Source: an uncultured Nitrospiraceae bacterium
GTDB lineage: Bacteria; Nitrospirota; UBA9217
Length of the DNA: 45,008 bases
Assembly: GCA_964364055.1 (NCBI GenBank)
Contig: CAYILT010000003.1
Location: forward strand, 1 to 45,008
Direction: 5' to 3'
Shown: positions 1 through 45,008 of the stretch, piece after piece
How the letters are laid out: every line of letters begins with the position of its first letter
How positions within the stretch are numbered: position 1 is the first letter of the stretch
Made by a program: the position numbers and the translations under genes
The notes under the pieces: generated by a model
Database searches by the model: none
Seen by the model: the letters and a program-made list of their open reading frames with translations, nothing else
What the model was told of the DNA's origin: nothing

Positions 1-600
1 GTTCACTACGCGCTCGTTCAATCTGAATCCCGCATTAAAATACAGACTCTAATTAGCCACGATCACTACGATCATTTAGATATTGCCACGTTAAAGCAAC
101 TGACAAAAAATCATAGCCCGATACTATTTGCCGGCCTGGGTGTCAAGCGTTTGTTGGAATCAGCGGGAATGAATGAGGTGATAGAAATGGATTGGCGGCA
201 GGAATATGATTCATTGCCGAGTGATCTAAAGATCATCTTTGTTCCAGCCGGGCATAGTTCAGGGAGAGGGTTTAATAGAAACAAAACGCTCTGGGGCGGC
301 TTCGTCATTACATCCCCTTCCGGCAATGTATATTTTGCGGGCGATACCGCATATGGAGAATTTCTGACTTCCGTAAAAGAAAGATTCGGCGAGTTCCGTC
401 TGGCGCTGCTTCCTCTCGGCCATTATGAGCCCTTTTGGGTAGAAGTCGCCTCTCGTAAATGCTCTATGATAGATTTACCCGGAGCATTCCCTATCCTGAT
501 ACCCTCGCACATGACCTTGTTTCCCGCAGGATTGTCTCTACTCTCTTTAGGGTCGATACCACCGGGGAAAAGTGCAATTCAAGACTTTTTTGCGTCTTAG
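1..600 (+). pseudogene. MBL-fold metallo-hydrolase (NAPE-PLD/RomA-like); 5' partial and probably 3' truncated near 440
   Basis: Frame +1 is open from base 1 and has LISHDHYDHLD, PAGHSSGRG, LWGGFV, YFAGDT and LPLGHYEP. After YEPFW the translation loses family-like character and lacks the expected distal His motifs. Confidence 0.6.
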
Positions 601-790
601 TGGCAAGCTTGGTTCCGGCTTGTCCGAATTGGGACGATCGCGCCTGCAATTTTTTAGGATGAGAAATTGCCAAATTGGAACTTTATGTTGATACTGACGT
701 CGCATATTTGTATCATGCCCGCATGAAGCGGCTGCCGGCGAGGCGTTCTCACCGCGTCCAGCAGTTGATGCGTCCGCGTTCAAAGAGAGA

Positions 791-822
791 AAGGCTGTCA
801 GGAAGAAATTCCTGACAGCCTT
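791..822. terminator. Perfect 14-bp hairpin, possible terminator
   Basis: AAGGCTGTCAGGAA-gaaa-TTCCTGACAGCCTT followed by a weak T-rich tail. Confidence 0.5.
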
Positions 823-837
823 GTTCGTCTCAACGGG

Positions 838-866
838 ATGGTTACGAATGGTTACATGATGGTTGC
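838..866 (+). promoter_or_regulatory. Three phased direct repeats (ATGGTTRC) upstream of nuoA
   Basis: ATGGTTAC 838-845, ATGGTTAC 848-855, ATGGTTGC 859-866, spaced 10-11 bp apart. Confidence 0.35.
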
Positions 867-1081
867 GGAAGTCCTGCCCCTCGTGTCAGCCTGTTACAAT
901 TGGTAGTGGTGAGATCATACACTGATGGATCGCGAGAAGCGCGAAATCGCACCTCTTATCTTCATATAAATAAAATTGAATTGGAAACACAGACAACTCT
1001 GGCTATTATTTCTTTTAAGTGCGGTAAAGCCTCTATGCATTCCGGCTTCCGTATCGAAGCCGTCCGGAGCAGAGGGATCTC

Positions 1082-1618
1082 ATGCTGAATATCTACGGCA
1101 ATATCTTCGTGTTCTTCATTGCGGGCTTCCTGTTCGTGTTCCTGACCATGGCCCTCGTCCGCATTGTTGCGCCCCGGCGGCCCAACCCGGAAAAGAACAA
1201 GACCTATGAGTGCGGAGAGGATCCGGTCGGTTCGGGGTGGTTGAACTTCAACGCCCGCTTCTACCTGATCGCCATCCTCTTCATCATCTTCGACATCGAG
1301 ATCGTGCTCGTCTTTCCGGTGATCGTCCGGTTCCGGGACAACCTCGTCAACGGAAGCGGCATCGCGGTATTTCTCGAGATCTTCGTCTTTGCGGCGGTCC
1401 TGTTCCTGGGGCTGGTCTATGCCTGGAAGAACGGGTACCTCGAATGGCTCCGGGGCGTGCGCAAGCAGCTTCGTGTCGAGGGGCGCATTACGAAGCTCAA
1501 GGACTGGATGGCCGAGCAGTCGCACGAGCAGGGGAGGAAGCGGCTCGCCGAAGCCCGAGCCAGCGTCCAGGAGCGACTGGAGAAGCTGTGGCGGGAGGAG
1601 GGGAAGGATAATGCTTGA
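1082..1618 (+). CDS. nuoA: NADH-quinone oxidoreductase subunit A with C-terminal extension
   Basis: [35 protein letters not shown] motifs; first gene of the operon. Confidence 0.95.
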
Positions 1619-2114
1619 GCGGTTCAACATCGTCGGCCGGCTGTCTGCCGACCCGGACCTGATCCTGACGACGGTGGACAGGGCCGTGAACCTGGCGAGG
1701 GCCAATTCCCTCTGGTATCTTCTCATGGGCCTGGCCTGCTGCTCCATCGAGCTCATGCAGACCGGCGGGCCGAGGGCGGACGTCGACCGCTTCGGCTCCC
1801 TGTTCCGGGCCACGCCGCGCCAGTCGGACCTCATGATCGTGGCCGGCACGGTGACCCTCAAGATGGCGCCGCGGCTGCGCCGTCTCTACGACCAGATGGC
1901 CGAGCCCAAGTACGTCATCGCCATGGGAAGCTGCGCGAACTGCGGCGGGCCGTTCGACCTGAGCTATTCAGTGCTCCGGGGTGTGGACAAGATCATTCCC
2001 GTGGACGTGTATCTGCCGGGCTGCCCGCCGCGGCCCGAGGCCCTGACCGAGGCGCTGATGAAGGTGCAGGAGAAGATCAGGAACGAGAAGTACTTTCTGA
2101 AGAAGGAAGCGTGA
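1611..2114 (+). CDS. nuoB: NADH-quinone oxidoreductase subunit B
   Basis: [36 protein letters not shown] 1611 overlaps the nuoA stop. Confidence 0.96.
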
Positions 2115-2117
2115 GGC

Positions 2118-2639
2118 ATGGAGCGGCTTAAGCTCAGCGAAATACTCCGGCAGAGGCTGTCCGATGCGGTCTTGTCCGTAGAGGAAATGAAGAACGACGA
2201 CACTCTGGTCGCGGTTGATAAGGACAGCCTCGTTTCCGTGGCGGAGCTCCTGAAGAACGACCGGGACCTCGGGTTCACGACTCTCATGAACCATCTCGGC
2301 GTCGATTACCGGGACCGCATGGCGGTGATCTACAATCTGTATTCCGCGCGCCTCCGGAAGAAGGTGACGATCAAGGCATACCTGGATCGGGAACATCCCG
2401 AGGCCCCGACCCTCGAACCGGTATTTCCCGGCATCAGCTGGTACGAACGCGAGACCTACGACATGCTCGGCATCCGGTTCATCGGCCACGGTAATCTGAA
2501 ACGGCTGCTCCTTCCCGAGGACTGGGAGGGGTTTCCGCTCCGGAAGGACTACGTCTATCCCGAATCGTACAACGGCATCGAGACAAAGCGCGCCGATCTT
2601 CTCGATGAACCGGGCGCGGCAGGGGATGCCCATGTCTAA
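2118..2639 (+). CDS. nuoC: NADH-quinone oxidoreductase subunit C
   Basis: WYERETYDMLGIRFIGH and LLLPEDWEGFPLRKDY. Confidence 0.95.
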   Translation: MERLKLSEILRQRLSDAVLSVEEMKNDDTLVAVDKDSLVSVAELLKNDRDLGFTTLMNHLGVDYRDRMAVIYNLYSARLRKKVTIKAYLDREHPEAPTLEPVFPGISWYERETYDMLGIRFIGHGNLKRLLLPEDWEGFPLRKDYVYPESYNGIETKRADLLDEPGAAGDAHV

Positions 2640-3756
2640 GTATTCGTCCCAGGAAATGGTCCTGAACATGGGGCCGCATCACCCCAGCACTCATGGCGTG
2701 CTGCGCTTCGTGCTTCAGACCGACGGCGAGATGATCGTGAAGGCCGTGCCGGACGTCGGGTTCCTGCACCGGGGCATCGAGAAGATCGCCGAACGCGTGC
2801 CCTGGCAGGCGTTCATGCCGTACACGGACCGCATCGACTACGTGGCGTCCGTGAACTGCAACCTGGGCTACGCCGCGGCCGTTGAGCGGCTGGCCGGGAT
2901 CGCCGTGCCGGAGAAGGCCGAGTACCTGCGGGTCATCGCCGCCGAGCTTTCGCGCATTGGGAGCCACTTCATCGGCGTCGGCGCCCTGCTCCTGGACCTG
3001 GGCGCGGTGACGCCCTTCGTGCACGCACTGCGGGAGCGGGAAACCTTCAACGATCTCATGGAGATGCTCTGCGGCGCGCGCCTCACGCACAACTACGTCA
3101 GGATCGGCGGCGTGTCCCACGACCTCCCCCGGGGATTCCGGGAGAAGTGTCTCGCGTTCGTGGACCATCTGGAGCACGAGTTCCTGGAGGAGTTCAACGA
3201 CCTGATCTCCTTCAACACGATCCTGATCAACCGGCTGGCGAACGTGGGCGTGATCTCCGCGGAGACGGCGAACGAGTATACCCTCACCGGTCCGAACCTC
3301 CGGGGCTCGGGCGTTCCGTTCGACCTCCGCAGGGACGAACCCTATTCCATCTACGACCGGTTCCGGTTCGACATCCCCGTGGGCACGGGCAAGTTCGGCG
3401 TCCCGGGAGACTGCTACGACCGGTACTGGGTCAGGATCCTGGAAGTGACCCAGTCCTGCCGGATCATCCGCCAGGCCCTGGAGCAGATGCCGGGGGACGG
3501 CGGGATCAGGACCGTGCTGCCCAGGCCCTTTACGGTCCCGGCGGGCGAGATCTATGTCAGGACCGAGAGCCCCCGGGGAGAGCTGGGCTACTATCTCATC
3601 AGCGACGGCGGGAAGAGCCCCTTCCGGGTGAAGATCCGGACGGGCTCGTTTTCCGCCATGACCATCGTTGAAACGATCAGCCAGGGCGTCATGGTGGCGG
3701 ACCTCGTGGCCATCATCGGGAGCCTAGACGTGGTGGCGCCTGAGATTGATAGGTAA
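2632..3756 (+). CDS. nuoD: NADH-quinone oxidoreductase subunit D
   Basis: NMGPHHPSTHGVLR, GFLHRGIEK, DRIDY, ESPRGELG, C-terminal EIDR; no NiFe-binding cysteines. Confidence 0.96.
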   Translation: MSKYSSQEMVLNMGPHHPSTHGVLRFVLQTDGEMIVKAVPDVGFLHRGIEKIAERVPWQAFMPYTDRIDYVASVNCNLGYAAAVERLAGIAVPEKAEYLRVIAAELSRIGSHFIGVGALLLDLGAVTPFVHALRERETFNDLMEMLCGARLTHNYVRIGGVSHDLPRGFREKCLAFVDHLEHEFLEEFNDLISFNTILINRLANVGVISAETANEYTLTGPNLRGSGVPFDLRRDEPYSIYDRFRFDIPVGTGKFGVPGDCYDRYWVRILEVTQSCRIIRQALEQMPGDGGIRTVLPRPFTVPAGEIYVRTESPRGELGYYLISDGGKSPFRVKIRTGSFSAMTIVETISQGVMVADLVAIIGSLDVVAPEIDR

Positions 3757-4150
3757 ATTCCAAATAACAAGCGCCAATTCACAAATTCGAAACGTTTGGA
3801 ATTTGCCTTGTGAGATTTGGGAATTTATTTGTTATGGTTCATTCGTAATAACGTTGAAAAGGCAAGGTATGACCACAGAAACAAAGGCTCGGAAAAAACT
3901 TATCCACAGATTCCGCAGATCATTCGACAGGCTCATGATGCTGAGCAACGTCGAAGCATTGACGCAGATTTAGTCTTTAACCAGGGTTCAGGACGGTCGT
4001 TTTTAATCTGCGTAATCTGTGTCGCTTAGAAGCGCCTACTTTTGGAATCTGCGGACGAATTTAAGCCTTTCTCGGCTTCTGGTTTGTTCAGCTTTTTTCA
4101 ATCAAAATACGAAAGACCCTTTGTTATTTGATGCTTGTCATTTGGAGCTT
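3755..4150. repeat. Nested inverted short-repeat spacer between nuoD and nuoH
   Basis: Outer heptad-like arms 3755-3785 and 4120-4150 match 24/31 as reverse complements. Inner CAGATT/AATCTG 9-mer arms enclose a TTCGACAGGCTCA...TGAGC...GTCGAA hairpin. Confidence 0.7.
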
Positions 4151-4160
4151 GTCTCAAATT

Positions 4161-5267
4161 ATGTACAGCGCGGCGAACACAGTATACGGCATCCTGCATG
4201 ACTCTCTTGCCGCCATCGGCATTCCCGGGGCCGTGATCACCCTTGTCGCGTACGCTATCCCCTGCGGCGTGGTGATCGGGATTATCGGCCCGATCGCGGG
4301 CATGCTCACCTACGCGGAGCGCAAGATCTCGGCGGACATCCAGAACCGCGTGGGACCGAACCGCGTGGGGCCCTTCGGACTGCTCCAGTTCCCGGCTGAC
4401 GGGATCAAGCTTCTCCTGAAGGAGGACATCATCCCCGACGCCGCGGACAAAAAGCTCTTCAAGCTTGCGCCCTATCTTGTGTTCTCCTCCACGGTGCTGG
4501 CGTCCCTGGTGATCCCCTTCGGCGGGTCTTTTATCGTGGCGGACCTGAACATCGGGCTCATTTTTATCATCGTGGTGAGCTCTCTTCTGGTCGTGGGGTT
4601 TCTCATGTCCGGGTGGGCGTCGAACAACAAGTGGGCGCTTCTGGGCGGCATCCGCTCGGCGGCCCAGATCATCAGCTACGAGATCCCCACGGCCCTGTCG
4701 CTCCTGACGGTGGTCCTGATCGCCGGCACGTTCTCGATGCAGGAGATCGTCATGGCCCAGGGACCCTGGCCGTGGCAATGGTTCCTGTTTCACAACCCCT
4801 TCACGTTCGTGGCCTTCTTTATATTCTTTGTCTCGAGCCTGGCCGAGATGAACCGGACGCCCTTCGATTTTCCCGAGGCCGAGTCCGAACTCGTCTCGGG
4901 CTACAATGTTGAGTACTCCGGCATGCGTTTCGCCCTGTTCTTTGCCGCCGAGTTCGCAAGCATCTTCATCATCGCCTCGCTGGGCGCCGCCGTTTTCCTG
5001 GGCGGCGGCAACATCGGCATGGACCCCTACGCCAGCGGGCTGGGGTACCAGCTTCTGATGGTCCTCGTCTTCTTTACCAAGGCGATTTTCCTCTGCCTGG
5101 TCACCATCTGGGTGCGCTGGACCCTTCCCCGCCTGCGGATCGACCAGATGCTGTCTCTCTGCTGGAAGTATTTCATCCCCATCGCCTTCGTCTGTCTCGT
5201 GATGACGGCGGCCTGGATGCTTGTCTTCGGCGGCAACGGGATTTTCTGGAGGATGCCGAAGATATGA
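4161..5267 (+). CDS. nuoH: NADH-quinone oxidoreductase subunit H
   Basis: ERKISADIQNRVGPNRVGPFG, ADGIKLLLKE, AEMNRTPFDFPEAESELV, WTLPRLRIDQ. Start codon uncertain. Confidence 0.95.
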   Translation: MYSAANTVYGILHDSLAAIGIPGAVITLVAYAIPCGVVIGIIGPIAGMLTYAERKISADIQNRVGPNRVGPFGLLQFPADGIKLLLKEDIIPDAADKKLFKLAPYLVFSSTVLASLVIPFGGSFIVADLNIGLIFIIVVSSLLVVGFLMSGWASNNKWALLGGIRSAAQIISYEIPTALSLLTVVLIAGTFSMQEIVMAQGPWPWQWFLFHNPFTFVAFFIFFVSSLAEMNRTPFDFPEAESELVSGYNVEYSGMRFALFFAAEFASIFIIASLGAAVFLGGGNIGMDPYASGLGYQLLMVLVFFTKAIFLCLVTIWVRWTLPRLRIDQMLSLCWKYFIPIAFVCLVMTAAWMLVFGGNGIFWRMPKI

Positions 5268-5725
5268 GCGCCGTGATGCGGTATTTCAAGAATATCAGGG
5301 ACGCCGTCGCAACCACGCTCACGGGCATGAAGATCACCCTCCGGTACTGGGTGAAGGAGCCCGCCATCACCGTGGAATATCCCGACCGGCTGGGCGCGGG
5401 AAAGACCGCCGACGATATCGTTTCGGACCGGTACCGGGGATTTCTGAAGATGGAGGCTGGAAAATGCATCGCGTGCATGCAGTGCATGCGGGCCTGTCCC
5501 ATCAACTGCATCAGGGTCGCCGTCGAAAAAGCGCAAGAGACTCGGATGCTGACGCGCTTCGGCGTGAACCAGGCAAAGTGCATGCACTGCGGCCTCTGCG
5601 TGGAAGCGTGCCCGTCGGAGGCCCTGGTGTTCAGCAGGCGGTTCGAAGGCGCGAGCTACGACATCCGGGATCTCTGCATCGAGCACATTGCCGCGCCCGT
5701 GCCCGTTGCCCGGCTCCGGAAATGA
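5264..5725 (+). CDS. nuoI: NADH-quinone oxidoreductase subunit I (2x[4Fe-4S])
   Basis: TVEYPD, CIACMQCMRACP and CMHCGLCVEACP. Confidence 0.93.
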   Translation: MSAVMRYFKNIRDAVATTLTGMKITLRYWVKEPAITVEYPDRLGAGKTADDIVSDRYRGFLKMEAGKCIACMQCMRACPINCIRVAVEKAQETRMLTRFGVNQAKCMHCGLCVEACPSEALVFSRRFEGASYDIRDLCIEHIAAPVPVARLRK

Positions 5726-5850
5726 CCGTCTTGCAAAAACCCTGCTTCTCCACAGGGTTACAGAGGACACGGAAAAAAGGCCGTATCGTATTTCTTTCTT
5801 CGGTGTCTCAGTGTCTTCGCGGCGGATGGTGACTTTTTACGATTGTATCG
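5723..5850. mobile_element. Degenerate MITE-like element, same family as 41009-41141
   Basis: TGACCGTCTTGCAAAAACC...GACTTTTTACGATTGTATC ends, with internal GAGGACAC / GTGTCTTC arms. Confidence 0.55.
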
Positions 5851-5866
5851 AAAACAGGAAGGAACC

Positions 5867-6379
5867 ATGACCATCGGCCTGAAAGAGCTCGTATTTGTGA
5901 GTGTGGCGCTGTTGACAACGCTGCCCTGTCTGATCGTGGTGTTCTCGCGGAACATTCTGTACTCGGCCTTTGCCCTGTTCTTCACGTTCCTGGGCACGTC
6001 GGGGCTCTATTTCTTCCTGGACGCCGAGTTCCTTGCCATCGCCCAGGTGGTGGTGTACATCGGCGGCGTGTCGGTGCTGCTGCTCTTCGCGATCCTGCTC
6101 ACGAAGAACATCGACGAGATCCGGAAGACCAACATGATGTCCGGCTGGAGGATGGCGCTGGCAGGAGCCGCCGTTCTCGCGCTGGCCGGTTCCTTCGGAT
6201 ATGCCCTCCGGGGGGCCGTCTGGGCGCGGGGAGGGAACAGCGTGTATCCCGCCACGACCATCAAGGGACTGGGCGATCTCCTGCTGAGCAAGTACCTGCT
6301 GCCCTTCGAGGCGGTGTCCATCCTCCTCCTGGCGGTCCTGGTGGGGAGCCTGGTCATTGCCCGGAGGTCGGTGAAGTAA
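5867..6379 (+). CDS. nuoJ: NADH-quinone oxidoreductase subunit J
   Basis: AEFLAIAQVVVYIGGVSVLLLF and YLLPFEAVSILLL. Confidence 0.95.
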   Translation: MTIGLKELVFVSVALLTTLPCLIVVFSRNILYSAFALFFTFLGTSGLYFFLDAEFLAIAQVVVYIGGVSVLLLFAILLTKNIDEIRKTNMMSGWRMALAGAAVLALAGSFGYALRGAVWARGGNSVYPATTIKGLGDLLLSKYLLPFEAVSILLLAVLVGSLVIARRSVK

Positions 6380-6417
6380 AACAGACGACGGAAAAGACGG
6401 TCGAGAAAGGCGGCGCC

Positions 6418-6729
6418 ATGGAAATAACCGGGATCACCAGCTATCTGATCATCAGCTTCCTCCTGTTCCTGGCGGGGCTGCTCACCGTGGTCTCGAAGCG
6501 GAACATCATCGGCATTTTCATGGGCATCGAACTGGTCCTGAACTCGGCGGCCCTGAACTTCGCGGCTTTCAGCAAGCTGACCGCGCGGAACCTCGAAGGC
6601 CAGATGGTCTCGCTCTTCGTGATCGTGCTCGCGGCCGCCGAGGCGGCCATTGCGCTGGCGCTGCTCCTTGCCATCTATAAACGGTACCGGGATATTAATG
6701 CGGACAATCTGACGACGTTGAAATGGTAA
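6418..6729 (+). CDS. nuoK: NADH-quinone oxidoreductase subunit K
   Basis: MGIELVLNSAALN and VLAAAEAAIALA. Confidence 0.95.
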   Translation: MEITGITSYLIISFLLFLAGLLTVVSKRNIIGIFMGIELVLNSAALNFAAFSKLTARNLEGQMVSLFVIVLAAAEAAIALALLLAIYKRYRDINADNLTTLKW

Positions 6730-6864
6730 GCCTGGACATATCGCGCAGCGATGCAGAGGCTCGGAGGCAATAAGGCAAGGAGACTAAGAATTGAGACCTC
6801 TTGATGTCAGCCCGTGTTCTTGTATTTTTTACCGTGTTCATCCGTGGTTCAACTTCTCATCATT

Positions 6865-8958
6865 ATGAAACATTTTTTCGAAACATACGGCTTCCTGATC
6901 GTCCTGTTCCCGCTCCTGGGGGCGGCGGTGAACGGCCTCCTCGGGCGGCGCATCCAGGCGAGGTACGGAGAAAAGGCCGTCGGCTATCTTGCCTGCGGGT
7001 CCGTGCTGCTCTCGTTCCTGCTCTCCCTGGCCGCCTTCCTGACGGTCGCGAACAACAACGGCCAGGCCGTGGTGAGCCAGGTCTACACCTGGCTGGAAGC
7101 AGGCAGCCTCAAAGCCGACGCGGCCTTCCTCTTCGACCCCTTGAGCACGGTGATGCTCCTGATCGTCACCGGCATCGGCTTTCTGATCCACGTCTACTCC
7201 ACGGCCTACATGAAGGGCGATCCCGGCTTTTCCCGGTACTTCGCGTACCTGAACCTCTTCGTCTTCTCCATGCTCGTGCTGGTGCTGGCCGAGAACGCGC
7301 TCCTCATGTTCATCGGCTGGGAGGGGGTGGGCCTCTGCTCCTACCTGCTGATCGGGTTCTGGTTCCAGGAACGGGAGAACGCCTCCGCGGCGAACAAAGC
7401 GTTCATCGTCAATCGCGTGGGTGATCTCGGGTTCATCGTCGGCCTCTTCCTCCTCTACTGGTCCCTTTCCGAGGCGGCCGGCCCCCTCGCGGAAGGAGCG
7501 TCGGTCCTGAGCTTTCCCTTCCTCGCCGAACACGTTCATCTGATCAAGGACGCGTCTCTCTTCGGCGCGGGTGCGGCGACCGTCATCTGCCTCTGCTTGT
7601 TCGTGGGGGCCACAGGCAAGTCCGCCCAGATCCCGCTCCATGTCTGGCTTCCGGATGCCATGGCCGGCCCCACGCCGGTGAGCGCCCTGATCCACGCGGC
7701 CACCATGGTGACCGCCGGCGTGTATATGATCGGCAGGCTCCATTTCCTGTTCTCCCTGAGCGGCACGGCCATGGCGGTGATCGCCGTGACGGGCGCGGTC
7801 ACGGCCCTCTTCGCCGCGACCATAGGCTGCGTCCAGACCGACATCAAAAAGATCCTGGCCTATTCCACGGTGAGCCAGCTCGGTTACATGTTCCTGGCCA
7901 TGGGTGTCGGCGCGTTCTCAGCAGGCATCTTTCACGTTGTGACCCACGCTTTTTTCAAAGCATGCCTGTTTCTGGGGGCAGGGAGCGTGATCCTCGGCAT
8001 GCACCACGAGCAGGATATTCGCAACATGGGCGGGCTCAGGAAACACCTGCCCAGGACCTTTGCGTCCTTCGGTCTCGCAACCATTGCGATCATGGGCATT
8101 CCGCCCTTCTCGGGTTTTTTCAGCAAGGACGAGATCTTGTGGCAGGCCTACAGCAGCGAGCACGGTCATCCCGCGTTGTGGTTCATCGGGTTCCTGACCG
8201 CAGGCATCACGGCCTTCTACATGTCGCGGCTTCTCTTCCTGACGTTTTTCGGCGAGAACCGGAGGCGGCAGGCTGTCCGTGACGGGCATCATGCTGTTGA
8301 ACACGAAACGCGTGGGCATCATGATGCCCACGCGATCAGGGAATCCCCCGCGGCCATGACCGTGCCGCTCGTGATTCTTGCCGTCTTCTCGATCATTGCA
8401 GGCTTCGCGGGCGTGCCCGAGTCCCTGGGCGGTTCGGACCGCTTTGCCGGATACCTCGGCGCTGTTTTCGGAAATCATGGCCCCCAGGGTTCGCATGATC
8501 CCGTGGAGTACGCGCTCATGCTGGCCTCCATCGTTGCGGTACTGGCGGGGGGCTGCCTGGCATACCTGTTCTACGTGAAAAATCCCAGGCTTCCGGCGCT
8601 GCTGGCGGAGAAACTGAGGCGGCCCTACAGACTCGTGTACAATAAGTATTACGTTGACGAGATCTACGACGTTGTCTTTGTCTCAGGAACCAAGGCGACC
8701 TCGAAGGCGCTCGCCCTCTTCGACAAATACGCCATCGACCTCGTCGTGAACCTGAGCGGCCTCGTGCTCAGGACCCAGTCCCGGATCGCCGGCTGGTTCG
8801 ACGAGCGATTCATAGACGGCGCCGTGAACCTGGTGGCGGACGCAACGCTTTCCTTCGGGGATCGGGTGCGGAAGGTCCAGACCGGCAGGGTGCAGGTTTA
8901 TATCCTCGTTCTGGTTTTGATGGTGGCGCTGGTGATCGTGGTGAACGTAGTGATGTGA
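6865..8958 (+). CDS. nuoL: NADH-quinone oxidoreductase subunit L
   Basis: GWEGVGLCSYLLIGFW, GKSAQIPLHVWLPDAMAGPTPVSALIHAATMV, KILAYSTVSQLG, NKYYVDEIY. Confidence 0.97.
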   Translation: MKHFFETYGFLIVLFPLLGAAVNGLLGRRIQARYGEKAVGYLACGSVLLSFLLSLAAFLTVANNNGQAVVSQVYTWLEAGSLKADAAFLFDPLSTVMLLIVTGIGFLIHVYSTAYMKGDPGFSRYFAYLNLFVFSMLVLVLAENALLMFIGWEGVGLCSYLLIGFWFQERENASAANKAFIVNRVGDLGFIVGLFLLYWSLSEAAGPLAEGASVLSFPFLAEHVHLIKDASLFGAGAATVICLCLFVGATGKSAQIPLHVWLPDAMAGPTPVSALIHAATMVTAGVYMIGRLHFLFSLSGTAMAVIAVTGAVTALFAATIGCVQTDIKKILAYSTVSQLGYMFLAMGVGAFSAGIFHVVTHAFFKACLFLGAGSVILGMHHEQDIRNMGGLRKHLPRTFASFGLATIAIMGIPPFSGFFSKDEILWQAYSSEHGHPALWFIGFLTAGITAFYMSRLLFLTFFGENRRRQAVRDGHHAVEHETRGHHDAHAIRESPAAMTVPLVILAVFSIIAGFAGVPESLGGSDRFAGYLGAVFGNHGPQGSHDPVEYALMLASIVAVLAGGCLAYLFYVKNPRLPALLAEKLRRPYRLVYNKYYVDEIYDVVFVSGTKATSKALALFDKYAIDLVVNLSGLVLRTQSRIAGWFDERFIDGAVNLVADATLSFGDRVRKVQTGRVQVYILVLVLMVALVIVVNVVM

Positions 8959-9059
8959 TAGGGAAAAGTTTTTTGCCACGGATGAACACGGATGAAGGCA
9001 AGCCTCTCATTCCGCTATCCGCATTCCGAATTCCGCAATGATTTACTGGAGGACGTCTC

Positions 9060-10559
9060 ATGACGGAACTCATCAACAACCATCTATTATCGCTCATCAC
9101 TTTTACTCCGCTCCTGGGGGGAGTAATCATCCTCGTGATGCCGCGAGACAGGCAGGCCGCGATCCGCTGGACCGCACTGGCTTTTACCATTATGCCGCTC
9201 CTGTTCGCAGCAGCGCTTTACCTGCGCTTTAACAACGCCGCGGCCGGGTTCAGCGCGGCGTCGGGTCTCCAGTTCGTCGAGCGATACCCGTGGATTCCGG
9301 ACTTCAACATCAACTACTTCCTCGGCGTGGACGGTCTCAGCATGCCCATGGTGCTGCTCTGCGCGCTCATCTGCCCGCTCTGCGTGCTCGCCTCCTGGGG
9401 CATCGACAGGGGCGTCAAGGGTTACCATTTTCTTTTCCTGCTGCTCGAAACGGGCATGATGGGCGTGTTCGTGTCCCTGGATTTTTTCCTGTTCTTCGTC
9501 TTCTGGGAGGTCATGCTCCTGCCCATGTACTTCCTCATCGGCATCTGGGGCGGCCCGCGGAAGGAATACGCCGCCATCAAGTTCTTCATCTACACCCTGG
9601 TGGGCTCCGTGCTGATGCTGCTCGTGATCATCTATAGTTACCTGGCCTCGATGCCGCACACCTTCGACCTCACGGAGCTGGCAGCGAACAACAGCATCCT
9701 CGGCTATCGCGCCATCCTGTGGTGGCTGCTCTTTATCGGTTTCGCCATCAAGGTCCCGCTCTTCCCGTTCCATACCTGGCTGCCTGACGCCCACGTTGAA
9801 GCGCCCACGGCCGTCAGCGTGGTGCTTGCCGCCATCCTTCTCAAGATGGGGACCTACGGCATCCTCCGGATCAACTACAGCCTGCTGCCGGATGTGACCT
9901 TGTCCATGTCCCTTGTCATGGCCGTCATCGGCGCGGTGAACATCATCTACGGGGCGCTCTGCGCCATGGCGCAGAAGGACCTGAAAAAGCTCGTGGCCTA
10001 CTCCAGCATAAGCCACATGGGCTATGTCATGCTCGGCATGGCAAGCATGACGAACGAGGGCTTGAACGGCGCAGTGCTCCAGATGTTCAACCACGGCGTG
10101 GTCACGGCAATGCTGTTCCTGCTCGTTGGCGTGATCTACGACCGTGCGCACCACCGGGAGATCGAGGGCTTCGGCGGCATCGCGTCGGTGGTCCCGAACT
10201 ACGCCTTCGTCACCTTCCTGGCCTTCTTCGCGGCCTTGGGCCTGCCGGGCCTGAACAGCTTCACCAGCGAGGCCCTGGTGCTCCTGGGCGCCTTCAAAAA
10301 GTTCCGGATCATCACCGCCGTCGCGGCCTCGGGCGTGATCATCACCGCGGCCTACTGCCTCTGGACCCTGCAGCGGGTCTTCCTGGGCAAACTGAACGAG
10401 AAGTACTCGTTGTTGCCCGATCTCGAGCGTCGGGAGGCCCTGAGCCTCATTCCGCTCGGCGTCCTTGTCGTGGTCCTGGGCGTCTATCCGCATCCCGTGC
10501 TGAACCTCATGAAGGCCACGCTCGGTTCGATCAATGCCCTGGTGCTGGCGGCGCTGTAG
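9060..10559 (+). CDS. nuoM: NADH-quinone oxidoreductase subunit M
   Basis: FWEVMLLPMYFLIGIWGG, KVPLFPFHTWLPDAHVEAPT, KKLVAYSSISHMG. Confidence 0.97.
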   Translation: MTELINNHLLSLITFTPLLGGVIILVMPRDRQAAIRWTALAFTIMPLLFAAALYLRFNNAAAGFSAASGLQFVERYPWIPDFNINYFLGVDGLSMPMVLLCALICPLCVLASWGIDRGVKGYHFLFLLLETGMMGVFVSLDFFLFFVFWEVMLLPMYFLIGIWGGPRKEYAAIKFFIYTLVGSVLMLLVIIYSYLASMPHTFDLTELAANNSILGYRAILWWLLFIGFAIKVPLFPFHTWLPDAHVEAPTAVSVVLAAILLKMGTYGILRINYSLLPDVTLSMSLVMAVIGAVNIIYGALCAMAQKDLKKLVAYSSISHMGYVMLGMASMTNEGLNGAVLQMFNHGVVTAMLFLLVGVIYDRAHHREIEGFGGIASVVPNYAFVTFLAFFAALGLPGLNSFTSEALVLLGAFKKFRIITAVAASGVIITAAYCLWTLQRVFLGKLNEKYSLLPDLERREALSLIPLGVLVVVLGVYPHPVLNLMKATLGSINALVLAAL

Positions 10560-10641
10560 ATCGGGCCGCGGTGAATGCGAAGCGCAAAGCGCGAAAGTCA
10601 AAACGAGAAAAGATAAAATCAGAGCCTATGGCCGAACCACA

Positions 10642-10800
10642 CTAATACAAACGCATTTATTTATGTTAAAAATCTCCCCTGACCCCTCTTTTCTAAAGAG
10701 GGGATAATGCGATCTCCCCCTTTGGAAAAGGGGGATTAAGGGGGATTTAAATAAATTGCATGAGTCAAACCCGTAACAATATTAAATGCGTTTGCTATAG
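10642..10800. mobile_element. MITE-like element A with a C5/G5 palindrome core
   Basis: TIRs CTAATACAAACGCATTTA / TAAATGCGTTTGCTATAG enclose CCCCTCTTTTCTAAAGAGGGG and CCCCCTTTGGAAAAGGGGG hairpins. Confidence 0.7.
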
Positions 10801-10969
10801 TGCACCGTAAACTTATTTGCCAATGGTTCCACGCCGTCATTCCGGCACGTTTTAAGCCGGAATCCAGTGAATTTTTCTATTAAAATCTTCCTGGACCCCG
10901 GCTAAAGTCATGCCGGGGTGACGAGATAAAGGGCGCAATACAATCAAGAACTATATTTACAGTGCACTA
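10798..10969. mobile_element. MITE-like element B, directly abutting element A
   Basis: TIRs TAGTGCACCGTAAA / TTTACAGTGCACTA (13/14). Core GTCATTCCGGC...GCCGGAATCCAG...CTGGACCCCGGC...GCCGGGGTGAC is a REP-like double hairpin. Confidence 0.7.
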
Positions 10970-11061
10970 GTGCATTTTGCATTATGAAATCCGCATTGTC
11001 TTCGCCGTGCTTTTGCCTTTTTGAGGTTAATTTGGATTTGATCGTTCCTGGGTGACTCAGC

Positions 11062-12573
11062 ATGAGCAATTTCGAAAGTCTCCGATACTTCGCCCCCGAG
11101 GGATTTCTTTCGGTTTACATCATCCTGCTCCTGCTGGGCAGCTTCTTCGTGCGTCAGGACCGGAACAGGCCGTCCCTGTTCTATCCCCTGGGGATCGCGG
11201 GACTCGTGCTGACGCTCGTGCTCGAGCTCTTTGCCTGGCCGGCGTCCGCCGGCGCCGCGGAACTCTTTCATGGGCTGCTTCGCATGGACAGCCTGGCCCA
11301 TCTCTTTAAGCTGCTCTGCCTCGTCTCGGCCATCCTGTTCCTGGTCTTTTCCCTCACCGCGCGGGAGACCACCAAGCGGTTCCACGACTCGATGGAGTAC
11401 GTGGTCCTGGCCCTCTCCCTGACCCTGGGCATGATGCTCCTCGCGGCCTCGAACAACATCTTGATGCTTTACCTGGCCATGGAGCTTCTGAGCTTCACTT
11501 CGTACCTCCTCACGGGGTTCGTGGAGCGCGATGAGAAGACCACCGAGGCGGCGATCAAGTACCTCCTCTACGGCGCCGTGGCCTCGGGCATCATGATCTA
11601 CGGGTTCTCGCTCCTCTATGGCCTGACCGGGTCCCTGGATTTTACGGCCATCCGGGAGCGCCTGGTCGAGGACCAGGTTTCCAAGCCCATGCTCGTTATC
11701 GCAATCGCCTTCATCATGACGGGGCTGGGGTTCAAGATCGCGGCGTTTCCGTTCCACCTCTGGAGCCCGGACGTGTACGAGGGCGCGCCCACGGCCTTCA
11801 GCGCGTTCCTGTCCGTCGGCCCCAAAGCGGCGGGGTTCGCCGTTCTGGTGCGGGTCCTGTATCACGTCTTCGGCCTGGGAACAGCTTCCGTGGCGCCGCC
11901 TCCGGCGAATTTCGACTGGACCTTCACCATCGCCGTGGTCTCGGCCCTCACCATGACCATTGGGAACCTGGCGGCCCTGCCGCAGCGGAACATCAAGCGC
12001 CTGCTTGCCTACTCCAGCATCGCCCACGCGGGCTACGCGCTCATGGCCGTGGCGACCCAGAGCAGGTTCGGACTCAGGGCGCTGTTCTTCTACCTGGCGG
12101 TGTATCTTCTCATGAACCTAGGCGCCTTCCTCGTGGCCATCATGGTGGCGAACGAGCACTATACGGAGCGGCTCGATGGCTACGAAGGGCTGGGTTGGAA
12201 AGGGGCCCAGGGCGCGTTCCTGGCGTCCGTGATGACCGTGGCCCTCTTCTCCCTGGCCGGCATCCCGCCCTTTGCGGGCTTCGTGGGCAAGGTCTATCTC
12301 CTGCTCGCGGTGTTCAAGAAGGGAAGCGGGCTGTACTGGCTCGCCGTGGTGGCCGTGATCAACACGGTGATCTCGCTTTACTACTACGCGCGGGTCGTAA
12401 AGCTGATGTTCCTGTTCCGGAAGGTCCGGGGGACGCCGTTTTCGCCCATGACCGCGTTCCGGTACGTGCCGTACGCGGTCCTGGCGGCACTGGCATTCCT
12501 CACGGTCCTCTTCGGCGTATACTGGCCGCCGCTGGACGCGCTCAGCAGGCTGGCGGAGAACTTTTTGTATTAA
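11062..12573 (+). CDS. nuoN: NADH-quinone oxidoreductase subunit N
   Basis: EAAIKYLLYG, FKIAAFPFHLWSPDVYEGAPT, KRLLAYSSIAHAGY, SLAGIPPFAGFVGK. Confidence 0.97.
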   Translation: MSNFESLRYFAPEGFLSVYIILLLLGSFFVRQDRNRPSLFYPLGIAGLVLTLVLELFAWPASAGAAELFHGLLRMDSLAHLFKLLCLVSAILFLVFSLTARETTKRFHDSMEYVVLALSLTLGMMLLAASNNILMLYLAMELLSFTSYLLTGFVERDEKTTEAAIKYLLYGAVASGIMIYGFSLLYGLTGSLDFTAIRERLVEDQVSKPMLVIAIAFIMTGLGFKIAAFPFHLWSPDVYEGAPTAFSAFLSVGPKAAGFAVLVRVLYHVFGLGTASVAPPPANFDWTFTIAVVSALTMTIGNLAALPQRNIKRLLAYSSIAHAGYALMAVATQSRFGLRALFFYLAVYLLMNLGAFLVAIMVANEHYTERLDGYEGLGWKGAQGAFLASVMTVALFSLAGIPPFAGFVGKVYLLLAVFKKGSGLYWLAVVAVINTVISLYYYARVVKLMFLFRKVRGTPFSPMTAFRYVPYAVLAALAFLTVLFGVYWPPLDALSRLAENFLY

Positions 12574-12612
12574 ATTCCAGCGCGCACGGATTCTTGTCAG
12601 GGGGTATCAGAT

Positions 12613-13041
12613 ATGACCATTCGGGAGATATTAAGGGAAAAGGGCAGTGAGGTGCTGACCGTGGACATGGACACGAGCATCCCGGATACGGCCCGCGTTA
12701 TGATGGAAAAAAACATCGGCGCCCTGCTCGTCGAGGACGACGGCAAGCTCTGCGGCATCGTGACCGAGCGGGACGTGGTCCGGATCCTGGGCAAGACCGG
12801 CTGCGACCTCGAGGGCCTGCGCGTGGCGGACATCATGGTCAAGAGCGAGAACCTGTTCGTGGCCGAGGCGGACGATCAGAACGACACCGTCATGGCAATC
12901 ATGGTCCAGAAGAACTTCCGCCACATGCCCATCGTGGACGAGGGCGAGATCGTGGGCCTCATCTCCATCCGCGACGTGGTCCGGGCGCACGTGAAGAAGC
13001 TCCAGGCCCAGGTGCATTTCCTCTCGGAGTACATCCGGTAG
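12613..13041 (+). CDS. Tandem CBS-domain protein
   Basis: NIGALLVEDDGKLCGIVTERD and FRHMPIVDEGEIVGLISIRDVV. Confidence 0.92.
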   Translation: MTIREILREKGSEVLTVDMDTSIPDTARVMMEKNIGALLVEDDGKLCGIVTERDVVRILGKTGCDLEGLRVADIMVKSENLFVAEADDQNDTVMAIMVQKNFRHMPIVDEGEIVGLISIRDVVRAHVKKLQAQVHFLSEYIR

Positions 13042-13111
13042 AGGATGCGGACGAACACGGAACATGGGATAGGAGCGGATATGAGTAGTAAGTGACTGTC
13101 GATCGGGAAAA

Positions 13112-13560
13112 TTAATGATACGCTGTGCCTGTTGTTGTTCTCTCCTCGTACTTCTTGCGTTCCTTCCCGTAGATCGCCTTGTTCCTGACGGCCGGGATCG
13201 AGAAATCGCCCTTTTCCCGCCACTTATCCTTCAGGTAATACCAGGGAGCAAAGTCTTCTATCTTCCATCCTTCTTTTATCTTTATCTCCGTTGTAACCCG
13301 CATATCTCTAATGAACAAAAACCTTTTTGTCTGCTATCATTGTGTGCTTGCCCTCACAAGGACCCCGAGACCCTGTCTCCGCCTCCTCCCGGGTTATGGT
13401 AAGCTGAGGAAACCCGGCTCCTTCATCTTTTGACATCGCAATGGCACGCGACGCAACCGCTTCCATCCTGATGCCTCTGCTCGTGGGCGGTGGTCACGCC
13501 GCTTGCCAGCAATACTGCAATGGTACCCAGCGCCGCCGCCCAATGTACTCGCTTTTCCAT
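13112..13560 (-). pseudogene. Internally deleted relic of a paralog of the multiheme cytochrome at 16078-17898
   Basis: 5' end: GGAG RBS, then MEKRVHWAAALGTIAVLLASG...CVACH and frameshifted KMKE-GFPQLTIT. 3' end: EGKHT..ADKK, then KEGWKIEDFAPWYYLKDKWR, matching the intact gene. Confidence 0.85.
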
Positions 13561-13681
13561 CCGCCGTTACTCCTTAGATTTATTTATGAAACGTTCATGC
13601 CTCAACGAGGCACAACGAAGCATGAAAATGCCTTCACCCTCCCCCCGCTTCTTTCCCGTCCGTTTTTTCCCCGCTGTTTGC

Positions 13682-14047
13682 TCAGCGGGCCAGTTGTTTT
13701 TTCACGGCAAGCAGCAAATCTATGGGCTCGCAGGGCTTGGTCAGGTATTCATCGGCGCCCTGCTTCTCGCCCCAGGCCTTATCGCTCGGTTGGTCCTTTG
13801 AGGTAAAGATGATTACCGGGATACTTCTTAATTTCTCGTCTTTTTTAATATCCCTGCAGAGCTGAAACCCGTTCTTCTTCGGCATAATCACATCGAGGAT
13901 GATCAGATCGAACGGCTCGGTCCTGATCATCTTCTCGGCCTCTTCCCCATCCATCGCAACGAAAAGGTCGTGCCCCGTGTCGGCCAGCACGGACTTTATG
14001 TACTGAATGTCCGTAAGGCTGTCCTCGGCAATGAGAATCCTCGCCAT
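13682..14047 (-). CDS. Single-domain response regulator (PilH/CheY-like)
   Basis: ILIAEDS, LIILDVIMPKKNGFQLCR, GADEYLTKP. Confidence 0.93.
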   Translation of the reverse strand: MARILIAEDSLTDIQYIKSVLADTGHDLFVAMDGEEAEKMIRTEPFDLIILDVIMPKKNGFQLCRDIKKDEKLRSIPVIIFTSKDQPSDKAWGEKQGADEYLTKPCEPIDLLLAVKKQLAR

Positions 14048-14067
14048 ACCAACCTCCTCCCGAGCCG

Positions 14068-14955
14068 TTATTTTTTCTTCGTGATGATGTCCATTGCCTT
14101 TGCAAGGCTCACTTTCATCCGCGTGAACGCGTCCGCGAGGGTCTTGATCTCGTCGTTGGTCTTTACCGCGAACTCCCGCTCGAACTTCCCGCGGCTTATT
14201 TCGTTCGCCGCCTCCACAAACCGCTCAATGGGCTTGATGATGCTGGCGATAATGAGCCGGTCGATGACGATTATGACCACAAAGAAAAATCCACTGTAGA
14301 TCAGGGAAAACAGCGCGAGGGCCTTTCGTGCATTCTGGATCGGGACATCAGCAGGGACATAGACGGAGGCAACAGTCAGAATCTCGCCCACCTTCCAGCC
14401 ATAACCATGGGTTGTCCCATATTTCTCCGTCACCTCGGGAGGCGCAAATGCAGGGTCACCGTGGCATCTGAGACAGTCAGGTTTTATCTCTACAGGCCTC
14501 ATGACCACATAGAAGCTGCCTGCGCCTGTCTGTTTATAACCCCTCCATTCCTTCGTCAGTCTGCCCGACCGGAACCCTTCTATCTTCTCCTTTTCAAAAT
14601 CATCCGCCATATATTCGAGGTTAAGGGGATTGAGGGTCGCCTCCTTGAAGGAATAATTCGGAAGCTTTTCTCTGATTCTCTTCTCTATATTCTTTGCTAC
14701 AAAGGTAGCGGACATGGCCTCGACGATGAACTTCTTCGGGAGCTCCTTCGTCACCGTAGGTCTGAGGACCTCGCCGGTATATTTCCTCGCCCCCTCCATC
14801 GCGGCCAGCATGAGGTTCGACTCTTCGAGTATTTCCCTCACCGCGTTCTGCTTGAGAATGTAATAGCTCCCCACAATCATGATGGGAAGGGAAACAACGT
14901 ACACCACCAGCATGATGACGGTAAACCGTTTCCTCAGCTTCATGTTCTTCAGCAT
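14068..14955 (-). CDS. Membrane sensor: DUF3365/Tll0287-like c-heme domain plus terminal HAMP, no output domain
   Basis: Two TM helices, FKEATLNPLN, one CLRCH motif, GYGWKVGE. Ends DEIKTLADAFTRMKVSL...stop. Confidence 0.85.
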   Translation of the reverse strand: MLKNMKLRKRFTVIMLVVYVVSLPIMIVGSYYILKQNAVREILEESNLMLAAMEGARKYTGEVLRPTVTKELPKKFIVEAMSATFVAKNIEKRIREKLPNYSFKEATLNPLNLEYMADDFEKEKIEGFRSGRLTKEWRGYKQTGAGSFYVVMRPVEIKPDCLRCHGDPAFAPPEVTEKYGTTHGYGWKVGEILTVASVYVPADVPIQNARKALALFSLIYSGFFFVVIIVIDRLIIASIIKPIERFVEAANEISRGKFEREFAVKTNDEIKTLADAFTRMKVSLAKAMDIITKKK

Positions 14956-15015
14956 ATCCTGTCACCTCCACCCATTCTATTGACTGTGCATGCCGGAGAG
15001 TTCGTCTTTCTCCGC

Positions 15016-15555
15016 CTATCCCTTTCGGTGTTTTGCGACGAAGGAGGCCTGGTGCTGGTCGGGCAATTCCTTTGCGAACAAGTCCACCAGACGCGAGTAA
15101 TCCCCGAACGGCATGGGGTTGCCGCGGCTGTACGACAGCCCGGCGAAGACGGTATCCGAGATCATTTTCCCGATCGGTCCGATCAGCTCGATGAATTCCT
15201 CTTCCACGGCCTTGACCGTCTGGGGCTGGACGGCGACGCCCGGCCGCGACGGCGCCGGTTCTGCGACCGCCTCCGAACCGGCCGTTCCGATAATCGCTAT
15301 GATCTTCTCCGTCAGGGGCGCCTGCGCCGGCGTCGTGGGTTTCATGCCCGGCAGAAAGGAATGCTCGACGGGAACGACGCCGTCCAGTTTTCTCAGGCAT
15401 TCCTCGTTTTTGCATGCGCCGAGGTTCAGGGAAACGATTTCTCCGCCGTCGAAGCATATCTTCAGGAGGTGGCTTTCACCCTCTATTTTTATCGCAAGAA
15501 GCCCGGTATCCTTTGACCGCAGATACTTTCCTATGAGAGGCGATAACGGATTCAC
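15016..15555 (-). CDS. DUF4388/PATAN-like protein
   Basis: KDTGLLAIKI...KICFDGGEIV N-terminal pattern and ELIGPIGKMI C-terminal region; paralog of 19194-19769. Confidence 0.6.
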   Translation of the reverse strand: MNPLSPLIGKYLRSKDTGLLAIKIEGESHLLKICFDGGEIVSLNLGACKNEECLRKLDGVVPVEHSFLPGMKPTTPAQAPLTEKIIAIIGTAGSEAVAEPAPSRPGVAVQPQTVKAVEEEFIELIGPIGKMISDTVFAGLSYSRGNPMPFGDYSRLVDLFAKELPDQHQASFVAKHRKG

Positions 15556-15703
15556 GAGGGCGCTCCTTTCCGCTTTTGCCGCAAAGGACGAACGGATCGC
15601 AACGGTATCCGTTTTAAATCCAAGGCATTCTTGGCGTTCCCAGCGACTTCGCGGCGTTCCAATAATTCCTATTATATATTATTCATACGCCTATTGCAAT
15701 GGA

Positions 15704-15985
15704 TCATAACGGCATATCATACTGGCTCTGGCTTCCGCAGGTTGTTTCCTTCGGCAACCCGTCGGTTGTAGCGCCGAGTCTCTGTACGCCGTGGTCGCAG
15801 AAACTCATCGTGACTCCCTGCAACGTGCAGAGTCCGGAATAAAAGGGTTGTTCAAGCAATTTTGTTCCCTCATCCATGGTGAAGATCGCTGCTTCGTGGC
15901 CCTTGGAAAAAGCGGCATTGGTGAGTCCGAGAACGTCATCGAGGCGCTTATTGGTATTGACCGGTATTCCTAATTTTATTTTCAT
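15704..15985 (-). pseudogene. DsrE-family protein with a degenerate C-terminus
   Basis: KLGIPVNT...SKGHEAAIFTMDEG...SFCDH...CGSQ. An AGCCAG duplication and an apparent frameshift at YD(N)AVM cut off the end. Paralog of 27783-28084. Confidence 0.65.
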
Positions 15986-16077
15986 CCTCCTGAAAATTAT
16001 ACATCAACCTTCGCGCCGATTATGGTTCCGATTTCATTGGTGGTATACGGGTTAATGCCGATTTTTCGGGTTCCGAA

Positions 16078-17898
16078 TTATCTCAGCAACTTCTTCACGC
16101 TCTCGGTATGATAGAATCCGTCCGCTTTGAGGGTATTCTCATATCTGCTGCGCTCTTTTCCATAGAGGGTCTTTTTCTTGTTCGCCGGGATGGAGAAATC
16201 GCCTTTCACCCGCCACTTATCCTTCAGGTAATACCACGGAGCAAAGTCCTCGATCTTCCAGCCCTCCTTAGGCTTTATCTCCGTCTTGGCCTGCATGTCT
16301 TTTATGAACAGCCCCTTTTTATCGGCTATCACGGTATGTTTTCCCTCAAAGGGCTCGGCGCCTTGATCGTTATACTTCCACGAAACCTCCTGGCGCTGCA
16401 CCCCGTCCTTGGTGTGGCAGCTCTCGCAGCTCCTCGATTTCCCGTACTTGTGGGACATCTTGTCCATCTGTATCCACGCAAGGGCATTGTCGTTTCCGGG
16501 CAATCCGCTGAGAAGCCCGACAAAGGCATATGCATCATCCGTTCTCTCAATGTCCGGAAGATTCGCAGGGTATCTCCAGGCAAGGCCCGGTTTCAGCCCG
16601 CCGTCCGTCTTCTGGTTCATGACGGCCATTGCATAGGGCTTCACCGGTATCCATCTCCCTTTTTGGTCTTTGATTAGAATGGGCTCCTTCATGACACCGT
16701 AGTATTCCTTATATTTTTTGAACGGCGTGGCGGCTCCGGCCACTTTTCCCGGCCCCCAGAAGGTGCCGGCATAGCCGCCCACATCCTGTATGTGACATGC
16801 CTCGCAGGTCACTTTTTTGTGTATAGACGTTGCCGTGGATTTAACCGCGTTATCATGGCATCGTGAGCAGCTCGCCTGTCTCTTTACCTGTCCGTGGAGA
16901 AGCGTTTTGTCCCTTGCAGGGGTGTCATGGCACTCGGTACAGGAAAGCCCCTTTGCATTGTGAACATCGGGGGCCGCGCCTTTCGGATTTGCGTAGTCAC
17001 CGCCTATATAGCCGCCGCCGCGCCTTCTGTCCTCGGGCCCTGCATGGCAGAGAGAGCCCCTCCCGCCGCCGTAACAGGTCTGGGGCGATATATTTTTTGT
17101 AAATGTGTGAGAACCTATGGCGGGATCATTCGGATCTTTCTTCTTAGGACTGTAATGGCAGTCGAGGCATCCGGCGTGGCAGGTATTACACGCCTTTTGA
17201 TTGATCGATGCCATTTCCCTCGTGAACGGGACCTTGGCGTCCTTTGCGATCTCTTCATGCCCGTCAACAAACCACGCACCACAGTTATGGGGACCCTTTT
17301 TTTTGTCGGTCCAGGTCTTGTACTGGCTTTGCTTTGCGTTGTGCCCCATTGCGGTCTTCCTGAATTCATCAACCTGTTTCGGGTGGCATGTTCCGCAGGT
17401 CTTCTCCTGAACAGCATAGTTGAAGGAAAGGGTCTCGGGGTCCTTGTCGTGGTAGAGGATGGTGTTCACCTCCGGATCTTTGACGAGTTTGCCGTCCTTT
17501 TCGACCATGGGGAGAAGCTCGACCACGGGGTTCTTTCCCCTCGGCTCCAGGGATTCCGGTTTGTAGTTTTCGAGCTTGTCCCTCGTTACGGCCTGAAAGC
17601 CCTTTGCCTTCACATAATAAAGCCTGAGCAATCCTTTATGCGCGCCTTCCTTTGTTGCGTCTGAAGAATTACCGAGATGACAGTCAGTGCACGAGGCGGG
17701 CATCTTTGTCTGTTTTTCCACTTCCTGCTGAGTTACGGAAAGCCGTGGAAATCCCATCTCCTTCATTTTTACCGCATCGCCGTGGCACGCAAGACAACTG
17801 CTGACCTCCTGAGGCTTCTGCTGAGCAATGGTTCCGTCGGCGGCGATGAGCAACGCGATACTGCCGAATGCAAGCGCGAGCATTCCCTTTCTCTTCAT
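16078..17898 (-). CDS. Exported multiheme cytochrome c (9 CxxCH plus one CX8CH)
   Basis: GGAGG RBS and signal peptide MKRKGMLALAFGSIALLIAA. Motifs CLACH, CTDCH, CGTCH, CNTCH, CLDCH, CTECH, CSRCH, CEACH, CESCH, plus CYGGGRGSLCH. Confidence 0.92.
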   Translation of the reverse strand: MKRKGMLALAFGSIALLIAADGTIAQQKPQEVSSCLACHGDAVKMKEMGFPRLSVTQQEVEKQTKMPASCTDCHLGNSSDATKEGAHKGLLRLYYVKAKGFQAVTRDKLENYKPESLEPRGKNPVVELLPMVEKDGKLVKDPEVNTILYHDKDPETLSFNYAVQEKTCGTCHPKQVDEFRKTAMGHNAKQSQYKTWTDKKKGPHNCGAWFVDGHEEIAKDAKVPFTREMASINQKACNTCHAGCLDCHYSPKKKDPNDPAIGSHTFTKNISPQTCYGGGRGSLCHAGPEDRRRGGGYIGGDYANPKGAAPDVHNAKGLSCTECHDTPARDKTLLHGQVKRQASCSRCHDNAVKSTATSIHKKVTCEACHIQDVGGYAGTFWGPGKVAGAATPFKKYKEYYGVMKEPILIKDQKGRWIPVKPYAMAVMNQKTDGGLKPGLAWRYPANLPDIERTDDAYAFVGLLSGLPGNDNALAWIQMDKMSHKYGKSRSCESCHTKDGVQRQEVSWKYNDQGAEPFEGKHTVIADKKGLFIKDMQAKTEIKPKEGWKIEDFAPWYYLKDKWRVKGDFSIPANKKKTLYGKERSRYENTLKADGFYHTESVKKLLR

Positions 17899-18043
17899 CT
17901 TTTTTTGCCTCCTTATCGGTTGATGAGAGCGTCCGTGTCCGGCTCGTCTCTCTCTCTCTGCACCCATCTTGGTCATCGGCGTCATGATTCCCCCTGAAAC
18001 AGATAGCTCCATTGAAACAAATACGCGCGGGCGGAGCATTCGC

Positions 18044-19171
18044 CTACTCCAGGAGTTTCTTCATGCTGACCCGCATCCGGTCGAGGGACTTGGCGAGGGT
18101 CTCCAGCTCGTCGTTCGACTTGATCTCTATCTTATCGGCCAGCTTGCCCATGGATACGGCATCGGCCGCGTTCGTCAACGCGATCACCGGGTTGATGACG
18201 CTCTTCCTCAGACTGAGGTTGATCACCACGGATATCAGCAGCAGAATTGACGTATAGACCGCGATGTTGATTATCAGCGTTCTTCTGATCTTGGCCAGGA
18301 CCGCGGTCCGGTCCATAAGAATACCGAGAAACCCGACTTCCTTGCCGGAGTAGTCGGTGAGCGGCGAGATGGCGATATAATACTCTTTGCCGCCGGCGGC
18401 AGCATGGTCTATATACGCGGCGCGTCCCGCGGCCTTCGCCGCCGCCAGCGTTTCAGGCCGTATGATCCCCTGTGTCAGGGCGGGGTTGGTGGAATAGAAG
18501 GGTGCGTAATTCCCGATGAGCTTCACGTTCTTCTGCCACTCCTGCCATACCTGAGTCGCGGCTTCCTTAGTGATAAGCGCTACCACCTCGGCGTTGAACA
18601 CCTTCTTTGCGTCCTCAAGGGCCGGCGCCAGGTCGCCTCCGAACTCCACGGACCCCACATGCTTTCCCTTCGAGAAGACCGGCTCCACCCCCCGGAGCCC
18701 GATGCCGGCGCGTCCGATCTCGATCCCTCGCACTCCCACCCGCTTCTCGTTCACGGAGAGGACCATAAACCTGAATGAGGACAGGTCGTCTCCATACTTT
18801 TCCGGTTGATGCACCCGTAAAAACGACGTGGCGGGCGGCTTGTGGAACTGAAACTGGGCAAGCCCGAATTTTTTCTTCAGAATTTCAAATCCCGGAAGAA
18901 ACTCGGAAACGAGCTTTTTCCGATCACCTTTGCCGAAGGCGTCGGCCGCGGCAGGCATGCCGGCGACGAGGGTCGCCATTTGCTGATAGAGGTCCATGCG
19001 GGCGTCCAGGATGCCGTGAGCGGTGTTGAGAACGCCTTTGAGCGTTTCCTCCGCTTCGTCGTGGACGAGCGAGACCTGTGAGAAGTAATTGAATCCGGCC
19101 AGGCCGCTCATGACAACCACCAGAATGACTATCACCGGAAGAATCGTTTTGGATTTCAGGCCTCGCTTCAT
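18044..19171 (-). CDS. Membrane sensor: Cache (dCache_3-like) domain plus terminal HAMP, no output domain
   Basis: Two TM helices, FQFHKPPATSFLRVHQPEKYGDDLSSFR, GIEIGRAGIGLRGV. Ends DELETLAKSLDRMRVSMKKLLE-stop. Confidence 0.85.
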   Translation of the reverse strand: MKRGLKSKTILPVIVILVVVMSGLAGFNYFSQVSLVHDEAEETLKGVLNTAHGILDARMDLYQQMATLVAGMPAAADAFGKGDRKKLVSEFLPGFEILKKKFGLAQFQFHKPPATSFLRVHQPEKYGDDLSSFRFMVLSVNEKRVGVRGIEIGRAGIGLRGVEPVFSKGKHVGSVEFGGDLAPALEDAKKVFNAEVVALITKEAATQVWQEWQKNVKLIGNYAPFYSTNPALTQGIIRPETLAAAKAAGRAAYIDHAAAGGKEYYIAISPLTDYSGKEVGFLGILMDRTAVLAKIRRTLIINIAVYTSILLLISVVINLSLRKSVINPVIALTNAADAVSMGKLADKIEIKSNDELETLAKSLDRMRVSMKKLLE

Positions 19172-19193
19172 ACTGTTTTCCCTCCTTTGTTAA

Positions 19194-19769
19194 CTATGAA
19201 ATGATCCTGGCTGCCTCTTTGAGGAATTCGTTACGATCGTCGGGATTCTCTATTTCGTCTTTCAGGATATCGGTGAGGCGGATGAGGTCTTCCCTTGTGG
19301 CCGGTGACGAGGCGCGCCACTTCTGTTCGATGGTCCGCGAGAACACCTTGGCGCCTGCGGGGCCGATCTGCCTGACCAGCGCCAGTTTGATATTTTCCTG
19401 CGCCGCCGCGGAAACGCCGGCAATCTGCGCGCCGGAAGGCCGGCTGCCGCCCGTGCCCGAATGGGCAGGCACCTCCACGGCCCTGTCGGCCGCCCTGAAG
19501 AACTGGATGATGTCCGCCAGTGGAGGGAGGTTCCCGTCCTGGACGTTCAGCAACACCTCAGGCATGAAAAAGTACTGTGAAAATTCCTGTCCAACCGCCT
19601 GGGCCAGGCACTCCTTTCCTTTCACGCTGCCGCAGGTGACGTGATAGAGCTGTCCTTCACGGAAGAACAGCTTCAACTGCGTATTGGCGCCTTTCACGGC
19701 AATGGAAAGAAGTCCGCTTTTTCCGCTCCGATTGATCTCCGCAATGAATTCTGACAGCCCGGTTTTCAT
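19194..19769 (-). CDS. DUF4388/PATAN-like protein
   Basis: GKSGLLSIAV...KLFFREGQLYH and LVRQIGPAG; paralog of 15016-15555. Confidence 0.6.
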   Translation of the reverse strand: MKTGLSEFIAEINRSGKSGLLSIAVKGANTQLKLFFREGQLYHVTCGSVKGKECLAQAVGQEFSQYFFMPEVLLNVQDGNLPPLADIIQFFRAADRAVEVPAHSGTGGSRPSGAQIAGVSAAAQENIKLALVRQIGPAGAKVFSRTIEQKWRASSPATREDLIRLTDILKDEIENPDDRNEFLKEAARIIS

Positions 19770-19843
19770 AGTATTTTATTCTCCCTGCGGACCGGTGTTC
19801 GAAAGCACGATGCAGGTTCTATAACCTGCGGCATTCCTTCGCG

Positions 19844-20212
19844 TTACTTCTGTTTAACGTGCTTTTTGACGGCGATCAGCAGATCGAGGGGTGTGAAGGG
19901 TTTCGTGATGTATTCGGTGGCGCCCTGTTTGAGCCCCCAGGCCTTATCGCTTTCCTGATTCTTTGAGCTTATCATGATGATGGGGAGGCCCTTGAGCTTT
20001 TCATCCGCCCTCAGGTCCCGGCATACCTGAAACCCATTTTTTTTCGGCATGATGACGTCCAGAATCACCAGATCCACCGACTCCGTCCTCGCCTTGTGCT
20101 CGGCTTCCTCGCCATCTACAGCCATAATGACCTCATGGCTAGCCTCTTTCAGGATGTCTTTTATCATGTGAAGTTCGGTAGCGCTGTCTTCTGCCACGAG
20201 TATTTTTGCCAT
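19844..20212 (-). CDS. Single-domain response regulator (PilH/CheY-like)
   Basis: ILVAEDS, LVILDVIMPKKNGFQVCR, GATEYITKP; close paralog of 13682-14047. Confidence 0.93.
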   Translation of the reverse strand: MAKILVAEDSATELHMIKDILKEASHEVIMAVDGEEAEHKARTESVDLVILDVIMPKKNGFQVCRDLRADEKLKGLPIIMISSKNQESDKAWGLKQGATEYITKPFTPLDLLIAVKKHVKQK

Positions 20213-20284
20213 TACGTTCTCCTCCACGCACGGTTCTTTGTTCAGGTAAAGCGCCTGCCCCTGGGAGCGGGTTTATTCTCATCG

Positions 20285-21720
20285 TTATGTCTTCCGTTGG
20301 AAGAGGTCCTGCCTCACCCACACCCAGCACAGGCTTCTAAAGCCGGTGAACGAGGCCCTGATGTCAGGAAGACTCCTGATGCCCAGGACCCTCCGGACGA
20401 GAAAGCGCGGCCGCGAGTAGAATTTCTTGAACGCCATCTGGCGGAGCTGCGTTATCTCGTCCCGTTTCATCGAATAAGGGATGAATGCCGCGCCCTGGTA
20501 GGTATAAGTCGGCAAAGTCCCTGGACCTGGTGCCGTACTGCTCGATATTGTCGTAGAGCTCGGTGCCGGGAAAAGGCGTCGGACAGTGGAAATTGGCTAC
20601 ATCGGGATCGAGTTCACAGGCAAACCTGATGGTCTCCAATCCCTCCTCGAAGGTCTCTCCGGGGATGCCGAAGAGGAAGGGCGTGAACACCGTCAGCCCC
20701 ACATCCTTTGCAGCGCGGACGGCCCTGCGCGTCTGATCCAGCGTGATGCCCTTGCGAATGGCGTTCAGGTTCTTCTGCACGCCGCTCTCGGCGCCGAAGA
20801 GGATGGCCCAGCAGCCCCGCGTCCTTGAACGCTTGAAGCAGGGGCTTGTCCACCTGGTGGACGCGGGCCGAAGCGAACCACGTAATGTCGAGCTTGCGCG
20901 CCTTGATCTCACGGGCGATCCGCATGGCGCGGCCGTAATCAGCGGCAAGGGTGTCGTCAATGAACTTGATCTCGCGGTAGCCCTGGCTCAGGCAATGCTC
21001 GATCTCCTCCATGACGCTCCCGACGCTCCGGTAGCGGATGCCGCTTTTCCGTTCCTTGTCGATCTGGAAACAGCAGAGGCCTTTCCGGTTGCACCCCCGC
21101 GAGGTGATGATGACGGCCACGGATTTTCTCTTATACGTTGCGGGCGGCGGGATATAGCTGTCCGTATCACCCAGAAGCTCCCGCGCCGGGAAGGGCAGGG
21201 CGTCGAGATCCGTGTTCAAGGGACGGTCAGGATTGGCAAGGATGTTCGTTCCCTCGCGGTAGAGCACACCTTTGACGCCGGCCAGGCCCGCGCCCGCGGA
21301 GAGCTGCTCCACCATCTCGGCAACGGTCGCCTCTCCTTCTCCGGTTACGACGGCATCGATGCATGACGCATCCTGCAGACAGTGTTGCTTCGTGGCAATG
21401 GGATAGGGGCCGCCCACGGCAAGGAAGACGTGGGAGAGGAGCAGCTTGATGTCCGATGCGGTAAGACGGGCCTTGGCCCATCCGAAGGCGGTGGAATAAA
21501 TGCCGACAAAGCCGGGATTCCAGACGGAGAGGGCATTCAGGATCTCCGCGTGGGACAGGAAGGCGCCGTTCAGGAACTTCACCGTATGCCCCGCCTGTAT
21601 CAGCGATGAGGCGACATACAACGTGCCGAGGGGCTGCCAGTAGTTGATCTGGGCGGCCGCGGTCTTGGTGGGAAAAATGTCTTCCGGCGTCCAGGAGGGT
21701 ATGATGAGAGCGCATTTCAT
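20285..21720 (-). pseudogene. B12-binding radical SAM protein with two frameshifts
   Basis: One gene split over three frames (WQPLGTLYVA...; ILFGAESGVQ...GIPGET; TYQGAAFIPY). Breaks near 20820 and 20510. The cluster motif reads SRGCNRKGLCC, with the second Cys missing. Confidence 0.85.
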
Positions 21721-21725
21721 GACGA

Positions 21726-23132
21726 TTACACTCCCGCGAACAGCGGCTCCCGCACGGGTTCCGGCGCAGGCGAAATGCGCAGGATATCGTTCGCCGCCGC
21801 GATGCCCGATTCCATGGCATGGTCCATGTTGTGATACCGGAACATGCCGCCCCTGCCGATGACATGGAGGTTCCGGAAGCGCCCCAGATAGTCCAGGACC
21901 TTGTCCGCGTATTTTCGGTAGTTGACGGTAAAAAGGGGGTAAGCCCGGGGCACCCGGACCACGCAGGAGCCGATGACCTCCCGCTCGGTGATGAACCCCA
22001 TGCGGCTCAAGTGCTTCACCGTGCCGGCGGTAAGCTCTTCATCGCTGGCGTTCCATATACCGTCTCCCTGAAAGCAGAAATATTCGGCCACAATATGCGT
22101 CTTGCCGGCGGGGGCCATGGCGGAACTCCAGTTCTTCGGCTCATGGATCCTGCCGAAGGGGATGGCCTGCTCCGGAAGATACATCCAGGTGAGATCGGTC
22201 ACCCGGTCGCGATCGATCATGACCGTCGAGACGACAAGGTCGCGATACGCAAGCTGCGCGGCGGCCTGCCGGATCTCCTCCGGGGCGGCGGGGTGAAGGG
22301 AAGAGAGCAGCGTCGTAAGGGGGATGCTCGAGATATAGTCCGCACCAGCGGCATTGTACAGGTCGCTGCCGTTCCGGAGCATCACGTTCGTGATGGTGAA
22401 GTCATCGTGGTCAACCCTGCATACCCTCGTATCCGTCCGCACGGCATTGCGGGCCTCGATCTCGTCGCGCAGGCGGTCGGCGATCATGCCGATCCCCCCG
22501 GCGGGGTACAGGAATGCATCGGCAAGGGTGTTGATATCTCTCCCGCTCCGCTTCGTGAAGGCGTTCTTGATCGCGGCCCACAGGGACAGGCCCTCGATGC
22601 GGCGGGCGACCCATTCCTCGCTGATATCCCCGCACCCTATCCCCCAGACCTTTTCGCTGTATTCCCGGAAGTACAGGTCGAACATCGTACGGCCGAACCG
22701 GTTCACGACCCAGTCCTCAAGGGAGACCAGGGAAGGCCTGCGGAGAGCGTTCCTGACGTTCTGCGCGAGGTAATCCGCGATGATGCGCGCCGTGGTCGAA
22801 AGGCCCATGCCGAAGACCGCGTTTGCCGGCGTCAGGGGGTAATCGAAATACCTGCCCCGCATGTGGATCTGGCTCGTTCTCGGGACCACGAGGCAATCAT
22901 CCCGGAGGAGGCCCCGGACAAAATCTTCGATGGCCCGGTCCTTCGTGATGAACCGGTGACCGCCCAGATCAAAGCGGAAGCCGTCGTGATCGATCGTCCG
23001 TGACAGGCCCCCTACCGCTGAGCCCCCCTCTACGACCGTGACGCTCCTGCCCGCTCTCGTGAGAACGCAGCCTGCGGCAAGGCCCGCGAGCCCCGCGCCC
23101 AGGATCATGGTTTGATCTGATCGGATATCCAT
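21726..23132 (-). CDS. FAD-dependent oxidoreductase (HemY/UDP-galactopyranose mutase-like superfamily)
   Basis: ILGAGLAGLAAG, VGGLSRT, FDLGGHRF, GRGGMFRYHNMDHAMESG. Confidence 0.88.
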   Translation of the reverse strand: MDIRSDQTMILGAGLAGLAAGCVLTRAGRSVTVVEGGSAVGGLSRTIDHDGFRFDLGGHRFITKDRAIEDFVRGLLRDDCLVVPRTSQIHMRGRYFDYPLTPANAVFGMGLSTTARIIADYLAQNVRNALRRPSLVSLEDWVVNRFGRTMFDLYFREYSEKVWGIGCGDISEEWVARRIEGLSLWAAIKNAFTKRSGRDINTLADAFLYPAGGIGMIADRLRDEIEARNAVRTDTRVCRVDHDDFTITNVMLRNGSDLYNAAGADYISSIPLTTLLSSLHPAAPEEIRQAAAQLAYRDLVVSTVMIDRDRVTDLTWMYLPEQAIPFGRIHEPKNWSSAMAPAGKTHIVAEYFCFQGDGIWNASDEELTAGTVKHLSRMGFITEREVIGSCVVRVPRAYPLFTVNYRKYADKVLDYLGRFRNLHVIGRGGMFRYHNMDHAMESGIAAANDILRISPAPEPVREPLFAGV

Positions 23133-23241
23133 GGCGATGTCGGCCTTTGGCGCTGCGGACGTGGTTTACCGGAGAACACGCGGGGGGAAGAGGACCCTGG
23201 CCGGGATCGTGACTGTCGTGGAGGCAAGCGATCCGCGAGCG

Positions 23242-23703
23242 CTACCGCGCGATCAGCACCGGGATCTCCGCCCGGTTGGCGATCTCCCTGCTCACGCTGC
23301 CCATCATGAGCGTGTGGAGCCTCTTGCCCCTCGATCCGACGATGATCATCTCCGCGCCTACATCCTTGGCCGTCTGGAGGACCTCATCGGAGGGATGCCC
23401 CTGCTTCACGACCGTCTTGATGCCGGTGACGCCCTTCTTGTTCAGCGCCTGCTTGTAGTGCTCCAGGACGGCCTGGGCCTTCTTGTCGAGCGCGTCCTGG
23501 TATGCCGTTCCCTGCAGCTGCTCCTTCAGCGTCGACAGCTCGGCCATGCCCAGCATCTCGTCCATCAGGGACTTGCCCTCGATCTTCTCGACGTACAGCA
23601 GCACGACCGTGTCCGGCCGCGTGCAGGAAAAAAGTCCAGCGAAGGTATCGATGGTCGTCTGTGAGCCCTTGCTGTCATCAACGGCAATGAGAACTGTTTT
23701 CAT
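23242..23703 (-). CDS. Universal stress protein
   Basis: VLIAVDDSKGS, GHPSDEV, IIVGSRG...MGSVSREI. Confidence 0.93.
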   Translation of the reverse strand: MKTVLIAVDDSKGSQTTIDTFAGLFSCTRPDTVVLLYVEKIEGKSLMDEMLGMAELSTLKEQLQGTAYQDALDKKAQAVLEHYKQALNKKGVTGIKTVVKQGHPSDEVLQTAKDVGAEMIIVGSRGKRLHTLMMGSVSREIANRAEIPVLIAR

Positions 23704-23733
23704 TTCGACTCCTTGGAAAATAATGGTAAGGCC

Positions 23734-23949
23734 TTATTTCTCATCCTTGTACAGGTCCTTATAATAGTCCTGTGTCTTCGTGTCAATGCCTTCTACGGAA
23801 TCGCCGGTACTGCCGTAGCCGCCGGATTCCGCGGACTCGAAATAACCGACCTGCACACCGCTTTTCACGGACACCGCGTAGCCCGCAGCGGCTCCGAGGG
23901 TCCAGATGACGGCCGCAAGGAGAATCCAAATTTTTGTTTTCATGCCCAT
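23734..23949 (-). CDS. Small membrane or exported hypothetical protein
   Basis: GGGGAGG RBS, N-terminal hydrophobic helix, GYFESAESGGYG, C-terminal DTKTQDYYKDL. Confidence 0.75.
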   Translation of the reverse strand: MGMKTKIWILLAAVIWTLGAAAGYAVSVKSGVQVGYFESAESGGYGSTGDSVEGIDTKTQDYYKDLYKDEK

Positions 23950-23976
23950 GCCTCCCCGTTATTCATGCTCACTGGC

Positions 23977-24165
23977 CTACTCTTCCTTCAGCAGGTTCTT
24001 GTAGTAGTCCTGCGTCTTCTTGTCCAGCTGTGCGCCTGCCTTGACCTTGTTCGGCCCGCCACCGATGATGCCGGCCTCAACGAACGGCGGCAGACTGTAG
24101 CCGATGAGGAATCCAATGAACCCCATCACGATAACCACCACGATCCAGAACGAACTCTTCATCAC
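23977..24165 (-). CDS. Small membrane hypothetical protein
   Basis: GGGAGG RBS, TM helix ending GYS, C-terminal DKKTQDYYKNL. Confidence 0.75.
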   Translation of the reverse strand: MMKSSFWIVVVIVMGFIGFLIGYSLPPFVEAGIIGGGPNKVKAGAQLDKKTQDYYKNLLKEE

Positions 24166-24197
24166 AACCCCTCCCTGGCGCGAAATTATTCAGCCGC

Positions 24198-24449
24198 TTA
24201 TGCCTTCTTGATCTTCCATGCATATTTGCCGCTGGCCATGCTCTTTTCAATGATGTCGTTTCCGAGGGTCTCGCACATCGCGGAGATCGACTCTCCCGAC
24301 GACGGATTGTCGAAGACCAGCTCGATGACATCTCCCGGTTTCATTTTTTCGAGCGCCTTTTTTGTGTAGATCTGAGGATGGGGGCAAACATATCCCGTTA
24401 CATCCAGTATATAGAGACCTTCACTTTTCTTCTCAAACTTCATTGCCAT
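24198..24449 (-). CDS. TusA/YeeD-family sulfur carrier
   Basis: LDVTGYVCPHP (CPxP) and ELVFDNPSS; immediately downstream of the YeeE gene. Confidence 0.9.
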   Translation of the reverse strand: MAMKFEKKSEGLYILDVTGYVCPHPQIYTKKALEKMKPGDVIELVFDNPSSGESISAMCETLGNDIIEKSMASGKYAWKIKKA

Positions 24450-24474
24450 GGTCGTACCCTCCCTGAGCTAGTTG

Positions 24475-25911
24475 TTAAAGATCGAACGCGGCCATCTCCT
24501 TGGCCATCTTTCGCTCGGTCCACCAGTTGAAGAACTTGACCCCGATATAGGCGCCGCCGATCATCCCGATGCCGAACAGCCAGCCCGACGCATCGCCCAG
24601 GGCAACGCGGGCGAAGAAGGCCCCCACATTGCACCCGAGGCCGAGGCGGGACCCGATCCCCATCAGGAGGCCGCCGATGATCGCCCAGACCGCGAGTTCT
24701 TTTGTGGGCTTCTTGAACTTGAACTCATTGCTGAGCAGCGCCATCACCGCTGCGCCGCCGATAAGTGCAAGCGACATCCAGTCGGCCGGGTTTACGGCGG
24801 GATTGGGTATGCCGTTGTTCAGTCCGAAATAGATATTGTCCATATTGTTCCAGCCGAGCTTGTTGAACACCCAGCCGACCCACTGGGCCTCCTGGGTGGT
24901 GACGTACCAGTAGCCGGGGTCGAAGACCGTGCCGTTCACCGACAAACCGAAATCGTGCCCCAGTCTCGAGAGGAGCGTTCCCGCGTTCCTGACCCCGAAT
25001 TTGATCCGCAGCCCTTCGATCACGAGCATCTGGAGCCCGCAGGCAATGCCCAGAAAGAGGCCAGCGAGGGCCGTTCGTTTCGACGACGCTATCATGCCCC
25101 AGTAACCGGCAAGCTCGTCCCGGAATGTTGCGCTTTTCCCGGCCTGAGTGACCTTTTTTAAATAGTTTTTTCTGACCCAGAAACCATAGACGACCACGAG
25201 CAGCAACGTTGCCGGGAGCACGACGCCGACCAGAAAGTCGCCGATAAATGCGCCCGCAAACGACGCGTCCTTGAATCCGAGCAGCTCGGAGAACTTCACT
25301 ATCGGCTGGTTCCATAAGTAGCCGGCGAGATACTGGTCGACCCATCCGTCGCCGGCGTTGATGGCCGCGGGCAGTTTTTTTGCCAGGGCCGACTCGTGCC
25401 AGGACTGGGGCACGAGTTTGTTGAACCAACCCCCGAGGTCCACGAATGTTGCCTGGGTAACGCTGATCGACAGCACCACGAGCAGGGAGACCCCGTTGCC
25501 CTCGCCGGTCTTGTACAGGGAGCCCGATGCGCAGCCGCCGGCGAAAACCATCCCGACGCCGAAGATGAGCCCCGCGATGGTCGCGGCGATGCTGGTCGGA
25601 GCGGCATGGAACGTGCTCATGCCCGTTGCGGTCACAAAGGCGGAAACGAAGCTGAACAGGACCGTGGCGATCATGATGCCGACGACCATGCGAGGGACTC
25701 CCACCGCAAAGAGGTCCCGGAACGCTGACGCGAAACAGAACCGTCCGTACTGCAGGCACATACCGTAGACAAAGCCGAACCATAAATAGGCCGAAATGTA
25801 GATGTAGTACTCATGGACAGCAAAACTGAAAACGCTGACCATGATCAGGAACCCGACGATGCCCAGCGCCCAGCGTTGGTTCTTTGTTTCCGTAATTGTC
25901 GCCTCGTTCAT
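24475..25911 (-). CDS. YeeE/YedE-family sulfur-compound (thiosulfate) transporter
   Basis: Three family cysteines: GRFCFAS, AGGCASG, GLGCNVG. Start placed at ATG 25911, after a GAGGTGG RBS and downstream of the sigma54 promoter. Confidence 0.9.
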   Translation of the reverse strand: MNEATITETKNQRWALGIVGFLIMVSVFSFAVHEYYIYISAYLWFGFVYGMCLQYGRFCFASAFRDLFAVGVPRMVVGIMIATVLFSFVSAFVTATGMSTFHAAPTSIAATIAGLIFGVGMVFAGGCASGSLYKTGEGNGVSLLVVLSISVTQATFVDLGGWFNKLVPQSWHESALAKKLPAAINAGDGWVDQYLAGYLWNQPIVKFSELLGFKDASFAGAFIGDFLVGVVLPATLLLVVVYGFWVRKNYLKKVTQAGKSATFRDELAGYWGMIASSKRTALAGLFLGIACGLQMLVIEGLRIKFGVRNAGTLLSRLGHDFGLSVNGTVFDPGYWYVTTQEAQWVGWVFNKLGWNNMDNIYFGLNNGIPNPAVNPADWMSLALIGGAAVMALLSNEFKFKKPTKELAVWAIIGGLLMGIGSRLGLGCNVGAFFARVALGDASGWLFGIGMIGGAYIGVKFFNWWTERKMAKEMAAFDL

Positions 25912-25990
25912 TTCCACCTCGTTACCTCCTGCCTGATGATTTCTTGTGTTCCCGTCCGGATACCCTTTGTTAGCGATGTACAACTCTAAT

Positions 25991-26006
25991 TGCAAGGATG
26001 TTGCCA
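25991..26006 (-). promoter_or_regulatory. sigma54 (-24/-12) promoter of the YeeE operon
   Basis: Minus strand reads TGGCAACATCCTTGCA. Confidence 0.8.
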
Positions 26007-26056
26007 TGTTCAATGGTTGAATAAATCAACGATTATTTGATCCAAGGAACAAGACC

Positions 26057-26072
26057 TGTCCAGAACAGGACA
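26057..26072. promoter_or_regulatory. Candidate enhancer site TGT-N10-ACA
   Basis: TGTCCAGAACAGGACA, about 50 bp upstream of the -24 box; near-identical site at 29146. Confidence 0.6.
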
Positions 26073-26084
26073 GCGATAAAATGA

Positions 26085-27779
26085 CTACTGTGCTGTTTCG
26101 GCCAGACAGTTTCTGCTGAAGAGGGTGACAAAAATTTTATACTTAAACACGCCGGTGGAAGACTCGAATCGCTTTACCAGGTCCAGGCTGCCCTGTTGCT
26201 GGTCGATCCCGGGCGGGGCAGCCATGAGAGGTTCGCCGGAAAGGATGGCGACGGGCGCGCAGGCGTCCTGCTCCCGTCCATCATAGTAAGCCGGCCGCCG
26301 GATCTCCCAGGTGAACCTGAGCGGGGACTGCGTGATGGATCTCTTCTCAGGTTGAGCAACAAGCCCGTCGCGATAGATGATCCTTTTCCCCATGTAGAGG
26401 TCCAGGAGCGGGACCGCCATTTCCGTATTGCCCGCGGACCGCGGTTGCGGAAGGGCGTAGACCTCCACACTGTTGCCGTCAAGGGTATCAAGATAGATGC
26501 CGGCATCCCGGAGGTTGACGAGGCTCGTCCTCTCCAGAAACGGCGCATAGGCGCCGAGGGCGATCACCAGCGATGTGGTTACCGCGCACCAGACAATGAA
26601 CAGCCGCACCTCGCGGTTCTTTACTTCCTGGAGCCCGTAGGAAGCCATAAGGGTGAAGAGCGGGGCAAGGGGAAGAAGGTACCGCATTCGTTCATGGTGC
26701 AGGAAGATCACGAAGACCGCGAACCACGCGGGAACCAGAAAACGCGCATCTCTCCTTCTGGTCCCTGCCACGATGCCGACGCCGGCGGCAACGGTCAGGA
26801 ATGGATGGGTCTGAAAAAGGAAGGTTGACAGAAGGCCCTCCTGCCATCGTTTGAGCCCCTCCCATTGATAAGTACGAAGCAGGTCCACCTGGCCCCTGAT
26901 GACATCATACTGCGAAAGGAAAACGATGAGGGAAAGCGCGCCTGCTCCTGCCAGGACCGCTGCAGCGCGTCCGAGGACCACGCGCCGGTCGCTCCTTGCC
27001 GGGACGAGGAGGATGATCAGGAGGGGAAACAACATGATACCAGCGGAATACTTCGAGAAGACGCTCAAAAACAACGCAAGACAGGCACAGCATATCCGGA
27101 ACAGTCCTCCCCGTTCGATGGCGCCCAGATAGGTGAAAATAGCGAGCGTGATGAAGAACATGGTCGGGACATCGGCAAGCATGAGCGATGCCTGCGTAAG
27201 GAGGTACGGGATCCCCAGGAGCAGCAGGCCGGCGGTCACCCCGGTCTCCCGGTTCCAGAGCGTCCTGCCGATATGGTACGTGAGCAGCACGGTCAAGGAA
27301 AAGAGCAGGGTCGCAAATACCTGTATGAATATCCGGGATTCGCCGAGGTACCGGAAGATGAGCCCATAGAGGAAAGGCACAACAGGAAGGTCCGTCCATG
27401 CCCCGATCGCCCGCCCCCATTCCCGGAAAAAGGAGAAGATCCCGTAAAGCTCCAGATGCTTGGCCTGGAGAAAGTACCGGGAAGCATCGATGATGACCTC
27501 CGGTCCCCTCCACAGCGGAAGAACAGCGAGGAACGCGAGGATCGGCAGGACCACGCCGGGAGCACGATCGAGGAGGGTACTGCGGGAGAGATACCAGGAA
27601 ACGACAATGCCGAGCGCGATGAACAGGGTGACCTGCCCGATGGCCGCACCGGGGAAGATCCAGTTCCAGTTCGTGAGCGCGTTCGTATCGAGAAAACGGC
27701 CTATGGACAGCAGGGGGACCGTGAGGAGCGCCGCGAACGCGATGAGCAGTGTTGCATCGGTTTTGTTCAGCCTATTCAC
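26085..27779 (-). CDS. GT-C fold glycosyltransferase (ArnT/PMT_2, GT39-like)
   Basis: Polytopic membrane protein with IDASRYF, DLPVVPFLYG, MLADVP, SKY and RYLLPLAP. Confidence 0.8.
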   Translation of the reverse strand: MNRLNKTDATLLIAFAALLTVPLLSIGRFLDTNALTNWNWIFPGAAIGQVTLFIALGIVVSWYLSRSTLLDRAPGVVLPILAFLAVLPLWRGPEVIIDASRYFLQAKHLELYGIFSFFREWGRAIGAWTDLPVVPFLYGLIFRYLGESRIFIQVFATLLFSLTVLLTYHIGRTLWNRETGVTAGLLLLGIPYLLTQASLMLADVPTMFFITLAIFTYLGAIERGGLFRICCACLALFLSVFSKYSAGIMLFPLLIILLVPARSDRRVVLGRAAAVLAGAGALSLIVFLSQYDVIRGQVDLLRTYQWEGLKRWQEGLLSTFLFQTHPFLTVAAGVGIVAGTRRRDARFLVPAWFAVFVIFLHHERMRYLLPLAPLFTLMASYGLQEVKNREVRLFIVWCAVTTSLVIALGAYAPFLERTSLVNLRDAGIYLDTLDGNSVEVYALPQPRSAGNTEMAVPLLDLYMGKRIIYRDGLVAQPEKRSITQSPLRFTWEIRRPAYYDGREQDACAPVAILSGEPLMAAPPGIDQQQGSLDLVKRFESSTGVFKYKIFVTLFSRNCLAETAQ

Positions 27780-27782
27780 CGG

Positions 27783-28084
27783 TCACAGGATGATGACCTT
27801 GTCCGCCTCCTGGAGCATCGTCGCATTGTCATACTGGCTGCCGCGCACGATCGCTTCGGGATCGCATCGAAGGGAACGCCAAGCCCCTGTGCGCTGTGCT
27901 CACAGAAGCTCATGACGATCTTCTGGCGCGCCGACAGCTCCTTTATCGATGGCTGGCTCAACAGGCGCGTTCCCGCGTCCATGATGAAAATGCTCACCTC
28001 GTGCCCTTTGGAAAGTGCGGCATTGGTGATCCCGAGCACAGCATCGGGGTGGTCGTCCGTATTGACGAGTATTCCCAGTTTCAT
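27783..28084 (-). pseudogene. DsrE-family protein with a -1 frameshift
   Basis: MKLGILVNTD...SKGHEVSIFIMDAG...SFCEHSA. The natural end PEAIVRGSQYDNATMLQEADKVIIL* lies in another frame. Span 302 nt (3n-1). Confidence 0.8.
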
Positions 28085-28305
28085 GTCAGCCGGTCCCTCT
28101 GAACGTGATGTGGTATGATGCTTCCGAACGGTCGCTGCTGCCAGGAAATGACGCTGTTGCTTGAGAATATCAGCTCGACGATCTTGTCGTAGTTCTTGTC
28201 CTTTCTGATATCCACCACGGTGACCGCATGTTCCCGCTTCTGCATATCCAGAATGCATCTGATGGTTGCGTCAGGGTCCTTCTTCATGAGACAGCGAATG
28301 TTCAT
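28081..28305 (-). CDS. Small hypothetical protein (DsrH/TusB-like position), possible stop loss
   Basis: GGAG RBS; YDKIVELIFSSNSVISW followed by an unstructured tail that runs into the next start. Confidence 0.55.
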   Translation of the reverse strand: MNIRCLMKKDPDATIRCILDMQKREHAVTVVDIRKDKNYDKIVELIFSSNSVISWQQRPFGSIIPHHVQRDRLT

Positions 28306-28332
28306 GGCTTGCGCATCTCCTTTGCTTCGTTG

Positions 28333-28607
28333 TCAATAAGCCAGGATATGGTCATAGCCGGGAAGCCGATTCGCGAGCTCTTCCGTCGAACAGAACTCCA
28401 GGTCCGCGTTTTCCGGAAAATTAGTCCCTATCCGCATGTCGAGCTCTCGTAAGGTCTCGATGTTCAGGGTGTTTCCTTCGGTCGCATCCACCGTGCGGTC
28501 CAACACGTATACACGTCGATCACGTCGTCCTTGAGAGTGGCCCCTACGGCCATCCTCAGTGCCTCCTCCTGCCGGTCTCGAACCAATACCGCGATCTTTT
28601 TAACCAT
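28333..28607 (-). pseudogene. DsrE/F-like protein with a +2 frameshift (not in the ORF track)
   Basis: MVKKIAVLVRDRQEEALRMAVGATLKDDVIDV, then a frame change at GTGTATACGTG, then YVLDRTV...ELANRLPGYDHILAY*. Span 275 nt (3n+2). Confidence 0.75.
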
Positions 28608-28704
28608 GTTGTCCTCGCTGACTTCTTCCCCTCAGGTGTTTCCCCGAGCCTGTTCCCTCCGTGCCCGGCAGATCACATGCCGCGGTCCTCTTCCGGTGCA
28701 CCAG

Positions 28705-28739
28705 AAAAAAAAGGTCCGGCATCCCGGAGGATGCCGGAC
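28705..28739 (-). terminator. Rho-independent terminator after the second TusA gene
   Basis: 11-bp stem GTCCGGCATCC/GGATGCCGGAC, 4-nt loop, T8 tail on the minus strand. Confidence 0.8.
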
Positions 28740-28778
28740 GATCCCGGACAGGGAAGGGGGAGAGTGTCGTTATCAAAA

Positions 28779-29006
28779 TCATTTTTGAATTGTGAAATAG
28801 AGCGTTCCGCCCTGTTCAGTCGTTTCGAGAAGGGTATATCCCCGATGCGAGCAGAGCGCCGGGATACTTTCCTTGGCGCCCGCGTCGTTCGTGATGACTG
28901 AGAGGATCTGGCCATGGTCGAGCTTGGCCATGGTCGTCTCGATCACGATCGCCGGCCGGGGCTGCACCAAACCTTTAATATCAAGGGTCTTATCCGCATT
29001 TACCAT
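28779..29006 (-). CDS. TusA-family protein lacking the CPxP cysteine
   Basis: ADKTLDIKGLVQPRP...GQILSVITND...YFTIQK. Confidence 0.8.
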   Translation of the reverse strand: MVNADKTLDIKGLVQPRPAIVIETTMAKLDHGQILSVITNDAGAKESIPALCSHRGYTLLETTEQGGTLYFTIQK

Positions 29007-29075
29007 GACCAAACCCTGCCCGTGCGCGGTCAACCTGTTCTGCCGATCCACCAGTAGCCTTTCAGTAGTAACTAT

Positions 29076-29092
29076 AGCAAGGGCGGTGCCAA
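29076..29092 (-). promoter_or_regulatory. sigma54 (-24/-12) promoter
   Basis: Minus strand TTGGCACCGCCCTTGCT matches TGGCAC-N5-TTGCW. Confidence 0.88.
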
Positions 29093-29145
29093 AGCCATAA
29101 CCAGCCGATAAACTTGAATATCGCTTTTTTCACGGCTTGCGGACA

Positions 29146-29161
29146 TGTTCCAAACAGGACA
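29146..29161. promoter_or_regulatory. Candidate enhancer site TGT-N10-ACA
   Basis: TGTTCCAAACAGGACA, about 55 bp upstream of the -24 box. Confidence 0.6.
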
Positions 29162-29207
29162 TCAGCGTGGTGAGCGTTGTCCCGATTGCTCCAGCGGTCC
29201 TAAAATA

Positions 29208-29237
29208 TTGCATTCTTTGTACCTTCCTGTGTATAAT
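29208..29237 (+). promoter_or_regulatory. sigma70-like promoter of the sensor operon
   Basis: TTGCAT-N18-TATAAT, ending 5 nt before ATG 29243. Confidence 0.55.
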
Positions 29238-29242
29238 GACCC

Positions 29243-30895
29243 ATGCAACGGCTGCTCCTCCTCGTTCTGACCGCAGCATTCTTTTTCTGCTCCGCAGCAG
29301 CGGATGCTTCCCCGGAGAAAGCGAGGCTCTCTTCGCACCTGACGTCGGATGCCGCCACCCCTCTTGTATTCATCATATTGCCCGTCGAAAATACGCGCGT
29401 CGTATATGAGAAGTTCCTGCCACTCAAGGACTACCTTGAGAAAGCGATCTCCCGCACGATCATTCTCCGGATAGCCCGGGATTACCAGGAAGCAATCCAC
29501 GAAATCGGTACCGGCGAAGCCCAGCTTGCCTACCTCGATCCTTCAGCCTACTGCGAGGCGCGCTTTCTGCACCGGGTCGTCCCGCTGGTCAAAACGATAC
29601 GGAACGGATCTCCGACCTATCGCAGCGTGATCGTTGCGCGGAGCGATTCCGGGATCCGCAAGATCATTGAGGCCAAAGAAAAGCGGGTCGCCTTCGGCAA
29701 CAACAGCTCGTCCTCGTCCTATCTTATCCCTGCCGTCATGTTCAAGGAAGTCGGGATCAGCCTCTCGGCGTTCTCGGCCGTCGATTACCTCGAGCAGGAG
29801 GACCGGATCGCGCTCTCGGTCCTGGCAAAACGCCATGACATCGGCGGCATGAGCGAGCGCGTTGCGCGAAAGTACCTCGGTGACGGCCTGTCGATCATCA
29901 ATGTATCCGAACCGATCCCCCAGTATACGCTCAGCGCCGCCGCGGGACTGCCGGCGGCCCTTCAGAAGAGCATCCGCAGGGCATTGTTGTCCGTCGGAAA
30001 GGACCGCTATCCGGCCCTGATCGCGGCCATGAAGGACATTGACGGTTTCGCGCCGGTGGAAGACCGGGAGTTCGATGTCGTGCGGGTGATGATCAAGAAC
30101 CTCACGGGGAAGAACTACCTTTCCTATCCGAAGAACGTGATCAAGGTCGCCATTCTTCCGCTCTACTCGGCGATCACGCTCTTTGAACGGTTCGATCCGC
30201 TCATGCGGTATCTCACCGGGAAGACGGGCCGGGAGTTCAGGCTCGTGATCCCCAGGGACTTCGAGGCTTTTTTCGAGACCGTCGCGCGCGGCGAGGCGGA
30301 TTTTTCCTATTCCAATCCCTACATCTATATTCAGCTCGCCGACAAGGGCTATCTGACGGCCTTCGCCAATACGGTCATAGAGGCCTCCGGCGATATTTTC
30401 CGCGGCATCATCATCACGCACCGGGACAGCGCGATCAGGACCATCGAGGACCTCAAAGGCAAGCGCGTCATGGTCGTCTCGTATAAGTCGGCGGGCGGAT
30501 TTCTGGCGCAGAAATTGCTTTTGAACGAAAACCTGATCGATGTGTTCAAAGACCTCAAGCTTTCCGAGGGAAAGCGGCAGGAAGAGGTCATCCTGAACGT
30601 GTACCGCAAAAAGGTGGATGCCGGGTTCGTCCGGGAATCGGCGTTGGAGGTCCTGAAGGAGGAGATCGACCTGAGTGAGATCAGGACCATTGCCGCGACA
30701 CCCTATATCGCGAACTGGCCGTTCGCGGCGGGCAAGAGGACCAACGGGAAAATGGCCGAGCTGGTCAAGCAATATCTTCTGGACCTCACCGACCGTCGGG
30801 TCCTGACCGCGGCCGGGATCAAGGGATTCAAGGCCGCCGGCGACGGGGATTTTGACGCTCTGCGGAAACGGATACGGCAACATGAAAACCACTAG
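29243..30895 (+). CDS. Periplasmic binding protein with two PhnD-like (phosphonate-bd) domains
   Basis: Signal peptide and two homologous halves (FLPLKDYLEK...YRSVIVAR...SSSSYLIP and FDPLMRYLTG...FRGIIITH...SAGGFLAQ). Confidence 0.85.
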   Translation: MQRLLLLVLTAAFFFCSAAADASPEKARLSSHLTSDAATPLVFIILPVENTRVVYEKFLPLKDYLEKAISRTIILRIARDYQEAIHEIGTGEAQLAYLDPSAYCEARFLHRVVPLVKTIRNGSPTYRSVIVARSDSGIRKIIEAKEKRVAFGNNSSSSSYLIPAVMFKEVGISLSAFSAVDYLEQEDRIALSVLAKRHDIGGMSERVARKYLGDGLSIINVSEPIPQYTLSAAAGLPAALQKSIRRALLSVGKDRYPALIAAMKDIDGFAPVEDREFDVVRVMIKNLTGKNYLSYPKNVIKVAILPLYSAITLFERFDPLMRYLTGKTGREFRLVIPRDFEAFFETVARGEADFSYSNPYIYIQLADKGYLTAFANTVIEASGDIFRGIIITHRDSAIRTIEDLKGKRVMVVSYKSAGGFLAQKLLLNENLIDVFKDLKLSEGKRQEEVILNVYRKKVDAGFVRESALEVLKEEIDLSEIRTIAATPYIANWPFAAGKRTNGKMAELVKQYLLDLTDRRVLTAAGIKGFKAAGDGDFDALRKRIRQHENH

Positions 30896-32504
30896 GCTTA
30901 CGCTCGGGCTTAAGTTCTCGATGGCCGTGACGGCGCTTATCGGGTTCACCATGTTCGGCGTGGCGTCGCTGATCATCAACTTCCAGAAAGAGTCGCTGCG
31001 GCAGAACACAGCGGAGAGCAATCTCGACATGACGAGGAACCTCGCTCATGACGCGGCCGGCGCGCTGCTGGTGTTCGACCCGCTTCGGCTCGATGAGCTG
31101 GTAAACACGGTCCCCGGCGTTGCAGCCACGGCCTACGCCCTGATCGCCGACAGCGGCGGTGTGATCGCGGCGCATACGAAACGGTCCTCCCTCGGCTCAC
31201 TTCTGGGACCGCTGAATTATCCGGGACTCGCCGATGCTCTGGTGGATGGCAGGGAGCTGGCGAGAGAGTACCAGCACGAGAACATGCCGGTCAAAGAGTT
31301 CTCCGTTCCCATCAAGATCGGCAGCAAGGTGCTCGGACTTGCGACGATCGGCTATTCGTTGAACGCAATTGATGCCGCGATCGAAACCCGGATCAAGAAT
31401 CTCAGGGCGTACATCTATTTGATCACCGGGATCATGCTCCTCGGCGGCATTGCCGGCGCTTTCCTGGTCTCCAATTTCCTTACGAAACCTCTCCGGAGGC
31501 TGAAGGACAGGATGATCGATGTCCAGACCGGCAACCTCAACGTCGAGGTTGAAAATCCCCGCATCGTAAAGTGCTGGGAGCGGCTGGGTTGCGACAAGAA
31601 GGAATGCCCCTCATACGGAAAGGTGCGGTGCTGGGCGACCGCCGGGACCTTCTGCCATGGAGCGGTCCAGGGCGCCTTTGCGCAGAAGATCGGGGACTGC
31701 CGGAACTGCGTTGTGTATAAGGAATCCTGCGGTGACGAGATCCAGGAGCTCGTGGAAGTGTTCAACCAGATGGTGAAGGACCTTAAGCACAACCTGAAGG
31801 AACTGGAGAAGGTGAATACGGAAAAATCGAGGATGGAGCGGCTGTCCGCCCTGGGCGAGATGGCGACGACGGTCGCCCACGAGACAAGGAACCCGCTCAA
31901 CTCCATCCGCCTGGCGGCGTCCTACCTGAAAAAGAACTTCCAGGGCGAGATCCTGAGCGAGTTCCTCTCGATCATTGAAGAAGAGGTCATGCGGCTGAAC
32001 GAGATCACGTCCGACTTCCTCGGGTTCTCGAAGCCCGCTCCGCTCAGGATGAAAACGACCGATATCAACGCCATCGTGAAATCCACGGTGGAGCTTGTCC
32101 GGCAGGAGGCGACGGACAGGAACATCGAGGTCATCATCCTGACGGACGAGCACGTACCTCCGGTCCCGTGCGACTTTTCACGGATGAAACAGGCGATCCT
32201 GAACCTCTTGCTGAACGCCATCGATGCGTCGACCGCGGGCGACACCATTATCATCACCACCGAGGCCGCGGGCGCTTGGTTGAACCTGTCCGTCCAGGAT
32301 TCGGGGCGGGGGATCCCGCCGGAAGACCTTGAAAATATCTTCAAACCCTTCTATACTACCAAAACACGCGGATCGGGCCTCGGCCTCGCCATCGTCGACC
32401 GCATCGTGAAGGAACACAAGGGAGAGATCGCCGTGGAGAGCGCTGTGGGTAAAGGGACAAAACTTACCATAATGCTTCCGGCATACGAACATGCAGGAAT
32501 ATAA
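30882..32504 (+). CDS. Sensor histidine kinase with a Cys-rich (two-CW-like) insert in HAMP
   Basis: Two TM helices; H-box AHETRNPLNSI, N-box LLNAIDA, DSGRGI, FYTTK, GSGLGL. Confidence 0.93.
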   Translation: MKTTRLTLGLKFSMAVTALIGFTMFGVASLIINFQKESLRQNTAESNLDMTRNLAHDAAGALLVFDPLRLDELVNTVPGVAATAYALIADSGGVIAAHTKRSSLGSLLGPLNYPGLADALVDGRELAREYQHENMPVKEFSVPIKIGSKVLGLATIGYSLNAIDAAIETRIKNLRAYIYLITGIMLLGGIAGAFLVSNFLTKPLRRLKDRMIDVQTGNLNVEVENPRIVKCWERLGCDKKECPSYGKVRCWATAGTFCHGAVQGAFAQKIGDCRNCVVYKESCGDEIQELVEVFNQMVKDLKHNLKELEKVNTEKSRMERLSALGEMATTVAHETRNPLNSIRLAASYLKKNFQGEILSEFLSIIEEEVMRLNEITSDFLGFSKPAPLRMKTTDINAIVKSTVELVRQEATDRNIEVIILTDEHVPPVPCDFSRMKQAILNLLLNAIDASTAGDTIIITTEAAGAWLNLSVQDSGRGIPPEDLENIFKPFYTTKTRGSGLGLAIVDRIVKEHKGEIAVESAVGKGTKLTIMLPAYEHAGI

Positions 32505-33843
32505 TATTCTCGTCGTGGATGACGAAAAGAACATCCTGAAGATCGTTTCAGCCACTTTGAAAAAAGAAGGCTACGGGGTCGAGACCGCCCAGTCCTCGGA
32601 GGAGGCGATCGAAAAGTTCGGGCGGGGCGATTACCATCTCGTCATCACGGACCTGAAGCTGCCGGGCAAGACGGGGATCGAGCTGCTGGGATATATCAAA
32701 TCCAGGGATGCCGATGTCCCGGTCGTCGTCGTCACGGCGTTCGGCTCCATTGAAAACGCCGTCGAAGCGATGAAAAAGGGCGCCTTCAACTACCTGACCA
32801 AGCCCGTCAATGCCGACGAACTGCTCTCCGTCGTCAAAGAGGCCCTGGAAAAGTACGAGCTGAAGCGGGAGAACATCGCCCTCAAGTCGGAGCTGAAGGA
32901 GAAATACACCTTCAGCAACATCATCGGGAAGTGCGCTCTCATGCAGGAGGTCTTTCATACCATCAGCATGGTCGCCAGGACCCAGTCGAACATCCTTGTC
33001 GCCGGCGAGAGCGGCACGGGCAAGGAACTGGTCGCCCGGGCCGTTCACTACGGCTCCGATCGGGCAGGCGGACCGTTCGTCACCATCGACTGCGCGGCCA
33101 TTCCCGCGGAGATCATGGAGAGCGAGCTCTTCGGCCACGAGAAGGGCTCGTTCACCGGGGCCCATGAAAAGAAGCTGGGACTCCTGGAGCGCGCGAACGG
33201 CGGCACGGTCTTCCTCGACGAGATCGGCGAGCTCGACCTGAACCTCCAGAAGAAATTGCTCCGCTTCCTTCAGGAACGGGAGATCCTGCGGGTGGGCGGG
33301 AGCGGCAGGATCAAGCTCAACGTGCGCATTGTGGCCGCGACGAACAAGGACCTGGAGCAGGAGGTCGGGGCGAAGCAGTTCCGCGAGGACCTGTTCTACC
33401 GGCTGAACGTCGTGACGATCAAGATGCCTCCCCTGCGGGAGCGCAAGGACGACATCCCTCTCCTGGCCCAGCATTTTCTCGAGAAGATGAACCGGATCGA
33501 AGGAAAACACATCCAGGGAATCGATGATGCCGTGGTGAACGCGTTCCTCCGCTATGAGTGGCCGGGAAACGTGCGGGAACTGGAGAACACCATCGAGCGG
33601 GCGTATATTCTTTGCCCCACGGTCACGATCGGCCAGAAATACCTGCCGGCGAAGCTCGCGCTCCCGGCGCAGGACGAGCGGGGAGTGTTCGACCAGATGA
33701 ACCTGATCGAGACGGAAAAACGGCTGATCGTCAAGGCGCTGAACCAGACATCCTGGAACCAGAGCAAGGCCGCCGAGGTCCTGGGGATCACCCGGAAGCA
33801 GCTCAGGACGAAGATGAAGAACCTGGAACTGCTGCCCGAGTGA
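32491..33843 (+). CDS. sigma54-dependent response regulator (NtrC/Fis family)
   Basis: REC domain, GESGTGKE, ESELFGHEKGSFTGA, FLDEIGE, WPGNVREL, Fis-type HTH. Confidence 0.96.
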   Translation: MQEYNILVVDDEKNILKIVSATLKKEGYGVETAQSSEEAIEKFGRGDYHLVITDLKLPGKTGIELLGYIKSRDADVPVVVVTAFGSIENAVEAMKKGAFNYLTKPVNADELLSVVKEALEKYELKRENIALKSELKEKYTFSNIIGKCALMQEVFHTISMVARTQSNILVAGESGTGKELVARAVHYGSDRAGGPFVTIDCAAIPAEIMESELFGHEKGSFTGAHEKKLGLLERANGGTVFLDEIGELDLNLQKKLLRFLQEREILRVGGSGRIKLNVRIVAATNKDLEQEVGAKQFREDLFYRLNVVTIKMPPLRERKDDIPLLAQHFLEKMNRIEGKHIQGIDDAVVNAFLRYEWPGNVRELENTIERAYILCPTVTIGQKYLPAKLALPAQDERGVFDQMNLIETEKRLIVKALNQTSWNQSKAAEVLGITRKQLRTKMKNLELLPE

Positions 33844-34002
33844 ACCCCGTTAGAGAACATCGTTCTCTAACGATACAGGATTGTGGCTTTAAACCACAAT
33901 CTGAAAAATGATAGGTGCCGCCGACGGGAGCCGGCGGCTTTCTCTAGCGGGGTGAACGTATCAATCCCGTCCCTGCCGCACGGTTCACGGCGCGTCTGCC
34001 GC

Positions 34003-34140
34003 TTAATACAAACGCATAAAGTTTTGTTACGTTGTCTTTGCGAGCGACCGAAGGGAGCGTGGCAATCTCGTTGTAAAGTAAAAGATTGCTTCGTCGTTAC
34101 ACTCCTCGCAATGACACAATAGTAAGTGCGTTTGTAATAG
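34003..34140. mobile_element. MITE-like element with element-A ends and a different core
   Basis: TTAATACAAACGCATA...AGTGCGTTTGTAATAG ends. Core GTCTTTGCGAG...GCAATCT...AGATTGC...CTCGCAATGAC. Confidence 0.7.
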
Positions 34141-34253
34141 TCGGCGCCGCCGTCGCCAGCCGATTTCTGCCGGAGGAGGGCCACCGGCCGGTTCTCCCCT
34201 GTTCATCGCGGTTGCGCTCCGCTCCGGCAATATTCCTCCTGCAAGATTCCTCC

Positions 34254-34282
34254 TTGTCATGATGCATGATCTGTTATACAAT
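34254..34282 (+). promoter_or_regulatory. sigma70-like promoter of rng
   Basis: TTGTCA-N17-TACAAT. Confidence 0.6.
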
Positions 34283-34365
34283 GAACGTCATCGTAACGAA
34301 CGATCACTCCCCGCATCGGTGGATGCCGGGGTCTGTCATCTTTTTTTAAAGCAAAAGGAGTTCCC

Positions 34366-35871
34366 ATGGCATCAGAGATCATCGTGAACGCCGGCAGGGA
34401 GGAGACGAGGGTCGCCCTGCTCGAGAACGGTCTCGTGACGGAGATCTACATCGACCGGCGCAAGGACAGGGGCGTCGCGGGGAACATCTACAAAGGCCGC
34501 GTCATGAAGGTGCTTCCCGGCATGCAGGCCGCATTCGTGGACGTCGGTCTGGACAAGTCGGCCTTCCTCTACGTGGGGGACGTGTTCGACAGCGCCTCGG
34601 AGTACGCGCCCATGATGGAGGACGAGGGGCTTGAGCTTGAGGTGGAGACCAAACGGAAACGCTCCCATGCCACGCAGATCGAGGACCTCCTGCAGGAAGG
34701 CCAGGACATCGTGGTCCAGGTCTCCAAGGAGCCCATCAGCACCAAGGGGGCCCGCTGCACCACCTATGTCAGCATCCCGGGCCGGTACCTCGTCGTCATG
34801 CCCGGCGTGAATCACATCGGTGTCTCCCGCCGCATCGAACACGGCGAGGAACGGAAGCGGCTCCGCGAGATCGTCCAGTCGCTGCGGAAACCGAACATGG
34901 GCTATATCATCCGGACCGCGAGCGAGGGACGGAGCGAAGAAGAGCTCCGGTCGGACATCGAGTTCCTGGGTAAATTATGGGAAAATATCCAGCGGAAGCG
35001 CGAGAAGGTCGCGGCGCCGGCCCTCCTGCATAACGAGCTGGACCTGGTGTTCCGCGTCTTCCGAGACGCATTTACGTCGGATGTGGACCGCATGGTGATC
35101 GATTCCGCGGACGAGTACCAGCGCACCCGGGAGTACGTGGAGTCCTATACGGCGTCCCTTGCCCGGCGCGTAAAACATTACGACGGCGACGACCCCATCT
35201 TCGAGCACTACGGCGTCGAGATCGAGATATCCCGCGCACTCGGCCGGAAGGTATGGCTCAAGTCGGGTGGGTATGTCGTCATCGACCAGACCGAGGCCCT
35301 CACCACCATCGACGTGAACACCGGACGGTACGTGGGCAAGAGGTCCCTCGAGGACACCATCCTGAAGACGAACCTTGAGGCCGTCCGCGAGATCGGCTAC
35401 CAGCTCCGGCTCCGGAACATCGGCGGCATTATCATCCTGGACTTCATCGACATGGAGCGGGAGGACAACCGCCGGAAGGTCTACAATGCCCTGCAGGAGG
35501 CCCTGTCCCACGACCGGGCAAAGACCACCATCTCCCACATCTCCCCCCTGGGCCTCATCGAGATGACGCGGAAGCGTATCCGCGAGAGCCTGGGACGTAC
35601 ACTCTGCGACACCTGTCCCTACTGCGACGGCCGCGGCTACATCAAGTCATGCCGCACGGTGTGCTACGAGGTGTTCCGGGAGCTGCAGAAATCTTTCGCC
35701 GGTTCCGAGGAGAAAAAAGCCCTGGTCAGCGTGCACCCGGCGGTGGCGGACATGCTCTATGATGAGGAACGGACAGGCGTGGAAGAGATCGAAAAGGACT
35801 TCGGAAAGAAGATCGTGATCAAGGCGGACCCGAACATGCATCAGGAGCAGTTCGAGGTCGTTATGGTATAG
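34366..35871 (+). CDS. rng: Ribonuclease G (Rne/Rng family)
   Basis: GNIYKGRVMKVLPGMQAAFVD, TIDVNTG, LRNIGGIIILDFIDM, CPYCDGRG; 501 aa with no RNase E scaffold. Confidence 0.93.
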   Translation: MASEIIVNAGREETRVALLENGLVTEIYIDRRKDRGVAGNIYKGRVMKVLPGMQAAFVDVGLDKSAFLYVGDVFDSASEYAPMMEDEGLELEVETKRKRSHATQIEDLLQEGQDIVVQVSKEPISTKGARCTTYVSIPGRYLVVMPGVNHIGVSRRIEHGEERKRLREIVQSLRKPNMGYIIRTASEGRSEEELRSDIEFLGKLWENIQRKREKVAAPALLHNELDLVFRVFRDAFTSDVDRMVIDSADEYQRTREYVESYTASLARRVKHYDGDDPIFEHYGVEIEISRALGRKVWLKSGGYVVIDQTEALTTIDVNTGRYVGKRSLEDTILKTNLEAVREIGYQLRLRNIGGIIILDFIDMEREDNRRKVYNALQEALSHDRAKTTISHISPLGLIEMTRKRIRESLGRTLCDTCPYCDGRGYIKSCRTVCYEVFRELQKSFAGSEEKKALVSVHPAVADMLYDEERTGVEEIEKDFGKKIVIKADPNMHQEQFEVVMV

Positions 35872-36913
35872 CAACGGCCGGCAGGGAACGCACGGGACGT
35901 GAGCAGCCGATCATGTGGGTGTGTTTGTACTTTTTGGCGTCCAGGAGCGCCCGGTCAGCGGCAAGGACCAGGTCATGGGCGCCCTTCCCGTCCTGGGGAT
36001 AGGACGCGATCCCGATGGTGACCGTGAGGCGGAACCGGTCACCGGACAACTGACTGAACCTCGTTTCTATCTCCCGTTTGATCCTGGTGACGAAAAGATC
36101 ATAGGCCTTTTCCAGCCTCGTTTCCGGCAGGATGATGACGATCTCGTCGCCGCCATACCGGGAAGCAAGGTCTGTGGCCCGGATGGCCTTCCGGATCGCC
36201 TCCCCGAGCATCGCCAGCGCTTCATCCCCCGCCTGATGGCCGTACCGGTCGTTGAACTTCTTGAAATCATCGACATCAACGAGCGCCAGCGAGAACTCCC
36301 GGCCGTGACGCTCGGCCCGCTGGAGCTCCCTGTTCAGCAGGTCCTCGAAACACCGGCGGTTGAACAATCCGGTGAGACTGTCGGTAATTGCCTGCTGCTT
36401 GACGCAGGTGTGGGTCCGCGCGTGCTGGATGGCGATCGAGGCAAAGGAGGCGAGGATCTCGAGCTCCTGGAGGTCCGCTTGGGAGAATGTGCGGGGGGTG
36501 AAATCGTCCACGTAGAGGATTCCCACAGTCTCCCGCTGGTGGATGAGCGGGACGCAGACGAGGGACTTGATCCCCTCGTCCCGGGCAATGGGATTGGAGA
36601 AGAAAGATTTGTTCGCAGTATTGGAAATGACCGTGATGCCTTTATGTCTGATGATCCGGTCGGTCAGCCCCCCGCGCCGTAACGGCCATTCACGGTTGGC
36701 GATGAAATGCCTGGAGAACCCCCGGTGGGCGTGGATGCGAAGCGTGTTGGTTTCCGGGTTATAAAGGGCAATGCTTCCGGCCCCCGTTTTCGTCACTTCA
36801 ATGGATTTCTTGAGGACCGTGGCAAGGGCCTTATCGAGGTCCAGCTGGGAAACGACGGTCCTCGCAGTGCCGAGGATGTCGCTCAGGCGGGTGTTCATCT
36901 TCAAGATCCCCAT
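35861..36913 (-). CDS. GAF-GGDEF diguanylate cyclase
   Basis: GAF domain, TDSLTGLFNRR, DVDDFKKFNDRYGH, RATD I-site, GGDEI. Confidence 0.92.
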   Translation of the reverse strand: MGILKMNTRLSDILGTARTVVSQLDLDKALATVLKKSIEVTKTGAGSIALYNPETNTLRIHAHRGFSRHFIANREWPLRRGGLTDRIIRHKGITVISNTANKSFFSNPIARDEGIKSLVCVPLIHQRETVGILYVDDFTPRTFSQADLQELEILASFASIAIQHARTHTCVKQQAITDSLTGLFNRRCFEDLLNRELQRAERHGREFSLALVDVDDFKKFNDRYGHQAGDEALAMLGEAIRKAIRATDLASRYGGDEIVIILPETRLEKAYDLFVTRIKREIETRFSQLSGDRFRLTVTIGIASYPQDGKGAHDLVLAADRALLDAKKYKHTHMIGCSRPVRSLPAVAIP

Positions 36914-36976
36914 GAATGCTCCTTCCGGTCTTTCCCTTCAAAAGCCATGCGACCAGAAAATGATTAAGTAACCCTA

Positions 36977-37819
36977 TCACAGGATCAGCAGGTTGTCAAT
37001 TAACCTGATGCCTCCGAGCCGTACTGCAATAAGCAGCGCCATTCCGCCCCCTACCCGTTCGAGCGGCGCGAGACGGTCCGGATCGGCAACTTCAACATAG
37101 TCGATCTCGACACCCTTCTCATGGACCAGGATCGCTCGCATTTTCTGCTTTATTGTTTCCGGCTCCCGGACCCCGTTTTTTATCAGTTCCTCGCCTGCCG
37201 CGAGCGCCCGAAAGAGACAGGTGGCCTTTTGCCGCTGTTCCGGATCGAGATAAGAGTTCCGTGAGCTCATCGCAAGGCCGTCGGCCTCCCGCACCGTGGG
37301 CAGGACGATGACCTCGACGTCGAGGTTCAACCCGATGACCATCTGCTTGATGACCGCGCACTGCTGAAAGTCCTTCTGGCCGAAGTATGCCTTGTGGGGC
37401 TTCACGATATTAAAGAGCTTGGCCACCACCGTCGCAACGCCGCGGAAGTGGCCAGGCCGGATGGCGCCCTCGAGGATGTCCGATATCCCCTCGACGGTCA
37501 CGAACACCGATGGCTTTTCGGGATACATCTCCGCGGCGGAAGGCATGAATAGAATGTCCACGCCCGCCGACTTGCACTTTGCCCGGTCCCCTTCTGCGTC
37601 GCGCGGATAGCGGTCCAGGTCCTCCTTCGGTCCGAACTGCGCGGGATTCACGAAAATACTCACGACTGTTACGTCGCACTCTTTTTCTGACGCGTGCATA
37701 AGCGACAGGTGCCCTTTATGGAGAAAGCCCATGGTGGGCACAAAGCCGATTGTCTTCCCCTGCATACGGAGGGAATCGGCGAGGGACTGCATGTCGGAGA
37801 CGGAGGTGATGGTTTTCAT
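36977..37819 (-). CDS. panC: Pantoate--beta-alanine ligase
   Basis: GFVPTMGFLHKGH, SIFVNPAQF, RPGHFRGV, FGQKDFQQ, LAMSSRN, RLIDN. Confidence 0.97.
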   Translation of the reverse strand: MKTITSVSDMQSLADSLRMQGKTIGFVPTMGFLHKGHLSLMHASEKECDVTVVSIFVNPAQFGPKEDLDRYPRDAEGDRAKCKSAGVDILFMPSAAEMYPEKPSVFVTVEGISDILEGAIRPGHFRGVATVVAKLFNIVKPHKAYFGQKDFQQCAVIKQMVIGLNLDVEVIVLPTVREADGLAMSSRNSYLDPEQRQKATCLFRALAAGEELIKNGVREPETIKQKMRAILVHEKGVEIDYVEVADPDRLAPLERVGGGMALLIAVRLGGIRLIDNLLIL

Positions 37820-37914
37820 ACTTCAGAACCTACCTTGCGAAGTTACTGATCCGCAGGCGCCGGATTTCATACGAAGTCATTTTGTCTATGCTAAGCATAT
37901 CCGGCAAGAAAACA

Positions 37915-38925
37915 TCAGGAGAACTGTTTCTTGAGGATATCCATAAATCGCAGCTCAAGTGCGTTGATCATCGACGTGACCGAAGCGACGTCTTCCATAT
38001 ACCCCTTGTCCTTGAGGAACAGATAGAACAGCTTGATTGCCGGCGGCCACTCCACGTACTCCTGGGGCGGGCCGTACACTTTCCGGATCAGGAAGTCCTC
38101 GAAATACTCCGTCAGGTAGCTGAGCGTTACGGTTTTTAAGGTGACGATATCATCATGCATGTAGCCGTAGACAAAATCAAAATAATTATAGAGACACCCG
38201 GACAGTTGATGGAATTCCGAAGGGAGCCCGCGATCGGACAGCCACTGTTTATAGCGCCTTTCAGCTTCATCCTTCGTTTCCGTCAGCAGTTTTTCGTACT
38301 CCCCGTAATCCGCCTCGTTCTCCATAAACCGGTCCAGCTTCGAGATTTTTTCAATAAGGGCGCGATCCTCCGGACCGGAAGGGATGCTGTCCTCAGTATG
38401 CCTCAGCCTGTCATAAGCAAAGGGTTTGATCTCGGCCAGGGTCTCCTTTCGCATGATCATAAAAGATGATGTGCGCTCCGCCGGTTGTTTGTCCAGCGGG
38501 AAAAGCCAGCTCCGCCGCGCGACCATTCTGGCGCGAAGCGCTTCGGCCTCATCCCCTTTGAGTCTAAACGTCTTTGAAAGGACATTGACGACCTCCGCCT
38601 TTCCCGGTCCTTCCGATTCTCCCCGTTCCTCCTCCAGCGCGTGGTTCCAGAGCAGCATGGACGCCTGCATGAGCTTGTTCAGATCATCCTTTTCCCGCGG
38701 CTCCCGGCCCAGATATTCATTGAGCGGCTTGCCGTATTCCATGATCCCCTGGGCCATGCCGATGGCCCGGAACCCCTCCGGCGCGCCCATTTCCGTGATG
38801 CCGGGGCGATAGCGCACCAGAGGTTCCGTCTGCCCGCGTGAGCTCGCGGCCTTTCCTTTGCGTTTCTCCTGTTTCCTCCGCGCCGACTTGTTGCGCCGTT
38901 TATTCATGTCCTTTTTATTCGCCAT
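37915..38925 (-). CDS. Hypothetical protein
   Basis: 336-aa ORF with a GAGG RBS and basic N-terminus; no motif recognised. Confidence 0.75.
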   Translation of the reverse strand: MANKKDMNKRRNKSARRKQEKRKGKAASSRGQTEPLVRYRPGITEMGAPEGFRAIGMAQGIMEYGKPLNEYLGREPREKDDLNKLMQASMLLWNHALEEERGESEGPGKAEVVNVLSKTFRLKGDEAEALRARMVARRSWLFPLDKQPAERTSSFMIMRKETLAEIKPFAYDRLRHTEDSIPSGPEDRALIEKISKLDRFMENEADYGEYEKLLTETKDEAERRYKQWLSDRGLPSEFHQLSGCLYNYFDFVYGYMHDDIVTLKTVTLSYLTEYFEDFLIRKVYGPPQEYVEWPPAIKLFYLFLKDKGYMEDVASVTSMINALELRFMDILKKQFS

Positions 38926-38997
38926 AAGCGCCTCAACATTGTGGTGAGAAATACTCCACCGGAATCGACCCGCTGTTTCGCATCATCGCGTCATCGA

Positions 38998-39525
38998 TCA
39001 CGGTACGTGTTCCATGATAAAATCAAGATACCCCCGTATCCCGGCCGCCGCTTTGTGCCGTTTCACCGAGGCCAGGATCTTCCGCGCCGCCTTTCTCACC
39101 TCGTCGCGGGAATAATCGTCCATGCTGAGCGTCAATCTGAGCCTACGGGTGATCGCCCTGACAACCGCGTCGTTCGATGCCGCTTCCGGCTTTATCGCGA
39201 GCTGATCCAGTGCGAGCATGACCGATGAGTCCGTCAGTTCGGGATTAGATACATAGGCGCGTTTGATCTCGCCTTCGATCGCATAGAGCAAAAAGAGGTA
39301 GAGCGGGTCCTCCCATTTCATCACCGCAGGGTCCGCGCCGTTGGAGGAAAACAGCTCCGCAAGCGGCTTCAGCCGGTACTCAACCGCTCCTTTCGGTCCG
39401 CTGATGCGGACAAGGCCACCTTCTTCCTCGTGAAAGGATATGGTATTGTCGGCCAGTTCGCTTTTGTCGTCCTGTTTTTCCCATTCGCTGATCGAGTTCA
39501 GCTTCTCGATGAATTCTCTGTCCAT
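38998..39525 (-). CDS. Hypothetical protein
   Basis: AAAGGA RBS; C-terminal ILASVKRH...GIRGYLDFI. Confidence 0.75.
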   Translation of the reverse strand: MDREFIEKLNSISEWEKQDDKSELADNTISFHEEEGGLVRISGPKGAVEYRLKPLAELFSSNGADPAVMKWEDPLYLFLLYAIEGEIKRAYVSNPELTDSSVMLALDQLAIKPEAASNDAVVRAITRRLRLTLSMDDYSRDEVRKAARKILASVKRHKAAAGIRGYLDFIMEHVP

Positions 39526-39584
39526 GCCGCGTCCTTTCGACCTGAAATAATGCCTGACCGAGCTTGCTCGGTCCGCTGATTATT

Positions 39585-40187
39585 CTATTCCATGGCCAGC
39601 TTCAGCCGCTTCGCGGGATCGTCGAACCGGATCTTTTGGGGATCAAAGTGTTCCGGATCGAATTCGCCTCCGGCCCAGTTCAGCATTTCTTCATACTGTT
39701 TATGGGCGGGGTCCATGATGATCTCCAGAAACTCCTTATACCCGTGCGGCCCGCCGCAGTCTTCGGGCGGGCATGCGCGTTCGCCGGCCACGCAGACCGG
39801 ATAGGAGACGCCCTCCGCCCTCGGTTCTATTTTCTCAAGAACGACCTCGTGCCTCCAGTCATCGCCGAAATCGTACCGGTACTTCGCCCTGGTCCGGTCG
39901 GCCGTGAAGTAATCCCTGATTTTTATCTTCCAGCCGGGGAGAATTTCCGGCTCATCATCGAAATAATCGTCCAAGGGAAGGCCGATATGCTCCTTTTCGC
40001 CTGTCGAGGGATCAATTATTTCAAATTCATGAAGATGACAATCCATCCACCGCATGCTGTCCTGTATCGCAACGTGCAGATCCCAGAATGAGTAGACTTC
40101 AGGAACCTGTATCCGCCGCCAGACTGGAGGCTTGATCCCTTTAAGCGTGATCTTAAACTGATATACCCGGTCATATTTTTTCTTCAT
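39585..40187 (-). CDS. Plasmid pRiA4b ORF-3 family protein
   Basis: YQFKITLKGIKPPVWRRI, LHVAIQ, HLHEF, YRYDFGDDWRH, ACPPEDCGG. Confidence 0.92.
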   Translation of the reverse strand: MKKKYDRVYQFKITLKGIKPPVWRRIQVPEVYSFWDLHVAIQDSMRWMDCHLHEFEIIDPSTGEKEHIGLPLDDYFDDEPEILPGWKIKIRDYFTADRTRAKYRYDFGDDWRHEVVLEKIEPRAEGVSYPVCVAGERACPPEDCGGPHGYKEFLEIIMDPAHKQYEEMLNWAGGEFDPEHFDPQKIRFDDPAKRLKLAME

Positions 40188-40191
40188 CCAA

Positions 40192-40557
40192 TCACTCCCA
40201 GGGCATTTCGTCCCAGTGCTGGAACTGCTGGACCGCTTCTTCCGCTATGCTGTAACCGGCGCCCTTGCGACTGGCCCGGCCGAAGCCCACCCCGGCGGCC
40301 TTGAACAGCGCTTCCGTTTCACCGATAAGCGGGTGCAGCCCGGAATCGTCCTCGCATTCGCAGGCCTGCTCGAAGATCAGGACCTGTTTCTTAGCCTTGG
40401 CGTCCTTCTTTTCCTTTTCGCGCGCGATTTCAAAGGCAACTTGCAGCATTCCTCCGGCGACAACGGACAGCCGATGCGTCCGCCCTCCCGGCACAAGCCG
40501 CTTCAGCATGTCCGTCCAGACGGAATATATTTTTACTCCCACGACACTCTTGATCAT
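40192..40557 (-). CDS. Hypothetical protein
   Basis: Co-oriented ORF ending 4 nt before the pRiA4b ORF-3 gene. Confidence 0.7.
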   Translation of the reverse strand: MIKSVVGVKIYSVWTDMLKRLVPGGRTHRLSVVAGGMLQVAFEIAREKEKKDAKAKKQVLIFEQACECEDDSGLHPLIGETEALFKAAGVGFGRASRKGAGYSIAEEAVQQFQHWDEMPWE

Positions 40558-40627
40558 TCCTTCGCCCCCGATCATCTCGGCTCATACACTCCTTGTTCGA
40601 CGGACGCCTTCCTTTTTACCAAGCTCT

Positions 40628-41002
40628 TCACTCGCCCCCTCTCGGCTTCAGAAAGTGCGTGGCATAGGCCTCCTCGATATTCGGCGTTCCCGATTTTGAA
40701 AAGCGGAGCTGTCTTTTCGGCCCCTTGCCCCACAACAGGTACGCTGTTTTACTCGGGCGCAGATTGCCGGTGCGCGCGTGCCGCTGAAATGCCCGAAGCA
40801 AATGGCTGATCTTCGCCAGATTCACCGTGATGACGCGCTCAGGACAAGACGCTCTGCCGAACCTCCACGCGTCGTGATTGTCCTTGGTTAATTTCCCCAT
40901 GCGCATGAGGACATCCACAAAGCTGACGTAGCCCTTCTCATCCAGCAGCATCGCGGATGCTTCCTGCATTTGAATGACCAGATCGTTGCGATTAATGCTC
41001 AT
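40628..41002 (-). CDS. Hypothetical protein
   Basis: EKGYVSFVDVL...WRFG...LRFSKSG.PNIEEAYATHF, protein-like composition. Confidence 0.7.
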   Translation of the reverse strand: MSINRNDLVIQMQEASAMLLDEKGYVSFVDVLMRMGKLTKDNHDAWRFGRASCPERVITVNLAKISHLLRAFQRHARTGNLRPSKTAYLLWGKGPKRQLRFSKSGTPNIEEAYATHFLKPRGGE

Positions 41003-41008
41003 AACACA

Positions 41009-41141
41009 TGACAACTTCGTAAAAAGTCGTGCTCACACAAAGATCACGGAGGACACAAAGAAAAACCTCTATGTTTTCAAAGTGCCTTTCTTCGTGCCTT
41101 TGTGCCTTCGTGTGAAAATATGACTTCTTACGAGACCATCA
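41009..41141. mobile_element. MITE-like element with a possible CACA target duplication
   Basis: TGACAACTTCGTAAAAAGTC / GACTTCTTACGAGACCATCA imperfect TIRs; CACA at 41005-41008 and 41142-41145. Confidence 0.7.
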
Positions 41142-41161
41142 CACATGGTCATCGCTTTCGA

Positions 41162-41614
41162 TCAAATCAAACCCGCTTCTTTCGCCATCTTCTTCGGAAT
41201 AACCATGCCGTTGGGAAGTTTGACGAACGTAAGCGCGTCGGCGATGTCCGGATTACACAATCCTTCCTGCCCCATGCGTATCCGGCAGGCCTTCTCAATA
41301 TCAGCGGCGCGCGCCGACACGGTCGTCTTTTTCGTTCCGAAGAAAGCGCTTATCATGTCCGCCGAAAGATAATGCGGGCTCTTGGAGTCAAAAAGAAAAT
41401 TCAGCCGGGCGACGACGTACACCACCGCCGCGGCCCACACTTCTTTTGCGCCGCCCGTGACGACGTAGTTCCGCTTCCGTCCGATCCGCTCCCAAAGTTT
41501 CCGCACATAGACGCCGAGTTCCGGCGTGAGCTGGGCCTGGGAAAAAGCATCAAGAAGAGCGGCGACCTCCTCGATTCGCGCTTGTTTCTTTACCTCCGCG
41601 GTTGCTTTCGTCAT
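41162..41614 (-). CDS. DUF6398-like protein
   Basis: WAAAVVYVVARLNFLFDSKSP...ISAFFGTKKTTVSARA. Confidence 0.7.
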   Translation of the reverse strand: MTKATAEVKKQARIEEVAALLDAFSQAQLTPELGVYVRKLWERIGRKRNYVVTGGAKEVWAAAVVYVVARLNFLFDSKSPHYLSADMISAFFGTKKTTVSARAADIEKACRIRMGQEGLCNPDIADALTFVKLPNGMVIPKKMAKEAGLI

Positions 41615-41640
41615 ATTATCTCCTTTATCGCATCGCTCCG

Positions 41641-42078
41641 CTACCCCCAGAATATGCACGTCGGGTCGCGGTCGATTTCGGCCAGCAATGCATCAATATT
41701 CTTCGTCGGTGATACCTTCGTGTATTCGTGCCACCGGGAATTCCGGTCAGCGCAATACAACGTCCATTTCCCGGGCTTTGCCTCATATCTGAGCCGCGCA
41801 ACAGACATGGTGGTCCACTCCGTATCGTCTTCCCTCCACGGCGCGCGGTGTTCATAAATCGTGACCGAGGCCCCCCGAAACTTGTGCGACAACCGCACCT
41901 GGGCGGCAGCCCAGGGAGGTAATCTCTTTTTCAGGAACACGTCGATTTTATGCTCGGCAAGGGATTTAGCCAGGACGAGAAGAGGCGTTTTCTTTCCCCT
42001 CGAGTCTTGCGAGACGCGAACCTCCGCCTCGGTCAGGACAGTGCGTAGAAATCGCAGTGTTTTTCTTGATAGCTCCAT
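41641..42078 (-). CDS. DUF3024-like protein
   Basis: VTIYEHRAPW...VARLRY...WTLYCADRNSRWHEY...EIDRDPTCIFWG. Confidence 0.8.
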   Translation of the reverse strand: MELSRKTLRFLRTVLTEAEVRVSQDSRGKKTPLLVLAKSLAEHKIDVFLKKRLPPWAAAQVRLSHKFRGASVTIYEHRAPWREDDTEWTTMSVARLRYEAKPGKWTLYCADRNSRWHEYTKVSPTKNIDALLAEIDRDPTCIFWG

Positions 42079-42086
42079 TATCCGCC

Positions 42087-42656
42087 CTATCCCTTTCCGC
42101 CAAGCCTGCTCTTCACCGCCTCCCAGATTTCCATTAGATCGAGACGCTCCGCCCATTCCTCAATATATTTCATATCCAATTCTTCACCGCTAATCTTTAG
42201 TATGCCAGTGATATCCCGAAGGTGTTTTTCTGATCCGCCTTCCTTGTAGAATTCCATTTTCTTGATAATAACGTCCTCCGGCGAGGCGAACGCCCCCTCC
42301 TGATCAGGAAACACCGCGCTTCTCCTCCTGCGGGGAAATTCCGATCGAGAAAATTCCGTCTGTTTTGTCAGAATTATGTCAACTTTCAAACCCGAGCCTG
42401 CATGAATGATATTGAATTGACCTCGCGTCTTTATTTCTTTGTTGATCATGTCCTTGTCGCAATAAAATTCATTCAGTGGGAAAAATGCGGCAAAGTCATC
42501 AACCTGCCCGGGCTTGATATCGGCCACGATATCGATGTCCCTTGTAAAGCGTGGTTCGCCGTAATAAGCCGACGCCTGCGAACCGGTGATCATGTATGGT
42601 ATCCCCAGAGTTTCCAGCGCGTGGATAACCAATCGCATCAGTTTACTTTGTTCCAT
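42087..42656 (-). CDS. Nucleotidyltransferase-fold protein
   Basis: YMITGSQASAYYGEPRFTRDIDIV, KVDI, SPEDVIIKK, SEKHLRDI. Confidence 0.8.
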   Translation of the reverse strand: MEQSKLMRLVIHALETLGIPYMITGSQASAYYGEPRFTRDIDIVADIKPGQVDDFAAFFPLNEFYCDKDMINKEIKTRGQFNIIHAGSGLKVDIILTKQTEFSRSEFPRRRRSAVFPDQEGAFASPEDVIIKKMEFYKEGGSEKHLRDITGILKISGEELDMKYIEEWAERLDLMEIWEAVKSRLGGKG

Positions 42657-42867
42657 AGGCCACCCGCCTGACGATCTCCTTTTGGATCTGCTCCTCCGAC
42701 CACTCGGGATGCATGCTTTTCAAATGAGCGGTAATCCGCTTCTCAAAAAAGACCCAGGCATCCCAGACCATGCTCAGCCGTTCCGGGCCGGATTTAGTTT
42801 TAATTATAGCGGCGACTGCATCATCAACTACCTCAATCTGCCCTTTATCCAGTCTATACACAGCCAT
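42643..42867 (-). CDS. Small helical partner of the nucleotidyltransferase
   Basis: 74 aa, GGAG RBS, overlaps the NTase start; ERLSM...HPEWSEEQI. Confidence 0.7.
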   Translation of the reverse strand: MAVYRLDKGQIEVVDDAVAAIIKTKSGPERLSMVWDAWVFFEKRITAHLKSMHPEWSEEQIQKEIVRRVAYGTK

Positions 42868-42885
42868 CTCCGTTCTGCGTCACAC

Positions 42886-45008
42886 TTATATGCTCTTCGT
42901 AACAAAAACCTCTTCCCCCAGCATGTCGATGATCTTGACGGCAACCGTCGTATCTCCGCTCGAAGCAGGCAACTGATAGCTGCCCCGCACATAATCCGTC
43001 TTTTTCTCCGGCACATCGGAAAGAACGACATTAAAGACCCTGCCGTCATAGGCGGTATCGATCATCACGCAGTCCACCATGGCCCGCCAGTCGTCGATCT
43101 TCGGCTTCAGGAGGCCCGCTTGCTGCGACAGGCGTTCGATGATGGTCGGAGAAATGAAGTCCTCTATCTCAATGGAAATTGTATCCTTTTTGCGGGATAT
43201 CTTGACCTTTGCCTTCGCAGGCTCGTGCTTCATGAACTTGCCGTACTTAGGATCAGTGCGAAGCTCAATGGCTTCGATCTTGTTGACAGCACCTTTACCC
43301 TTGCGAAGCCGGTTCCAGTCCTCAATCCATGCCCTGGCGGCAAGCTCCATCCCGAGGCAAACGACGGTCATCGGCCGGTCTTCTTCAGGCCGGGCTTCCA
43401 GCTCGCGCCGAAGTTCTTCAAGGTCCAGCGGGGTGAGTGGATGGCCGAACGGAATGATCTTGACGAGAGACTTCCGGTAGGTGCCGTCGAAGTAGGCGTC
43501 CGTGCGCATGCGTTCGATGCCTATGTGCTCGCACGCGAGGTTTACGGCTTCGTTGTGCTGGATCGCAAGGTCGTAATCGTTCACGCGCCAGAGTGAGAAG
43601 GATTGTTGGGCGGGTTCAAATCCCCCCTCGCCCCCCTTTGTTAACTGAGGGGGGATATTATTTTCGGCATTATTATTACTACTTCCCCCTTTGGAAAAGG
43701 GGGATTGAGGGGGATTTTCATCATGTGTCAGCGGCAGGGTGAGGGGCCTGTTCTTCGCCTCTTCTATCTGCTCATTGATAATCGTCTGCAACCGCTTAGA
43801 GGTCGTCTGAATAGCGCCGTTATTAATGTCACATCCTATCCAGCGGCGGCCAAGCTTTTGTGCGACTGCCGCGGTAGTACCGGAGCCGAGGAAGCAGTCA
43901 AGAACAATGTCGCCCGGATTTGACGATGCATTTACAATCCGCCGAATGAGTGCTTCAGGCTTCTGTGTAGGATAGTCTTCACGCTCATCAGACTGAGCCT
44001 GGATTGCCAACATATCATTCCAAAGATCTGGTGCAGGCTTCCCATCCTCGACTTCCTCAAGATATGATTTAGTCTGAATACGCTGACCCTTGTCTGCTGG
44101 AAAATACAGGCGGCCCAGACTATCTAACTCTTTCATACGATCCAAGGATACCTTCCACCCATTGGCAGGTGGTTTGTATCCCTTGTAGTCGTATATCAGG
44201 TTCGGACGATAGTTAGGACTTGCAAAATTTCCTAACCTGAATCTTCTCCAACCCAATGGGAAATCTTCTCCCCGTTGTATACGTTTTATCTCCCCAGTTG
44301 GAGATTCGGCATATACAAAGAACTGTTCAATATATTCTTTCGACTGTGGAACTTTTGGATCGTTCCATTTATACACTTCGCCCTTCGTATAAAAAAGAAT
44401 GATATCATGCACAACGCCGTACCGACCAGGATCATTGTGTGATGCTGTCCGTTGCCATACAATCTCATTTACCAGTCTTTCAGTGCCGAATACTTCATCC
44501 ATGAGACAGCGAAGCTGATGATTTCTATGCCAATCACAATGAAGATAGATACTCCCATCCTCCGTCAGTAGCTCCTTCATCAGCATCAACCGCTCGTACA
44601 TAAACTGAAGATAATTATCATTCGCCCAGATATCTGTGTACTGAATCTGCTCACCGAGGGTGTAAGTCTCGCCGTCGAGCTTGGCCGTGCCTTTCGGGCC
44701 GCGCAGAGAAACCTTGCGCACGTAGTCCGCGCCGGAGTCGAAAGGCGGATCGATGTAGATGAGATTCACCTTGCCGCGAAAACCGTTGGCGAGGAGATGG
44801 GCGAGGACTTCCTTGTTGTCGCCGTGGAACAGGAGGCCGCCTTTGGGATAGGCTGACGGCCAATCCTTCCAAATCCCCCCGGCTTCGCCGACCCCCTTTG
44901 TCAAAGGGGGTGACGCGAATGCGGCGGGGGATTTTTCTGGTGAGAACGTTTCCACATGCTGTGCCGGGAATGCGGTGACGTGCGAGAGCGGGCGTTTGCC
45001 CACCCAGG
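42886..45008 (-). CDS. Adenine-specific DNA methyltransferase (type III Mod-like, beta class), 5' partial
   Basis: LFHGDN, LIYIDPPF, YPTQKPE, DCFLGSGTTAAVA. The frame stays open to the window edge (WVGKRPL). Confidence 0.92.
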   Translation of the reverse strand, partial: WVGKRPLSHVTAFPAQHVETFSPEKSPAAFASPPLTKGVGEAGGIWKDWPSAYPKGGLLFHGDNKEVLAHLLANGFRGKVNLIYIDPPFDSGADYVRKVSLRGPKGTAKLDGETYTLGEQIQYTDIWANDNYLQFMYERLMLMKELLTEDGSIYLHCDWHRNHQLRCLMDEVFGTERLVNEIVWQRTASHNDPGRYGVVHDIILFYTKGEVYKWNDPKVPQSKEYIEQFFVYAESPTGEIKRIQRGEDFPLGWRRFRLGNFASPNYRPNLIYDYKGYKPPANGWKVSLDRMKELDSLGRLYFPADKGQRIQTKSYLEEVEDGKPAPDLWNDMLAIQAQSDEREDYPTQKPEALIRRIVNASSNPGDIVLDCFLGSGTTAAVAQKLGRRWIGCDINNGAIQTTSKRLQTIINEQIEEAKNRPLTLPLTHDENPPQSPFSKGGSSNNNAENNIPPQLTKGGEGGFEPAQQSFSLWRVNDYDLAIQHNEAVNLACEHIGIERMRTDAYFDGTYRKSLVKIIPFGHPLTPLDLEELRRELEARPEEDRPMTVVCLGMELAARAWIEDWNRLRKGKGAVNKIEAIELRTDPKYGKFMKHEPAKAKVKISRKKDTISIEIEDFISPTIIERLSQQAGLLKPKIDDWRAMVDCVMIDTAYDGRVFNVVLSDVPEKKTDYVRGSYQLPASSGDTTVAVKIIDMLGEEVFVTKSI
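43618..43718. repeat. Palindromic element translated inside the MTase
   Basis: AAATCCCCCC...CCCCCTTTGGAAAAGGGGGATTGAGGGGGATTT; 43684-43717 is 33/34 identical to intergenic 10715-10748. Confidence 0.85.
44871..44934. repeat. Second palindromic element inside the MTase
   Basis: AAATCCCCCC...CCCCCTTTGTCAAAGGGGG...GGGGGATTT. Confidence 0.8.

Follow-up and report, generated by a model that had tools for sequence, protein, structure and literature searches.

Two paralogous HAMP-terminated sensor and adaptor modules with a putative link to a CheA-type chemosensory pathway in a Nitrospiraceae bacterium

To what does a membrane sensor signal when its polypeptide ends at the HAMP domain? The question is raised by two such sensors encoded within the window, a 45,008-nucleotide stretch of DNA from an uncultured Nitrospiraceae bacterium, where each is accompanied by a small soluble protein (PAT1 or PAT2) and a single-domain receiver (Table 1).

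Anatomy of the two modules

Gene order along the minus strand is REC2, PAT2, the dCache_3-HAMP sensor (CacheHAMP), a nine-heme cytochrome, PAT1, the heme-Cache(Tll0287)-HAMP sensor (TllHAMP), REC1 and a cytochrome relic. REC1 and REC2 are 61% identical (E 3e-58), PAT1 and PAT2 are 30% identical (BLASTP E 3e-13), and the second transmembrane segment plus HAMP of the two sensors are 31% identical (E 7e-13). Layout and paralogy thus bear out an earlier, sequence-only reading of this DNA, in which the same components occur twice in shuffled order. That reading called the module duplicated, which stands for the paralogy and not for any recent event; the REC tree shows the modules to be anciently diverged, old paralogous subtypes.

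Table 1. Positions of the features of the two modules in the window
Feature	Position	Strand	Description
REC2	19844-20227	-	Single-domain CheY-like receiver; Pfam Response_reg E 6e-25; ATG at 20212 gives 122 aa
PAT2	19194-19769	-	191-aa cytoplasmic adaptor; Pfam DUF4388 19.5 bits, E 0.001
CacheHAMP	18044-19171	-	375 aa; Pfam dCache_3 E 5e-35; HAMP residues 321-369
Multiheme c-type cytochrome	16078-17901	-	607 aa from likely start 17901; ORF open to 18039; Pfam Cytochrome_C7
PAT1	15016-15555	-	179 aa; PAT2 paralogue; PAT profile E 1e-57
TllHAMP	14068-14955	-	295 aa; Pfam Tll0287-like E 2e-35; HAMP residues 235-284
REC1	13682-14047	-	Single-domain CheY-like receiver (Pfam)
Cytochrome relic	13112-13560	-	tblastn match to cytochrome, and translations

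CacheHAMP has a periplasmic dCache_3 domain, two hydrophobic segments and a cytoplasmic HAMP domain. The protein ends in the conserved tail ...RMRVSMKKLLE, 6 residues beyond the region that Pfam assigns to HAMP; the orthologues in the displayed half of alignment A2 stop at the same residue. TllHAMP, a Cache_heme-HAMP ("CHH"-type) receptor, comprises a periplasmic Tll0287-like domain with one CxxCH motif (CLRCH at residue 161), two transmembrane segments and a terminal HAMP domain; over its full length it is 31% identical to a HAMP-terminated sensor of Methylibium that adjoins a DUF8082 kinase. Because all 52 homologous sensors end 0-7 residues past the HAMP profile, with none running on into a kinase or MCP domain, both proteins are genuinely HAMP-terminated and not truncated. 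Their input domains vary among Tll0287-like, dCache_3, sCache_3_3 and Mcp40H-20_sensor, in keeping with the proposal that inputs are swappable. Neither sensor yielded a match to a kinase, MCP or cyclase domain in Pfam or NCBIfam. Neither module holds a kinase, as had been claimed; the nearest histidine kinase (30852-32504, plus strand) lies inside a separate PBP-HK-NtrC operon.

PAT2 (AF2 model pLDDT 80.6) consists of an N-terminal PATAN-like domain (residues 1-95), a disordered linker (99-118) and a C-terminal four-helix DUF8082 domain (119-190), with no transmembrane segment. PAT1 has the same two-domain layout; a helix with an IGP motif occurs at residue 125 in PAT1 and residue 135 in PAT2. 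The description of both as DUF4388-like holds weakly for PAT2, whose match of 19.5 bits falls below the Pfam cut-off of 25 bits, and fails for PAT1, in which Pfam detected nothing. The assignment of the N-terminal domain as PATAN is tentative, its alignment with the PATAN domain of the response regulator encoded in related operons reaching an hhalign probability of only 63% over 47 columns. Fold searches with the model of PAT returned nothing informative.

The cytochrome begins with a hydrophobic, signal-like segment, carries nine CxxCH motifs and falls in generic c7/c3 clusters in the Atlas. The relic comprises a 45-aa N-terminal ORF with a single CxxCH (CVACH), a stop and out-of-frame C-terminal pieces, its 3' stretch being 68% identical to cytochrome residues 574-644 (tblastn E 7e-26). 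It is what remains of a gene paralogous to that of the 607-aa cytochrome, the middle having been deleted. A similar remnant follows REC1 in genome G012 (L034), and a truncated DsrE-like ORF is also present in the region.

Conservation of the pair and its chemosensory context

Neighborhoods were surveyed for 55 PAT genes in Nitrospirota (two in the window, 13, and 40 from further searches). A HAMP-terminated sensor gene lies on the same strand at 52 of the 55 places and is the next gene in 50. The intervening gap (n = 52) has a median of 16.5 bp, is 30 bp or less in 35 and zero or less in 10, a spacing that suggests co-translation. The pair of PAT and HAMP-terminated sensor is therefore the conserved core in Nitrospirota, and the proposed tie between the sensors and the PATAN-like protein is upheld. 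Of the four genes, only this pair is widely found together. The cytochrome, which had been counted as a component, has an orthologue only in G005 and fragments in G012 and G013; together, the gene and its remnants are confined to the genus of the window and those last two genomes. It is a neighbor specific to this lineage and does not belong to the conserved module.

At 21 of the 55 places the pair is followed by genes for REC-PATAN, a CheY-like REC, CheW and CheA-REC (Pfam), which make up a Tax/Pix-like chemosensory set. All of these operons lie outside the family of the window (21 of 27 places, versus 0 of 28 within it), and no CheA, CheW or REC-PATAN gene adjoins the pair at the 28 places of that family. 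Fifteen of the 21 full operons also have an MCP gene after CheA, in convergent orientation. Three loci (L077, L079 and L101) have a full CheA operon and PAT with no HAMP-terminated sensor. The genome of the window itself carries an operon of REC-PATAN, REC, CheW, MCP and CheA-REC on another contig (C107); this operon and those of the other families mean that "kinase-less" does not describe the system as a whole. In five relatives belonging to the family of the window, three of them of its genus, the best CheA shares only 38-39% identity with the CheA of the operon type. Given this low identity and the lack of a neighboring CheA, it is the homology of REC1 and REC2 alone that connects the modules of this organism with CheA.

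REC1 nests among the CheY-like receivers of Tll-type CheA operons (L075, L076, L078, L080 and L082) in the REC tree, and REC2 belongs to a sister group within the CheY-like clade of PAT-associated operons. REC2 retains the acidic pair, the phospho-acceptor Asp in ILDVIMP, the Ser in ISSK and the Lys in TKP. These observations bear on the relay first proposed for the locus, which, taken literally, would be self-contained and kinase-independent: a split PatA, made up of PAT and a lone REC, would be docked by the HAMP tail, and the cytochrome would inform the sensor of periplasmic redox state. Consistent with it are the lack of a kinase in either module, the lone REC adjoining the pair at 12 of the 34 CheA-less places, and the position of the cytochrome on the same strand after the dCache_3 sensor, both genes being under purifying selection. 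However, no phospho-acceptor residue has been lost from REC1 or REC2, both of which sit in a clade encoded with CheA-REC, such a REC is absent at the other 22 of those 34 places, and the cytochrome has the narrow distribution described above, one copy here being a relic. We therefore give this relay as a whole little credence, though PAT may still work with the lone REC.

The absence of REC-PATAN, CheW and CheA beside both modules, together with the relic and the truncated DsrE-like ORF, could alternatively mark the modules as decaying, non-functional leftovers of chemosensory operons. This is highly improbable: all six signaling genes are intact, and the pair is retained at 28 places across the family. 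The module genes are under purifying selection: dN/dS is 0.09-0.37 when orthologues from other genera are compared, the value for NuoN being 0.25 (TllHAMP, 0.09; REC2, 0.11 versus G005; CacheHAMP, 0.17; PAT1, 0.37). PAT1 has an 89% identical orthologue in G012.

A HAMP-docking domain in PAT

Precomputed annotation assigns PAT2 to PF26309 (DUF8082), a domain found on all 35 search matches, the protein from the window included. In a search of 1.84 billion proteins the PAT profile matched a Ser/Thr kinase in which the domain is repeated four times (E 5.8e-11), and comparison with the C-terminal repeats of Burkholderiales kinases gave an hhalign probability of 93.6% (E 2e-7). A 2026 preprint (10.64898/2026.05.25.727664) describes a Pseudomonas Ser/Thr kinase that binds the HAMP domain of a Cache_heme-HAMP receptor through its repeats, the 3.47 Å cryo-EM structure of the CHH-kinase complex placing an IGP helix beneath HAMP AS-1. 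The invariant G-P of PAT aligns with that helix. Judged by these profile comparisons, the C-terminal four-helix domain of PAT is homologous to the HAMP-binding repeats of the kinase, so that docking of the HAMP tail, as first suggested, finds a structural precedent in that work. At all eight Burkholderiales loci with a repeat-bearing kinase and the upstream flank present (L121-L128), a HAMP-terminated sensor lies directly upstream of the DUF8082-repeat kinase; Pfam, applied to seven of these sensors, identified a Tll0287-like domain in every one and HAMP in six.

Complex prediction with two HAMP chains and PAT2 scored 0.56 (best of three controls, 0.00), in a range, at or below 0.60, in which only 7 of 80 solved complexes and both passing mismatched pairs passed a mark that 58 of the 80 and 2 of 110 mismatched pairs reached at any score. 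Runs agreed in at least 66% of contacts, with partner pLDDT of at least 73. The prediction hints at docking of PAT2 on HAMP, and the score may reflect likeness to the solved complex.

Two other roles for the pair were weighed against docking with a PATAN-like output. The sensors might be co-receptors that modulate a neighboring MCP or kinase through transmembrane or HAMP hetero-oligomers, PAT being no direct partner; the convergent MCP gene of the full operons would fit, as would G003 (L025), where PAT2 is separated from the sensor by inserted REC, CheW and MCP genes. This is quite unlikely, given the homology of PAT to a module reported to bind such a HAMP directly, the spacing suggestive of co-translation and the scarcity of MCP genes near the pair in the family of the window. 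Alternatively, PAT could be a scaffold that recruits CheA-REC and CheW to an MCP-less receptor in place of the MCP signaling tip, with no pilus or regulator output. PAT and sensor do precede REC-PATAN, REC, CheW and CheA-REC in operons, 6 of 21 of which lack an MCP within the stretch fetched. Scaffolding is nevertheless improbable, if slightly less so than co-reception: an MCP adjoins CheA in the other 15, neither CheW nor CheA accompanies the pair at any of the 28 places of the family, and the PAT fold shows no likeness to an MCP hairpin.

Proposed mechanism and known systems

The reading we favor, at a probability of about 0.6, is that the locus encodes two paralogous receptor-adaptor modules, front ends of a Tax/Pix-like pathway, in which PAT docks on HAMP via DUF8082 and provides a PATAN-like output. 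One sensor would detect probably NO or redox state through a covalent-heme sCache (Tll0287-like) domain and the other a ligand through dCache_3. PAT, the small soluble adaptor, would bind HAMP through its four-helix bundle. By analogy, our guess is one PAT per HAMP subunit, mirroring the two kinase bundles in the Pseudomonas complex, with PAT having one DUF8082 bundle and the kinase two or more. Ligand binding would alter the action of the N-terminal PATAN-like domain, the likeliest form of which, by comparison with PixE and PixG, is binding to a type IV pilus motor part or to REC or REC-PATAN regulators. The CheY-like receivers, the third part, would be phosphorylated by CheA-REC encoded in trans. 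The modules would thus feed a pathway of REC-PATAN regulator, CheY, CheW and CheA-REC, encoded in the same operon in other Nitrospirota families and elsewhere (C107 in this genome) in that of the window.

The closest known system is the Pseudomonas azotoformans CHH receptor and Ser/Thr kinase (10.64898/2026.05.25.727664 and 10.64898/2026.02.01.703092). Common to both are an output-less receptor ending in HAMP, the heme-Cache input of TllHAMP and a partner encoded next door with the IGP helix/DUF8082 module that binds under HAMP AS-1. By contrast, the partner here has a PATAN-like N-terminal domain in place of a PknB-like kinase and one DUF8082 bundle instead of two or more, the second receptor has dCache_3 and not heme-Cache, and gene linkage points to a CheA-type pathway and not to a PP2C phosphatase. 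The sections consulted on the CHH system make no mention of PATAN, CheA or Nitrospirota. The Geobacter heme-Cache MCPs GSU0582 and GSU0935, named in both preprints, likewise join a periplasmic c-heme Cache sensor to a chemosensory pathway, whereas their HAMP runs on into an MCP signaling domain in the same polypeptide.

Cyanobacterial Tax1/Pix, as outlined in PMC11181946, comprises PixG (PATAN-REC), PixH (REC), PixI (CheW), PixJ (MCP) and PixL (CheA-REC). The related Nitrospirota operons share the PATAN-receiver fusion, the lone CheY-like REC, CheW, CheA with a C-terminal REC and often an MCP, and PATAN is the presumed output in both. They differ in having the order REC-PATAN and in being headed by the additional pair; the window holds only that pair and a CheY-like REC, and a pilus link here is by analogy. 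Synechocystis PixD-PixE (same source) also places a complex of a sensor and a PATAN-type regulator, predicted in the present case, beside a Che-like system, although PixD is a soluble BLUF photoreceptor and PixE has a REC, whereas here a membrane HAMP receptor would be docked via DUF8082. The receptor-adaptor pair would thus join a docking module already known to an output (PATAN-like) and an input (dCache_3) that are both new, and so vary in a new way the sensor-partner pairing that was reported very recently from Pseudomonas.

Organization of the two modules

The region 13112-20227 of the window encodes eight genes and one relic, all on the minus strand. The sequence-only reading, in which the same components occur twice, both sensors end at HAMP with no kinase, MCP or cyclase domain, and neither module contains a kinase, was confirmed by domain scans (Pfam and NCBIfam), paralogy, the make-up of the relic and the flanking genes. 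The two single receivers (REC1 and REC2) are 61% identical, the two small putative adaptors (PAT1 and PAT2) 30%, and the TM2-HAMP portions of the two membrane sensors (TllHAMP and CacheHAMP) 31%. One flank carries a nuo operon and a CBS gene, the other a B12/radical-SAM gene with an apparent frameshift; the closest histidine kinase belongs to a distinct PBP-HK-NtrC operon at a distance of 10 kb. The cytochrome relic comprises a 45-aa signal-plus-CVACH ORF, which a stop closes, and then fragments that share 68% identity with the cytochrome C-terminus. Decay of the modules is a very unlikely alternative explanation that this relic would fit and that the purifying selection on every module gene (dN/dS 0.09-0.37) would not.

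Features of the two modules and of the ORF between them
Feature	Coordinates	Strand	Remarks
REC2	19844-20227	-	module 2, upstream module
PAT2	19194-19769	-	module 2
dCache_3-HAMP sensor (CacheHAMP)	18044-19171	-	module 2
Multiheme cytochrome	16078-17901/18039	-	module 2; 9 CxxCH
Truncated DsrE-like ORF, 93 aa	15704-15985	-	between modules
PAT1	15016-15555	-	module 1
Tll0287-like(heme-Cache)-HAMP sensor (TllHAMP)	14068-14955	-	module 1
REC1	13682-14047	-	module 1
Cytochrome relic	13112-13560	-	module 1

Several features of the surroundings were recorded. The B12-binding/radical-SAM gene (20364-21720, minus strand) has an apparent frameshift near 20900-20960, where its 368-aa ORF departs from the frame kept in the orthologue of genome G012 and the remainder continues on a second ORF (20364-20960); either an assembly error or a pseudogene could account for the break. 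The DsrE-like fragment, retained upstream of PAT1 in G012, has a 53%-identical paralogue at 27833-28084 (minus strand), in whose vicinity TusA (28779-29051) and a gene for sulphur transport (24475-26013) are encoded. The operon at 29243-33843 (plus strand) encodes a phosphonate-binding protein, an sCache-HAMP histidine kinase and an NtrC-type regulator; in G005, G003 and G012 (loci L024, L025 and L034) it likewise lies within a few kb of one of the two modules, which probably reflects shared synteny, not a functional link. The window ends (39585-45003) in DNA of lower G+C (0.52-0.54) that encodes a PRiA4_ORF3-like protein and a large N6/N4 DNA methylase and may be a mobile or defence island.

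HAMP-terminated sensors and their pairing with PAT

TllHAMP carries a Tll0287-like domain (PF11845, Pfam E 1.9e-35) with CLRCH at residue 161, the heme-input feature of the Cache_heme-HAMP receptor (CHH) of Pseudomonas, and shares 31% identity along its entire length with a Methylibium sensor. CacheHAMP carries a dCache_3 domain and has no CxxCH. In both proteins two hydrophobic segments surround the sensor domain (residues 9-35 and 210-244 of TllHAMP; residues 3-33 and about 295-327 of CacheHAMP), and HAMP ends at residue 284 of 295 and residue 369 of 375, respectively. Pfam and NCBIfam scans revealed only sensor and HAMP domains and no output domain, so that both proteins share with CHH the combination of two transmembrane segments and a terminal HAMP. 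Truncation, a doubt attached to the sequence-only reading, was rejected on alignment because all 52 sensors compared stop at the same place, 0-7 residues past the HAMP profile, with conserved tails. The suggestion of swappable inputs was likewise upheld; the homologues bear Tll0287-like, dCache_3, sCache_3_3 or Mcp40H-20_sensor domains, or none recognised.

The genome from which the window derives is a Nitrospirota metagenome-assembled genome (445 contigs, 89% complete). Of 401 genomes sampled from the phylum, 76 gave a match to a PAT-family profile at E 1e-8, and a match spanning both PAT domains was read off the profile-search table for 52 genomes. Matches were concentrated in families f1 (44/63), f16 (13/14), f11 (9/35) and f15 (3/3), and were absent from the sampled genomes of f9 (0/76), f10 (0/28) and f17 (0/40). 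Flanks were analysed for 55 PAT genes, 53 outside the window and 2 within it; six genomes with full-length PAT matches were left out (G136, G323, G092, G115, G339 and G319). A HAMP-terminated sensor was observed on the same strand as PAT at 52 of the 55 places and was the immediate next gene in 50. The median gap between them is 16.5 bp (≤30 bp in 35/52, ≤0 in 10/52), with PAT preceding the sensor in 44 cases and following it in 8. The proposed co-occurrence of four genes therefore held for the PAT-sensor pair but not for the cytochrome, which, intact or as remnants, was confined among the places examined to the window's genus, G012 and G013.

Some loci depart from the arrangement in the window. 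In a same-genus genome (L025, G003:C68) a 129-aa REC, CheW and an MCP are inserted between the PAT2 and dCache_3-HAMP orthologues; in G005 (L024, 9423-9812) only the extra REC is present, and in the window just 22 bp separate the two genes. At L029, L030, L032 and L033 (G018, G014, G001 and G004) the pair is in the order sensor-PAT, with no REC or cytochrome nearby, and lies between the same conserved genes of ~280-300 and ~815-880 aa, for which htpX-like and lon-like are guesses from N- and C-terminal letters.

PAT domains and proposed docking to HAMP

In the AF2 model of PAT2 (mean pLDDT 80.6), a disordered linker joins an alpha/beta N-domain (residues 1-95) to a four-helix C-domain (residues 119-190). 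The latter corresponds to DUF8082: PF26309.1 was precomputed on 35/35 hits, PAT2 included, DUF8082 is carried by 68-84% of the members of the Atlas clusters, and PAT1 was assigned through the PAT-family profile. DUF8082 as a name had no mention in the literature searched. Foldseek detected no PDB counterpart of the PAT2 model at E ≤0.001, and a wide VIA-align search gave only generic four-helix-bundle rows (Z ≤6.7), all over the C-domain, with the N-domain barely probed.

The DUF4388-like label proposed for PAT is a weak one. PAT2 scores 19.5 bits against PATAN/PatA_N (PF14332, DUF4388), below the 25-bit gathering cut-off, and PAT1 gave no match to this family even at E 10. An hhalign comparison of PAT with the PATAN domains of REC-PATAN regulators from related operons gave a probability of 63% (E 7e-5) over 47 columns only, in the N-terminal strands, and one PAT homologue, P0026, has a precomputed PF14332 match. 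The N-domain may be PATAN, a soft assignment. Neither PAT protein has a kinase domain by Pfam; the partner of CHH is a PknB-like Ser/Thr kinase that phosphorylates the HAMP. PatA-type proteins combine PATAN and REC in one polypeptide, whereas PAT lacks a REC and the receivers REC1 and REC2 are encoded by genes of their own. Related operons do encode fused REC-PATAN proteins, and so does contig C107 in the window's genome. PATAN-like-only ORFs of ~105 aa without DUF8082 were noted in the same genome (C201:1273-1587 and C362:1564-1905) and in many relatives across the family.

The PAT profile also matched P0146, a Ser/Thr kinase followed by four DUF8082-type repeats (E 5.8e-11), and other matches have the domain repeated behind a kinase-PilM fusion or behind REC-DUF4388. 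The examples P0125 (1000 aa, Ser/Thr kinase-PilM-like) and P0139 (440 aa, REC-DUF4388 regulator) hint at a pilus link and at fused REC, PATAN and DUF8082 forms. Twenty loci were obtained for P0146. In the eight that encode a kinase with repeats and retain the upstream flank (L121-L128, all Burkholderiales), a Tll0287-like, HAMP-terminated sensor lies directly upstream (8/8); Pfam analysis of 7 of these sensors gave Tll0287-like in 7/7 and HAMP in 6/7. L130 is cut at a contig edge, and L129 and L131-L140 match in the kinase domain only and have neither repeats nor a sensor of this kind. PAT aligned with the Burkholderiales kinase repeats by hhalign with a probability of 93.6% (E 2e-7).

According to the main text of a May 2026 preprint on this receptor-kinase pair, the kinase binds its receptor with nanomolar affinity through two C-terminal helical bundles, the IGP helices sit beneath AS-1 of both HAMP subunits in the cryo-EM structure, and phosphorylation of a threonine in HAMP is stronger with NO (10.64898/2026.05.25.727664); the heme-Cache family and its NO binding are described in a companion preprint (10.64898/2026.02.01.703092). 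PAT1 and PAT2 adjoin their sensors, as does this partner with its HAMP-binding helical module, and the invariant G-P of the PAT family is the IGP of the kinase repeats. A complex of two HAMP copies with PAT2 was predicted. It scored 0.56, against 0.00 for the best of 3 controls, with runs agreeing in at least 66% of contacts and a partner pLDDT of at least 73. The pass mark is reached by 58/80 solved complexes and 2/110 mismatched pairs, and passing scores ≤0.60 include only 7 of those 80 and both passing mismatches. The prediction supports docking weakly, and resemblance to a solved complex may underlie the pass. A word-index search, itself weak evidence, gave no longer proteins holding the PAT C-domain. 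In 401 genomes sampled from the phylum of G401 the PAT profile (E 1e-6) matched none, a result that is uninformative because the centre genome, which has a DUF8082 kinase, went unmatched too.

CheA pathway, receivers and comparison with known systems

The pair stands at the head of an operon at 21 of the 55 places, ahead of four genes for a ~420-aa REC-DUF4388 (REC-PATAN) regulator, a 121-aa REC, CheW and a ~750-aa CheA; the domains of this CheA are Hpt, dimerisation, HATPase, CheW and a C-terminal REC. Behind 15 of the 21 operons lies a convergent MCP gene. Family f16, whose genomes are about 2 Mb in size, is among those with the complete operon. Adjacent CheW/CheA genes occur at 0/28 places in the window's family versus 21/27 elsewhere, and the window region encodes no CheA-REC, CheW or PATAN-bearing regulator. 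Contig C107 of the window's genome encodes REC-PATAN, REC, CheW, MCP, CheA-REC, two more CheW proteins and a REC protein, and three other CheA genes are present in that genome (contigs C14, C29 and C90). Five relatives of the window's family have only this kind of CheA, 38-39% identical to the operon type. The claim of a kinase-less system thus held for the window region but not for its homologues, and a truly kinase-free split-PatA relay, an unlikely alternative, would agree with the former and sit poorly with the latter. Two further unlikely alternatives build on the operon linkage: the sensors could be co-receptors for MCPs, as the convergent MCP genes would allow, or PAT could be a CheA scaffold. 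Both would be harder to reconcile with the 28 places in the window's family.

REC1 and REC2 match Response_reg (E about 1e-24) and keep the acidic pair, phospho-acceptor Asp, Thr/Ser and Lys. In a receiver tree REC1 is nested among the CheY-like RECs of Tll-type CheA operons, and REC2 falls with the REC-PAT-dCache group of the window's family, beside operon RECs. The modules are therefore old subtypes with CheY-like receivers. Recent duplication was rejected, REC1 and REC2 lying in different subclades with orthologues from other families.

The anatomy and conservation of the modules, the domain homology, the linkage in operons of relatives and the purifying selection are observed. From these we propose that each module would be an output-less receptor clamped by its DUF8082 adaptor, with the PATAN-like domain as putative effector, and that it would work together with a CheY-like receiver belonging to a Tax/Pix-like pathway; in the window's family the kinase of that pathway would be encoded in trans. 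PAT would bind HAMP and respond to ligand, this kinase would serve REC1 and REC2, and the PATAN-like domain would act on a target. A joint reading, tentative at a probability of about 0.4 as a whole, is that DUF8082 is a portable HAMP dock through which receptors with interchangeable inputs (heme-Cache, dCache_3, sCache) plug into unrelated effectors, the effector being a Ser/Thr kinase in Proteobacteria and, in Nitrospirota, a PATAN-like polarity or motility domain; that in Nitrospirota the pair is a second, MCP-independent input to a Tax/Pix-like CheA-REC pathway; and that a genuinely split PatA results, with the lone CheY-like REC working on PAT in trans.

To our knowledge, HAMP was long thought to relay signals solely within one polypeptide, and we know of no inputs to PATAN-type regulators outside cyanobacteria. 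The locus suggests that the clamp is reused with a different, PATAN-like effector and with non-heme sensors, and in several Nitrospirota families the clamp appears to be connected to a chemotaxis-like pathway. If true, what was a single curiosity would become a modular signalling principle, DUF8082 would gain a function that can be tested, and NO, redox or small-molecule cues would have a route to PATAN-type regulators.

The exception to relay within one polypeptide comes from the two 2026 preprints, in which a heme-Cache-HAMP receptor is clamped by a Ser/Thr kinase; HAMP-terminated heme-Cache receptors and DUF8082-type docking are thus already known (10.64898/2026.05.25.727664; 10.64898/2026.02.01.703092). 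The main text of the receptor-kinase preprint does not contain the terms PATAN, PatA, CheA, DUF4388 or Nitrospir, nor a PATAN-like partner, dCache_3 and other inputs, or an operon link to a CheA-REC pathway; its supplementary neighbourhood figure may bear on the point. The full gene set of the operons is that of the cyanobacterial Tax1/Pix system, in which, in the portions of the published accounts consulted, PATAN serves as the output domain and binds the motor of the type IV pilus (PMC11181946; bioRxiv 10.1101/2021.06.11.447907).

Follow-up and report, generated by a model that had tools for sequence, protein, structure and literature searches.

The TspS/TspR pair of Acidithiobacillus caldus is a sigma-54-dependent two-component system located 5' of the sox-II cluster; it has been modelled as thiosulfate-responsive, and TGTCCCAAATGGGACA is the published TspR site (PMC6335251). 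TspS bears an sCache_3_2 sensor domain (PMC12194929). AioX/AioS/AioR joins a periplasmic binding protein to a kinase and a response regulator, the latter acting at an RpoN promoter (PMC5908839). Tetrathionate and thiosulfate are sensed by TtrS/TtrR and ThsS/ThsR, respectively, via a PhnD-like (PF12974) periplasmic domain (PMC5408782). YeeE/YeeD (TsuA/TsuB) is a thiosulfate uptake pair (PMC11073785), and a YTD (YedE-TusA-DsrE) cluster has been reported from Nitrospirota and Desulfobacterota (PMC13293266); the accessible part of the latter paper describes no regulator, and it contains 'sigma' 0 times and 'regulat' once.

In this study, a 45,008-nt stretch of an uncultured Nitrospiraceae bacterium (contig CAYILT010000003.1, hereafter the window) was analysed. 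The locus described here is probably a three-component, sigma-54-dependent switch for sulfur compounds of the TspS/TspR type. Its regulatory module comprises the following features:

29243..30895, plus strand: periplasmic binding protein of 550 aa with two tandem PhnD/PtxB-like domains (Pfam Phosphonate-bd, E 6.7e-109, two stretches)
30882..32504, plus strand: sensor histidine kinase with sCache_3_2, HAMP with a cysteine-rich insert, HisKA and HATPase (Pfam); start codon chosen from orthologues
32491..33843, plus strand: NtrC-type sigma-54 activator with REC, Sigma54_activat (AAA+) and HTH_8 (Pfam)
33917..33938, plus strand: terminator-like hairpin 3' of the regulator gene (scan)

The kinase shares sCache_3_2 with TspS, and the regulator shares REC, AAA+ and HTH_8 with TspR, as far as the available portions of those papers describe them. 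Together with a match to the published TspR site, this TspS-like kinase architecture suggests that the regulator is known in kind. TspS/TspR belongs to a different phylum, and the likeness lies in domain architecture and site rather than in a protein sequence comparison. Unlike TspS, for which the accessible text mentions no such partner, the window kinase is encoded with a separate two-domain PhnD-like binding protein; it also differs from the TspS described there in its cysteine-rich HAMP insert, and its cytoplasmic HAMP region contains seven invariant cysteines and one present in 14/15 orthologues.

Among solved structures in the PDB, the binding protein is related to PtxB, HtxB, ArrX and AioX, all of them oxyanion binders. 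Domain 1 comes nearest to PtxB, which binds phosphite and is the best solved match, and domain 2 matches the NCBIfam TtrS sensor profile (E 2.2e-13, profile positions 9-244). The ligands of the nearest solved relatives are phosphite, arsenate and arsenite, none of them a sulfur compound. A PtxB/PhnD-like binding protein with a kinase, a response regulator and an RpoN promoter is also the composition of AioX/AioS/AioR and of the ArrX and ArxX arsenic-oxyanion systems, to the extent that the available descriptions go. Unlike AioX, the window protein has two tandem domains instead of one and matches PtxB best, and the target genes concern sulfur, not arsenic. TtrS and ThsS, as presented in the accessible text, are kinases with the PhnD-like domain built in; the window locus encodes it as a separate protein, alongside a kinase equipped with an sCache domain of its own. 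To our knowledge, neither TtrR nor ThsR is a sigma-54 activator.

The predicted complex of the binding protein with the periplasmic domain of the kinase scored 0.46, against 0.00 for the best of three controls. At scores up to 0.60, where this value falls, only 18 of 157 solved complexes reached the pass mark, as did both of the mismatched pairs that passed it at all. Over all scores, 116 of the 157 solved complexes and 2 of 215 mismatched pairs reached it. Agreement among the runs was at least 94% of contacts and partner pLDDT was at least 85; the prediction lends weak support to a binding protein-kinase complex.

The putative operons on the other side of the intergenic region are encoded on the minus strand, and the first is a yeeE gene string:

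23242..23703, minus strand: universal stress protein (Pfam Usp, E 1.3e-21), last gene of the string
23734..23949, minus strand: 71-aa small protein with an N-terminal hydrophobic stretch and no Pfam family
24198..24449, minus strand: TusA1, a YeeD-like TusA with a CPHP cysteine motif seen in the alignment (Pfam TusA, E 1.2e-19)
24475..25911, minus strand: YeeE/YedE-family membrane transporter, 478 aa (Pfam Sulf_transp, E 2.6e-39)

The order matches the available account of YeeE/YeeD, in which a small TusA-like protein bearing a CPxP cysteine comes after a Sulf_transp membrane protein. Neither is an equivalog by the NCBIfam models, scores being far under the cut-offs (TsuA 102.5 vs 400; TsuB/YeeD 30 bits vs 147.5), and the window YeeE exceeds in length the TsuA profiles, which have 330-348 positions. 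The usp gene is syntenic in L002, L004, L006 and L026, and the 71-aa protein is conserved, at times duplicated, 3' of yeeE/tusA1 in L002, L006, L009, L011, L026, L028 and L029. The second string begins with tusA2 and reads towards lower coordinates:

26085..27779, minus strand: GT39/PMT_2-like polytopic membrane protein (Pfam PMT_2, E 4.3e-11)
27776..28084, minus strand: dsrE type II-like gene (Pfam DsrE) with a 1-base deletion near 27861
28081..28305, minus strand: second small dsrEFH type II partner, 'CHP2', placed by alignment to L002; no Pfam family above cut-off
28333..28607, minus strand: 'CHP1', first of the two small dsrEFH type II partners, its frame split near 28506 by a 2-base insertion
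28714..28739, minus strand: intrinsic-terminator-like hairpin (11 pairs, 8 of them G-C, then T8) directly 3' of tusA2
28779..29006, minus strand: TusA2, a TusA-fold protein with Gln replacing the CPxP cysteine (Pfam TusA, E 2.1e-16)

The hairpin after tusA2 was the top terminator-like match in the scan, and so strong a terminator leaves it uncertain whether the genes beyond it are co-transcribed. The GT39-like gene is a conserved member of the string (syntenic in L002, L003, L004, L008, L009, L011, L013, L014, L015, L026, L028 and L029). The sequence-only reading of this DNA had likened the gene set to the YTD cluster and was right to do so. In contrast to the cluster as presented in the accessible part of that paper, the GT39-like gene and a second promoter split the window version, the tusA adjoining dsrEFH has lost its catalytic cysteine, and dsrE and one partner are frameshifted. 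The same reading had proposed a sulfur relay; TusA and DsrE-like genes are indeed present, but the missing CPxP cysteine of TusA2, which is absent from 14/15 orthologues, and the two frameshifts speak against that part of the claim.

A somewhat probable reading is that, in this population, the tusA2-dsrEFH branch survives as a remnant in decay, its promoters kept and sulfur transfer by the string lost. Compared with the intact L002 genes, 0.8 kb of this string shows two frameshifts and the loss of a stop codon: dsrE retains an active-site-type Cys with its C-terminus out of frame, the CHP2 stop codon has become CAG (+19 residues), and CHP1 is a single intact 90-aa frame in L002 (in L008, tblastn pieces abut in frame). 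The deletion in dsrE is identical across the site in contigs of four runs from three studies, and the insertion in CHP1 has the same sequence in contigs from three studies; the breaks are therefore probably real, with the caveats that depth is only about 5 and that the source sample may be among the runs. Approximately 10 kb of neighbours (yeeE, GT39, binding protein, kinase and regulator) are intact. Against decay, neither tusA2 nor the GT39-like gene is broken, and the two regulatory elements are perfect. The decay reading covers one branch only and is compatible with the regulatory model.

The regulatory elements are as follows, with site-to-promoter distances counted to the T of TGGCA:

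26006 to 25991 (25991-26006), minus strand: sigma-54 promoter TGGCAACATCCTTGCA, 5' of yeeE
26057-26072, no strand: proximal activator site TGTCCAGAACAGGACA, 10/10 to TGTCC-N6-GGACA, 50 nt 5' of the -24 element of yeeE
26089-26104, no strand: weaker distal site (8/10), 32 bp from the proximal yeeE site and overlapping the final codons of the GT39-like gene
29091 to 29076 (29076-29091), minus strand: sigma-54 promoter TGGCACCGCCCTTGCT, 5' of tusA2
29146-29161, no strand: proximal activator site TGTTCCAAACAGGACA, 9/10, 54 nt 5' of the -24 element of tusA2
29178-29193, no strand: possible distal half-site TGTCCCGATTGCTCCA by our own reading, 7/10, 32 bp from the proximal tusA2 site

Both sigma-54 promoters and both near-identical palindromes upstream of them had been pointed out by the sequence-only reading, and they were confirmed here. 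TGGCA-N6-TTGC matched twice in the window against 0.30 expected, and at least two matches arose in 4/100 shuffles. The same half-site as TGTCCCGATTGCTCCA occurs in L002; it overlaps a sigma-70-like -35 box of the regulator operon, where the scan gave a promoter-like match, TTGTCC-18-TAAAAT, at 29177-29206. The motif as first written, with up to three mismatches, occurred three times in the window against 1.61 expected, which is not above chance. By comparison, strict TGTYC-N6-GGACA has just two occurrences in the whole assembly of 3,681,804 bases, and this locus holds both. The rpoN gene was found on contig C66 of the same assembly.

A genome scan for sites near sigma-54 boxes, suggested by the same reading, yielded 487 sigma-54-like matches, only three of which are intergenic with a site of at least 9/10 at 41-54 nt: the two in the window and C206:4484. 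Two further matches have a site, but that on C340 lies within a 735-aa frame and that on C42 has a gap of just 2 nt. C206 carries a third site pair, at 4395-4442, and a sigma-54 promoter; the genes 3' of them encode a double rhodanese of the periplasm and a YeiH-like transporter. With this third promoter and 25 strong sigma-54 activator domains in the assembly, the description of the regulon as self-contained was wrong.

Conservation was assessed in the window and 15 related loci. Related Nitrospirota loci, with proteins 60-80% identical, retain the promoters, the sites and the spacing, while flanking DNA is unalignable. The tusA2-side promoter is present in 13/13 sources holding the region; 9/13 have a site of at least 9/10 at 50-54 nt, and the other four (L005, L010, L011 and L014) have no site of at least 8/10. 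The yeeE promoter element has an identical or near-identical copy in L002, L003 and L013, with the proximal site kept at 50-51 nt, and all seven yeeE-type second promoters have a site of at least 9/10 and a second one 31-32 bp further upstream. Within 233,715 bases, 20 of the 33 sites of at least 9/10 fall in the 1.4% of sequence 5' of these 20 promoters. The same arrangement occurs in other genomes (L026, L028 and L029). Conservation in orthologous promoters, on which the earlier proposal had been staked, was therefore borne out. The consensus is also that of TspR in the available text, and TGTCCCAAATGGGACA recurs letter for letter among relatives, in L022 and once in each of three complete genomes of family f16.

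The targets of the relatives also bear on the signal. The module lies beside soxXYZAB and a SoxT-like transporter in L005 and L030, and from this adjacency it would drive sox genes there, as the accessible account has TspS/TspR do; in the window genome, by contrast, the targets are yeeE, tusA, dsrEFH type II and rhodanese genes rather than sox, and SoxY was not found in the assembly, which is 89% complete. Other targets include rhodanese with a Cons_hypoth698 transporter and, in f16, a TauE/SafE-domain protein with Usp. The earlier claim that the adjacent system senses a sulfur oxyanion and activates these promoters had overlooked the TspS/TspR and AioXSR precedents, but such a signal is plausible in view of the oxyanion-binding relatives, the TtrS match, the sox neighbours and the TspR-like site. 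The ligand is likely thiosulfate or sulfite.

A lesser but real possibility is that the architecture is as proposed and the signal is not thiosulfate but sulfite, tetrathionate, polysulfide, or a cytoplasmic sulfane-sulfur or redox cue acting through the cysteine-rich HAMP insert. Phosphite resembles sulfite in shape and charge, and domain 1 is nearest a phosphite binder. The similarity of domain 2 to a tetrathionate sensor, the invariant HAMP cysteines, and the sulfite-exporter-family (TauE/SafE) and sulfate-exporter-family transporters among the targets point the same way. Against this stand the only characterised system with such a site and kinase type, modelled as thiosulfate-responsive, and the cited literature, which in its available parts has Sox, YeeE/YeeD and rhodanese all acting on thiosulfate.

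Given so many activator domains in the assembly, the assignment of the sites to the adjacent regulator draws on conserved adjacency and the TspR parallel only, and this regulator is the presumed binder. The palindromes might be bound by another sigma-54 activator or a non-activator protein, leaving the adjacent two-component system to control other genes; in f16, 21-51 kb separate the site from the regulator genes, and the C206 site (4427-4442) is near a different hybrid kinase. We regard this as improbable, since module and sites adjoin in the window, 11 of L001-L015, L022-L024, L026 and L028-L030, the HTH helix is near-invariant across 27 orthologues and wherever the site consensus is retained, and the same site is assigned, in the accessible text, to TspR, a protein of the same domain architecture. 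It is more improbable still that the repeats are transcript features such as a terminator of the GT39-like gene, for although 26073 to 26056 scanned as a weak terminator-like hairpin just past its stop codon, the tail is T-poor, the half-site sequence itself is conserved beyond mere pairing, spacing to the -24 element is fixed, and the motif also occurs in divergent intergenic regions with nothing to terminate (29146-29161; C206:4427-4442).

In the favoured model of a three-component switch, the secreted binding protein would capture a periplasmic sulfur oxyanion, most likely thiosulfate and next sulfite, and would signal to the membrane kinase at its sCache_3_2 domain; the kinase would phosphorylate the NtrC-type regulator. 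The regulator would bind TGTCC-N6-GGACA, usually as a strong proximal site and a weaker one 31-32 bp further upstream, and from approximately 85-120 bp 5' of the start point would drive open-complex formation at the sigma-54 promoters. The output would be tusA2, its terminator, the broken dsrEFH type II genes and the GT39-like membrane protein from one promoter; yeeE, the YeeD-like tusA1, the small protein and usp from the second; and the periplasmic double rhodanese and YeiH-like transporter from the promoter on C206.

The source assembly (3.68 Mb in 445 contigs, 89% complete) has Nitrospirota / Thermodesulfovibrionia metagenome-assembled genomes as close relatives, and the window represents one entire contig (C3, 45,008 bases). 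The genes for the binding protein, the kinase and the regulator are arranged in tandem with overlapping ends and run divergently from tusA2. The features of the locus, with the source of the assignment in brackets, are as follows:

24198–24449, minus strand: tusA1, a YeeD-like TusA with a CPHP motif (Pfam); genes for a 71-aa protein and then a universal stress protein lie downstream on the same strand
24475–25911, minus strand: YeeE/YedE-family transporter (Pfam)
26006→25991, minus strand: second sigma-54 promoter, between the GT39-like gene and yeeE
26085–27779, minus strand: GT39/PMT_2-like membrane protein (Pfam)
28607→27776, minus strand: three small genes corresponding to dsrEFH type II
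28739→28714, minus strand: strong terminator-like hairpin with a T8 tail, after tusA2 (terminator scan)
28779–29006, minus strand: tusA2 (Pfam)
29243–30895, plus strand: secreted binding protein with two Phosphonate-bd (PhnD-like) domains (Pfam)
30882–32504, plus strand: kinase with sCache_3_2, HAMP, HisKA and HATPase domains (Pfam; start at 30882 placed from orthologues)
32491–33843, plus strand: regulator with REC, sigma-54 AAA+ and HTH_8 domains (Pfam)

No NCBIfam equivalog was obtained for the regulatory proteins, the GT39-like protein or the dsrEFH-like proteins.

The sequence-only reading had proposed sigma-54 promoters with upstream palindromes at this locus, and this proposal was borne out. 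Near-consensus promoters were found on the minus strand at 26006→25991 (TGGCAACATCCTTGCA) and 29091→29076 (TGGCACCGCCCTTGCT), and these are the only two matches to TGGCA-N6-TTGC in the window (0.30 expected; at least two matches in 4 of 100 shuffles). The palindrome TGTCCAGAACAGGACA (26057–26072) lies 50 nt upstream of the −24 element of the former, and TGTTCCAAACAGGACA (29146–29161) lies 54 nt upstream of that of the latter. The exact palindrome motif occurs twice in the whole assembly, both times at the window locus; when three mismatches were tolerated, its count in the window was not above chance. The rpoN gene was found on another contig of the same assembly (C66). In addition, a TTGCAT-18-TATAAT element was read directly from the sequence at 29207–29245, although the promoter scan did not list it; it stops 5 nt short of the binding-protein ATG, which would imply a leaderless or very short-leader transcript of the regulator operon.

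Fifteen related loci, with binding proteins 60–80% identical, were compared, and the genes were mapped in each. The sigma-54 promoter on the tusA2 side is present in 13 of the 13 sources holding that region, and a site matching TGTCC-N6-GGACA at 9 or more of 10 positions is located 50–54 nt upstream of it in nine of the 13; no site of 8/10 or better was detected at the tusA2-side promoters of the other four (L005, L010, L011 and L014). The second promoters all (7/7) carry the site and a further one 31–32 bp more upstream, and the motif expected by the earlier reading to persist in orthologous promoters is thus kept, albeit in counts that are not independent events because the loci compared are kin. 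Twenty of the 33 matches of at least 9/10 in 233,715 bases are situated in the 1.4% of sequence upstream of these 20 promoters, and the flanking intergenic DNA is unalignable, so that the sites form conserved islands within it. In a locus from another genome of the phylum (L026), the gene order is complete and each of the three dsrEFH-like genes is matched over its full length; the arrangement in two further loci (L028 and L029) matches that of the window. Two related records differ in other respects. In L003 (5938–7586), a yeeE-type promoter and its sites are immediately followed by two genes, the first encoding a CheY-like REC protein; the pair are near-identical to window genes 19844–20227 and 19194–19769, as though L003 lacked the yeeE-to-radical-SAM block. 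The yeeE homologue of L009, a long contig from another metagenome-assembled genome, was matched in several frames; this record seems to carry many frameshifts, and its gene content, rather than its reading frames, was used.

The closest published parallel to the kinase and the regulator was provided by TspS/TspR of Acidithiobacillus caldus, and the likeness was drawn from domain architecture and site consensus as described in two sources. The locus tags A5904_2484 and A5904_2485 are listed for TspS/TspR in PMC12936845. TspR is the sigma-54 regulator of the sox-II cluster with the site TGTCCCAAATGGGACA (PMC6335251, a review), and TspS has a sCache_3_2 domain (PMC12194929, a later comparative paper). 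The window kinase likewise combines a periplasmic sCache_3_2 domain (Pfam E 1.9e-12) with HAMP, HisKA and HATPase_c, the regulator consists of Response_reg, Sigma54_activat (E 3.5e-70) and HTH_8 (Pfam), and the TGTCC-N6-GGACA sites upstream of both sigma-54 promoters are of the published form. The published 16-mer was recovered letter for letter in one further locus (L022) and exactly once per genome in three complete genomes of family f16. The HTH helix of the regulator is near-invariant across 27 orthologues, including those of f16 and of the sox-linked locus L030. The assembly holds 25 sigma-54 activator domains; hence, the regulator was assigned to its sites through conserved adjacency and the TspR parallel, and on these grounds it would act at the TGTCC-N6-GGACA sites. 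By contrast with TspS/TspR, the sox-cluster target is absent from the window, although it is present in the relatives L005 and L030.

The binding protein has PtxB, HtxB, ArrX and AioX among its solved relatives, with PtxB as the best match and AioX reaching just E 1.7e-6; domain 2 is matched by the sensor portion of the NCBIfam model for TtrS. AioX-AioS-AioR is described as a binding protein, kinase and regulator acting at an RpoN promoter (PMC5908839), and TtrS and ThsS are described as sensing tetrathionate and thiosulfate via PhnD-like domains (PMC5408782). The window shares with AioXSR a PtxB/PhnD-like periplasmic binding protein co-encoded with a kinase and a regulator, as well as predicted RpoN-type promoters with conserved upstream sites at the target genes; however, the AioX type is single-domain and specific for arsenic oxyanions, whereas the window protein has two Phosphonate-bd stretches in 550 aa. 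Among 301 genomes sampled from the phylum, 50 (from 26 of 121 genera) encode this two-domain protein, and they are concentrated in three families. Families f16 and f28 each include complete genomes with the module. Complex prediction for the mature binding protein with the periplasmic domain of the kinase scored 0.46 (best of three controls, 0.00), where 116 of 157 solved complexes and 2 of 215 mismatched pairs attain the pass mark; at scores of 0.60 or below, just 18 of the 157 solved complexes and both passing mismatches attain it. The runs agreed in at least 94% of contacts, with a partner pLDDT of at least 85. The model thus lends weak support to a pairing of the two proteins. The kinase also contains a cysteine-rich insert within its HAMP region (31560–31730, residues ~227–283), with seven invariant cysteines and one more that 14 of 15 orthologues share. 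The insert matched no family in Pfam or NCBIfam, and it may be a metal, Fe-S or persulfide-sensing module.

The regulon had been regarded as self-contained, a view that the genome-wide scan did not sustain because a third site and promoter are located on contig C206. A perfect site (4427–4442), accompanied by a weaker one 32 bp upstream, lies ahead of a sigma-54-like promoter at 4484; genes for a secreted double rhodanese and for a membrane protein, whose full-length relative belongs to the Cons_hypoth698 (YeiH-like) family, come next. This rhodanese and YeiH-like gene pair shares a locus with yeeE in six of the relatives (L004, L006, L009, L011, L028 and L029). Two other candidates were rejected, namely, C340:1692 with 1761, which falls inside a 735-aa frame, and C42:2763, which is just 2 nt from its supposed promoter.

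Different targets adjoin the module in different relatives. Downstream of tusA2 in L005, a sigma-54 promoter with a site pair stands ahead of a thioredoxin-like gene, soxX, soxY, soxZ, soxA, soxB and a SoxT-like transporter; L010 has the identical arrangement before the thioredoxin-like gene, where its contig stops, and the same sox genes flank the module in L030. Some relatives therefore tie the module to thiosulfate oxidation, and others to yeeE, tusA, dsrEFH and rhodanese genes. The window contains no sox genes, and SoxY was not found in the 89% complete assembly, which encodes dsrA. In families f16 and f11, the site is followed by genes encoding Usp and a secreted TauE/SafE half-domain protein. 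The sole perfect TGTCCCAAATGGGACA site in the three complete f16 genomes (L034, L035 and L036) and in L022 precedes the genes for Usp and a protein with a C-terminal TauE/SafE half-domain, at a distance of 21–51 kb from the regulator genes. Furthermore, two f11 genomes (L023:14661–16000 and L024:14750–16000) have a site and sigma-54 promoter downstream of the regulator, preceding a CheY-like receiver and a membrane protein resembling the N-terminus of a chemoreceptor, and this arrangement hints at a link to taxis.

The gene content of the published YTD (yeeE-tusA-dsrEFH type II) cluster is present in the window, in the order tusA2, CHP1, CHP2, dsrE, GT39, yeeE, tusA1, but dsrE and its partners are not intact, although dsrE keeps the conserved active cysteine. 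Compared with the reference locus L002, in which dsrE, CHP1 and CHP2 are one open frame each, dsrE has a 1-base deletion near 27861, CHP1 (the first small partner) has a 2-base insertion near 28506 and CHP2 (the second) has lost its stop codon. Contigs assembled independently from four runs of three studies are identical at both frameshift sites (0 differences, 0 gaps), at a depth of about 5 and with the qualification that the source sample may be among the four runs. The neighbouring genes, over about 10 kb, are intact. Given the identical contigs from three studies and the intact neighbours, the tusA2-dsrEFH branch looks truly degraded in this population. Moreover, the TusA adjoining dsrEFH differs from that of the YTD cluster in having Gln in place of the sulfur-carrying cysteine of CPxP; this cysteine is missing in 14 of 15 TusA2 orthologues and kept in L004 alone, and TusA1, beside yeeE, retains CPHP. 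The sulfur relay envisaged by the earlier reading is undercut by this Gln-for-Cys replacement and by the frameshifted dsrE and CHP1. The YeeE-like protein and TusA1 belong to the Pfam families of YeeE/YeeD (TsuA/TsuB) but fall far below the NCBIfam cut-offs (TsuA, 102.5 against 400 and 69.9 against 645; YeeD, 30 against 147.5). Two separate observations were made in the window. A short contig (468–475 nt, depth 12–41) present in all four runs matches just window 28558–28601 (44 bases, 4 differences) before diverging, and it probably derives from an abundant relative with a common start of the first dsrEFH-like gene. A radical-SAM-like gene (20364–21720, minus strand) is split over overlapping frames (20614–21720 and 20364–20960) in the translations read and probably represents another frameshift.

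Neither the type of regulator nor the site nor the three-component logic is new. In the literature searched, no sigma-54 or two-component control of YTD/yeeE genes was found, and an A. baumannii paper places yeeE-yedE under the repressor BigR, not the sigma-54 activator FisR. The YTD and dsrEFH type II papers searched describe no regulator; thus, an association between these genes and a module that is both TspSR-like and AioX-like appears undescribed. TusA2 is the most constant predicted first target adjoining the regulator genes and is followed by the strong terminator-like hairpin. A joint reading, which we consider improbable as a whole, would combine the following: (i) a two-input kinase sensing periplasmic thiosulfate or sulfite via the two-domain binding protein and sCache, and cytoplasmic sulfane sulfur or redox state via an invariant eight-cysteine HAMP module; (ii) a cysteine-less TusA2 that acts within the signalling pathway as a feedback or adaptor protein instead of carrying sulfur; and (iii) a portable thiosulfate switch ranging from Acidithiobacillia to Nitrospirota and re-wired to sox, YTD or sulfite-exporter genes.

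Whether YTD genes mark sulfur disproportionation or reverse sulfur oxidation is debated, and with a sensor, activator and site that can be read from the sequence, it would become testable which sulfur compound turns them on. Regulon members in uncultured Nitrospirota would become predictable from sequence, and a possible use of the module would be as a thiosulfate or sulfite biosensor. The site is apparently kept from an acidophilic proteobacterium to Nitrospirota with differing targets, a clean example of regulon re-wiring.
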